DNA from: Gemmatimonadota bacterium
Lineage (GTDB): Bacteria; 4572-55; J002
Length of the DNA: 46,618 nucleotides
NCBI GenBank assembly: GCA_003697105.1
Contig: RFFQ01000025.1
Location: 1-46,618, forward strand
Direction of reading: 5' to 3'
In this document: positions 1 through 46,618 of the stretch, one piece after another
Numbering within the stretch: position 1 is the first letter of the stretch
Layout of the letters: the number at the start of each line of letters is the position of its first letter
The notes under the pieces: generated by a model
Database searches by the model: none
The model's input: only the letters and a program-made list of their open reading frames with translations
Told to the model about the DNA's origin: nothing
Program-made: the position numbers and the translations under genes

Positions 1-134
1 ATGCAACGTCTCTCCGGATAATGTGTTTCAATTAACGTGTGATGCGCATTCACGAATGGCTCGATCATTTCCTGTCACCTGATGTTCCCGGTGGCGGTTG
101 CGGTGGTAGAGACGTTGCAATGCAACGTCCCTAC
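1..134. repeat. GTAG-type REP-like palindromes: full copy at 106-134, right half of another copy at 1-15
   Basis: GTAGAGACGTTGCA-A-TGCAACGTCCCTAC at 106-134 is an inverted repeat with one mismatch; the window opens with ATGCAACGTCTCTCC, matching the right arm. Confidence 0.7.
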
Positions 135-192
135 GGGGGTATCCTACCGAATCCAGATAAGCGCGAAGGTGCATTGAAACATCAAAACAACT

Positions 193-228
193 GAGCCATT
201 TGGGAATGCTCCCCAATGGCTCTTTTTT
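193..228 (+). terminator. Intrinsic terminator-like hairpin
   Basis: GAGCCATTTGGG-AATGCT-CCCCAATGGCTC (one mismatch) followed by TTTTTT. Confidence 0.55.
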
Positions 229-355
229 ATGCCTTCCAGCCCGTGAAACACGACTTTTCTAATTATTTTAGTCATAATTTGAACTCAGCCGGTTAAAAAA
301 AACAGACCTCTCAACAAGATAGATACTGTTTTATAAACCATGTTTTCTCCATCGG

Positions 356-2044
356 TTAAGGGGTTGGTTGGCAGATGCCGGCGGCGTTTTCCGGGTAGCG
401 TTGGTGTAACAACTGGCAGGCACGCTTGATCATATCATCCAGATCAAAACTCCAAATATAAATTGAGCCTTTTGCATCCGTGATGGCGAGCAGATCGCCG
501 TGCGGGTTGAACCGGATACGGGTTAGCTCTGCTTCACTGAAATTATCAATCGATTTGAGTAGCTCGCCGTCCATATTCCAAAATTTGAGGCTTCGATCGG
601 CTCCGGCGGACGCGATTACATTCTCGCTCAAGCTAAAATCGATGCTCCGCACACTGCCTTCATGTCCCCGTAGCGTGTGGATGAGGTTTGCTTCGCGATC
701 CCAGAGGTTGATGACCATACCATCCCCCGCCGAAGCGAAGTAGTTACCGCTGGGATGGTACACCACATCTTGCACGCTGGCAATGTGTTCCTTCAACGTG
801 ATCATCAATGTGCCGTCTTCAATGTCCCACGCTTTGAGCGTTCGGTCTATACTGCCGGAGATAAGGAAGGGTTGGGTGGGGCTGAGGGCTACCTGAGTGA
901 CCGCCCCATTGTGCCCCCGAAAGACGTGTACTTCCTCTTGAGAGCGTAATGACCATAACCGGAGGGTATTATCGTTGCCGGCAGAGACCAGTTGCTGCCC
1001 ATCTTTGCTGAACACGACATCCCAGACGGTGCCATGATGCCCACGAAACACCCAATCCTCCGCTCCAGTAACCCAATTCCACAACCGGATCGAGCCATCC
1101 TGACTACCGGAGGCAAGATATTGCCCGCCGGGATGGAATGCCACACTGTAAACGGCAACCGGATGCGCCAACGTGCGGCGCCATGTGCCATCTGTGCCCC
1201 ATAACTTGACCGTGCTATCCGTCGCGGCAGTCGCGAGGTGCTTTCCATCGGGGCTGAATGCCACATCCCAAATGCGCCCGCGGTGCCCCTGTGGGAACTG
1301 GCGGCGTTTATCTTGCCCGAACACCACCCTATTGAGAGAGGCGAGCACGTTTAGCCGGGTGGTCATATTTACTGTGGATTCTGGAATGTGTTGCAGTTGC
1401 TTTCCGGCTTGAATACTGGCAATTAACGCATTGAGGGAGTCATTTGTGGCAAGAGAGGTTTCTGCCGTGTTCTGCAAGTTTTGTATCTGTTTGATCTGTT
1501 TACGGTGTTCAATGCGGCTTGTGGGCACCGGAGGGGGTGGTTCTGGGGTAGGTTCCGGTTTTGTTTCCATCATTGCTAAAATCGAGTCTTCCAATACGGT
1601 TTTTTCCTGCCGGAGTTGGTCGATTTCCGTCACTAATGCCGTAATATTTTGTTGCAAACTGTCCCGTTCGGTGGCGGTTAGCTCTTTTTGTTGGATGACG
1701 TGCTGGAGGGAATCTTGAAGCTGTTGTTTTTCGGCGGCTAACCGGGCTTTGGCTTGGATTTCCTGCCGTAGCCGCCGTGGATCCGCCTGCGGCGGTGCGG
1801 ACGGGATGGAGGAGGTCTCGCCGTAAGCCTCCGCTTTTTCGTAGGCTTCCAATAAGCGCTGGATCCGCTCCTGCTCCGCTTGGGTGGAATCCAGACCCCG
1901 TTTTAGGTCATGATTTAATTCGATGGCGTGTTGTAATTCCTTTTTAAAATCGCGGGCTTTTAGCTCGGTTAAGATGGCGTAACTTAGCACTGCCAAAATC
2001 AAAATGGTAATGCCACCTACGAGTAACATTCGACGGTTTGACAT
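356..2044 (-). CDS. WD40-repeat protein with N-terminal TM anchor and coiled coil
   Basis: N-terminal hydrophobic helix, Q/E/L-rich coiled coil, Pro-rich linker, then about 7 GH...W(D/N) repeats (GHRGRIWDVAFSPDG...VKLW). Confidence 0.9.
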   Translation of the reverse strand: MSNRRMLLVGGITILILAVLSYAILTELKARDFKKELQHAIELNHDLKRGLDSTQAEQERIQRLLEAYEKAEAYGETSSIPSAPPQADPRRLRQEIQAKARLAAEKQQLQDSLQHVIQQKELTATERDSLQQNITALVTEIDQLRQEKTVLEDSILAMMETKPEPTPEPPPPVPTSRIEHRKQIKQIQNLQNTAETSLATNDSLNALIASIQAGKQLQHIPESTVNMTTRLNVLASLNRVVFGQDKRRQFPQGHRGRIWDVAFSPDGKHLATAATDSTVKLWGTDGTWRRTLAHPVAVYSVAFHPGGQYLASGSQDGSIRLWNWVTGAEDWVFRGHHGTVWDVVFSKDGQQLVSAGNDNTLRLWSLRSQEEVHVFRGHNGAVTQVALSPTQPFLISGSIDRTLKAWDIEDGTLMITLKEHIASVQDVVYHPSGNYFASAGDGMVINLWDREANLIHTLRGHEGSVRSIDFSLSENVIASAGADRSLKFWNMDGELLKSIDNFSEAELTRIRFNPHGDLLAITDAKGSIYIWSFDLDDMIKRACQLLHQRYPENAAGICQPTP

Positions 2045-2156
2045 GCGCGTACCAACTGGAGTTGAAGGAAAGGAGGAAGTGATTTGTTTGTTGGTAATTG
2101 TAGCATAAAATTAAGGGTTCAGCAACCTATTTGTTGATGTTTCCTCCTTCACGACC

Positions 2157-2182
2157 TTCGCCAAAACGAAAAATTTGGCGAA
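2157..2182. repeat. Short palindrome (REP- or terminator-like) downstream of dut
   Basis: TTCGCCAAA-8 nt-TTTGGCGAA. Confidence 0.4.
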
Positions 2183-2234
2183 CCTATTGCGCTTTAACCC
2201 CGTGTAACCGTTTTGCCCGTCTCGGGCATTTATA

Positions 2235-2747
2235 TCAGAGATTTTCCCCCTGATAGATGCCTTGATACCCGTTGGTTTTTGTGCCGAGCCGGAAAAAGAC
2301 CAGTTGCAGAATCCGTGCGTTTTGCTGAAGGTGCAACCCTTGCGGATTGTAAACCACTAGCAGGGATTGGCTCTGTCCGCAATAGCCGGCGTCCCATACG
2401 GCGCTTTCCACGGTTGCTCCCACCCGCAACATGGAAGAACGGGGGCGGGCAAGTGCCATGACATCTTGGGGCAGATTCACCACTTCGTTAAATTGCACCA
2501 AATAACATCCCGGGGCTAACGGAAGCCACCCTTTTGCGTCAAACTGCAGTTCTGTGGTTTCTGGTAGTTGGCGCGCCGTATTGGAAAAATCTAACGTGCC
2601 AGCTCCCTTAAATTGGTACACGGCTTTCAAACTGAGATCGACCCCGTTGGGTTGCACTTGCACTGCCGGGTCAATCAGACCACTCAACAGGGGGGGGTCT
2701 TGATTGAGTAAAGTACGAATATCATGTTCGGTAAAAACGGAAGCCAT
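2235..2747 (-). CDS. dut: Trimeric dUTPase (dUTPase/dCTP deaminase family)
   Basis: QPNGVDL, ARPRSSMLR, AVWDAGYCG, RILQLVF, YQGIYQG motifs. Confidence 0.85.
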   Translation of the reverse strand: MASVFTEHDIRTLLNQDPPLLSGLIDPAVQVQPNGVDLSLKAVYQFKGAGTLDFSNTARQLPETTELQFDAKGWLPLAPGCYLVQFNEVVNLPQDVMALARPRSSMLRVGATVESAVWDAGYCGQSQSLLVVYNPQGLHLQQNARILQLVFFRLGTKTNGYQGIYQGENL

Positions 2748-2786
2748 TATTTATTCCTTTCGGGTTGGTTTCATAGGTTTTGCGCA

Positions 2787-3602
2787 TCAGGAATACAGTG
2801 CCCAACTGAATTTATTCCGGTATGTTTGGGTTGTCTCATGCGAGTCCCCCAAATAATTGAAGATGGCGCGACATGCCCGATTAGCCACCCCGTCGGCGTA
2901 ATTTTTATTGATACCCACCACTTCAATGAATTTTTCTAGGGCTGCGGGAAAATCTTGTTGAGTCAAGTGCTGGATGCCGTCCAAAATATCCGCTTTGAGC
3001 GAGCTTTCCGGCAATTCTACAGGGGACTGTTGGAGGTGGAACAGTTCGGCAAATGTTCGCAGGGCTTCTGCCGCATCAAAGGATGGGGAATCCCCTTCAA
3101 CCGGTTTGACCAGTTCCACCGCGCGCTCCGGCTCTGTGAAAATATATGTTTTTGCCAGTAGTACACGCGCCGCGTGGTTATCCGGTTCGGCATCAATAAT
3201 GGTCTGTAGAAGTTGGCGGGCGGCTTCGGTCTCTCCTGCCGCCAGATGTTGTTGTGCCTGTTTGAGAGTTGAGCGGTGTTTGCTGGGCAGTGCTTTTTTC
3301 AGCCACTGTTCAATCATCTGTTCGGGCAGAGCTCCGACAAATTCATCCACAACCTTACCATCCACAAATAATTTTACATTGGGGATGCCTTGGATGCCGT
3401 ATTCCCGGGCAATCTGGGGAAACTGGTCGGTATTCACTTTTACCAGTACCCAATCCTTATGGTGCTTTTGAGCGAGTTTTTCCAACACCGGTGCGAGTAC
3501 CCGGCAAGGTGCGCACCATTCTGCCCAAAAATCGACCACTACTGGAATTTTATAACTGTGCTCGATGACATCTTTTTGAAAATTTTGTGTGTCATATCCC
3601 AT
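2787..3602 (-). CDS. Thioredoxin-TPR chaperedoxin (YbbN/CnoX-like)
   Basis: VDFWAEWCAPC active site plus TPR-like C-terminus ending YRNKFSWALYS; start moved to ATG 3602 (MGYDTQNF) because the longer ORF overlaps the upstream gene. Confidence 0.85.
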   Translation of the reverse strand: MGYDTQNFQKDVIEHSYKIPVVVDFWAEWCAPCRVLAPVLEKLAQKHHKDWVLVKVNTDQFPQIAREYGIQGIPNVKLFVDGKVVDEFVGALPEQMIEQWLKKALPSKHRSTLKQAQQHLAAGETEAARQLLQTIIDAEPDNHAARVLLAKTYIFTEPERAVELVKPVEGDSPSFDAAEALRTFAELFHLQQSPVELPESSLKADILDGIQHLTQQDFPAALEKFIEVVGINKNYADGVANRACRAIFNYLGDSHETTQTYRNKFSWALYS

Positions 3603-3645
3603 TTTGTCACTCCATTTTGATGAGTTGTGTCTGATGATTGCTCCA

Positions 3646-4437
3646 TTAGGTTGACCGTCCTTTTTTTGCGACGACCATAATCCGGTAGGTTTTATCCGAC
3701 GGCGGGGTGAATTCCAGATGTTCGTAGATGTCCACCTGCGCAAAGCCGGCATGATCGAGCAAGCGGCGGATGGTGCTATAGGGGTAGAAGGTCTCTTTGT
3801 GGGTTTCCTGCCCGCGCAGGTAATAGCCGTTGTCTTGCCGGGCAAAAAAGGTCAGTTTGAGGGTAGAAATCCGGGTAGTCGCGTTATATTCGCTCTCCCA
3901 AATTGAGGTTAGATTCTTGGTTTCGCGCACGGTGGTGCCTTCTCCCCAGATTTGGCTAAGGGCAAACTCGGTGTTCATATCAAAGATATACAGCCCGCCG
4001 GGGCGTAGATGGTTGTAGGCGCATTGATAAGCTTTTTGCAACTGAGATTCTTTCAGCAGATAATTTAAACTATCATAGAGGCAAATCACCGCATCGAAGT
4101 GTTCCCTTAAGTCAAATTGGGTCATATCTGCCTGAATAAATTGGGTTTGGGGATATTTTGACTGGACACGTTCCTGAGCCACTTCCAACATGGCTTCGGA
4201 AAGATCGATGCCGGTGATGTCATAGCGATATTTGGCAAAGTAACCCGCCACAATGCCCGTACCGCAGGCAATATCCAACACCTTGGTGCCCCTGAGATTG
4301 TAGCGCCGGAAAATCCGCAAAATATAATCCACCCAACCGGCGTAATCGACATCATACATCAATTCGTCGTAATAGCGGGCAATGGTGGAATAGGGTAAGT
4401 TTGATTTTTTTTTCAGGTTAAACACGTTGATTCTCAT
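3646..4437 (-). CDS. Class I SAM-dependent methyltransferase
   Basis: VLDIACGTG, GIDLSEAML, DAVICLYDSLNY, LRPGGLYIFD motifs. Confidence 0.9.
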   Translation of the reverse strand: MRINVFNLKKKSNLPYSTIARYYDELMYDVDYAGWVDYILRIFRRYNLRGTKVLDIACGTGIVAGYFAKYRYDITGIDLSEAMLEVAQERVQSKYPQTQFIQADMTQFDLREHFDAVICLYDSLNYLLKESQLQKAYQCAYNHLRPGGLYIFDMNTEFALSQIWGEGTTVRETKNLTSIWESEYNATTRISTLKLTFFARQDNGYYLRGQETHKETFYPYSTIRRLLDHAGFAQVDIYEHLEFTPPSDKTYRIMVVAKKGRST

Positions 4438-5755
4438 CCATAATACCGGTTTGAAGCCATGCTTCTAAGGTGGTTAAGGCGCGTTCGACCATCTTTTGTC
4501 GCCGGGCTTGCCGTCCTCCTTTTGGCTTTGGCGTAATGGGAGGGAAAAGCCCAAAATTGATATTCATGGGCTGGAAATGATCGGGGTCTGCGGTGGTAAT
4601 GTAGTGAAGGAGCGCGCCGGTGGCGGTTTCCGGTGGCGGGTAAATGGGGGGTTGTTGGTGAACAAGCCGGGCTAGATTGATGCCGGCGATCAGTCCGGTG
4701 GCGATATCTTCGACGTAGCCTTCTACCCCGGTGAGTTGCCCGCCCACAAAGAGATCATCTCGTCGTTGGGTTTGCAGGGTGGGGCGAAGCGTTCGCGGGC
4801 TGTTCAGATAGCTGTTGCGGTGGATACTGCCGTAACGGTAAAACTCCGCGTTTTCCAAGCCGGGAATCAACCGGAAGATGCGTTTCTGTTCCCCGATTTT
4901 CAGTTGCGTTTGGAACCCGACCAGATTATAGCTGGTTTTAGCGGTGTTTTCTGCGCGAAGTTGCACCACCGCGAACGGTTTATCACCCGTGGTGGGATCG
5001 GTTAATCCAACGGGTTTCATGGGTCCGAAGGTGAGTGTTTCCCGCCCGCGCCGTGCCATCTCTTCGATAGGCATACACCCTTCAAAGTAGTGGCCGCGCT
5101 CAAAATCTGCCGGTAGGTGCGGTTCGCCGGCGATCAGTTCTTCGTAAAATCGATTATATTCCGCTTCTGTCATGGGGCAGTTGAGGTACGCCTCATCCCC
5201 GCCTTTGTCGTAGCGATTTTGAGAGAACACTTTGTCAAAATTGATCGACTCCGTCGCCACAATTGGGGAAATGGCATCATAGAAGAACAAATCTTGTTCG
5301 CCTAAGGTAGCGGAAATATCGGCAAACAGAGCATCGGACGTCAGCGGCCCGGTGGCAATCAGAACCGGCACATCTACTGGAATATGAGTGACTTCTTTCC
5401 GAATGATCGTCACGTTGGGGTGGTGTTCTAATTTTTCGGCAATATAAGCGGAAAATTGCGCCCGATCCACTGCCAATGCTTGTCCGGCAGGGACACGCGT
5501 CGCATCAGCCGCCTCGATTAGGAGTGAACCCAAGCGCCGCAGTTCTGCTTTTAGCAACCCATGCGAGGTAGATACATCATTGGATTTCAGGGAGTTACTG
5601 CACACAAGTTCCGCCAGATCGCCGGTTTTATGCGCTGGTGTTTGCTTTGCCGGGCGCATTTCATACAGTTCCACAGGGACGCCTCGGGTAGCAATTTGCC
5701 ATGCCGCCTCGCAACCGGCAAGCCCTCCACCGATAACAATCGCTTTGGGTGTCAT
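4418..5755 (-). CDS. trmFO: FAD/folate-dependent tRNA m5U54 methyltransferase TrmFO
   Basis: VIGGGLAGCEAAWQ, AELVCSNS, FEGCMPIE, NLVGFQT, GQLTGVEGY, FQPMNINFG; start placed at ATG 5755. Confidence 0.95.
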   Translation of the reverse strand: MTPKAIVIGGGLAGCEAAWQIATRGVPVELYEMRPAKQTPAHKTGDLAELVCSNSLKSNDVSTSHGLLKAELRRLGSLLIEAADATRVPAGQALAVDRAQFSAYIAEKLEHHPNVTIIRKEVTHIPVDVPVLIATGPLTSDALFADISATLGEQDLFFYDAISPIVATESINFDKVFSQNRYDKGGDEAYLNCPMTEAEYNRFYEELIAGEPHLPADFERGHYFEGCMPIEEMARRGRETLTFGPMKPVGLTDPTTGDKPFAVVQLRAENTAKTSYNLVGFQTQLKIGEQKRIFRLIPGLENAEFYRYGSIHRNSYLNSPRTLRPTLQTQRRDDLFVGGQLTGVEGYVEDIATGLIAGINLARLVHQQPPIYPPPETATGALLHYITTADPDHFQPMNINFGLFPPITPKPKGGRQARRQKMVERALTTLEAWLQTGIMDENQRV

Positions 5756-5840
5756 GGGGTATCCTTCTATATCATGTCTCACAAAATAGTACCAGCAAGG
5801 AGGTGTTTTACCCCCCTTGCTGGTAATTTTCATTTATGGC

Positions 5841-8057
5841 TCAATATCGTACGCCGAGATATATCTCGCGGCCTTTGGTCGGTCCCCACGCAAACGCTGT
5901 ATCAAAATAGGGACCAAAGGGGTCTTCCCAACTTAAAATAGGGTGTTCTTGGCGGTAGTCAAATAGATTTTCGACACCGGCGTAAATTTCCAACCGCTGC
6001 CAACGGCGGGTCAGTTGCAGGTTTGCCGTAAAATACGCCTCAGAAACCGGCGGTTGTTGCAAGTCCGCGGGTAATGTTGATGTATCTGGCAGGTGTTGCT
6101 CGCCGTACCAATGCAGCGACCCATCCACATACCAATTGCTTTGCAGTGGGCGGTAGGAGAGGGTGGTCAGTACTTTATGTTGCGCATTAAACGGCAGTTC
6201 GATCTTTTCGCCATCAACTCTGCGGTAAACATCCAAAAAATTGTAGGCAATTTTGCTGTTGATTGTTTCCCGCACGTCAATCAACAACTCTGCTTGCAAA
6301 CTGTTTGAGGCGGATTCTCCCTTAAAATTACTGATGTACGCCTGCCTTGGATCGCGATCATAATCCGGGAAAATCTGATTGGAGAACCGGGTGTGATACA
6401 CATCCACGCTGAGATGACCACTGATGGCGTCCCAAGCGTAATAATACGTTGCATTTGCCCCGAAACTAGCCGCTCGTTCCGGATCGAGATCGCCAGCGAT
6501 AATTACATCCCGCGAACTGGCAAGAAGATTGACATTTTCTGCGAAGATATTGACCGTGCGCAAGCCCGTCCCCGCTGAGAGACGGACATCCATCTGGGGC
6601 AATAACCGGTATTTCAGCAGGGCACGTGGGGTGATAAACATCCCCACATCGGGATGCTGATCGGCGCGCACCCCAACAATCACGGTGGCATTGTCCCAAT
6701 TGAAGACTTGCTCCGCAAACACGCCCGGAATCACGTCTGTTTTGTTGTAAATACCATCATAGGTGCGCTCCAACGGGTTGGCGAGAAATCGAATATCCTC
6801 ATTAAGGGTCAAATAACGCAAACTGAGTCCTGTGCGTAAGGTGTGGGTTTGCCAATCCCGCTCGTATTGTAGATTGGCGTAGCCCTGAAACTGATCTGCC
6901 TGATACTGTACGGTGCCGAAATATGCCTCTTGATCCTGATAGACGGTAGAGGCAAATAACGCCAGCCGGTGTTGGGCATTTAACCGGCGGATAGTTTTCA
7001 GATAGATTTCCGGTTGGGTGAGGGCAACGGTTTGCCCAAACACTTGCGTACTCGCTCGATCCTGTTCTGCATCATAGGTCACTTGCCCACCGGTGCGGTG
7101 TTCGTGCAAATAGCGCAATCCGATTTGCGTGTACCAACGGGAGTCATTTTTGGTGCCATATTGCCACTTGTTGTACATCATGTAGCGGGTTAGTAAGGGT
7201 AAATCTGTAAATTGGTCGGCATTGTTATCGATGCGGCGGGCAGGTTGCACAGAATGCGCCGCCAGCAACGTTTGCCAGCCTTTCCACTGGCGGCTGATCG
7301 TGGCGTTGTACTGGGTTTCGCCAAAGCTGTTGCCGTAAGCATTGATTGCGAGTGGAGACTCCTTTTCGGGTGTTTTCAGTTCCACATTGACCTGCCCGCT
7401 GATGCTCTCAAACCCTTGTAATACCGAATTTACGCCTTTTGTCACGTAAATATTTTCGATCAATGTGCTGGGATAACTGCTAATTCCATAGGTATAGGTT
7501 AAGCCTTGTATCAAGGGCATTCCATCGATCAACACCTGATTGTAAACGCCGGACAATCCCAAAATACGTAATTCTCGGGTGTGGGTGATGATATTTGTCG
7601 TAACCGCCTCCACCGATGAATTGCTACCAAAACAGCCGGTTAAATCACAGCAGGCGGCTTTGGTAAACTCGGCATCGGTGATGACTTCGGTTTTGTAGGC
7701 TGTTTCACGGTCGATAAATCCGGCGATCTGTTGCCCCACTACGGTGACTTCATCCATGTAGATGGTGGCGGGTTTCAAACTGATCAGCACGAAACTCGGG
7801 TCAGTTACGGTGAGCGTATCTGGGGCAAAACCGATGTATTGAACGAGCAAAGTGGACTCCGGTTGGTCTGGCATCTCAATCGCGAAATTACCGTCAGGGT
7901 CCGTCAGGGTCCCAATGGGGGTACCTTGCCACGAGACATTTGCCCCGGCAAGTGCCGCTCCGGTTGAATCGTCCATGACCATGCCGCGTAGAATTTCCGC
8001 GGGAAGCCCACTGCACGTCATAAAAAGTAGAATCAGGGTGTAAATTCCTGTTTTCAT
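5841..8057 (-). CDS. TonB-dependent outer-membrane receptor, probably metal-related
   Basis: Signal peptide, carboxypeptidase-regulatory-like N-domain, plug with KAACCDLTGCF, C-terminal barrel strand GREIYLGVRY; SD GAGGAG before ATG 8057. Confidence 0.88.
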   Translation of the reverse strand: MKTGIYTLILLFMTCSGLPAEILRGMVMDDSTGAALAGANVSWQGTPIGTLTDPDGNFAIEMPDQPESTLLVQYIGFAPDTLTVTDPSFVLISLKPATIYMDEVTVVGQQIAGFIDRETAYKTEVITDAEFTKAACCDLTGCFGSNSSVEAVTTNIITHTRELRILGLSGVYNQVLIDGMPLIQGLTYTYGISSYPSTLIENIYVTKGVNSVLQGFESISGQVNVELKTPEKESPLAINAYGNSFGETQYNATISRQWKGWQTLLAAHSVQPARRIDNNADQFTDLPLLTRYMMYNKWQYGTKNDSRWYTQIGLRYLHEHRTGGQVTYDAEQDRASTQVFGQTVALTQPEIYLKTIRRLNAQHRLALFASTVYQDQEAYFGTVQYQADQFQGYANLQYERDWQTHTLRTGLSLRYLTLNEDIRFLANPLERTYDGIYNKTDVIPGVFAEQVFNWDNATVIVGVRADQHPDVGMFITPRALLKYRLLPQMDVRLSAGTGLRTVNIFAENVNLLASSRDVIIAGDLDPERAASFGANATYYYAWDAISGHLSVDVYHTRFSNQIFPDYDRDPRQAYISNFKGESASNSLQAELLIDVRETINSKIAYNFLDVYRRVDGEKIELPFNAQHKVLTTLSYRPLQSNWYVDGSLHWYGEQHLPDTSTLPADLQQPPVSEAYFTANLQLTRRWQRLEIYAGVENLFDYRQEHPILSWEDPFGPYFDTAFAWGPTKGREIYLGVRY

Positions 8058-8092
8058 GGCATACTCCTCTTGAAATGATAACATATTGTGGA

Positions 8093-8428
8093 TTAACAAG
8101 TATGAACCGTATCCACGATTTGTGGAGGACGCCAAATCTCGTAACTAATGATCCAAAGGGCTGGCTGGAATCGGGTTATAGGAGCATACAAAATGATGAG
8201 ATGGGGGAGACCCGTCAATGTTGAGTGGACCCACCCGGTGCAACAACTCCGGTGACAGGGCACTAACGGATTGCAAGGGGAGTCTTCTGCGGTTTCGCTT
8301 CCGGTGACGGGTGCCGGCGATGGAACGTCGCAACAACTCGAGGCGGGTGCGGGGATTGACGTTGCCCAAACCGGTTGAATCAATAATACGATAAGATAAA
8401 GGATGAACAAGAAACTTACGAGTTTCAT
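8093..8428 (-). CDS. Small Cys-rich leader protein with C-terminal WRPP motif (DUF6660/DUF2946-like)
   Basis: N-terminal hydrophobic signal, CC and CNPLVPCHRSCC clusters, EIWRPPQ near the C-terminus; ends 35 bp before the TonB receptor start. Confidence 0.7.
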   Translation of the reverse strand: MKLVSFLFILYLIVLLIQPVWATSIPAPASSCCDVPSPAPVTGSETAEDSPCNPLVPCHRSCCTGWVHSTLTGLPHLIILYAPITRFQPALWIISYEIWRPPQIVDTVHTC

Positions 8429-8529
8429 GATTCGCAAAAATGGGATTGGATGATAGCAAATGTAACCTTATTTAACCAGATGTGCTGAAAATCGGCGGAA
8501 TTGATCCGTTTGTCAAGGGGAATATGTTG

Positions 8530-11500
8530 CTATGCGACGGATAGGTGCTGTTGCAACTGGTGTAATCCCTTTTTGAGACGGACGATTTCGGCTTCCAGTT
8601 CATCAAGTTGGGATTCCACGCTCTGGGGGGCGGGTGGTTCGGAAAGGGACGAAGTGGTGATCGCTTCGGTTAGGGCATCGATCCGGTGTTGGTAATCAAT
8701 ATTAGGGGTTTGTTGGTAAAGGGATTCGTAAAGTTGAATTGCCTGCTTGGCATCGTTTTGATTCCGGATAATTTGGTAAAGTTCATCGTTAATTCGGGCG
8801 AGATGCTCTTTTTGGTTGGTTTGGGTCCGCAACGTTTTAAGGGCGTCGATCACGACTTCCTGCTCCGCCGGGGAGGTGCTCTGCCGGTAGCGAATCTTTA
8901 AGTCCAGAAAACGGCATTGAAATACCAAATCCGGTTGGTGCTGTTTTTCGGCGAGCTGGTGGGCTTCGGTATTCATTGTTTTGGCTTCTTCCAAACGGTC
9001 AAGATGGTAGCAAAAGTTGGCGTACGTCTGCAATAGGGAAGGTATAATTTTCTTGAGATTCCACGTTCGGCACAAGGTCAATGCTTTTTGGTAGGCGGCT
9101 TCGGCTTTATCAAATTCTTTCAGTTGAGTGTACAATGCCGCGATGTTAATCAACGCAATACTCATGGCACGTTTATTGTCCACTTCTTCTGCCAGTACTA
9201 GGTTGCGCTGATAGTGTTGCAGGGCTTGGTCATACTCTCCCCGCAGATAATGCACATTGCCGATATTACCATGAACGGCGGCAAGCTCGATTTTATTCCC
9301 GATGCGCTGGCTGACCTCCAGTTTTTGCCGGTAACATGCCATTGCTTGCTCGTACTGGCCCAAACTGCGGTGAACAATCCCCATATTGCCAATGCTGATC
9401 GCCATGGCGGTTAAATCGTCCTGTTCCAGCGCCAGTTGGTACTGCTTTTGGAAGGCATTCATGGCGTCGTCCGGCTTGCCCATGTCTTTCAATGCCAATC
9501 CGATATTATTCAAAAATTTAATTTTAAGGTATTGGTTATCAATCGTATTGGCAATTTCCAACCCATTTTGATAATTTGCCAATGCGGCGGCGGCTTCGCC
9601 ATAATGCCAGTGGATCAGTCCTGAAACTTGCAGACATTCTGCTTGTCCTTCCAAATTATTTTGGGAGAGGAACGTTTCGTAGGCGGGGCGCAAGTATTTG
9701 AGGGCTTCACTGTAGTTGCTTTTTTTATAATACGTTATTGCCAATCCTAATTGTCCTTTGGCGCGGTGAAGGGGATCGCCGTGACCGCTGTTATGGTTAA
9801 GGATAGAGGTATAAGTTGCTAGGGCATCATCTAAAGCGGTTGTATCCAGTTGAACTCTGCCTTTTTTGAGTTGGATGTCTATTCGTGCGTCCACCTCTTC
9901 TGGCGGGATCAATTCCAATAGCTGGTCATAGTAGCGAATGGCTTTATCATTGGCAAAATTTGCTTTGGCTTTTTCTGCGGCTTTTTCCAGATAGATACGG
10001 GCTTGGGTTGTGTTTTGTGCGTGGTAGTAGTGATGCGCCAGATGATCGACATGCTCTTCCAGAGAGGATTCAAAAATATGTTCCAGATGTTGGGCTAAAT
10101 ATTGGTGCAGATAGGGTTTATCAGTGATGCTGGCAACAATCATCTCTTGTACTTTGCTGTGTGCCAAACGATAAAAAAGCATTCCTTCCACTTCCAGAGA
10201 GGTGATCCACTCCGCTTGTTCCAGCCGGTCAAGGATTTGGGGTAGGGGGGTTTGGATGGCATCGATAATGACCTCTTGCAGGATTTCAAACCGTACTTCG
10301 TCTTCCAATAATGCCAGAATTTGGAGACAAAACACTTCATCTGGGCTAAAGTGTTCTCGTTTCCAGCGCTGTTCGATGATTTCAACCGAATCCAAACTGC
10401 CGGATTGTTCGGGCAGTGGTTTGGTTAGTTCCCAAGATGTACCGCGCCGGTCAATGACTTCGGTTTCCACGAGGGATTTCACTATTTCTTGCAACAATAG
10501 CGGGTTGCCCCCAATGTGTTGTTGGAGGTGGGACAATGCCGATTGTAACGAATTGCCTACGTGCCCTTTACCAAAAATACCGGTTAGATAGGTTTGGATG
10601 GCGTCCGGGGTGAGCGGTTGTAATTCTATCCGGTGGAGATGGTGCCGGTCTTGTAGGGGCTTAAGCCAATTCTGAATCCGCTCAAGCTGTTCTGTTCGAG
10701 CAGTGGCAATCAGGCTCAGATGTGATGTAGTTTTATCCGTTTTTTTCTGATGGTCTAGCAGACTGGTGAGGATTTGCCAACTGCCGGAATCCGCTGCATG
10801 GATATCTTCCAGACACAGAACCAGGGGTTCGTCCTGTTCTGCCAAAATATCCATTAAAAAGTCGGTAATTGTCTGGATCAAGATACGTTGTTCTGTGGAA
10901 GGGATTTGTACGGTATCCGGCATGATCTTTTGGAGTTGGGGATGTCGCGGTAGGATTTTTTTAAGGGTTGAGCCATGAATTTGAATAACATTTGCCGAGC
11001 AGTCGTAGAGCAACTCGCTGATGATGTCAATAAATGGGGAATAGCTGGTCAGAATATGCTCGATGCACTTTGCCTCCACAAAGCGGATATGGTGGATGCG
11101 GCAATGTTTTTTTAGTTCCTGTATGAGCCGGCTTTTACCAATACCCGCCTCACCGGTGAGCAATACCAACTGGGGTTGGGAGGATTCCATTAAGGCGGTT
11201 TTGATGGTATGAAGTTCCGCATCTCTCCCAATGAAATCAGCACCCATCACATACGCCCGGCGTGTTTCGGGGGTTTCCAAGGGGTAATTAGTGTTTAATT
11301 TCCGGTTGATGTCTTCAATGACCTCGACCCCACCGGCGTAGCGGTCTGTTGGGTGATAGGCAATCATGCGGCTGACGATCTCGCGCAGTGGAGGAGATTC
11401 AATCCGGGCTAATTCCAATTGTTGCTGGTGCTTAAATGTATCTGGCTTTTTTAGGATGTTCACCAGCGAGCCTGAACCATGCCGGGAAAACAATACGTGT

Positions 11501-14500
11501 CCGGTCAGCAATTGGTAGAACGTTACCCCCAAGGCGTAAATATCGACACCGTGATCGATGGTTTGTGCATTTAATACTTCGGGTGCCATGTAGAGGAGAG
11601 TCCCTTTGTGCCGCTGTTCCAGATGGTCTGCCAAATCTGCCAGACCAAAATCTAACACTTTGACCTGCTCGCCGGTCAACATGATATTTCCCGGCTTCAA
11701 ATCGCGGTGCAAAATTCCACGGCTATGGATGAACTGTACCGCCCGGCAGAGGTCAACCATGATGTCCAATGCTCGTTGCTGCCCGATTTGCCGTTGTTCT
11801 CGAAGCAGGTCAGATAAAGTCACCCCGTCAACGTATTCCATGATGATGAAATAATTTTCGGTGGTGCGATCCGCGCCAAAATCATACACGCGCACCAGAT
11901 TGGGATGGCGGAGGCGGGTCATCACTTCAAATTCTTTTTTGAAGGCTTCAACGGTTTTGTGGGTAAATGTATCCGGTTTGATGGCTTTTAGTACCATCTG
12001 TTGCCGTCCTCGCAAGAGGTCTTCCACGAGGACAACCGTCCCCATTTCACCTTCACCAAGAGCGTGAAGGCGCCGGTAGCGGTTAAGGGGCTGGTAAGGT
12101 GCAATCTGCGGTACTTTTTGGGCTAATTTTTCAATGTAACGCTGATACCCTCCGCCGGGATATTTTGCGGCGAGTTTTTTATACCGTTTCAAGGCACGGT
12201 TGCGATAGTGGTTGCGATGGGTCATCTCGTATAACTCATTATCGAGTTTGGCTTGATCGGGGGGATCGAGTTCGGCAAGGAGCGCTTCAAATTCATCCAA
12301 CACCGCGTGAGGCGTTTCACTTTGATAATATTTTAATTGGAGTTGTAATATCCGAATTTTTGTTATCATCTCTTCATGATTCGTCTCTGTTGCCCATGTG
12401 TAGGCTTGGGTAAGGAAGGGTTCAACTTCATCATATTTTTGCATTTTCAGCTTGAGGTCTGCTTTGCTGTAATACGTTCCGCAGAGGTAGTAACGGCGTG
12501 GTTTCGTATCATTTATGGCATCGCCATATTCGAGCGCCATATCCAGATATTTTTCCGCCTCCGCATAATTTTTCCACTGTTTGTAAATATCACTCATGCC
12601 ATTAAGTGCAATAATACAACTGAGTTTATTGCCTAATTCTTCTGAGATTTGCCATTTGCGCCGGTAACAGCGCAAGGCTTCCTCGTATTTACCCAAAGAA
12701 AGGTAAGCAACGCCCATATTTCCGCTCACCACACTAATGCTGCGTTTATCCCCCATTTCAAGGGTGAACTCCAGTTGCTGGTGATAGTACCGGAGAGCTT
12801 CTTCAAATTGATGTTGCATGATAAACACATTACCGCTGTTCCCCAATGCCATACACAAACTGGCTTTATCCCCAATTTTAGTAGCGATTTCGGCTTGTCG
12901 TTGGTAGTATTCCAGTGCTTTTTCATAATCTTTATGGTGCCAAAAATGAACATTGCCTATTGTGCCAATAGCGACGGCAATGCCGCGTTCATTCCCGATT
13001 TCTTCATCAATTTTGAGTTTACGGGTATAATATGCAAATCCCTCTTCAAATTGAGCCTGATCCAGATGCACATTCGCCACATTGCCGAGTGTTTCACTAA
13101 TGAGGTGTTTATCCTGTATTTTTTTGGCTATAGCCAGTCCCTGTTGGTACTCTGCCATTGCCTGCGGGTAGAGTTGTTGCCGAAAATAGACATTTCCGAT
13201 TTTATTATGAATTTTTCCAACCTCTGCCGGCGAACCCGTGCGCTCGTAGTAAGCAAGACATGCTTGTAATAGCTCCAATGCCGCCGGGTAATTGCCCTGA
13301 TTGTAAAAAATGGTTGCGACCCGCGTTTGGCTGGCGACAACCCACCGTTCATCGTTGAGCTGTTGGGCACGTTCTAGGGTCTGCTGGTAGAGTGCTAAAC
13401 TTTCGCTCCACTGTCCGGTACGTTGAAGAATATCCCCTTTTTGATGCAAAATCGCGATTTGCTCCGCTTCATCTAATTCCACTTTTTCCAATAATAATTC
13501 GTAATATTGAATCGCCTTTTGGTTGGCAAAATTGCGAACGGCTTTACTGGCAGATTTTTCCAGATAATACCGAATTTTCGCCTGATTGTTTGTTTGGCAG
13601 TAGTGGTATGCCAGTTCTTCGACGTGATTATCCAGATTGAGTTGGTAGATCAGTTCCAGTTGTTCCGCGATGTGGTGGTGGATTTGGGCTGGATTTGGTA
13701 TCTGATCCTGCACTACTTCCCGAATGCAGTCATGACTGGGACGGTATAGGATTGTCTGATCCACTTCTTCGCCGGTGATGAGTTCTTTATCTTCCAGAGC
13801 ACGCAAAATATCGATGGCTTCCGGCGGATTTTTGAGGATGAGGAGTTGTTCAAAAATTTCGAGCGGAATACTTTTGTTTACCAAAGCAAGAATTTGCAAG
13901 CCTTGCATTTCCGTAAAGCTTAAATTGAGCCGCTCCAACCGGTGTTTCACCAACATTTTTACATCATGGGAGAGTTCGGCTTCCGCGAACGCCGCGGTCA
14001 ACTCCCACGTTTTGCCTTGCCGGATAATGATCCCGCGTTCCACGAGAGATTTGACCAACTCTTGCAAGTAAAGTGGATTTCCTCCGACTTGCCGTTCAAT
14101 AGCCTCAACCGCCGCGAAAAGCGATTTTCCAACCCGGTCTTGACCGAAAATGGCGATCATGTATTGCTCAATGTCTGTTCGCCGGAACGGAGAAAGACGG
14201 ATAATTTGTAACCGCTGTTTTGCGTTAAGATTATCTATTAGGGGTTGAATATGGGGTAGTTCTTCTTCTTGACTACAGGCAAAAATACGGAAAAACCGCT
14301 CTGCAGGTTCTAAACGGGAGAGTTTAAATAGCAGTTCGCGCAATACTTCTTGTGTTCCCGGGTCTGCCGCGCCCAACCGGTGGAAAAGGAGTACATGGGT
14401 TTCCTGAGCTTCAATACTGTAATCGATCAGGAAACGGGTGATCGCCTCGATTAATATGCTTCGCTCAATTTGGCTATCTTGTACGGGTTTGGCAGCCATG

Positions 14501-15687
14501 CCCTGCAATTTGGGATGATTCGGCAACAGTTTTTTCAGATCACCAGCATACAGGGCGCATAGTTCCGGGCTGGCATTTAGGATGGCTTCGTTCAAAATAT
14601 CGATTATGGGGGCGAATGTTTTGGAACCGTCCCGGGAGATATACCCTTCCATCCCGTTGATCGCATGAAGTTGGCAATACTTTTTCAATTCCTGTAATAG
14701 GCGCGTTTTTCCCACACCGGATTCACCGGTCAGTAGTAAGAGTTGATCGGCATTCTGCGGTTGGTTCAATTTTGCCACGAGGGTTTTCAATTCTGCTTCG
14801 CGGGCAATAAAACTGGTACTTTGGACGTATGCTTCGCGGGTTTGAACCGTTTCCAGCGGGAAAGGGACTTCTCGATGCTGGTTAATCGCGAGGATCACAT
14901 CACTCGCGGTTTGAAAGCGTTCGTTGGGGTTGTAAGCGATCAGACGCCGGATTACATGGCGTAAATCGGGCGAGTCGATCCGCTGGAGCGCCTCTTGCTG
15001 GCGGATTTCAAATTGTTGTACATCTTTCAAAATGTGTAAGATAGCTTTAGAGGATTGGTTCCGGTAAAGGGTTTGCCCGTTGAGACGTTCGAGGAGTGTC
15101 ATGCCCAACGCAAAAATATCAGTACGCGGATCAATTGTTTGGTGCAATACCTCCGGCGCCATGTAAAGAAGTGTACCTTTTGTACGGGCGGGTTGTTGCA
15201 ACCCTAAATCTGCCAGACCAAAATCGAGGATTTTCAGGGTGGAAATATCTCGTTCCGGAGTTTGAAACATGATGTTGCCGGGCTTGATGTCCCGGTGCAA
15301 AATCCCCCGGCTATGAATGAATTCCAACGCCCGGCAAAGGGTGACGATGAGACTCAATGCCTCCTCCGTGGAAATCGGAAGCTGTGCCCGGATACTATCT
15401 GCTAATGATTCGCCGCCGACATATTCCATCGTCAAATAATAGAGATCGGTGGTTCGATCCCACCCAAAATCATAAACACGAGCCAGATTGGGGTGTTTCA
15501 GGCGAGTGGCAATGTCAAATTCTTGCTTGAACACGTTGAGGGTTGCCGGGTTGATCCGTTCTTTTTTGATGGTCTTGAGCGCCAACGTGCGATTTCCCCG
15601 TAGCACATCCCGCACTTGATAAACGGTACCCATCCCCCCTTCGCCGATGGTTTTGATGATTCGATAACGATGGTGAATTAACGTCAT
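8530..15687 (-). CDS. Giant tandem (Ser/Thr kinase-STAND/AAA ATPase-TPR)x2 protein, 2385 aa
   Basis: Two Hanks kinases (HRDIKPGN and HRDLKPGN, DFG, YMAPE), two Walker A motifs (GESGVGKT, GEAGIGKS), two GGNP motifs, two TPR arrays. Confidence 0.92.
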   Translation of the reverse strand: MTLIHHRYRIIKTIGEGGMGTVYQVRDVLRGNRTLALKTIKKERINPATLNVFKQEFDIATRLKHPNLARVYDFGWDRTTDLYYLTMEYVGGESLADSIRAQLPISTEEALSLIVTLCRALEFIHSRGILHRDIKPGNIMFQTPERDISTLKILDFGLADLGLQQPARTKGTLLYMAPEVLHQTIDPRTDIFALGMTLLERLNGQTLYRNQSSKAILHILKDVQQFEIRQQEALQRIDSPDLRHVIRRLIAYNPNERFQTASDVILAINQHREVPFPLETVQTREAYVQSTSFIAREAELKTLVAKLNQPQNADQLLLLTGESGVGKTRLLQELKKYCQLHAINGMEGYISRDGSKTFAPIIDILNEAILNASPELCALYAGDLKKLLPNHPKLQGMAAKPVQDSQIERSILIEAITRFLIDYSIEAQETHVLLFHRLGAADPGTQEVLRELLFKLSRLEPAERFFRIFACSQEEELPHIQPLIDNLNAKQRLQIIRLSPFRRTDIEQYMIAIFGQDRVGKSLFAAVEAIERQVGGNPLYLQELVKSLVERGIIIRQGKTWELTAAFAEAELSHDVKMLVKHRLERLNLSFTEMQGLQILALVNKSIPLEIFEQLLILKNPPEAIDILRALEDKELITGEEVDQTILYRPSHDCIREVVQDQIPNPAQIHHHIAEQLELIYQLNLDNHVEELAYHYCQTNNQAKIRYYLEKSASKAVRNFANQKAIQYYELLLEKVELDEAEQIAILHQKGDILQRTGQWSESLALYQQTLERAQQLNDERWVVASQTRVATIFYNQGNYPAALELLQACLAYYERTGSPAEVGKIHNKIGNVYFRQQLYPQAMAEYQQGLAIAKKIQDKHLISETLGNVANVHLDQAQFEEGFAYYTRKLKIDEEIGNERGIAVAIGTIGNVHFWHHKDYEKALEYYQRQAEIATKIGDKASLCMALGNSGNVFIMQHQFEEALRYYHQQLEFTLEMGDKRSISVVSGNMGVAYLSLGKYEEALRCYRRKWQISEELGNKLSCIIALNGMSDIYKQWKNYAEAEKYLDMALEYGDAINDTKPRRYYLCGTYYSKADLKLKMQKYDEVEPFLTQAYTWATETNHEEMITKIRILQLQLKYYQSETPHAVLDEFEALLAELDPPDQAKLDNELYEMTHRNHYRNRALKRYKKLAAKYPGGGYQRYIEKLAQKVPQIAPYQPLNRYRRLHALGEGEMGTVVLVEDLLRGRQQMVLKAIKPDTFTHKTVEAFKKEFEVMTRLRHPNLVRVYDFGADRTTENYFIIMEYVDGVTLSDLLREQRQIGQQRALDIMVDLCRAVQFIHSRGILHRDLKPGNIMLTGEQVKVLDFGLADLADHLEQRHKGTLLYMAPEVLNAQTIDHGVDIYALGVTFYQLLTGHVLFSRHGSGSLVNILKKPDTFKHQQQLELARIESPPLREIVSRMIAYHPTDRYAGGVEVIEDINRKLNTNYPLETPETRRAYVMGADFIGRDAELHTIKTALMESSQPQLVLLTGEAGIGKSRLIQELKKHCRIHHIRFVEAKCIEHILTSYSPFIDIISELLYDCSANVIQIHGSTLKKILPRHPQLQKIMPDTVQIPSTEQRILIQTITDFLMDILAEQDEPLVLCLEDIHAADSGSWQILTSLLDHQKKTDKTTSHLSLIATARTEQLERIQNWLKPLQDRHHLHRIELQPLTPDAIQTYLTGIFGKGHVGNSLQSALSHLQQHIGGNPLLLQEIVKSLVETEVIDRRGTSWELTKPLPEQSGSLDSVEIIEQRWKREHFSPDEVFCLQILALLEDEVRFEILQEVIIDAIQTPLPQILDRLEQAEWITSLEVEGMLFYRLAHSKVQEMIVASITDKPYLHQYLAQHLEHIFESSLEEHVDHLAHHYYHAQNTTQARIYLEKAAEKAKANFANDKAIRYYDQLLELIPPEEVDARIDIQLKKGRVQLDTTALDDALATYTSILNHNSGHGDPLHRAKGQLGLAITYYKKSNYSEALKYLRPAYETFLSQNNLEGQAECLQVSGLIHWHYGEAAAALANYQNGLEIANTIDNQYLKIKFLNNIGLALKDMGKPDDAMNAFQKQYQLALEQDDLTAMAISIGNMGIVHRSLGQYEQAMACYRQKLEVSQRIGNKIELAAVHGNIGNVHYLRGEYDQALQHYQRNLVLAEEVDNKRAMSIALINIAALYTQLKEFDKAEAAYQKALTLCRTWNLKKIIPSLLQTYANFCYHLDRLEEAKTMNTEAHQLAEKQHQPDLVFQCRFLDLKIRYRQSTSPAEQEVVIDALKTLRTQTNQKEHLARINDELYQIIRNQNDAKQAIQLYESLYQQTPNIDYQHRIDALTEAITTSSLSEPPAPQSVESQLDELEAEIVRLKKGLHQLQQHLSVA

Positions 15688-15734
15688 ATGATGATTTTGT
15701 TTGTTTTCGTTTTAAGATGGTTACTGATGCTCAG

Positions 15735-15763
15735 AGTAAACACTATTCTGCGACATCTGTCAA
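15735..15763 (-). promoter_or_regulatory. Possible sigma70 promoter for the kinase gene
   Basis: TTGACA (15763-15758), 17 bp spacer, weak -10 TTTACT. Confidence 0.3.
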
Positions 15764-15827
15764 CCTGTTTTTGCACATCGGTGTGGTATAATTTCACGGT
15801 GCATTTTTGTGACCAACGTGTTTTAGG

Positions 15828-15884
15828 AATCTGTACTTTTTTGTATATTTTAATCTTGACTTTTTTGTATAGATTATATACTTT
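15828..15884 (+). promoter_or_regulatory. suf promoter with two tandem 24-bp quasi-palindromic boxes (candidate Rrf2 operator)
   Basis: AATCTGTACTTTTTTGTATATTTT and AATCTTGACTTTTTTGTATAGATT (20/24 identical); TTGACT at 15856 with TATACT/TACTTT 15-17 bp downstream; TGGTATAAT extended -10 also at 15784-15792. Confidence 0.6.
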
Positions 15885-15947
15885 CCCGCCCAATACTATC
15901 CAACAGAATTTTAATTTTCATCAGACCAAGCCAAAAGGAGTGGGCGA

Positions 15948-17435
15948 ATGAGTTCAGTGGTAGAGGATACGAAACGTGTGGAAAACGAGCGTCATGATAG
16001 TGATGCGATTATTGATTCGCATGTGGCGCAGGAGTATAAATATGGCTTTTACACTGAGATTGAGGCGGATTCACTTCCCCCGGGATTAAACGAGGAGATT
16101 ATCCGGGCACTTTCTGCCAAGAAAAATGAGCCGGAATGGATGACGGAATGGCGTTTAAAAGCCTTCCGGCACTGGCAAAATATGGAAGAGCCGAGATGGC
16201 CCAATGTGACGTATGAACCGGTGGATTATCAGGCGATTACCTACTATTCCGCCCCTAAAAAGAAAGGGGAGGGTCCGCAAAGTTTGGATGATGTGGACCC
16301 CGAATTGATCCGTACTTTTGAAAAGCTGGGTATCCCGCTGGAAGAGCAGAAAATGTTGGCAGGTGTCGCGGTTGATGCTGTTTTTGATAGTGTTTCGGTG
16401 GCGACAACCTTCAAGGAAGAACTTAAAAAGGCTGGAGTCATCTTCTGTTCCATGTCAGAAGCGATTCAGGAGCATCCAGAACTGGTCAAAAAATATTTGG
16501 GGTCTGTGGTGCCGCAAACGGATAACTTTTTTGCCGCGCTCAATTCGGCAGTCTTTAGTGATGGGTCGTTTTGTTACGTACCCAAAGGGGTACGTTGTCC
16601 GATGGAACTATCCACGTATTTTCGCATCAATGCTATGAATACGGGGCAGTTTGAACGCACATTGATTGTCGCCGATGAAGGGGCTTATGTCAGCTATCTG
16701 GAAGGATGTACCGCTCCCATGCGGGATGAAAATCAGTTACATGCGGCCGTTGTGGAACTGGTGGCGCTGGATAATGCTGAAATCAAATATTCTACGGTCC
16801 AAAATTGGTACCCCGGTGACGAGCAAGGTAAAGGTGGGATTTACAACTTTGTGACCAAACGAGGTCGAGCCGAAACGAACGCCAAAATTTCATGGACTCA
16901 GGTGGAAACCGGTTCTGCCATCACCTGGAAATATCCCAGTGTGATTTTGAAAGGGGACAATTCCATCGGTGAGTTCTACTCCGTGGCACTTACCAAAATG
17001 CGCCAACAAGCGGATACCGGCACCAAAATGATACACTTGGGTAAAAACACGCGCAGTACGATCATCTCGAAAGGGATTTCTGCCGGCTATAGCAATAATT
17101 CGTATCGTGGGTTGGTCAAAGTGATGAAGGGGGCGGCAAATGCCCGAAATTACACCCAATGCGACTCCATGTTGATGGGTGATAAGTGTGGTGCCCATAC
17201 GTTCCCTTATATTGAAGTCAAAAATTCAACTGCCAAAGTGGAACACGAAGCGACAACATCTAAAGTGGCAGAAGATCAAATTTTTTACTTGATGCAACGT
17301 GGCCTTTCGGAAGAAGATGCGGTCTCGATGATTGTGAACGGTTTTTGTAAAGAAGTGTTCCGCCAACTGCCGATGGAGTTTGCCGTGGAAGCCCAAAAAT
17401 TGCTTAGTATTAGTCTGGAAGGCAGTGTGGGCTAA
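15948..17435 (+). CDS. sufB: Fe-S cluster assembly protein SufB
   Basis: [40 protein letters not shown]. Confidence 0.97.
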
Positions 17436-17489
17436 ACACGAATCTTGAATCGCTTACAACTACTTAAGATTTAAGGAGATTGATACAAC

Positions 17490-18257
17490 ATGTTAGAAAT
17501 TAAAAACTTACATGCCTCTGTGGAAGGTAAAGAGATTCTCAAAGGGGTAAATTTAAAGATGAATGCGGGAGAAATCCACGCGATTATGGGACCCAATGGC
17601 TCCGGGAAAAGTACGTTGGCACAAGTTCTTGCCGGACACGAGGCGTATGAGGTCACGGAAGGGGAAGTGCTTTATAACGGGATGAACCTCCTTGACTTAG
17701 ACCCCGAAGAGCGCGCTCGCGAGGGCGTTTTTCTGGCATTTCAGTATCCGGTAGAGATTCCGGGAGTCAGCAATGCTTACTTTTTGCGCTCTGCCTTGAA
17801 TGAAGTGCGTAAACATCACGGTTTGGAAGTGATTGATGCCGCCGATTTCCTCCGTCTCGCTAAGGATAAAATGAAAATGCTGGATATGGATAAAAGCATG
17901 TTAAACCGCTCCGTTAATGAGGGGTTTTCTGGGGGCGAAAAGAAACGGAATGAAATCTTCCAAATGGCGATGTTGAACCCTAAACTCGCCGTGTTAGACG
18001 AAACGGATTCCGGGTTAGACATCGATGCCCTTAAGATTGTCGCCAACGGTGTTAATACGCTCCGTTCCGCCGATAACGCCTTTCTGGTGATTACGCATTA
18101 TCAGCGGTTGCTCAACTATATCGTGCCGGATTTTGTCCATGTGCTGGTGGATGGGCGCATTGTTAAATCGGGCGGTAAGGAACTTGCCTTACAGTTGGAA
18201 GAAGCCGGCTATGATGAGGTCAAAATGGAAGCTCTACAAGCGGCAGGCATTGCCTAA
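17490..18257 (+). CDS. sufC: Fe-S cluster assembly ATPase SufC
   Basis: [43 protein letters not shown]. Confidence 0.97.
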
Positions 18258-18273
18258 CAAGGGAGGCGAATTG

Positions 18274-19614
18274 ATGAAAACCACCACCGAATTTAACCAA
18301 ATGTATCTATCTGATTTTAAAAGGGTTGAGTCCAGTTTGAATGGCGCGAAAGATCATCCGGTTCATGCCTTGCGCCAAGCCGGAATCACCCGTTTTAATG
18401 AACTCGGTTTTCCGACGACACGCCATGAGGAATGGAAATATACCAATATTCTCCCGCTGGCAAAAACAACCTTTAAGGCGTCTTTTCGCTACGATGCCGC
18501 TGGAGTAACGCCGGAAACGGTGACGCACTTCAGTTTTGAAGGCTTGGATTGTATCCAGTTGGTTTTTGTGAACGGTCACTTTTCGGCGGAACTCTCCCAC
18601 ACCACCGATTTGCCGGAAGGTGTGACGGTCCTCAGTTTGGCGGAGGCGTTCAACTCTCACCCAGACCTCATCCAAGCGCATTTAGGTAAATATGCCGTGG
18701 CGGATGAAAATCCATTTGTGGCACTTAATAATGCTTTTATTCAGGATGGGGCATTTCTTCATGTGGCAAAAAATATTGTGCTGGAAAAGCCGGTTCATTT
18801 CCTCTATCTATCCAGTGCCCCAGATGAACCTGTTCGTTCCCATCCTCGCAACCTCTTTATTCTGGATACCGGCGCTCAGGTCAACGTTATTGAGCACTAC
18901 ACCGGAATCGAAAATCAAACATACTTTACCAATCCGGTCACGGAAGTGGTGCTTGCGGCTAATGCGGAAATTCATCTGATCCGCCTGCAGGATGAAAGCA
19001 AAAATGCCTACCATGTTTCGGCAACACAGGTTGTACAGCAACGGGACAGCCGGTTTTATGCCAACTCCTTCGATTTTGGAGCGAAAATTGTCCGTAATGA
19101 CCCGGGGATGCGTGCCGACGGGGAAGGTACGCATTCTGAACTCAATGGATTGTACGTACTCAACGGCGACCAGCATTGCGATAATCACACAGTGATTGAT
19201 CATGCCATGCCGAATGCGACCAGTCATGAAATTTATAAAGGTGTGCTGAGTGATAACGCTCGGGCGGTCTTCAATGGTAAAATTTTTGTCCGTCAGGACG
19301 CCCAAAAGATCGATTCGGTTCAAGAAAATAACAATATTTTGCTGAGTGATTCCGCCGAAGTGGATACCAAACCCCAACTGGAAATTTTTGCCGATGATGT
19401 GAAGTGTACCCACGGAGCAACCATCGGTAAATTAGATGATGAACCTATTTTTTATTTGCAAGCCCGCGGGATTGACCGTGAAAAAGCGAAGACCATCTTA
19501 ACCCATGCGTTTGCCTATCAGGTGATCGATTTTGTCCAAATCGAAGAAATGCACCCTTACTTGAACAAACTTCTTTCTGCACAGTTGAATGAAGCAATTG
19601 AGGTTGTCTTATGA
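18274..19614 (+). CDS. sufD: Fe-S cluster assembly protein SufD
   Basis: EEWKYT, PQLEIFADDVKCTHGAT, FYLQARGI; SD GGGAGG before ATG 18274. Confidence 0.95.
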   Translation: MKTTTEFNQMYLSDFKRVESSLNGAKDHPVHALRQAGITRFNELGFPTTRHEEWKYTNILPLAKTTFKASFRYDAAGVTPETVTHFSFEGLDCIQLVFVNGHFSAELSHTTDLPEGVTVLSLAEAFNSHPDLIQAHLGKYAVADENPFVALNNAFIQDGAFLHVAKNIVLEKPVHFLYLSSAPDEPVRSHPRNLFILDTGAQVNVIEHYTGIENQTYFTNPVTEVVLAANAEIHLIRLQDESKNAYHVSATQVVQQRDSRFYANSFDFGAKIVRNDPGMRADGEGTHSELNGLYVLNGDQHCDNHTVIDHAMPNATSHEIYKGVLSDNARAVFNGKIFVRQDAQKIDSVQENNNILLSDSAEVDTKPQLEIFADDVKCTHGATIGKLDDEPIFYLQARGIDREKAKTILTHAFAYQVIDFVQIEEMHPYLNKLLSAQLNEAIEVVL

Positions 19615-20843
19615 CCGCGAGTTTTGATGTTCACCGGATACGGCAAGATTTTCCGGTATTGATGCAGACTATTGGCAGTAAACCGCTGGTGTATCTGGAT
19701 AATGCCGCTACTAGCCAAAAGCCGCAAGTGGTTATCGACGTGATCCGGCGCTACTATGCGGAGATCAATGCCAATGTTCATCGGGGCGTTCATACTCTGA
19801 GCCAGAAAGCCACCGCGGCGTATGAGGAAGCACGTTTAAAGGTGAAAAGCTTCATCAATGCGCCATCCGAACGGCAGATCATCTTTACGCGGGGCACCAC
19901 GGACGGGATTAATTTGGTGGTACATTGCTACGGACGGCAGCATATTGGCGCCGGTGATGAAATCATTATTTCCGCGATGGAACACCATTCCAATATTGTG
20001 CCTTGGCAGATGTTGTGCGAGGAAAAAGGCGCAACCCTCCGGATCATCCCAATGAACGAACGCGGTGAATTGGAAATTGAGGCGTACAAACAGTTATTTT
20101 CCGAACGGACTCAATTTGTCTCGCTGGTACACATTTCCAACTCTTTGGGAACGGTTAATCCAATTGAAACAATGATCCAAATCGCTCACCAGCATGGTGT
20201 GCCGGTATTGATCGATGGGGCGCAAGCCGTACCTCACGCTCCGGTGGATGTCCAAGCATTAGATTGCGATTTTTACGCGTTTTCCGGTCATAAGATGTTC
20301 GCCGCCACAGGAATTGGAGTACTGTACGGTAAAGCAGACCTGTTGGAACGTATGCCCCCGTATCAAGGTGGCGGGGATATGATCCTCTCCGTTAGTTTTG
20401 ATAAAACCATTTACAATGAGATTCCCCATAAATTTGAAGCCGGTACCCCCCATATCTCTGGTGTGATTTCATTAGGGGCGGCTATTGATTATCTGAATCA
20501 AATCGGTCGTGTGGCGGCTATGGAGTATGAAAATGCGCTCTTGGATTATGCTACCGCTCAATTAGCCGATATACCGCGTGTGAACCTGATCGGGACTGCC
20601 CGGGAAAAAGCTAGTATTATTTCGTTTACCATTGATGAGGTTCACCCGCACGATATTGGCACATTGCTGGATATGGAGAGCATTGCCATTCGGGCAGGGC
20701 ATCACTGTACCCAGCCAGTGATGCAATGGTTTCAGATTCCCGCCACGGCACGAGCGTCATTTGCCTTTTATAATACGTATGAGGAAGTGGATCGTCTGGT
20801 TCAGGCGATTCATAAGGTAATAGAGGTGTTTCATCATGGATGA
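19611..20843 (+). CDS. sufS: Cysteine desulfurase SufS
   Basis: YLDNAATSQKP, EHHSNIVPW, FSGHKM (PLP Lys), RAGHHCTQP. Confidence 0.96.
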   Translation: MTASFDVHRIRQDFPVLMQTIGSKPLVYLDNAATSQKPQVVIDVIRRYYAEINANVHRGVHTLSQKATAAYEEARLKVKSFINAPSERQIIFTRGTTDGINLVVHCYGRQHIGAGDEIIISAMEHHSNIVPWQMLCEEKGATLRIIPMNERGELEIEAYKQLFSERTQFVSLVHISNSLGTVNPIETMIQIAHQHGVPVLIDGAQAVPHAPVDVQALDCDFYAFSGHKMFAATGIGVLYGKADLLERMPPYQGGGDMILSVSFDKTIYNEIPHKFEAGTPHISGVISLGAAIDYLNQIGRVAAMEYENALLDYATAQLADIPRVNLIGTAREKASIISFTIDEVHPHDIGTLLDMESIAIRAGHHCTQPVMQWFQIPATARASFAFYNTYEEVDRLVQAIHKVIEVFHHG

Positions 20844-21294
20844 ATATCGCGAACTATATCAGCAAATTATTTTAGATCACAATAAGAATCCGCGCAATTT
20901 TACCACCATTGACCCTAGCACGCATCACGCTGAAGGGTACAACCCGCTTTGTGGGGATCATTACACGATTTTCATGAATGTTGAAGGGGATGTTATTCGC
21001 AAGGTGGGTTTTCAAGGGAATGGTTGCGCGATTTCCAAAGCATCTGCCTCGGTCATGACAACATTACTGAAAGGCAAAACCATCGCCGAAGCGGAACATT
21101 TGCTGGAACTATTCCACGATGTGGTGATGGGGAAACAGGAACTGCCCAGTGATGATGATGACGATCCCGCTCTGGATAAGATTCGGGCGTTTGTAGGTGT
21201 ACGTGATTTTCCGGTGCGGGTTAAATGTGCCACATTACCGTGGCATGCCGCCAAGGCGGCCCTGCATGAGGCGGATCAGGTGTCAACGGAGTGA
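20836..21294 (+). CDS. sufU: SufU (NifU-family) sulfur-transfer protein
   Basis: NPLCGD, GCAISKASAS, RVKCATLPW. Confidence 0.93.
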   Translation: MDEYRELYQQIILDHNKNPRNFTTIDPSTHHAEGYNPLCGDHYTIFMNVEGDVIRKVGFQGNGCAISKASASVMTTLLKGKTIAEAEHLLELFHDVVMGKQELPSDDDDDPALDKIRAFVGVRDFPVRVKCATLPWHAAKAALHEADQVSTE

Positions 21295-21432
21295 TAATCA
21301 TATTTACATAATTTTTTAATTATCCCCGAGTATGGAAACCTGTGGTTAGGTTAGCGGATAACGGCGTGTCCCTTGGAGAGGGGCACATCGCTCGCTAAAT
21401 TGCATTTCACACATCAGGGTATAGGTGTTATC

Positions 21433-22050
21433 ATGGCATTTCTCGGCATATTCAAACGGGATGATGCGGATACAACCGCAACATCTTCATCGCTCTCTCA
21501 ACAACAAGTAATTGAGGTTTTAAAGCAGTGCTACCCGCCCAATAATCCCCAAAGCGTTTACGATTTAGGTCTTGTTTCGCTGGTGGAAGTGGAAAACGGC
21601 AACGTGCACATCGATTTGACGGTGGATCGACCAAAATCTCCAGAAACCAAAGCGCTGGTGGAGAAGATCGACGCTCAGGTGAGGACGCTGGGCGGACTGG
21701 AAGAACTTACAATTGATGTTCATGGGAAGAAAAATACCCAATCCACAGACCTAACCGAAGCGGATATCATCGACGTTATCAAAACCTGTTATGACCCGGA
21801 GATTCCGGTCAATATTTATGAATTAGGGCTGATTTACGGGATTGAAATTCTGGATGGCGGTGTCGTCGATATAAAAATGACGCTAACAGCTCCAAATTGT
21901 CCGGCGGCGCAATCCTTGCCGGAAGAGGTTCGTTACAAAATTAGCCAATTGGATGGGGTGCAAGATGTCAATGTTAATATTGTCTGGACGCCGCCTTGGA
22001 CTCCAGACTTAATGTCAGAAAGCGCACGGCTTGAACTCGGTATTTTCTAA
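21433..22050 (+). CDS. sufT: SufT/DUF59 (MIP18-like) Fe-S assembly protein with tandem DUF59 domains
   Basis: C-terminal domain YDPEIPVNIYELGLIY...MTLTAPNCP...PPWTPDLMS; N-terminal degenerate copy CYPPNNPQSVYDLGLV. Confidence 0.8.
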   Translation: MAFLGIFKRDDADTTATSSSLSQQQVIEVLKQCYPPNNPQSVYDLGLVSLVEVENGNVHIDLTVDRPKSPETKALVEKIDAQVRTLGGLEELTIDVHGKKNTQSTDLTEADIIDVIKTCYDPEIPVNIYELGLIYGIEILDGGVVDIKMTLTAPNCPAAQSLPEEVRYKISQLDGVQDVNVNIVWTPPWTPDLMSESARLELGIF

Positions 22051-22084
22051 ATTTCATCCTTTTTTCACAATAAAAGCAGGAGAT

Positions 22085-22627
22085 ATGTACATGGCGCGTA
22101 ATTTAATGGCAGGGCGTCCTCCGATTTATGACCCGGAGGCGGTAATTCCCATGCGGGACGAGTTAAAAGCAGTTGGATTTGAAGAATTACTAACTCCCGA
22201 AGATGTGGATCAGGCGATCCAAAATAATACAGGTACTCTATTGGTGGTGATCAACTCCGTTTGTGGGTGTGCCGCCGGCAGTGCCCGCCCCGGGGTTGCC
22301 CTGGCGTTACAACATACTACCATCCCCGATCGATTGATGACGGTGTTTGCTGGTATGGAGCGGGATGCGGTGGACCGCTTACGGGAATACCTCGTTGGGT
22401 ATCCCCCGTCATCCCCTTTTATGGTGATTTTTGAGGGTGACAAACCTGTGTTTGTCCTTCAACGAATGGACATTGAGGGTCATACTCCGCAGGAGATCGC
22501 GGCGGATTTAGCTTCCGCATTTGAAAAATATTGTTCTAAGCCCGGACCATCCATCTCTCCAGAAACCTTTGAAGAGCTGGGTTTTGCCCGATTTTGTGGC
22601 TCTAAAATCCCCAAGTTTGTTGCTTAA
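22085..22627 (+). CDS. BrxA/BrxB-family bacilliredoxin
   Basis: NSVCGCAAGSARP (CGC motif), TVFAG, PPSSP, IEGH; SD AGGAG. Confidence 0.88.
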   Translation: MYMARNLMAGRPPIYDPEAVIPMRDELKAVGFEELLTPEDVDQAIQNNTGTLLVVINSVCGCAAGSARPGVALALQHTTIPDRLMTVFAGMERDAVDRLREYLVGYPPSSPFMVIFEGDKPVFVLQRMDIEGHTPQEIAADLASAFEKYCSKPGPSISPETFEELGFARFCGSKIPKFVA

Positions 22628-22648
22628 CCCCAAGTATAGGGTAGGTTT

Positions 22649-23146
22649 ATGAAGTTTAGTACCCAAGAAGAGTATGGCTTACGGTGTTTGTTACATATTG
22701 CCAAGCAAGGTTGCGGGGGTAGCCAAACGATTTCAGAAATTAGTGAGGCAGAAGGGTTATCCAGCCATTATGTGGCAAAGTTGATGCGCATCTTGCGGCA
22801 AGGTGGTTTTGTCGCGAGTGTGCGGGGGCAAGCCGGTGGCTATGAATTAGCTCGCGCCGCAGACCAAATTCGGGTGAGTGAGGTGATCACCGTGTTGGGT
22901 GGTAAGTTTTTTGATGATGATTTTTGTGAGCGCCATGCCGGGGCGGAGGAATGTTGTATCCATTTGGATGTGGCGTGTTCCTTACGCGGATTATGGTTTC
23001 GTGTCCAAACGGCAGTGGATCAAGTTCTATCACAGACAACCTTGCAAGATTTGATTACACCGGAATCTTCTGGCGGTAGCCCGCTCATAAATATGGGTGA
23101 CTCCGGGGTACTAGAGTCGCAGATTTACTTGGGGCACGCCACGTAA
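22649..23146 (+). CDS. Rrf2-family transcriptional regulator (IscR/SufR-like)
   Basis: EEYGLRCLL, SVRGQAGGYELAR, Cys cluster FCERHAGAEECCIHLDVAC, TTLQDL. Confidence 0.92.
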   Translation: MKFSTQEEYGLRCLLHIAKQGCGGSQTISEISEAEGLSSHYVAKLMRILRQGGFVASVRGQAGGYELARAADQIRVSEVITVLGGKFFDDDFCERHAGAEECCIHLDVACSLRGLWFRVQTAVDQVLSQTTLQDLITPESSGGSPLINMGDSGVLESQIYLGHAT

Positions 23147-23225
23147 CTGCCTCTTTGGTAGTCGGTGTGCCATGCCCTAAAGCAAACACGCGCCATCATC
23201 TAGTAAGAACGATGATGGCGCTTTT

Positions 23226-24602
23226 TTATGAGGATTTATGGCGGGTGGTTTTTTGTTTGGCGCGTTTTAAGGTGGCATTCAACGTGGGCGTGATCGTTTT
23301 TATCAGAGCATTTAGCTCAGAGATATCCAGTTGTGCCGCTTTTTTGAGGAATGTGGCCGTGCGGGAGAAGAGCGTTTTTAATTTTTGGTACCGTTGGGGG
23401 TCTGTGTCAGACAATTCCCGAAAATATTGCCATATTTGGCGGGGCAATAGTTCGTTTAGAAAGGATTTGAGCCGTTGGTAATCCTCCTCCATCTGGTGAT
23501 ATTGGTTTCTTAGATTATCAAGTGCTTGGCGGGTCTGATCTGTGTGATGCTGGATTTGGACGTTGGTTAGTTGGCGGTTCGAGCGTTCCGCAAACAAAAT
23601 GGATTGGTAGTGATGGTACTGCTGGTAATGATAAAGTGCTTGCTGAGGTTGGTTCACTTCTTGATAGAGGGTGGCTAATAGATAGTGTGCCCGATGAATC
23701 TCCTCTTTATCTTGAATCTTTTCCGCCAGTTCCAAAGCGTTTGTTAAGTGGCTGGCGGCTTTATCTAAATCCCGGAATGACGTTTGAGAGAGCAGGTAAC
23801 ATTCACCCAATCCGATTAAAGCGACCATCTGATTATGTTTGTGTCCCACCTGTTTTGCCAGTGTCAACCCCAATTGGAATTGCGCCAAGGCGAGGTCATA
23901 TTGGTTGAGTTTCAGATGAATTCGTCCCATATCATTTAATGCAAAGACTTCCCCGTACCGGTTCCCCACGTGGCGGCAGATTTCTAGCCCGCGTTCATAA
24001 TATTTTAACGCGTCATCATACTTTTCCAACGTTGTATATATTTTCCCTAAGTTATTCACTGTAATACTTTCGCCGTGCATATTGCCTGTTTTTTGGCATT
24101 TATCCAGTGCTTCCAACATGTATTCCAGCGCTTTGGTTTCATCAAGCAAACTCATATAAACGAGACCAATGCTGATCAACACAAATGCTTCAATATAATT
24201 ATCGTTTTCTTGCTGGCACATTTTTAATGCTTTGAACCCAATTTCAAGTGCCGAGGAAAACTCTGCGAGACGGCGGTGTGCGTCTGCCAAGGTGTTTAGA
24301 AGTTGAATTTGTAAGGTGTGATCGTTTTCCCGTTCGGCATAGGGCATGGCTTCCATGATCAACCGTTTAGCCAGATCATAATGCCCCGATGAATAATAGC
24401 AAAATGCTTGCGTACGAAGGCTATATGCCTGCCCTTTTTCATAACCAATCTCTTTTGACAGGGCGATAGCTTCCGCTGCCAAATCCAGTGCGCGTTCCTG
24501 AATCGTTTGAAGTTCCCATGCCAGCTCATTCAATAGATCGATTCGTGCGGTACCGTGGGCACTTTGGAGTTGCTGTTCCAGTTGGATGATTTTTTCATTC
24601 AT
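23226..24602 (-). CDS. TPR-repeat protein without a recognisable output domain
   Basis: About 8 TPR-like repeats (NNLGKIY...YDDALKYYERGL) followed by a coiled coil and a short helical tail. Confidence 0.85.
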   Translation of the reverse strand: MNEKIIQLEQQLQSAHGTARIDLLNELAWELQTIQERALDLAAEAIALSKEIGYEKGQAYSLRTQAFCYYSSGHYDLAKRLIMEAMPYAERENDHTLQIQLLNTLADAHRRLAEFSSALEIGFKALKMCQQENDNYIEAFVLISIGLVYMSLLDETKALEYMLEALDKCQKTGNMHGESITVNNLGKIYTTLEKYDDALKYYERGLEICRHVGNRYGEVFALNDMGRIHLKLNQYDLALAQFQLGLTLAKQVGHKHNQMVALIGLGECYLLSQTSFRDLDKAASHLTNALELAEKIQDKEEIHRAHYLLATLYQEVNQPQQALYHYQQYHHYQSILFAERSNRQLTNVQIQHHTDQTRQALDNLRNQYHQMEEDYQRLKSFLNELLPRQIWQYFRELSDTDPQRYQKLKTLFSRTATFLKKAAQLDISELNALIKTITPTLNATLKRAKQKTTRHKSS

Positions 24603-25044
24603 GGGGATTCACCTTTTTAGTTGACAGGGATGACCAGTTCACACCCGGTCTCATTCGTCATGCCATCCGGGAAACACGGGCAATTTTGCCATTGTGAGAC
24701 CCCAGCGGGTTTCGCAAAACCCTATGTTTTTCTAGGATAGCATCCGCTAAAGACCGGATATAAGACCCACAACCTGCTTGATAGGCGAAAGTTGTGCCAA
24801 CCGAAATCAGACCAGCGCTAACTGGGGCTGTTCGGTGTTTCCAATTTTATCTAGTATATCATATTAGAGGGAATCTGTCCATCACTGAAAATAAAAATCG
24901 CATGAGACCGGTATTCAGGGCTTGACGTGGGATACACGCATGCGTTATTTTTTGAACATCTTTGAGCGCCGGTCTTTGGTTGCTCACATTTTTCAGCGCC
25001 AAAAAGGTAGTACTGGTACGATTAGGAAAGGGGTTAGTTGAGTC

Positions 25045-25356
25045 ATGCCGGATGTTATTGATGTTCCGCAAATAAAGCCCAAACCAGCTAAAGGAAGGGC
25101 TAAATCGGATAAACTTGATAAACTCCCGCGTTATGCCGTGATTCTGCATAATGATGATGAGCATTCAATGGATGAAGTGGTGGCGTATTTGATGCAGATT
25201 TTCGGATTTTCGCTTGGTAAAGCGACTTTGCACATGCTGGAGGCGCACTATGAAGGGCGCTCCACCGTGATGGTCACCCATCAGGAACGGGCAGAATTGT
25301 ACCGCGATAAGATGCGTTCTAAAACCCTCATTGCCTCTATTGAACGATTGGACTAA
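25045..25356 (+). CDS. clpS: ATP-dependent Clp protease adaptor ClpS
   Basis: YAVILHNDDEHSMDEVV, MLEAHYEGRS. Confidence 0.92.
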   Translation: MPDVIDVPQIKPKPAKGRAKSDKLDKLPRYAVILHNDDEHSMDEVVAYLMQIFGFSLGKATLHMLEAHYEGRSTVMVTHQERAELYRDKMRSKTLIASIERLD

Positions 25357-25363
25357 TCCCCGA

Positions 25364-26638
25364 ATGCTGCGACGAATCGCTCTTTACCTCATCGTGCTGG
25401 CCGGATTCTGGATTACAGGTGTGAAGGTAGCCTATCCCCAACCTGTGGAAGATCGGGGCTTGTGGGTGGTTCGGAATACTTTGACCTCTCCAACAGCAAT
25501 TGACGACCTCATTTACTGGGCTGTAAACGCCAATTTTAATTCGTTATTTGTACAAGTTTGCGGGCGGGGTGATGCCTATTACCGCTCCGAATTATTGCCC
25601 CCCGCAGAACCCTTTTTGGACAACCCACCGAGCTATGACCCCTTTGCCTATTTGGTGCAACAGGCGCATCGCTACGGGCTTGAAGTACATGCCTGGATTA
25701 ACGTATTTTACATTTGGTCCGCCGCGAATCCACCCCGTTCCGCGCGCCACATCTATTATCGCCATCCCGACTGGATTATGACCGATCAGGATGGGCGTTC
25801 TATGCGGGATTATACCCACACGGAACGCCGGCAAAAAGGAGTGGAAGGCATTTTTATTTCACCCGGTATTCCACAAGTGCGCAACCATTTACGCGAGATT
25901 GTGAATGAAATTCTCGAACAATATCCCGTGGATGGGATTCATCTGGATTATGTGCGCTATCCAGGTGCCTCCTATTCATTTGATTTTGTAACCCGCCACC
26001 GCTTTGAGCGAAAAGCAAAAGTTGACCCTTATGCCTTGCTTAATAATCAGTTGACCTTTCCGAGTACGGAAGAATTTTTGGCAAAAGTAAATGAGTGGAA
26101 CCAGTGGCGGGCAGATCAAATTACCCGGCTTGTACGGGCATTGCATTATGACATCAGCCGTAAACGTCCGCAGGTGAAACTTTCTGCCGCGGTGATTGCG
26201 GATGTGGAACGAGCGTATTATCGCTTTGGGCAAAAATGGGCAGATTGGTTGGCGGAAGGTATCTTAGATTTTGCCGTGCCTATGGCATACACCACAAACA
26301 TGGCAGATTTTGAGACTTATGTCCGTGATGCCGTGGCTCTGGCGGGTGACCGCCCTGTTTATGTGGGTATTGGCGTCTGGAACAAGCCGTTTGAGGATGC
26401 TTTGTTACAAATTCAAAAATGCCGGGCAGAAGGCGTGCAGGGTGTCGTGCTTTTTTCTCACAATGCGCTAACTCAACGTCCTGAATGGTATCTGGCTCTC
26501 CGGCAGGGTGCTTTTCGGGAACGTACTCTCCGCCCGGAAATGCCGTGGAAAGGTGTTCCGGAAATCGCTATTGAAAATGAAATGGAGTGGAAAATCCCAC
26601 CACTGCAGTGGTTAATCCCCAATTTAGTCCTCGATTAA
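25364..26638 (+). CDS. GHL10 (DUF187, YddW/DigH-like) glycoside hydrolase
   Basis: RGLWV, FVQVCGRGDAYY, GLEVHAWIN, VDGIHLDYVRYP, PMAY; N-terminal signal. Confidence 0.85.
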   Translation: MLRRIALYLIVLAGFWITGVKVAYPQPVEDRGLWVVRNTLTSPTAIDDLIYWAVNANFNSLFVQVCGRGDAYYRSELLPPAEPFLDNPPSYDPFAYLVQQAHRYGLEVHAWINVFYIWSAANPPRSARHIYYRHPDWIMTDQDGRSMRDYTHTERRQKGVEGIFISPGIPQVRNHLREIVNEILEQYPVDGIHLDYVRYPGASYSFDFVTRHRFERKAKVDPYALLNNQLTFPSTEEFLAKVNEWNQWRADQITRLVRALHYDISRKRPQVKLSAAVIADVERAYYRFGQKWADWLAEGILDFAVPMAYTTNMADFETYVRDAVALAGDRPVYVGIGVWNKPFEDALLQIQKCRAEGVQGVVLFSHNALTQRPEWYLALRQGAFRERTLRPEMPWKGVPEIAIENEMEWKIPPLQWLIPNLVLD

Positions 26639-26653
26639 GCATTCATACCGGAG

Positions 26654-29218
26654 TTACGCGCTCTGTTCGGCTTTCCACAACGTGATCAATGCGGCGACTC
26701 CGAAAAAGAGATTACCCATCCAAGCCGCAAAGAGCGGGTCTAGCGCACCCGTTTCTCCCATCGAGCGTCCTACTTGGACAAAACCCCAATAGATGAAACT
26801 GACAAAAATGCTGATGCCAAACCCGAGGGCATTTCCCCCCCGTGCCGTCGCACTGGAAAGTGGCGCTCCAAACAGCACAATAATAAAACTGACAAATGGA
26901 AACGCTAGCTTAAAATGCCACCGTACCAACCACTTTGTCACATCTTCCCCTCCGGCACGAATGCGTTCAATGTACTGCCCCAGTTGCACATAGTTCATCT
27001 CATCCGGTTGAAGGGCTTTATTGGCAAAATCTGTAGGGATTTCGGTCAGATACGTCATTCGGACTTCGTGAAAGTGATAGGCTTCCTCAACATGTGCCGC
27101 CGTGTTGAACAACCGCACATAACCTTTCTTAAACACCCAACTGGAATCTTGGTAAACTGCTTGTTTTGCATCGATTCGCATCATCAGAGTATCATTGAGG
27201 GGGTATGTTAGCAATACATCACTCAACGTTTGGATTTTGGGGTCGTAGCGGCGAGCGTAGTACATCCGATCTCCCTCGCCCCGGTGAAATACATTTTGGC
27301 GAATGCGTTCGCTGGATGTTTCTCGTTTCCGAATTTGTTTATTTTCGATATAATTCATTTGACGCATGGTGTGCGGTACCACCAATTCATTGAGTGCCAT
27401 CACTCCAAAGCTGATCAGCAATCCGATGAAGAAGACCGGTAGTAGCAGGCGAGTCAGGCTAATCCCCGCGGCTTTCATTACCATGATTTCACGGTGTTTT
27501 GCCAATCCGCCAATCCCGAAAATACAAGCGAGGAGAACGCCAATGGGGATCACAATCGTTAATATCCACGGAATTTTTAACAGATAATACAGGGCGACAA
27601 TCTCTGCTGGTACCTCGTTAGAAACATAGCGGTGCACTCGCTCAAAAAAATCCACCACGAGAAAGATCACGATAAATGAAATCAGGCAAAATGCGAACGC
27701 TACCAGAAAGTTCCACGCCACATGTAAATCAAGCAAGCGAACCCATTTCAACCGGACGGATTGAATTTCAATCGTGGCGTAGGATTCTCCGGCAGTGGGG
27801 ATATGGCTCTGGCGGCGAAACCAGCGAAACACATTGAAGATTTGCAACCATCCCCAATCAATGGCTTTGGTTTCGCGCACGTTTTGGATGCAGAGGTAAA
27901 TTCCGGCAATGCCAATCAGGATATTTGCCCCCCACATTGCCCAGAATGGGGATGCCAGCCCCCGGTCGGCCATTCGTTCGCCCCCAATGAGGAACATGTA
28001 ATAGAGGATGAAAAATCCTAAGCTGACACTGAATCCAACCCCGACACCCCCCCGTCGCGCCACAATACCGAGTGGCGCACCTACCAGTACAAACACAACA
28101 CAAGCAAAGGGGATGGCATATTTTTTCTCGATTTCTACCTGATAGCGGTTGATCTGTTTCTGCTTGGAGTCATACAGCCAAGATTGTTGCTGAAACCGTT
28201 GCATAGACTGGTTTTTCCGATCTACAGGTTTCAGCCGTAAGAAGGGATCAATCTGCTGGCGGTTCCGTGTCCGGTTGGTATCGGGAGTGATAATGTATCG
28301 CTGCAAATAGGTGCTTGTGGGGAATCCTTTTGCCAGATCATGCATGGTGTACCGCCACTCGTCTTCCAGAGTGGTTATCATCTTTTCCAGAGCGTTTTGC
28401 TGTTCTTCGCGGTAGGTCTGGATGCGTTCCCGCATGTGGTCAACACTCATTTCGCGGTCACCGCGGTAACTGCGTTGCTGTCGTTCTAGTTCATCCCCCA
28501 CGCCGGGGATGATCAACTGGTGCTTCTCAAAATCAAGGCGATGAAACCGGCTGGGGTCTTTGGGATCAACCTCTTGCAATTCACCATCTTCCAACGTAAG
28601 TACAAGCACGGTTTCGTTATTTTCAAAGCTAAGTTCTCCCCGTTTAGCTTCAATTTTTCGGGGTGACCGGCGAGGCTGATCCGGCAATTCATAAATGGTC
28701 ACATCGCGCATTTTAGAGGTTAGTGGATCAAGATGGCGGACATAGATGCTATACCCCTCAAATTCCTCAATAAACAAACCTTCCACCAGCTTGAGCGCCG
28801 GGCGTTTGCGGTGAATATCGATTAATAAATTTTTGAGTTTATGATTGGACTCCGGCAGGATCGTATTGTTAAAATAAACTAAACTAATTGCGATCAAACC
28901 AGACATCAGAAAACTGGGTAAGACCATCCGGTAAAGATTCACCCCGGAGGCTTTGAGCGCGGTGACCTCATTATCCTGCGATAATCGGCCAAATGCCATT
29001 AATGTGGCTACTAATACGGCCATCGGCACTGTCATCGCCAGAATGTAAGGCAAGCTGAGCATAAAAATTTCGGCAACAACCGAACCGGGCAAGCCTTTGC
29101 CGATGATCAGGTCGAGTAAATCGAACAATTTATCCATAAATAGCACAAATGTCAGAATCGCTAGTGCGGAAATAAAGGGTCCGATATGTTCGCGGAGAAT
29201 ATAGAGGGATATGCGCAT
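26654..29218 (-). CDS. Fused LptF-LptG LPS-export permease
   Basis: Two complete YjgP/Q units: RLSQDNEVTALKASG...KYAIPFAC, and LAKHREIMVMKAAG...KLAFPFVS...AAWMGN. Confidence 0.9.
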   Translation of the reverse strand: MRISLYILREHIGPFISALAILTFVLFMDKLFDLLDLIIGKGLPGSVVAEIFMLSLPYILAMTVPMAVLVATLMAFGRLSQDNEVTALKASGVNLYRMVLPSFLMSGLIAISLVYFNNTILPESNHKLKNLLIDIHRKRPALKLVEGLFIEEFEGYSIYVRHLDPLTSKMRDVTIYELPDQPRRSPRKIEAKRGELSFENNETVLVLTLEDGELQEVDPKDPSRFHRLDFEKHQLIIPGVGDELERQQRSYRGDREMSVDHMRERIQTYREEQQNALEKMITTLEDEWRYTMHDLAKGFPTSTYLQRYIITPDTNRTRNRQQIDPFLRLKPVDRKNQSMQRFQQQSWLYDSKQKQINRYQVEIEKKYAIPFACVVFVLVGAPLGIVARRGGVGVGFSVSLGFFILYYMFLIGGERMADRGLASPFWAMWGANILIGIAGIYLCIQNVRETKAIDWGWLQIFNVFRWFRRQSHIPTAGESYATIEIQSVRLKWVRLLDLHVAWNFLVAFAFCLISFIVIFLVVDFFERVHRYVSNEVPAEIVALYYLLKIPWILTIVIPIGVLLACIFGIGGLAKHREIMVMKAAGISLTRLLLPVFFIGLLISFGVMALNELVVPHTMRQMNYIENKQIRKRETSSERIRQNVFHRGEGDRMYYARRYDPKIQTLSDVLLTYPLNDTLMMRIDAKQAVYQDSSWVFKKGYVRLFNTAAHVEEAYHFHEVRMTYLTEIPTDFANKALQPDEMNYVQLGQYIERIRAGGEDVTKWLVRWHFKLAFPFVSFIIVLFGAPLSSATARGGNALGFGISIFVSFIYWGFVQVGRSMGETGALDPLFAAWMGNLFFGVAALITLWKAEQSA

Positions 29219-29230
29219 AAAAAGCGGGGT

Positions 29231-29285
29231 GAGTTTGTGAGTTTTACGAGTTTGGGAGTTTATGAGTTTGTGAGTTTTATGAGTT
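29231..29285 (-). repeat. AACTC-core 8-9 bp tandem array (7 units), reverse orientation
   Basis: GAGTTTGT GAGTTTTAC GAGTTTGG GAGTTTAT GAGTTTGT GAGTTTTAT GAGTT; overlaps the last codons of the REC-kinase gene. Confidence 0.85.
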
Positions 29286-30381
29286 GATGCGTTTGCGATT
29301 CCACATTGCTTATTGGGAGGGTAAAATGGAAGGTGCTACCCTGACCTTGTTCGGATTCCACCCAAATTTTACCTCCGTGGGCGTCCACAATGGATTTGCA
29401 AATGGCGAGTCCGAGTCCGGTACCTTTATGCTTTTGATTTGATTCTAATTGGCGATATTTGTCAAAAATCACCTTTTGCTCCGAAGGAGATATTCCAGGT
29501 CCATCATCTGCTACCGAAACATGTAAATTATTTTTTTCCTGAAAGAGGTGTAACCGCACGGTGCCGCCTTCCGGGGTAAACTTGATTGCATTGCTCAATA
29601 GGTTCATCAGGACTTGTTCGTATTTTGTTGAGTCCAGCTCGATCATTGGTAGGGATTGGTCAAGTTCAGCTGTGACCGTAATGCGATATTTTTCAGCTAG
29701 CGCCCGCATTCGCTCAAAAATGCCATGAGTTAGATAGACCACATCGGTAAGTTGTCGGGATAGTTTGACTGCTAGAAATTCAAGGCGGGATAAATCCAGT
29801 AGATTATTGACATGTTTCAGCAAATTATCTGTTGTTTTCAGTACAGTTTCCAAATATTCGGTTTGCTGTACGTTAATTTCTCCGACGGTGCCATTTTTAA
29901 TCAGTTCTGTTGTGGTGTAGATCACTTGGAGCGGGCTACGCAGATCATGAATGAGCATGGACATATATTCTTGTTTAAGCCGTTCCAAATCGCGTTCTGC
30001 CTTGACTGTTCGCAAGATGGAGCGGACACGTACTTGGAGTTCGGCGGTATCGATGGGCTTCGTGAGGTACTCATCGGCGCCGAGTTGGAAACCCTCTTCA
30101 ATACTTTTTGCGTCCCGGAAGGCGGCACTAAGGATAATCACCGGAATTTTTTCCGATAGGGTGTTGGATTTCAATTTCTTCAGTACGGAAAACCCGTTCA
30201 TCACGGGCATTTGTACGTCCAGTAGGATTAAGTCCGGCTGGTATTGGGTGACCATTTCGAGGCATTGTTGCCCGTTTGTTGCACACAACGTGTTGTATTC
30301 GTTACCTAGAATAGTTGCCAGAAGTTCCAAATTATCTGGGTAATCATCCACGATCAGGATTGTGCTTCGATGGGATTCCAT
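29260..30381 (-). CDS. Hybrid response regulator-histidine kinase (REC-HisKA-HATPase)
   Basis: [48 protein letters not shown]. Confidence 0.93.
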
Positions 30382-30391
30382 GTTGGTCTGT

Positions 30392-32812
30392 TTAGCCTCC
30401 CATAGATTTCATCACAGCATGTCGTTTAGCCGATGGTAATTTGATGATAAATTTGCACCCGCTGCTGATTTCTTCATTATAATGGTACGGACTTTCGACC
30501 CAAATTCGCCCCCCATGTTTTTTGATAATGTCCTCACAAATGGCAAGTCCGAGTCCGGTACCTTCCGGTTTGTTGGTTAGGATGTCACCCGCCTGATAGA
30601 ATCGAGTGAAAATGTGCTTTTGGTCTTCTGATGGAATACCTTTGCCCGTATCGATTACACTGAGTATTAACCAATTTTTATCATGTTGCAAGCTGATGAG
30701 GACGGATCCCTTTGCCGGGGTAAATTTATAAGCATTGTCCACTAATTTAGACAACGCAAGTTCCAATTTGATGGCATTACCGTGTACGGGTGGGGCGTCT
30801 TCCTCTACATCAAGTTGGAAGGTTATGCCTTTTTTCTCAAAATTCGGGGCTAAATTGTCGTACACGTTCCGGATCACATCTTGTAACCGGAGGTCTTCCA
30901 TTGCCCATTCTACTTTTCCGGCGTCTTCTTCAGCGATATGGATGATGTCATTGGCGATGGTGGATAAATTCCGGCTCTGATTCAGGATGGATGTGGCAAA
31001 TTTTCGGGTTTTTTCCAGACCTAAATCTACCCCAGAGGCTAATAATTCTGAACAGGCGATAATCCCAGAAAGGGGGGTTCGAAGTTCATGTGAGATGTTG
31101 GTAATAAAATTGGATTTCATGCGGTCTAACATTTTCAACTCTTCCACCACATGGGTTAACTCCCGATTGGTTCGATCCAATTGGTCGTACAGCCGTACGT
31201 TTTCAATAGCAATGGCTATTTGGTCACTTAAGCATTCCAAAAATGCCAGCTCGGAGTAGGAAAATTCACGTGTCAAAGCTTGGCTATCGACATAGATGAC
31301 GCCCACTTTGCGGTCTTTCACTTTGAGGGGTACACACATGATTGTTTTCAGTTGCAACAACATGCCACTTTGGCTGTTAACCGGATTTTTACCAGATTCC
31401 GTATGACACGTGGAGATTCCCGTTTTCAGCACATTTTCCACAACCGACCGGCTATAAGAGATGCTCAGTGGTAGTGATTCCTGATGTTGGTTGCGAGCAA
31501 CGCTTAAAATCAAGGTATCGTACTCATCAATGGTGAATAACAAGCCGCGCTCCGCGCCGGTCAAATCGATAATCATATCGACGACACTGACCATCAGTTC
31601 TTCCAGTTTAACGGTGGCGGTGAGTGCCTCAATAACATCCAGCAGCATGACTACATTGCGATAATCTCGTGCGGTTTCCCCGGTGAAAATTCCGGCTAGC
31701 TTATCGAAACGGTAATGTTGTGCCTCGTAATCGGCTTCCCATACACGGTAGCAATTGCCGCCATCCAGTTTTGCCCGTGCTAAGGCTTGATCCATGTGTT
31801 TGACGAGCATCTCTTTATTGGGGGCATGTTCGGGATATGCCACTACCCCAGCACTAATGGTCAACGGTACGTCGCAGTTGTGAAAAGCCTTCTTTTCGAC
31901 AGCTTCGCGCACTTGTTCGGCAACAACTTTACCGCCTTTGAGGTCCGTTTGGGGGCAGAGCAAAATAAACATATCCCCCCCGTACCGGGCGCAGATATCG
32001 GCTTTGCGGACACTCTCCCGGATGGTCTGTGCAAGTTCAGCCAGGACGGCATCGCCTTGTTGGTGCCCATATCGCCGGTTCACCTGTTGAAAGCGATCCA
32101 CATCGATAATCACCAGTGAAAAGGGGATTTTATTTTGATCGGCAATGCGAATTTCTTGGGTTAAGCGTTGCTCAAAATAGCGGCGATTGTCCACATGTGT
32201 TAAAGCGTCTGTGGTGGCTTGTTGGTAAAGCCGAGCGTTAATCATGGCAATCGTGGCTTGGTTCCCAAGTGCCTGAAAGAACATCAATTCATCACGGCTC
32301 AAATCCAATTGTTGGTGTTGTCGATCCACATAGACTACACCAATAATATCATGCAGATAGGAAAGAGGTATTTCGCGGCGTTCATGCATTAATTGTTTAT
32401 CTTGTTCCCGTAAAATCACTTTTAGGGGGATGCAGAGCATTGCGCTGAGTTGTAATTTTTCCAAGGCGGCGTGTTGGTCTGCAAGATAGGGGTCGGTAAG
32501 TGGTTCCTTGACCCACAGGATTTCTCCGGTTTCTTGGACATATTGTAGCACGTGGTTTAACAGTTGGGTTGTTGCGGGGTCTTGCTGTAATCCGGTTAGG
32601 TTTTCATGGTGAGCCGTACGGGCAACCGCAATTTCCCGGTTGTGGGCTTCATCCATCAGGACGAGGATACCTCGATCTGCCTGTGTTAATTCAACCACCG
32701 TATCAACAATAAGAACGAGGGTATGGTCATAATCCGGTACGGAATAGTTCAGTACGGTTCCAATTTCAAACAGGCGAGACCACCAATGATCGACACGAGA
32801 GATATTTGCCAT
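30392..32812 (-). CDS. GAF-GGDEF(degenerate)-GAF-histidine kinase
   Basis: Two GAF domains ending AMINARLY and [13 protein letters not shown]...DVDRF...YGHQQGD...[40 protein letters not shown]. Confidence 0.88.
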
Positions 32813-32815
32813 AGC

Positions 32816-33397
32816 TTATCTGTTTGGGTTAAGTTTCGGAAATAGATTTTGGGTGATAATGCGTTCTAAGATTAGGACAAAACTTGCCCAATAGATACCA
32901 ACTATCGCACCCCCGATCACATCTAAGGGATAGTGTACCCCGATGTAAATACGGGAGTAACTCACTGAAAATGCAATGAGTAACACCACTGGTATTGTTT
33001 TGGGAAAATTTACGCTGAAATAGGTTGCCAGCCCGAACATGTTCGCGGCATGGGAAGACACAAATGAATACGATTTTTTGCGCGACCAGTATATTGCATC
33101 CGGTAATTCAATACAGGGGCGTAGCCGTTTGAACAATGGTTTAAAAATGCTCGATGCCGTTTGGTCTGCTAGGAGAATCACCAGCAAAATACCAACTGCC
33201 GCAATGCGTCCTTTTTTGCCCCCCCGAATGACCAGCCAGAGCCACGTGACCACAACTAACGGAATCCAGTTATCAAAATCGGTAATGAAAGGCATCACGA
33301 CATCTAAAAATGGTGTCCGTGCGTGGTTGATCAGGTAAAATGTACGAATGTCCCACGCCAAAAGTGCTTCCCAGATCGGAACAAGTTGATCAATCAT
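32816..33397 (-). CDS. PAP2-family membrane phosphatase
   Basis: KPLFKRLRP, SFVSSHA, SRIYIGVHYPLDV. Confidence 0.92.
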   Translation of the reverse strand: MIDQLVPIWEALLAWDIRTFYLINHARTPFLDVVMPFITDFDNWIPLVVVTWLWLVIRGGKKGRIAAVGILLVILLADQTASSIFKPLFKRLRPCIELPDAIYWSRKKSYSFVSSHAANMFGLATYFSVNFPKTIPVVLLIAFSVSYSRIYIGVHYPLDVIGGAIVGIYWASFVLILERIITQNLFPKLNPNR

Positions 33398-33406
33398 AAT
33401 GTACTA

Positions 33407-33621
33407 GACTCTCAAACTCTCCAACTCACTCAACTCGTAAAACTCCCTAACTCCCAAACTCCCAAACTCGTAAAACTCCCAAACTCCCAAACTCGTAAAA
33501 CTCCTCAACTCCCCAACTCGTAAAATTCCTCAACTCCCCAACTCGTAAAACTCCCTAACTCACTCAACTCGTAAAACTCCTCAACTCCCCAACTCGTAAA
33601 ACTCCCCAACTCACTCAACTC
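33407..33621 (+). repeat. AACTC-core tandem array (26 units) with a 25-26 bp higher-order period
   Basis: AACTCGTAA occurs 7 times, separated by two (once three) AACTCNNN units; fills the uppP-PAP2 spacer. Confidence 0.95.
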
Positions 33622-34415
33622 AAAACACTCCATCCAATACCGGTGAGTCCGACCAGAGCGCAATAGTAGGCAAAATATTCTAATTTCCCTCGTTTAACTA
33701 CTTCCAGCAAGAGTTTGATTGCAACCACGCCCGAAGCATAGGCGGCGAGTGTCCCTGCTAGGATGGGAAGAAGTGTGTCCCACGCTGTTCCAGTTTCAAG
33801 AATATCTTTTGTTTTTAGGAGAGTTGCACCTAAAATTACGGGAATTGCCATTAAAAATGAAAATTCGGCGGCTTCCTGTTTATCTACTTTCAAATAAAGG
33901 GCGGTACAGATTGTCGAGCCAGAGCGGGAAATCCCGGGGATAATTGCAAATGCTTGGGCGATACCAATCACAATGCTTTTCCAAGCGGAGAGGCAGTCGC
34001 TTTGATCCGGTACAAATCGCGTGAAAAACAGGATTGCTGCCGTTACCAGTAAGGCACATGAAACTATTAGATAATTATCAAAAGCAGATTCGATCGGGTC
34101 TTTAAACAGCAGTCCAACAATAACAGCAGGAATCGTGGCGAAACCGATGAAGACCACGACATCAAAATCGCGGTTTCGTTGCTTTTTCTGGATAACCTGA
34201 ATTGGTGAGCGGAGAAGTACCCCAATCCGGTGCCAAAAAACCGTTATGATGGAAAGCACCGTCCCAAAATGCACAAAGACTTCAAATGTAATATCATCAA
34301 TAATATGGACATTTAAAATTTCTTGAGCGAGCACCAAATGCCCGGAACTGCTGACCGGTAGAAATTCGGTTAATCCTTGGATCAGCCCCAAAATGACTGC
34401 TTGTAAAACCGTCAT
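33615..34415 (-). CDS. uppP: Undecaprenyl-diphosphatase UppP/BacA
   Basis: GLIQGLTEFLPVSSSGHL, PGISRSGSTI, AAEFSFL. Confidence 0.96.
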   Translation of the reverse strand: MTVLQAVILGLIQGLTEFLPVSSSGHLVLAQEILNVHIIDDITFEVFVHFGTVLSIITVFWHRIGVLLRSPIQVIQKKQRNRDFDVVVFIGFATIPAVIVGLLFKDPIESAFDNYLIVSCALLVTAAILFFTRFVPDQSDCLSAWKSIVIGIAQAFAIIPGISRSGSTICTALYLKVDKQEAAEFSFLMAIPVILGATLLKTKDILETGTAWDTLLPILAGTLAAYASGVVAIKLLLEVVKRGKLEYFAYYCALVGLTGIGWSVLS

Positions 34416-34436
34416 TACGCCCTCTTCATAAATATA

Positions 34437-34475
34437 AAGACACAGAGGTTCGGCGAATGTTTCCCCCTGTGTCTT
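34437..34475 (-). terminator. Hairpin between the hypothetical gene and uppP
   Basis: AAGACACAG...CTGTGTCTT inverted repeat, with an AT-rich tail on the minus strand. Confidence 0.4.
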
Positions 34476-34494
34476 ATCCGCAAAGTTGGTTGAA

Positions 34495-35337
34495 TTAAAG
34501 TGTCAGTAAAACTCCTAGCGTAGCAGATAGCAGAGTTCCTCCGAGTAAGGCAAGTAAAAGCACCGGTCGTAAGCAACCGGGCAGGTCCGCATAAGCATCT
34601 TTCGTCTCTTTTTGTTTGTCTTTATCCGCCACACGTTGAATGCCAACCGGTTCACCTTTGGTTTTACCATCCTTGTACACATATTCCCAGAAGGCATTTG
34701 TACGGGGATTGATGGTGGTGTTCAGTTCCTGAATGCGGGTTTCGATGGTGTCCAAATCTAGAATAGGGCAAAATCGATATTTTTCCAGACAGGTGTACAC
34801 ATGCTTACGCACTTCATTTTTGTTGACATGAAAGAGCATACCGTGCATTTCGCCAAATTGGCTTAAATTCGGTGAGCCAAATTCATATAAGCCCGCACGG
34901 TAACAACCCAATATGTTCTGGTCATCGCCGCTACCGTCACAGTAGATCGATGGATCGTAAGCATCCAAATAATCCCGGAAGCACCGCAACGCTGGCTCCT
35001 GTACGTCATCAAAATCTGGGGCGGCTTTGGCATCCACATAAACTAGATGCGGTTTAAATGGTTTTTCATCACGCTTCCACTCGTGTTCAATGCTACGAAC
35101 TAACTCCAATTGAAGAAAAAACGGTTCGATAAGTTTCGGCTCGCTACCAATCGCATAATGGGAACGATGTCGTGTTCCGGCGGTTTCCGTTTTACTCGCT
35201 TGCCGGGCTTGGTCGATCAGCTTAGAGTGGTGCGGGTCACCGGAAAAGTCATCATATTCCAGCGTGAGTACTTTGATTTTCTTTGCCTGAAAGCCCGGTT
35301 GGATCCGCTTGTTCTCACCTTCAATATAAGCCGGCAT
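34495..35337 (-). CDS. Hypothetical protein with a C-terminal membrane anchor
   Basis: 280-aa ORF, strong SD AAGGAGG, co-oriented with neighbours; ends LPGCLRPVLLLALLGGTLLSATLGVLLTL. Confidence 0.75.
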   Translation of the reverse strand: MPAYIEGENKRIQPGFQAKKIKVLTLEYDDFSGDPHHSKLIDQARQASKTETAGTRHRSHYAIGSEPKLIEPFFLQLELVRSIEHEWKRDEKPFKPHLVYVDAKAAPDFDDVQEPALRCFRDYLDAYDPSIYCDGSGDDQNILGCYRAGLYEFGSPNLSQFGEMHGMLFHVNKNEVRKHVYTCLEKYRFCPILDLDTIETRIQELNTTINPRTNAFWEYVYKDGKTKGEPVGIQRVADKDKQKETKDAYADLPGCLRPVLLLALLGGTLLSATLGVLLTL

Positions 35338-35352
35338 GGTTACCTCCTTTCC

Positions 35353-35991
35353 CTAATAGATACGAATCCCCAGCCGAACCCCCAATCCGGAAACACCAAT
35401 TTCTTCTTCGATAGGCAGACCTTCCTTACGACCCGCACTGCGGGAAACCGTCGCATCATTCCAGAAGAGTTCGCCAATAAGGTCAGAGCGACTTCCTAGC
35501 GGGTACAAGAGTCCCCCGGCGAGTGACCAACCAAATCCACCATAATTCCGGGTACGGCTGGAATTATTTTCGTGGTCTTGTTCTTTGTTGCGCAACCACT
35601 GATAGCCGATGCCAAGATTCAGATATGGATTAACTAGAAATTGGGACACCGGTAAGTTGATGGAAAGGTTGAACATAAATGGGACCAGTAAGGTATGGAA
35701 TTCCGTCTGAATGGAACTCCAGTGGCTGTCAATACCACTCGGGTGGCTACCGGCAATTTTGACCCGTTTTTTGTATTCCTGCTGGTAAAAATCCACACTG
35801 AATCCAAAATTAACGCGTTGATCGACCGCTCGCCCGTATTGAGCGCCTAAAATCCACCCAGATTTGGTATCTGTCGGGTTAAAATAACCGACCCGAAAAT
35901 CAAAACTGGAGTTATATGCGGAAACCGCAAAACTAAGGGAAGGAAGAAACAGTAAGAGTCCGAAAAAGGTGCAAAAAGCGGTGGGTTTCAT
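35353..35991 (-). CDS. Outer-membrane beta-barrel protein (OmpA/OmpW-like, probably 8-stranded)
   Basis: Signal peptide, alternating strands (PYLNLGIGY, GWSLAGG), terminal GVRLGIRIY. Confidence 0.8.
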   Translation of the reverse strand: MKPTAFCTFFGLLLFLPSLSFAVSAYNSSFDFRVGYFNPTDTKSGWILGAQYGRAVDQRVNFGFSVDFYQQEYKKRVKIAGSHPSGIDSHWSSIQTEFHTLLVPFMFNLSINLPVSQFLVNPYLNLGIGYQWLRNKEQDHENNSSRTRNYGGFGWSLAGGLLYPLGSRSDLIGELFWNDATVSRSAGRKEGLPIEEEIGVSGLGVRLGIRIY

Positions 35992-36136
35992 TGTTTATTG
36001 TTCTCCATCAAAATTGAGCGGAGTGCTAGACCAATCCAACGTGAATCGTGTGAGTATTATAACACCTTTACGGATACGATTCAAGAGAATTGTTCTTTCA
36101 ATGATGGATTCCTGCCGCTATGATCGTGAGCTAGGG

Positions 36137-37711
36137 TTAGGGCTTGGGATGCAAGGTAACTACTGGCACAATCATCTCTTCCATGGAGATGCCGCCGTGA
36201 TGGAAACTATCGGCGTACTGTCGCTTGTACTCCGAATAGTTGGTGGGATAAACAAAATAGTAATCTTCTTTAGCAAGGATATAGTTCATACTTTTGGAGG
36301 TTGCCGGAAGCATGTAATCTGTGGGGTTGGTGATTTTCACCGCGTCTTTTTGGTCGCAGTTGAGGTTGTTACCGTATTTATAGCGCAGGCTGGTTGAGGT
36401 ATCCCGGTTCCCATAAGCGGTAGTGGCTCGCCGTCCCATCACCGAGCCGTGATCTGTGGTCAGCACTACCGTTGCCCCTTGAGAGGCAATGATTTGGAAC
36501 ATCTCTCGAACCGGAGAGTGCTCAAACCACGCCCGCGTTAGTGCCCGAAATGCGGCTTCATCCGGGGCAATTTCCCTCATCACCTCCAGCTCTGAACGGG
36601 TATGGACAAGAATATCCATGAAGTTAAACACCATTGCGACAAGCGGCATCCGGTCAAACGAGGCAACCGTGCGGTTGGCTTCTTGGGATTCCTCGGTGGT
36701 AAACACCTTGATATATTTGGGTAACGGGTTGATTTTGACTTCCAAGTCCGCCAGTTGACGCTCCAATAACTGCCGTTCATGGCGGTTTTTACTGCCTTCT
36801 TCATCCCTGTTGCCATTGATGCCGTACCAATAGTGGGGATATTTTTCAGCAATTTCCAGCGGAAATAATCCGGAAAAGAGCGCATTGCGCGAGTAGGGTG
36901 TGGCGGTGGGCAAAATCGAATAGTAACTGTCACGCTCAATACTAAAGTATGGGTTCAAGAGCGGTTCGATCATCAGCCATTGATCGTAGCGCATACAGTC
37001 CATTACGATAAAATAGGTGGGTTTGCCGTGCCGCAAATGGGGTGCGACGTATTTTTTGACGACATCGACGGAGAGTGTCGGTGACGTCTCCCGCTGGTGA
37101 ATCCAGCCGGTATAGTGGCGTTCAATATAGCGGCAAAATTCATGGTTGCTTTCGTTCAGATTACTCTGGTGCATGGTTTTCAAATCGCTATCTTTGTAGT
37201 GATCCAGTTCCACATCCCATTCACACAGCCAATGGTATAACGCGATCCAATCTTCCGGCGTCATGGGACCCATGCGCCGGGCTTGCCACTGGGCAAATTC
37301 GCGGGCATAGTCCTGCCCCAGACGATTTTCCCGGATCGTCCGGGATTCTAATGTCCGCTTACAGGCACTTAAAATTTGGCTCGGATTGACCGGCTTGGTC
37401 AGATAGTCATCGATTCGCTTCCCGATAGCTTCATCCATCAGATGTTCTTCTTCATTTTTAGTGATCATGATGATCGGGATATTGGGGTCATAATTTTTAA
37501 TTTCGGTTAATGTGGTTAAGCCATCTTTACCGGGCATCATTTCGTCCAGTAGCACCAAATCGTAGCGGTTTTGTTCAACGAGGGCAATCGCATCATCTCC
37601 GTTGGTCACTGGCGTGACATCATACCCTTTTGCTTTCAAAAAATGAATATGCGCCTTTAATTGATCGATTTCATCGTCTGCCCAGATAATTCGCTTGGAT
37701 TGCAATTTCAT
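36137..37711 (-). CDS. porX: PorX-like response regulator with PglZ/alkaline-phosphatase domain
   Basis: IIWADDEID, LLDEMMPG, MITKNEEE; VMDCMRYDQW, SILPTATPYSRNA, TTDHG, FHHGGISMEEM. Confidence 0.85.
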   Translation of the reverse strand: MKLQSKRIIWADDEIDQLKAHIHFLKAKGYDVTPVTNGDDAIALVEQNRYDLVLLDEMMPGKDGLTTLTEIKNYDPNIPIIMITKNEEEHLMDEAIGKRIDDYLTKPVNPSQILSACKRTLESRTIRENRLGQDYAREFAQWQARRMGPMTPEDWIALYHWLCEWDVELDHYKDSDLKTMHQSNLNESNHEFCRYIERHYTGWIHQRETSPTLSVDVVKKYVAPHLRHGKPTYFIVMDCMRYDQWLMIEPLLNPYFSIERDSYYSILPTATPYSRNALFSGLFPLEIAEKYPHYWYGINGNRDEEGSKNRHERQLLERQLADLEVKINPLPKYIKVFTTEESQEANRTVASFDRMPLVAMVFNFMDILVHTRSELEVMREIAPDEAAFRALTRAWFEHSPVREMFQIIASQGATVVLTTDHGSVMGRRATTAYGNRDTSTSLRYKYGNNLNCDQKDAVKITNPTDYMLPATSKSMNYILAKEDYYFVYPTNYSEYKRQYADSFHHGGISMEEMIVPVVTLHPKP

Positions 37712-37723
37712 GAATTTCCCTTT

Positions 37724-37969
37724 CTAGCTCTGTAAGCGCTGGTTTAAAAGTTCAAATGCCAATTTACGGATGCCCTGATGCTTCACATAAGTAATCGTGG
37801 TCAGGGTGGCATCATCTAGATAAGCGGCATAAAGTTGCAAAATTTCCAGTAAGCGGGTTTCTGCCGGAATACGGGTCGCTGGATCATCCATTTGGGCTAA
37901 TTGGCATAATTCTTCAATGGCTTCGGGATGATCATTGATGCCCGGAATAATAATGTTTGTTTCTGCCAT
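37724..37969 (-). CDS. Small hypothetical helical protein (81 aa)
   Basis: Strong SD GAGGAGG before the ATG; ends 12 bp upstream of the porX-like gene on the same strand. Confidence 0.65.
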   Translation of the reverse strand: MAETNIIIPGINDHPEAIEELCQLAQMDDPATRIPAETRLLEILQLYAAYLDDATLTTITYVKHQGIRKLAFELLNQRLQS

Positions 37970-38154
37970 GGTGTAACCTCCTCGGGGTCTTGTTAAGCGA
38001 AGATAATGCCAGCTGGATAAATGGCATAATAATTTTATTATCAGTATCTTATAGGTTGGGTATCCAGTAGTGGGGGTGTATTTTTTGCAACGTTACGGAT
38101 GAATGAAGAGACGGTGGGTTGAAGAATACCAGAACAGTGAGATTTTTACATAAA

Positions 38155-38193
38155 TTTAAGACTGCCAGTCTGCAAACGGCTGGCAGTCTTAAA
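38155..38193. terminator. Palindrome downstream of the P-type ATPase (terminator- or REP-like)
   Basis: TTTAAGACTGCCAG-11 nt-CTGGCAGTCTTAAA, a perfect 14-bp stem. Confidence 0.6.
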
Positions 38194-38215
38194 GAGATTT
38201 ACATTTGGGGGGGGG

Positions 38216-40324
38216 TTATCGCAGTGCCCGCATCGCGTTGAAAACCGCAAGTAATGCCACCCCGACATCGGCAAAGACCGCGCTCCACATGGTGGCTATT
38301 CCCGCCGCCCCTAGCCCGATAAATACCCCTTTAATGCCAAGAGCTAGGACAATATTCTGCCAAACAATACGACGGGTTTTTTTTGCGATCCGAATGGCTT
38401 CTGCGACTTTGGTGGGGGCGTCGTCCATCAGGACAACATCGGCAGTTTCAATGGCGGCATCCGAACCAAGACCGCCCATGGCTAGCCCCACATCCGCCCG
38501 GGCGATAACCGGTGCATCGTTGATCCCATCGCCCACAAACGCCACCGTTCCTTGACCCCGTGCGTTCTGCAAGACATCTTCTAATGCCGTTAATTTATCT
38601 TCGGGCAACAGTTCTGCTTTGACGTGATCAATGCCAATCGCCAACCCAACCCGATCCGCCACCGCCTGATTATCACCGGTGAGCATGACAATATGATCGA
38701 CGCCAACGTGTTTCAGGTCGCGAATCGCCTGAGCCGCATCCGGTTTGAGTTCATCATCGATCCGCAGATAACCGGCATAATGGCGATCCACTGCCAGATG
38801 CACCACTGTACCGGGCACTTGGCACACCGCATCGCTATGATCGATCTCCTGATGGTGAAGAAATCGATCATTCCCTGCAGTGACGGCACGGTTGGCTACG
38901 GTTGCTTGAACACCGTGCCCGGCAATTTCCTGATAATTCTTTACCGGATCACACGTTTCTTTACCGTATGCGCTCACAATGGATTGGGCGATAGGATGGT
39001 TGGACTGCGATTCCACATGGGCTCCCCAATGTAGCATTTCGGCCGAAGAGAGATTGCTATGAGGTACAATATCTACTACGTTAAATACGCCCTGAGTCAA
39101 GGTACCGGTCTTATCGAACACAACCGTTTTGACTTTTGCCAGTACATCAAGATAGTTTGACCCCTTGATCAAGATTCCACGCCGGGATGCACCCCCAATT
39201 CCGCCAAAATAACTCAGCGGGATGCTAATCACCAAAGCACACGGGCAGGAAATCACCAGCACAACCAGTGCGCGATATACCCAATCCGTAAAGGAAGCCC
39301 CGGGCACGAGCAACGGCGGTAAAAGCGCGATGGCTATCGCGGTAAGCACCACAATCGGCGTGTAATAACGCGCAAATACCGTGATAAACTTCTCCGTTTT
39401 TGCCTTGCGATTGGTGGCATTTTCCACCAGATCAAGTACTTTGGCAATAGAGGATTCGCCAAATTCACGGGAGACCCGAACGGTGAGAGTACCCGTTTTG
39501 TTGATCGTTCCGGCAAAAACCTCATCATTTACATGCACTCCTCGCGGTACGGATTCGCCGGTTAGTGCGGAGGTATCCACTTGCGAATCACCCTCAACGA
39601 TGATCCCGTCTAAAGGGATTTTTTCACCGGGTTTAACACAGATCAACTGCCCGACCCGCACCTCTTCGGGATCGACATCCTGTATTTGGTCACCCGTTTT
39701 GAGATGAGCAATATCCGGGCGAATCGCCAACAACGCCTGTATGGAACGCCGGGAGCGAATCACAGAAAGTTCCTGAAAAAATTCACCCAGCCGGTAAAAA
39801 ACCATCACCCCGACCGCTTCCGGGAGTTCCCGGATCAATATGGCGCCCACAGTAGCGAGGGACATCAGAAAGTTTTCGTCAAAAATTTGCCCCTGCCGGA
39901 TATTACGCCACGCCGTCCGTAAGACGGGTCCTCCCGCGACCAGATAGAGCGGTATGAAAAATATCCACGTGCCATACTCGGCGGGAGTATGCGCTAACTG
40001 GATTTGGAAAAATAAACCAACTATAAACGTGATGGTAATAATTGCGAGTAAAATACCCTCTCGAACCAGTTTGGCGCGGTCTTCCGTGTGGGCAGAAGTG
40101 GGTTTACGGTGTTGGGAAATCTCGGTTAGCGTAATTTGCGGCTCGGCGGCAAGAATCGTTGCTTTGACGGTTTCCCATTCATCGGTGTCAATCTGCAGGG
40201 TTGAGGTCATAAAATTGAGCGACACGTGACGTACACAATCCATATTTTGGAGGGTCGCTTCCAAACCGGCGGCGCAACTGGGGCAATCAATGTTTTCAAT
40301 ACGGAATTTTTGCATCATGGTCAT
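38216..40324 (-). CDS. cadA: Heavy-metal-translocating P1B-type ATPase (CadA/ZntA-like)
   Basis: HMA DCPSCA, TGES, SCPCAL, DKTGTLT, HP, GDGINDAP, ADVG. Confidence 0.9.
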   Translation of the reverse strand: MTMMQKFRIENIDCPSCAAGLEATLQNMDCVRHVSLNFMTSTLQIDTDEWETVKATILAAEPQITLTEISQHRKPTSAHTEDRAKLVREGILLAIITITFIVGLFFQIQLAHTPAEYGTWIFFIPLYLVAGGPVLRTAWRNIRQGQIFDENFLMSLATVGAILIRELPEAVGVMVFYRLGEFFQELSVIRSRRSIQALLAIRPDIAHLKTGDQIQDVDPEEVRVGQLICVKPGEKIPLDGIIVEGDSQVDTSALTGESVPRGVHVNDEVFAGTINKTGTLTVRVSREFGESSIAKVLDLVENATNRKAKTEKFITVFARYYTPIVVLTAIAIALLPPLLVPGASFTDWVYRALVVLVISCPCALVISIPLSYFGGIGGASRRGILIKGSNYLDVLAKVKTVVFDKTGTLTQGVFNVVDIVPHSNLSSAEMLHWGAHVESQSNHPIAQSIVSAYGKETCDPVKNYQEIAGHGVQATVANRAVTAGNDRFLHHQEIDHSDAVCQVPGTVVHLAVDRHYAGYLRIDDELKPDAAQAIRDLKHVGVDHIVMLTGDNQAVADRVGLAIGIDHVKAELLPEDKLTALEDVLQNARGQGTVAFVGDGINDAPVIARADVGLAMGGLGSDAAIETADVVLMDDAPTKVAEAIRIAKKTRRIVWQNIVLALGIKGVFIGLGAAGIATMWSAVFADVGVALLAVFNAMRALR

Positions 40325-40443
40325 CCGAAAAAATGCGGTTGAACTCCAAATTTATATGTCTGGAGCAGTGCCGGAGGTGAAATCGTCCCGAAAATACGAA
40401 TGAAGCCGGTAAACGTCAAGCGAAAACGGGATTTTGATAATCA

Positions 40444-40472
40444 TTGACAAATAGCCTCTTTTTGCTTACCAT
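40444..40472 (+). promoter_or_regulatory. Sigma70-type promoter for the SucC-like gene cluster
   Basis: TTGACA-17 bp-TACCAT, 60 bp upstream of ATG 40533. Confidence 0.6.
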
Positions 40473-40532
40473 CCGGTTCTAATCGGATAAAAAACTCTAA
40501 TTATATGGCACTGATATTTTAATGAGGTTATT

Positions 40533-42080
40533 ATGGCACGTATTCATGAATTTCAAGGCAAAGCATTGCTCAAACAGCATAAGATTTCCGTTCCCCATGG
40601 ACGAGCGGCACGCACGCCGGATGAGGTGTACCAGATTGCTCTGGAGATTGGCAAGCCGGTCGTCATTAAAGCACAAGCATGGACCACCGGCCGGGCAGGG
40701 CTGGGGCTGATCCAATTTGCGGATACGCCGGATGAGGCAAAATCAATCGCAGAAAGTCTGTTTGGCCAGATTGTCAAAGGTTTTCCGGTGGAAGTTTTGC
40801 TGGTGGAAGAAAAAATCCGTATTGCTCAGGAATTTTACGCCGGTGTCATCATTGATGATAAAAATGCTTGCCCGCTGATGATTTTCAGCTCCAAGGGCGG
40901 TACCGGCATTGAAGAAATTGCAGCAAAACATCCGGACAAGGTTGCCCAATACCAAATTGACATCATTGAAGGCTTGCGGGATTTTGAGGCACGTGACCTT
41001 ATCCGTCGAACTGGTATCCACGGTAAGTTGCAAATGAAACTGGCAAATGTGCTGGTTCAATTGTACCAAACCGCTCGGGATCACGAAGCCCGTTCTGCCG
41101 AGATCAACCCCTTGGTTGTCTTGGAAGATGGGGCGATCCTAGCCGCGGATTGCCGGATAACCGTTGATGACTATGCCGTATTTCGCCATCCTGAATTGGG
41201 AATTGATGTTGCGCGAGAGTTTGGCCATCCCCCGTCAGAATTAGACTTGATCGCGTACAATGTAGAGAAAAATGACTATCGCGGCACCTTTTACTTTGTT
41301 CAGATGGAGACGGGATTTCAAGCCGGAGAAAAATACATTGGTTTTCATGGCGCCGGTGGTGGTGGTTCCATGATGAGCATGGATGCCGTGACCCGCAAAG
41401 GATATAAAATTGCCAATTTTACGGATACCAGCGGCAACCCGCCCGCATCAAAGGTTTACCGTGCCGCGAAAATTATCCTCGCGCAAAAAGGTATTGATGG
41501 CTATTTTGGCAGTGGCTCTGGTGTTGCCAGTCAAGAGCAGTTTCATTCCGCACGAGGATTGGTCAAGGCATTTCGGGAGGAACAGCTTTCCATCCCTGCC
41601 GTGATCCGGTTAGGCGGTAATGCCGAAGATAAAGCGGTCGAAATTCTGGAAACATACACGAAAGATTTACCGGCACCGGTAGAGGGTTATAAAAAAGATG
41701 ATTCCGTTGATTTTTGCGCCGAGCGCTTTGACCAGTTGGTTCAACAGGTGAAAGAACAGGGCTTGAAACCTGCCACTCCTTTCCAAAAACCCGAAGCAAA
41801 AGAACCATACGTTTTCCAAACCCTAACCGGATCGGTAACATTTGATTATGCTTTATGCGCCGGTTGTGAATCCCATGCGTGTGTAGAACAGTGTGTCCCG
41901 CAGATTTTAAAGATCGATGAACACGGTTTGCCGGTACTGGCGATCTCTATTGAAGAGGCGGCAAAAGGTAAATGTACCGAGTGCCTCGCTTGTGAAATCG
42001 AATGCTATTTTCACGGCAACAAGGGCGGTTATGTGGATTTACCCATCCCCGGCTTGGAAGAATACCGCCGGAAACAATGA
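40533..42080 (+). CDS. Succinyl-CoA-synthetase beta-like ATP-grasp ligase fused to a C-terminal 2[4Fe-4S] ferredoxin domain
   Basis: HEFQGKALL, VIKAQAWTTGRAGLG, AEINPL, DDYAVFRH, ANFTDTSGNP, IRLGGN; then CAGCESHACVEQC and CTECLACEIEC. Confidence 0.85.
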   Translation: MARIHEFQGKALLKQHKISVPHGRAARTPDEVYQIALEIGKPVVIKAQAWTTGRAGLGLIQFADTPDEAKSIAESLFGQIVKGFPVEVLLVEEKIRIAQEFYAGVIIDDKNACPLMIFSSKGGTGIEEIAAKHPDKVAQYQIDIIEGLRDFEARDLIRRTGIHGKLQMKLANVLVQLYQTARDHEARSAEINPLVVLEDGAILAADCRITVDDYAVFRHPELGIDVAREFGHPPSELDLIAYNVEKNDYRGTFYFVQMETGFQAGEKYIGFHGAGGGGSMMSMDAVTRKGYKIANFTDTSGNPPASKVYRAAKIILAQKGIDGYFGSGSGVASQEQFHSARGLVKAFREEQLSIPAVIRLGGNAEDKAVEILETYTKDLPAPVEGYKKDDSVDFCAERFDQLVQQVKEQGLKPATPFQKPEAKEPYVFQTLTGSVTFDYALCAGCESHACVEQCVPQILKIDEHGLPVLAISIEEAAKGKCTECLACEIECYFHGNKGGYVDLPIPGLEEYRRKQ

Positions 42081-42103
42081 ATATGAATAATGAGTAATGA
42101 TAT

Positions 42104-42173
42104 ACTCCCAAACTCGTAAAACTCCCAAACTCATAAACTCCCAAACTCGTAAAACTCATAAACTCCCAAACTC
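42104..42173 (+). repeat. AACTC-core tandem array (9 units)
   Basis: ACTCCCA AACTCGTAA AACTCCCA AACTCATA AACTCCCA AACTCGTAA AACTCATA AACTCCCA AACTC; preceded by a short AATGA(A/G)T repeat at 42076-42100. Confidence 0.9.
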
Positions 42174-42177
42174 ACCT

Positions 42178-42882
42178 ATGCTTCGTTTTCCCAAATTCTT
42201 TAAATCATCATCGGCTCCGAGAAATCCAGATTATCTCGAACCTGATTTTTTGTTATCGGCATATATAATGGGGATGTTCCCCATGGCGATCCCGGAAGAG
42301 GGGGATGAAATTTACTGGTTTTCTCCGGACCCGCGCGCGATTCTTCCATTAAATGCATTCCACATTCCACATGACCTCAAGCGAATTTACTATCGCAAAA
42401 AGCCTTTTGATTTACGAGTGAATACGGCATTTGAGGAAGTCATCCGGGCGTGTGCGAATACAGAAAAGCGCTTGAGCGATCCAGAACGTAAAACGACGTG
42501 GATTTCCGAACGCATCATTCAGGCATATACCCGGCTACATCGCTTGGGTTTTGCTCATAGCGTGGAATCATGGCAAGATGGTGAGTTAGTTGGTGGGTTG
42601 TATGGGGTGGCGCTGGGCGGTGCTTTTTTTGGAGAATCCATGTTTAGTTATGTCTCAGAAGCTTCCAAAGTGGCTCTGGTTTATCTCGTAGAACGGCTGA
42701 ATGCGCGAGGATTCCGGTTATTGGATGTTCAGTATCAAACAGCACATTTAGCACGGTTTGGTGCAATTGAAATTCCTAAAAAAGATTATATGAAACGATT
42801 AGAACACGCCCTAAACCAGCAAAATAGTTACTTTGACCAACCGCCACCTCTGCAATCAAGCACTCTATCACTGGAGATTTGA
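42178..42882 (+). CDS. aat: Leucyl/phenylalanyl-tRNA-protein transferase
   Basis: AYIMGMFPM, WFSPDPRA, TWI, AHSVESW, GGLYGV, FFGESMFS, ASKVAL, LLDVQ; start could alternatively be 42097. Confidence 0.93.
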   Translation: MLRFPKFFKSSSAPRNPDYLEPDFLLSAYIMGMFPMAIPEEGDEIYWFSPDPRAILPLNAFHIPHDLKRIYYRKKPFDLRVNTAFEEVIRACANTEKRLSDPERKTTWISERIIQAYTRLHRLGFAHSVESWQDGELVGGLYGVALGGAFFGESMFSYVSEASKVALVYLVERLNARGFRLLDVQYQTAHLARFGAIEIPKKDYMKRLEHALNQQNSYFDQPPPLQSSTLSLEI

Positions 42883-43604
42883 TGAATATTTGGGCGATTG
42901 CTGATTTACACCTTTCGTTTGCGCAACCCAAACCGATGAGTATTTTTGGTGCGCATTGGCAAGACCATTATCGCCGGATTGCCCAACACTGGTGGCTAAA
43001 GGTCCATCCTCAAGATGTGGTCTTGATTGCCGGGGATATTTCATGGGCAATGAAACCGGTTGAGGCTGAACCCGACCTCAACTGGATTGGCAATTTACCC
43101 GGCCGAAAGATTATGATTAAAGGGAATCATGATTTTTGGTGGGGGAGTGCTCGAAAAGTCCGGCAACAACTCCCAGCGGATATGTTCATTCTGGATGGGG
43201 AAGCGATGGAGATCGAAAATACAATCGTTTGTGGTACCCGGGGTTGGCTGGCGCCGAACGACCCCACATTTGACCCCGAAATTGACCAAAAACCATTTGA
43301 GAGACAACTGAGACGCCTTGAACGGGCTCTGGATCAAGCTCAGGTACTGCAAACCCAAAATCAACCCATCTACGTAATGCTACACTACCCGCCGCTCACG
43401 ACTCATGGAGAACATACCCCCTTTTTGGAATTAATCCTGTCCACACCAGTACATACCGTCCTTTACGGGCATTTGCACGACACCGAATCCCAACAACAGG
43501 CACGAAAAGGATGGGTGGGCGGGGTTCGCTACCAACTAATTGCCGCTGATTATCTTCAATTTGATCCGCAGTTGCTTTCTCCATCAGGTGAGATGCATCT
43601 CTAA
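42882..43604 (+). CDS. Calcineurin-like metallophosphoesterase
   Basis: ADLHL, AGDISW, KGNHD, MLHYPP, YGHLH; TGATG coupling with aat. Confidence 0.92.
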   Translation: MNIWAIADLHLSFAQPKPMSIFGAHWQDHYRRIAQHWWLKVHPQDVVLIAGDISWAMKPVEAEPDLNWIGNLPGRKIMIKGNHDFWWGSARKVRQQLPADMFILDGEAMEIENTIVCGTRGWLAPNDPTFDPEIDQKPFERQLRRLERALDQAQVLQTQNQPIYVMLHYPPLTTHGEHTPFLELILSTPVHTVLYGHLHDTESQQQARKGWVGGVRYQLIAADYLQFDPQLLSPSGEMHL

Positions 43605-43620
43605 GATGCACCTCACCTGA
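43584..43620. terminator. Long palindrome between convergent genes (REP-like or bidirectional terminator)
   Basis: TCAGGTGAGATGCATCT-CTA-AGATGCACCTCACCTGA, 17-bp stem with 1 mismatch, spanning the stop codon. Confidence 0.6.
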
Positions 43621-43641
43621 CCTGTTCTCACCAGTTTGAAG

Positions 43642-46392
43642 CTACTTCAACAGCACCATCCGGCGCATTTGGGAAAATTCACCGGAAGTCAACTGGTAGT
43701 AGTAAATTCCGCTTGCCAACGGACGCTGGTTATCTTGGCGACCGTTCCATTCCACTTGATACGACCCTGCCGGTTGTTCGTCATCAACCAATGTTCGGAC
43801 TAACTTTCCGCTGCCATCATAAACTTTGAGCGAGACGTGTCCCGTGTTGGGGATTTCGTAGGTGATTATTGTGAATGGATTAAATGGGTTCGGATAATTT
43901 TGGTGCAAAGCGTAACGCCGAGGTGTATGGATTGTTGTCTGTTCGGCTTCTACTCCCACCGTGATTTCTTCGCCGTAGAGAATCATGTTATCGATAAACC
44001 ATCCCCGCTCGGTATCGTTAGTAGAAGCAAACCGGAAACGAAATTGAACATCTTCGCCCATGTAATCCATCAGCGGGAATTCGACCCGTAGCCAACCATC
44101 GGTCTCTCCGGTGAAGCCGGCTTGCCCGTTTAACCCCACCACCGATTGATCCGGATAACCGCCATCCGGTTCAATGAGATTCCAGGTGGTGCCGGCATCG
44201 GTAGAAATGGCTACGTTGCCACCGTCCCACCCTTCAGACATTTCATACCACGTATAAAAAACCAAGCGGGCATCATCAACAATCTGCAACCGGTAAGTGG
44301 GGGTGAATAAATCGTACCGGCGTTGGGGTTCATATAGGTCATCTAAATCTGTGCCCCATACATTGACGCCACTGTAGGCGTAGGCGGGTCCGCCACTTTC
44401 TTGCGGTTCTCCCCATTCCCACTCGCTCCGGTTCCCGCTAGGTACGAAATTTTCATCGCTAGTCTCGAAACTTCGTACAAACGTGAGTTCCATATTGTGT
44501 TCCACTTCACCATTAGCCGGTACAAAAATATGGATTTCCTGCGGGTCATGATCGGGAGCATACACCCAAAATGTATATTCATAATCGCCGGCAAGACTGA
44601 CGTTATAATTTCCTTCTGCATCGGTATAAAAGGGATCGACCGGTACGCCAATGGGGGTGATTTCGACTCCCTCCAACGGATACCCGCGCACGGAGGTAAT
44701 CGTTCCGTGAAAAATGCCTTGTGGGCGGGCATCCAGTTGAATATCGACCATAACGGTCTCTTCAGAGGCGACGGTGTAGCTTATCTCGGAGATAAAATCA
44801 TAATATCCGAACCGTTCGGCACTGATAATATATTCCCCCGGTTGGACGGAAAGATGGTAAAATCCTTCCATATCGGAGAGGGTTTCAAAATTGGTATCCT
44901 CGATGTAAACTCGGGTTTCGCGCAAGGTTTCACCGCTTTCGGCATCGGTAACGGTGCCTTCAAATGCGGCGAGGCGGGCGAACGTTTCCATGACCGCGGC
45001 ATAGGCATCAATAACACCGAAACCGAAGGTATTATCTTCCCCCGGTGTGCCCTGATCGACTGCGGTGACCATCAGAATATCCTTCATTTCGTCCACTTCC
45101 AGATTGGGGTCTACTTGACGTAACAAGGCGCAAACTCCGGTGACATGCGGTGCTGCCATAGAGGTACCGCTCATCTGCCCGTAACTGCCGCCCGGCAAGG
45201 TGGAGCGGATGTCAACGCCCGGAGCAGAGACTTCCGGCTTGATCGTCTCGTTATCGCAATCAGAGGGTCCCCGGCTACTAAAGTTGGCAATCGGGTACGG
45301 CGGGCTACTGTGACCATTCACGGCACCCACGGAGAAAACCGTATAAGGACTCATGATCTGATTAGGCGGGTTGCCGATAGTGGCAGAACCGGGACCTTCA
45401 TTTCCGGCGGCAAAAATAACGGCACATCCGCCGGCTTCGCAGATTTCAATGGCTTCGTTGAATAAATTTTGGCAGTCATAACTGGCATTATGAAACCGCC
45501 ACGAGTTATTGACCGCGTCCGGCACATCATCAATGGTTTCCGGGTCACCGTCGGGGTCCGCCAGCCATTCAAAACTATCGATGTAGTGCCAAGTGGTAAA
45601 TTGCATGGGTAATCCGGCGGCAATCCATTCTGCCGCCCATGCCACCCCGACCGTATCGTTTGCGCTAGCGCCACATTCTGTACCCATGACGTGTGTGCCA
45701 TGACTCCCGCTGATCGGCTCCGGAAATTGGCTGTTGGGTGCGGTCGGTGCAAACCAACATTCTTCCCACGGTTCGTGCACGCCGCGCCAGCGATCGGCTA
45801 ATGCCGGGTGATTACCATCGACCCCGGAATCCATGTTTGATATGAGCCGCCCTTCACCGGTGATACCCATTGCCCAACATTGGGGCGCATTGATCACCCG
45901 CAAGCCGGGTTCGACACTCCGCAAACTTGACCCCTCCTGCCGGATTTCTACCGGCTCATTGATACGGGCTTCGTAATTGATGTGTAACATACGCACGTCG
46001 GTACGATCTGCCAGTTCATATACCACTGACTTTTGCACTTCGGCAAAAATGGCATTGGTGATCCAAAATTGCTCAAACCGCCGGACCCGGTCTTCACCAG
46101 ACCGTTGGGCGAGTAGGTCAGCAACTTCCGCCTGAGACCGCTGTGCCCACTCCTGCGCCGCCGTGATGACCTCATAATGTCGTTGTTGGCGAGTGGCGCG
46201 GCGTAATTTAAGCTCGCGATCCAGCGCGTGAATATCCAGCTTATCTGCCATTTCAATCCCGATGACTATAAAATCCGTTTCAGAAAGTTGATCCAGTTGG
46301 GCTTGTAATGGTTCGGAAATTGTACCGCTAAATACTGGTGGAATCAGACTAAGGCTAAGCAGCAATGCAAAACACATAGAAAGGTAACGCAT
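43642..46392 (-). CDS. Secreted S8 subtilase (bacillopeptidase F-like) with carboxypeptidase-regulatory repeats, a beta-sandwich domain and an FlgD-Ig/T9SS-type C-terminal domain
   Basis: Signal peptide; MDSGVD, HGTHVMG, AAGNEG, SGTSMAAPH; WDGGNV...GWFIDN; QNYPNPFNP...WNG...ASGIYYY...MVLLK; SD AAGGAG before ATG 46392. Confidence 0.93.
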   Translation of the reverse strand: MRYLSMCFALLLSLSLIPPVFSGTISEPLQAQLDQLSETDFIVIGIEMADKLDIHALDRELKLRRATRQQRHYEVITAAQEWAQRSQAEVADLLAQRSGEDRVRRFEQFWITNAIFAEVQKSVVYELADRTDVRMLHINYEARINEPVEIRQEGSSLRSVEPGLRVINAPQCWAMGITGEGRLISNMDSGVDGNHPALADRWRGVHEPWEECWFAPTAPNSQFPEPISGSHGTHVMGTECGASANDTVGVAWAAEWIAAGLPMQFTTWHYIDSFEWLADPDGDPETIDDVPDAVNNSWRFHNASYDCQNLFNEAIEICEAGGCAVIFAAGNEGPGSATIGNPPNQIMSPYTVFSVGAVNGHSSPPYPIANFSSRGPSDCDNETIKPEVSAPGVDIRSTLPGGSYGQMSGTSMAAPHVTGVCALLRQVDPNLEVDEMKDILMVTAVDQGTPGEDNTFGFGVIDAYAAVMETFARLAAFEGTVTDAESGETLRETRVYIEDTNFETLSDMEGFYHLSVQPGEYIISAERFGYYDFISEISYTVASEETVMVDIQLDARPQGIFHGTITSVRGYPLEGVEITPIGVPVDPFYTDAEGNYNVSLAGDYEYTFWVYAPDHDPQEIHIFVPANGEVEHNMELTFVRSFETSDENFVPSGNRSEWEWGEPQESGGPAYAYSGVNVWGTDLDDLYEPQRRYDLFTPTYRLQIVDDARLVFYTWYEMSEGWDGGNVAISTDAGTTWNLIEPDGGYPDQSVVGLNGQAGFTGETDGWLRVEFPLMDYMGEDVQFRFRFASTNDTERGWFIDNMILYGEEITVGVEAEQTTIHTPRRYALHQNYPNPFNPFTIITYEIPNTGHVSLKVYDGSGKLVRTLVDDEQPAGSYQVEWNGRQDNQRPLASGIYYYQLTSGEFSQMRRMVLLK

Positions 46393-46618
46393 AACAGACT
46401 CCTTAAATGGTTGAGGGGGTGAAATAAGGGGAAAATGACCGGCGGATTGGGGACGAAACACCCGCCGTTCCTCCGCGAGATGTAGGGAAGAGGTCGCAAC
46501 TTGGGGAAGCTGATTATAGAATAACCCAAGTTGCTACCTATAAGCTGAGACAGGTAATTGAATAACTGATTAAAAATAGCACTATTTTTAGCTCAAAGCC
46601 TTCTGGGATCACAGCGTG

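Follow-up and report, generated by a model that had tools for sequence, protein, structure and literature searches.

The locus at 8530..15687 on the minus strand raises the question whether a bacterial receptor can be written out twice, in full, on a single polypeptide and, if so, what the two copies would do for each other. STAND and NLR proteins are usually viewed as single switches that signal by self-assembly, and those of plants and animals can also use a separately encoded partner. The locus lies in a window of 46,618 nucleotides (the whole stretch of DNA that was analysed) from a hot-spring bacterium whose phylum comprises three genomes; the window belongs to a metagenome-assembled genome in 199 contigs. 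It forms a single open frame with an ATG start and no internal stop. The original prediction read the encoded chain of 2385 residues as kinase-STAND-TPR twice over, and this reading is borne out by the single frame and by Pfam copies of every domain. On balance, the product is probably a soluble cytoplasmic protein in which two old, diverged PknK/MalT-type STAND Ser/Thr-kinase modules, A and B, lie head to tail as a gated switch, with a likely role in signalling. Its parts are as follows.

14872..15687, minus strand: kinase A, Hanks-type Ser/Thr, residues 1-272 (Pfam Pkinase, motifs, AF2)
13702..14871, minus strand: kinase-NOD linker and NOD A, residues 273-662 (Pfam AAA_16, AF2)
14377..14382, minus strand: codons of H436-R437, where module A should have the acidic residues of Walker B (alignments)
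12124..13701, minus strand: arm and TPR-like sensor A, residues 663-1188 (Pfam TPR_12, TPR_MalT and TPR_10; AF2 helices 666-1190)
12082..12123, minus strand: inter-module linker AQKVPQIAPYQPLN, residues 1189-1202, 14 residues
11302..12081, minus strand: kinase B, residues 1203-1462 (Pfam Pkinase, best stretch 1204-1450)
10129..11301, minus strand: linker and NOD B, residues 1463-1853 (Pfam AAA_16, best stretch 1485-1649)
8659..10128, minus strand: arm and TPR-like sensor B, residues 1854-2343 (TPR_12, best 2135-2207; TPR_MalT, 2086-2328)
8530..8658, minus strand: C-terminal tail and stop codon, residues 2344-2385, a Pro/Ser-rich stretch and then a heptad-like helix SQLDELEAEIVRLKKGLHQLQQHL

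The Pfam matches comprise Pkinase twice (358 bits), AAA_16 twice (147.5 bits; cut-off 32.6) and, in the repeat part, TPR_12 in seven stretches, TPR_MalT twice (80.7 bits; cut-off 45) and TPR_10. With AAA_16 and TPR_MalT above their gathering cut-offs the protein falls in the AAA_16/MalT-type branch, whose usual form has one NOD per polypeptide rather than the two modules found here. No NCBIfam model reached its cut-off, the best multi-domain match being TOMM_kin_cyc (191 bits vs 705.75). Each module follows the STAND plan of an effector at the terminus and a repeat sensor C-terminal to the NOD, with the Pkinase domain in the N-terminal position. The kinases are of the Hanks type, with a bilobal fold and with the Gly-loop, VAIK lysine, HRD..N, DFG and APE motifs in both domains: K38, H131-R132-D133, N138, D155-F156-G157 and A177-P178-E179 in kinase A, and K1234, H1327-R1328-D1329, N1334, D1346-F-G and A1368-P-E in kinase B. 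The catalytic loop HRDxKPxN is common to the two (D133 and D1329), and all the catalytic motifs that had been predicted for them are present.

Residues 273-662 comprise the LET..TR.AYV..F..R..EL segment, a P-loop NBD, a helical domain and a winged helix, with AF2 strands at 316-321, 344-349, 431-436, 466-473 and 493-497. NOD A has an intact Walker A (GESGVGKT, residues 321-328) and keeps the conserved AD as well as the GGNP motif; at the end of its Walker B strand, H436-R437 stands in place of the D, N or E followed by D that is seen in relatives. NOD B is canonical in Walker A (GEAGIGKS) as well as in Walker B (LVLCLED, E1627-D1628), the P-loop NTPase signature being full in module B and partial in module A. 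Sensor A consists, in the AF2 model, of 4 arm helices followed by 23 more and ends in the cap motif ELYEMT...ALKRYKKL...P...YQRYIEKL, and sensor B, shorter by about 41 residues (roughly one repeat) in the pairwise alignment, ends in the same cap motif, here ELYQII...AIQLYESL...P...YQHRIDAL. The linker motif LET..TR.AYV...F..R..EL and the terminal motif, which the original prediction had picked out in both modules, are real, being kept in 8/8 modules of the clade described below and in the wider-family consensus. The terminal motif of module A stops at L1188, the inter-module linker runs from A1189 to N1202 and kinase B begins at R1203, which agrees with the predicted junction near nt 12090; at the linker, the last block of the AF2 model has a pLDDT of 56. 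In the tail, Leu and Ile residues spaced 3-4-3-4 suggest about three heptads, as read by eye and not by a coiled-coil predictor. A 19-residue hydrophobicity scan of the protein found no membrane helix, the strongest window reaching a Kyte-Doolittle maximum of 1.34.

The two modules are clearly diverged, as had been claimed. BLASTP of residues 1-1195 against 1196-2385 gives 34.95% identity over 1196 columns (E = 0, 686 bits), and the halves have reached this level with no stop or frameshift across 3.6 kb each. At the DNA level likeness is reduced to patches of about 65-74%, and the duplication is therefore old. Identity between A and B is highest in the kinase (0.50-0.58), lower in the NTPase with the arm (0.31-0.42) and lowest in the TPR part (0.18-0.26), the sensors being the most diverged part of the modules.

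A PDB sequence search with the NOD-TPR part of module B returned TPR proteins only among the best 60 of 85 matches, so that the kinship to STAND proteins is established by fold. AF2 gave confident models of the whole of module A (pLDDT 91.4, pTM 0.79) and of NOD B (residues 1457-1986; pLDDT 91.5, pTM 0.84), with the NBD, helical domain and winged helix that make up a NOD. The top Foldseek matches of NOD B, at E 1e-9 to 1e-8, were Apaf-1 (3shf, 3sfz, 1z6t), Avs3 (8dgc), 6mfv and MalT (8bob_C), and matches of the STAND NOD models also include CED-4. For module A the best match was 6mfv (E 2.3e-16), with PknB after it; against PknB 5u94 the model gives a target-normalised TM of 0.89, an rmsd of 2.4 and 31% identity. 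The AlphaFold check proposed with the original prediction thus returned STAND and PknB matches at pLDDT of about 91. The description of the protein as NLR-like holds at the superfamily level, but its NTPase is of the AAA_16/MalT (PknK-like) type, not NACHT or NB-ARC. A predicted complex of NOD A, NOD B and two ATP scored 0.00 in two runs without controls and is uninformative on binding.

The known protein with the order of each module, kinase, STAND NTPase and repeat sensor, is PknK of Mycobacterium tuberculosis, likened here by description and not by sequence. In PknK the Hanks kinase is N-terminal, the STAND NTPase after it is of the MalT type and the sensor consists of helical repeats, and there is one module per chain, whereas the 2385-residue protein has two. 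Passages of PMC4381067 assign the STAND Ser/Thr kinase PknK to the subfamily of MalT, and describe for MalT a closed-to-open NOD switch driven by inducer. Escherichia coli MalT (8bob) shares the NOD-arm fold (MalT-normalised TM 0.62 over 462 columns, E 6.8e-9) at 14% identity; it is a single module whose effector, a DNA-binding domain of the LuxR type, lies at the C-terminus in contrast to the N-terminal kinase here. The STAND protein with TPR 6mfv has the same succession of NTPase, winged helix and TPR (764 columns against module A; fourth match for NOD B), but is a one-module chain of 641 residues with no kinase and 14-15% identity. The effectors of Avs proteins are nucleases and similar domains and are not known to include kinases. 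Avs3 (8dgc) shares the STAND NOD fold (E 2e-9) and TPR-like sensors, which in Avs bind a protein ligand; the present protein differs in its kinase effectors, in having no PADLOC STAND match among the matches listed and in its lack of a defence-island context. Two STAND NTPase domains on one polypeptide are described, in passages of bioRxiv 10.1101/2024.08.30.610185, for a non-canonical eukaryotic protein that is of the NB-ARC type, has no kinase of its own and partners a separate tandem-kinase protein; in those passages the doubling concerns the NTPase domain only, whereas whole effector-NOD-sensor modules are doubled here. That likeness is an analogy, and the architectures are not homologous. 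Literature searches on tandem or double STAND, NACHT, NB-ARC or NOD proteins returned plant WTN1 work and no paper on this design, and the consulted passages of the main text of a 2026 Nature survey of bacterial STANDs (PMC13581612) hold none on tandem modules or such kinase effectors. In these searches the architecture is, as supposed, uncharacterised, but it is not unique, as proteins with two, three and at least four modules occur elsewhere.

Concatenation is a trait of the lineage, with two modules here and at least two and at least four in G001, a relative in the same three-genome phylum. One G001 chain (G001:C7) is an ORF of at least 4485 residues with four modules and the other (G001:C36) one of at least 2220 residues with two, both with the junction layout of the 2385-residue protein; they come from a single assembly and run off contig ends, which makes these lengths and module numbers minima. 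The cap motif is kept at every module end of the G001 chains, and the kinase motifs are intact in all eight concatenated modules aligned. The concatenated modules form a clade with two single-module genes (support 100/100), within which the inner branches settle neither the order of duplication nor whether the A-B pair arose before or after the split from G001. The G001 chains adjoin genes for a sigma-54 activator, VWA/VIT and a glycosyltransferase. In the genome of the window itself there are 5 further kinase-NOD loci.

Nine more proteins with two or three serial kinase-NOD modules were found in public metagenomes (P0237, P0274, P0275, P0295, P0299, P0300, P0302, P0306 and P0307). Their modules are 29-48% identical to one another in those measured, and to the 2385-residue protein identity is 24-27% in eight of the nine and 25% for P0237; in the NOD tree they belong to other, separate clades. 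At the C-terminus several of these chains carry GAF and histidine-kinase domains, and the fullest name among them is 'serine/threonine protein kinase/predicted ATPase'. Recurrence was sampled from the best 150 representatives, in which 147 of 149 non-self proteins have a single NOD and only P0237 and P0267 have two, and from 86 long proteins. A contig search by kinase-motif patterns gave 79 loci, mostly plain kinases, with kinase and NOD together in 7 ORFs and a G001 chain as the sole multi-module ORF. Because the G001 chains are joined by nine multi-module proteins in separate clades, the doubled kinase-STAND design is rare but recurrent. Several independent origins, kept over long divergence, imply an advantage in the fixed stoichiometry and proximity of different sensors.

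For ligand gating and cooperation between the modules we infer a scheme that leans on MalT and Apaf-1. Each module comprises a Hanks kinase, an AAA_16 NOD (NBD, helical domain and winged helix), an arm and about 11 TPR-like hairpins, and a short flexible linker joins the two head to tail. By analogy, a resting module may be closed and nucleotide-bound, and binding of a ligand to the TPR sensor and arm may open the NOD. Nucleotide exchange could then lead to association of NOD with NOD and bring the kinases together for trans-autophosphorylation and phosphorylation of substrates. The tandem chain would fix two different sensors at 1:1 with two kinases in reach of each other, and could in this way integrate two signals; module A would serve the canonical module B as a regulator or as a partner that does not reset. 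What sets this protein and its counterparts apart is that whole effector-switch-sensor modules share one chain, two here and three or at least four in others. A soluble, possibly heat-stable two-module protein from a hot spring could suit cryo-EM and biochemistry, and could reveal how two NODs and two kinases cooperate and whether the degenerate site acts as it does in sensor NLRs. Should there be no such cooperation, the protein amounts to an uncommon fusion of a signalling kinase that is widespread in bacteria.

The physiological role that we infer is likely to be intracellular signal transduction rather than phage defence, because the genomic context is housekeeping and the family carries GAF, histidine-kinase and GGDEF outputs. 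Among 27 extended single-module relatives, GAF is found in 25, HATPase_c in 19, HisKA in 10, REC in 5 and GGDEF in 4, and the 25 families listed of 46 in these relatives do not include a nuclease, SIR2, TIR or protease. For about 10 kb around the gene the neighbours (TrmFO, a TonB-dependent receptor, the SUF operon sufBCDS-nifU, Rrf2 and LptFG) serve housekeeping functions. That range holds no gene for restriction, a toxin or a mobile element, and neither 8530..15687 nor the G001 chains lie in a defence or mobile-gene location. The alternative, raised in the original prediction, is a receptor for immunity or antiphage defence in which sensor and helper are fused, after the manner of paired NLRs or of Avs/bNACHT, and in which a phage protein bound to one TPR array would trigger kinase-mediated cell shutdown. 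Antiphage systems do include Ser/Thr kinases as well as STAND-TPR proteins, Avs3 (8dgc, E 2e-9) is one of the STANDs that the NOD model matches, divergence is greatest in the sensors (18-26% identity), and the lack of the Walker B acid in module A beside a canonical module B resembles sensor/helper asymmetry. PADLOC matched 36 and 37 families in the two halves, including the kinase models mad6 (1e-61 to 1e-66), PD-T4-6, MkoA and Stk2; yet the best 25 matches of each half all lie on the kinase, bar one generic TPR model in module A, and no STAND defence model is among them. The family has, moreover, expanded as ordinary paralogs in its own genome, its relatives are fused to signalling outputs, and the gene has the same GC content as the window (0.473 vs 0.481). 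On its neighbours, best PADLOC matches and fused outputs the antiphage role gains no support, and we consider it unlikely.

Within the preferred signalling reading, the asymmetry between the two NODs calls for its own explanation. Since Walker A is there and the Walker B acid is missing, NOD A probably binds nucleotide without hydrolysing it, as judged from sequence. At the Walker B column of 235 homologous NODs, D is found in 185 and E in 4, against R in module A; at least 43 of the 235 are non-acidic there (N 29, G 9, Q 3, H 2), mostly in single-module proteins. In the G001:C7 chain Walker A is degenerate in two of the four modules (3 and 4), through K to S and K to R, whereas most other doubled proteins retain both Walker motifs. 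As a general rule, the argument from a degenerate site is weak. These sites would acquire a meaning if concatenated STAND kinases were pre-paired single-chain receptors, in which a hydrolysis-incapable module (A here, 3 and 4 in G001:C7) acts as a dedicated sensor licensing a competent partner and output needs two ligands at once, a bacterial covalent counterpart of the sensor/helper pairs known among NLRs that would have arisen independently no fewer than six times within the AAA_16-type STANDs. We put this forward as an unlikely speculation. The two receptors are coupled by fusion, and the switch-motif asymmetry seen here and in modules 3 and 4 of G001:C7 is absent from most other doubled proteins. 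The suggested sensor/helper pair has one sequence feature in its favour, the missing Walker B acid of module A, with both sites kept in most other doubled proteins; the intramolecular trans-phosphorylation that was also suggested may occur.

The same lesion, together with the Walker A lysine lost from modules 3 and 4 of G001:C7, could instead mark a decaying duplication, in which the STAND switch works in module B alone and an inert or structural N-terminal extension, heading for loss, is all that module A provides. Yet all catalytic motifs of kinase A are intact and NOD A retains Walker A, AD and GGNP. The halves reached 35% identity without one stop or frameshift, and module A is modelled as confidently as NOD B (pLDDT 91.4 vs 91.5). 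In other families diverged members have conserved the doubling, their modules falling into module-1 and module-2 subclades, and decay strikes us as quite improbable.

The least credible alternative, which we dismiss as very improbable indeed, is that a misassembly or a stop-removing sequencing error fused two adjacent paralogous genes: the source is a metagenome-assembled genome in many contigs and assemblers are known to stumble on tandem paralogs, but the DNA identity of the halves, about 65% in patches, is too low for repeat collapse, the 14-residue linker holds neither an intergenic spacer nor a start-codon remnant, both other frames being closed there, four more junctions of identical layout occur in the G001 chains, and nine more multi-module proteins exist elsewhere. 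The junction was covered by metagenome contigs from three runs in two studies, of which X1 and X2 may be source samples. The contig of run X1 (15,573 nt, from an independent assembler) spans 8300-15838 with 0 differences, that of X2, a second sample, spans 11969-13421 with 2 substitutions and no gaps, and that of X3, from a second study, spans 12035-12268 with 0 differences. Because all three cross nt 12082-12123 without a stop or indel, neither misassembly nor a lost stop accounts for the junction, and the check by contigs for such errors, which the original prediction had proposed to exclude by read coverage, comes out in favour of one gene. A promoter and terminator scan of 8000-16100 was uninformative (13 and 9 sites vs 12.5 and 9.9 expected from shuffles) and listed no minus-strand promoter-like site from 10168 to 15872. 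The two substitutions in X2 are missense changes, Q1190P in the inter-module linker and W782L, and neither is a stop.

The 2385-residue protein is encoded by a single ORF on the minus strand (8530..15687), with an ATG start and no internal stops in translation, and comprises two modules, A (residues 1-1195) and B (residues 1196-2385), each with a Hanks kinase, a STAND NTPase (NOD), an arm and a TPR-like sensor. Over the whole ORF Pfam returns Pkinase (358 bits) and AAA_16 (147.5 bits) in two stretches each, TPR_MalT in two and TPR_12 in seven. Compared with each other by BLASTP, the halves align in a single match over 1196 columns with 34.95% identity (E = 0), and the similarity of their DNA is limited to patches of 65-74% identity, so the duplication is old and its copies are too dissimilar for assembly collapse. 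The kinases of the two modules are the most alike (pairwise identity 0.50-0.58), the NTPase and arm less so (0.31-0.42) and the TPR regions least (0.18-0.26); sensor B is about 41 residues short relative to sensor A. The two modules, shared motifs and junction described in the original prediction were all found in the sequence, Pfam and BLASTP results. The junction reads as follows.

Minus strand, last residue L1188: module A cap motif (sequence)
Minus strand, nt 12082-12123: inter-module linker of 14 residues, A1189-N1202 (sequence)
Minus strand, first residue R1203: kinase B (sequence)

Both alternative frames are closed in the linker region, and a relic of a start codon or spacer is absent from the linker. 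Misassembly or a lost stop at the junction is contradicted by three public runs recorded as hot-spring metagenomes (X1, X2 and X3), the contigs of which, all from another assembler than the window's, were aligned to positions 8300-15900. A 15,573-nt contig in X1 spans 8300-15838 with no differences and no gaps; a contig in X2, a second sample from that study, spans 11969-13421 with no gap and two substitutions, both missense (Q1190P, within the linker, and W782L); and a 234-nt contig in X3, from a different study (2025), spans 12035-12268 with no differences. The linker is bridged without indel or stop in all three runs, with X3 providing the independent data since X1 and X2 are possibly the source of the window.

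Both kinases retain the catalytic residues first ascribed to them, with the Gly-loop, the lysine (K38/K1234), HRDxKPxN (D133/D1329), DFG (D155/D1346) and GTxxYMAPE intact in the alignments. An AlphaFold2 model of the whole of module A, built from a 63-row alignment (mean pLDDT 91.4, pTM 0.79), places a kinase fold up to about residue 270, a five-stranded P-loop domain (strands 316-321, 344-349, 431-436, 466-473 and 493-497), then helical and winged-helix domains reaching about 662, and an arm of four helices (666-735) followed by 23 more helices (740-1190); its final residues have a pLDDT of 56, consistent with a flexible linker. The top Foldseek match of this model in the PDB is the STAND-TPR protein 6mfv (E 2.3e-16, 764 columns), followed by kinase domains of M. 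tuberculosis PknB (5u94: target-normalised TM 0.89, rmsd 2.4, 31% identity). The modeled NOD-arm region of module B (AlphaFold2, residues 1457-1986; pLDDT 91.5, pTM 0.84) matches Apaf-1 (3shf, 3sfz, 1z6t), Avs3 (8dgc), 6mfv, MalT (8bob_C) and CED-4 with E of about 1e-9 to 1e-7, and its TM to 8bob_C is 0.62 normalised to MalT. On these predicted structures, we regard assignment to the STAND NODs of the AAA_16/MalT kind as settled. No 19-residue window of the protein is sufficiently hydrophobic for a membrane helix (maximum 1.34). After module B comes a Pro/Ser-rich stretch and then a putative helix with Leu/Ile spaced 3-4-3-4, as read off the sequence, at the place of the proposed coiled-coil tail.

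The two nucleotide sites differ. Both modules have a canonical Walker A (GESGVGKT in A, GEAGIGKS in B), and Walker B is canonical in module B (LVLCLED-IHAAD), whereas the corresponding strand of module A ends HVLLFHR-LGAAD, with H436-R437 replacing the [D/N/E]-D pair. In an alignment of 235 NODs drawn from 230 homologues, 227 have the lysine of Walker A, and the residues counted at the Walker B acid column are D (185), N (29), G (9), E (4), Q (3) and H (2); the acid is also missing in about one fifth of ordinary homologues. Given the general role of this acid, module A should retain nucleotide binding and is unlikely to hydrolyze.

Serial modules recur within the phylum. The window's own genome (4.18 Mb, 199 contigs, 96.85% complete; the window is its contig C88) has seven matches to a kinase and NOD query at E at most 1e-40, namely the two modules and five other loci, and such matches occur in two of the three genomes of the phylum, which are all those in the collection. 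On contig C7 (2-13456, minus) of the second genome, G001, four kinase-NOD-TPR modules follow one another (kinases starting at aa 8, 1178, 2334 and 3540) in an ORF of 4485 aa or more that runs off the contig end, and its contig C36 has a two-module ORF of 2220 aa or more. These chains are known from one assembly; if it is right, the C7 product would be among the largest STAND proteins. All four internal G001 junctions are laid out as in the window, with a cap motif, a linker of roughly 10-25 residues and an 'NRY' kinase start. The C7 kinases are all intact, and Walker A has decayed in two of the four modules, its lysine being replaced by S in module 3 (GPAGSGST) and by R in module 4 (SQPGQGRS). 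The kinases of the two G001 chain loci also carry a 15-25-residue insert between catalytic loop and DFG, with a consensus like QLSAISGQP..EAESWQLKADS; in the window's protein this insert is short in module A and absent from module B. A maximum likelihood tree built from 20 modules over 809 columns groups every concatenated module in one clade (100/100), which makes concatenation a trait of a single lineage-specific subfamily. The clade also includes one single-module gene per genome (G000:C25 and G001:C143) and an inner clade of seven (97/95; modules A and B, C7 modules 1-4 and C36 module 2) with unsupported branching order. The chains of G001 adjoin a sigma-54 activator, a VWA/VIT protein and glycosyltransferases, neighbors unlike those in the window, and so synteny is not conserved.

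Beyond the phylum the doubled architecture is rare but recurrent. A word search of proteins of similar length (1311-4174 aa) returned only the protein itself at high score, with the next match at 499 bits. When module A was searched exhaustively by HMMER against 1.84 billion representatives, 23,553 proteins matched at E at most 1e-30, and the best 150 consist mainly of single-module chains about 1050-1300 aa long. HMMs built from the 20 modules detected two NODs in five of 267 non-self proteins (P0237, P0267, P0018, P0044 and P0068); P0237 has kinase-NOD-TPR twice, followed by a third kinase, GAF and a histidine kinase, and P0044 and P0068 are doubled cyclase-NOD-TPR proteins. A search limited to chains above 2092 aa yielded 86 matches (E at most 1e-20), 84 of them new, including eight with two (P0295, P0299, P0300, P0302, P0306, P0307) or three (P0274, 3873 aa; P0275) kinase and NOD modules per chain and six further proteins with two NODs and at most one kinase. 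In total at least 11 chains of serial whole modules were seen, the window's protein included, in samples that are skewed to top scores and long chains and show recurrence and rarity, not frequency. Most other doubled proteins keep both nucleotide sites, the exceptions being P0306 (module 1) and P0295 (both modules), and a degenerate site, as judged from these motifs, is not a general pattern among them.

Within five doubled proteins the modules are 29-48% identical to each other. A quick tree of 55 NODs places doubled proteins in at least six separate clades (SH-aLRT 99-100), each uniting the two modules of the proteins in it. In the P0018/P0292/P0293 and P0044/P0068/P0313 clades the first modules of the different members form one subclade and the second modules another, and so the doubled state has been retained through speciation; in the P0299/P0300/P0302/P0307 clade the module-2 copies form a supported subclade and the module-1 copies lack a resolved grouping. 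In P0267, P0294 and P0297 the two NODs occupy distant positions in the tree, pointing to a fusion between dissimilar modules. Two other arrangements were seen: three to six serial kinase domains and no NOD, a different kind of concatenation, in the metagenomic P0303, P0311 and P0314 (2398-3562 aa), and, recurrently, two adjacent kinases before a single NOD (P0283, P0286-P0288, P0291, P0312, P0316, P0059 and P0072), several of which have the solute-binding domain PF00496 in precomputed domain lists.

The single module is known as a PknK/MalT-type STAND kinase, M. tuberculosis PknK being named as a STAND Ser/Thr kinase beside MalT in a passage of PMC4381067; what is new is serial concatenation of whole modules. 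In keeping with the original prediction, no description of the architecture was found in the literature searched, which was thin for subscription journals. Full-text search for STAND, protein kinase, AAA_16 and TPR gave only a fungal-NLR paper; a search for tandem or double NB-ARC, NACHT, NOD or STAND found only the wheat NLR WTN1, described with tandem NB-ARC domains (bioRxiv 10.1101/2024.08.30.610185); and a term search of the article text of a 2026 survey of bacterial STAND receptors (PMC13581612) did not find tandem modules.

Relatives with extensions point to what the second module replaces. Among the best 150 HMMER matches, 33 relatives exceed 1500 aa; in the 27 of these that fell within the size limit of the scan, the domains after the TPR cap include GAF in 25, HATPase_c in 19, HisKA in 10, receiver in 5 and GGDEF in 4. 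By these counts, the post-cap position is the attachment site of classical signaling outputs in the family, and in the window's protein it is filled by a second complete module. In the STAND scheme as outlined in PMC4381067, a closed ADP-bound NOD opens when inducer binds the sensor and arm, leading to ATP-dependent multimerization. Each module could follow this closed-to-open path, in which case multimerization of a kinase effector would presumably result in trans-autophosphorylation, and a non-hydrolyzing module A might modulate or latch the canonical module B. The best reading, with function inferred throughout, is thus a two-input cytoplasmic signaling kinase in which module A modulates or latches module B. 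The main rival, an immune role, we consider unlikely. The best 25 PADLOC matches per half are confined to the kinase domains save for one TPR model. No NCBIfam model reaches its cut-off for this protein. The gene neighborhood is housekeeping, with a TonB-dependent receptor, TrmFO/GidA, a methyltransferase and thioredoxin downstream on the same strand, and divergent sufB, sufC, sufD, sufS, nifU and Rrf2 upstream, with a fused LptF/LptG farther away.

Several other genes merit mention. The LptF/LptG fusion (26654-29218, minus, 854 aa) has two LptF_LptG stretches (569 bits), and the halves of the LPS-export permease appear joined. Adjoining the SUF/Rrf2 cluster, a stand-alone 458-aa TPR_12/TPR_MalT protein (23226-24602, minus) is 24% identical to sensor A and could be a free sensor-like paralog; elsewhere in the genome, at least six consecutive stretches of contig C92 (5323-16876) match the TPR portion of module A; they lie in open frames about 660-840 aa long and resemble a tandem array of genes for TPR proteins. 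Within the SUF cluster, a 225-aa ORF (21373-22050, plus) has two FeS_assembly_P stretches, a duplicated SufT-like domain. A response-regulator receiver domain is fused to a PglZ domain at 36137-37711 (minus), a protein that we take to resemble PorX-type regulators of type IX secretion, and a subtilase at 43642-46461 has FlgD_ig-type C-terminal domains. A 515-aa protein (40533-42080, plus) with ATP-grasp_2 and the citrate-binding domain of ATP-citrate lyase may be a subunit of that enzyme or of citryl-CoA synthetase, either of which would be relevant to carbon fixation in an organism from a hot spring. Finally, a 562-aa WD40 beta-propeller is encoded at 356-2044 (minus), and its first 180 or so residues precede every best Pfam stretch listed.
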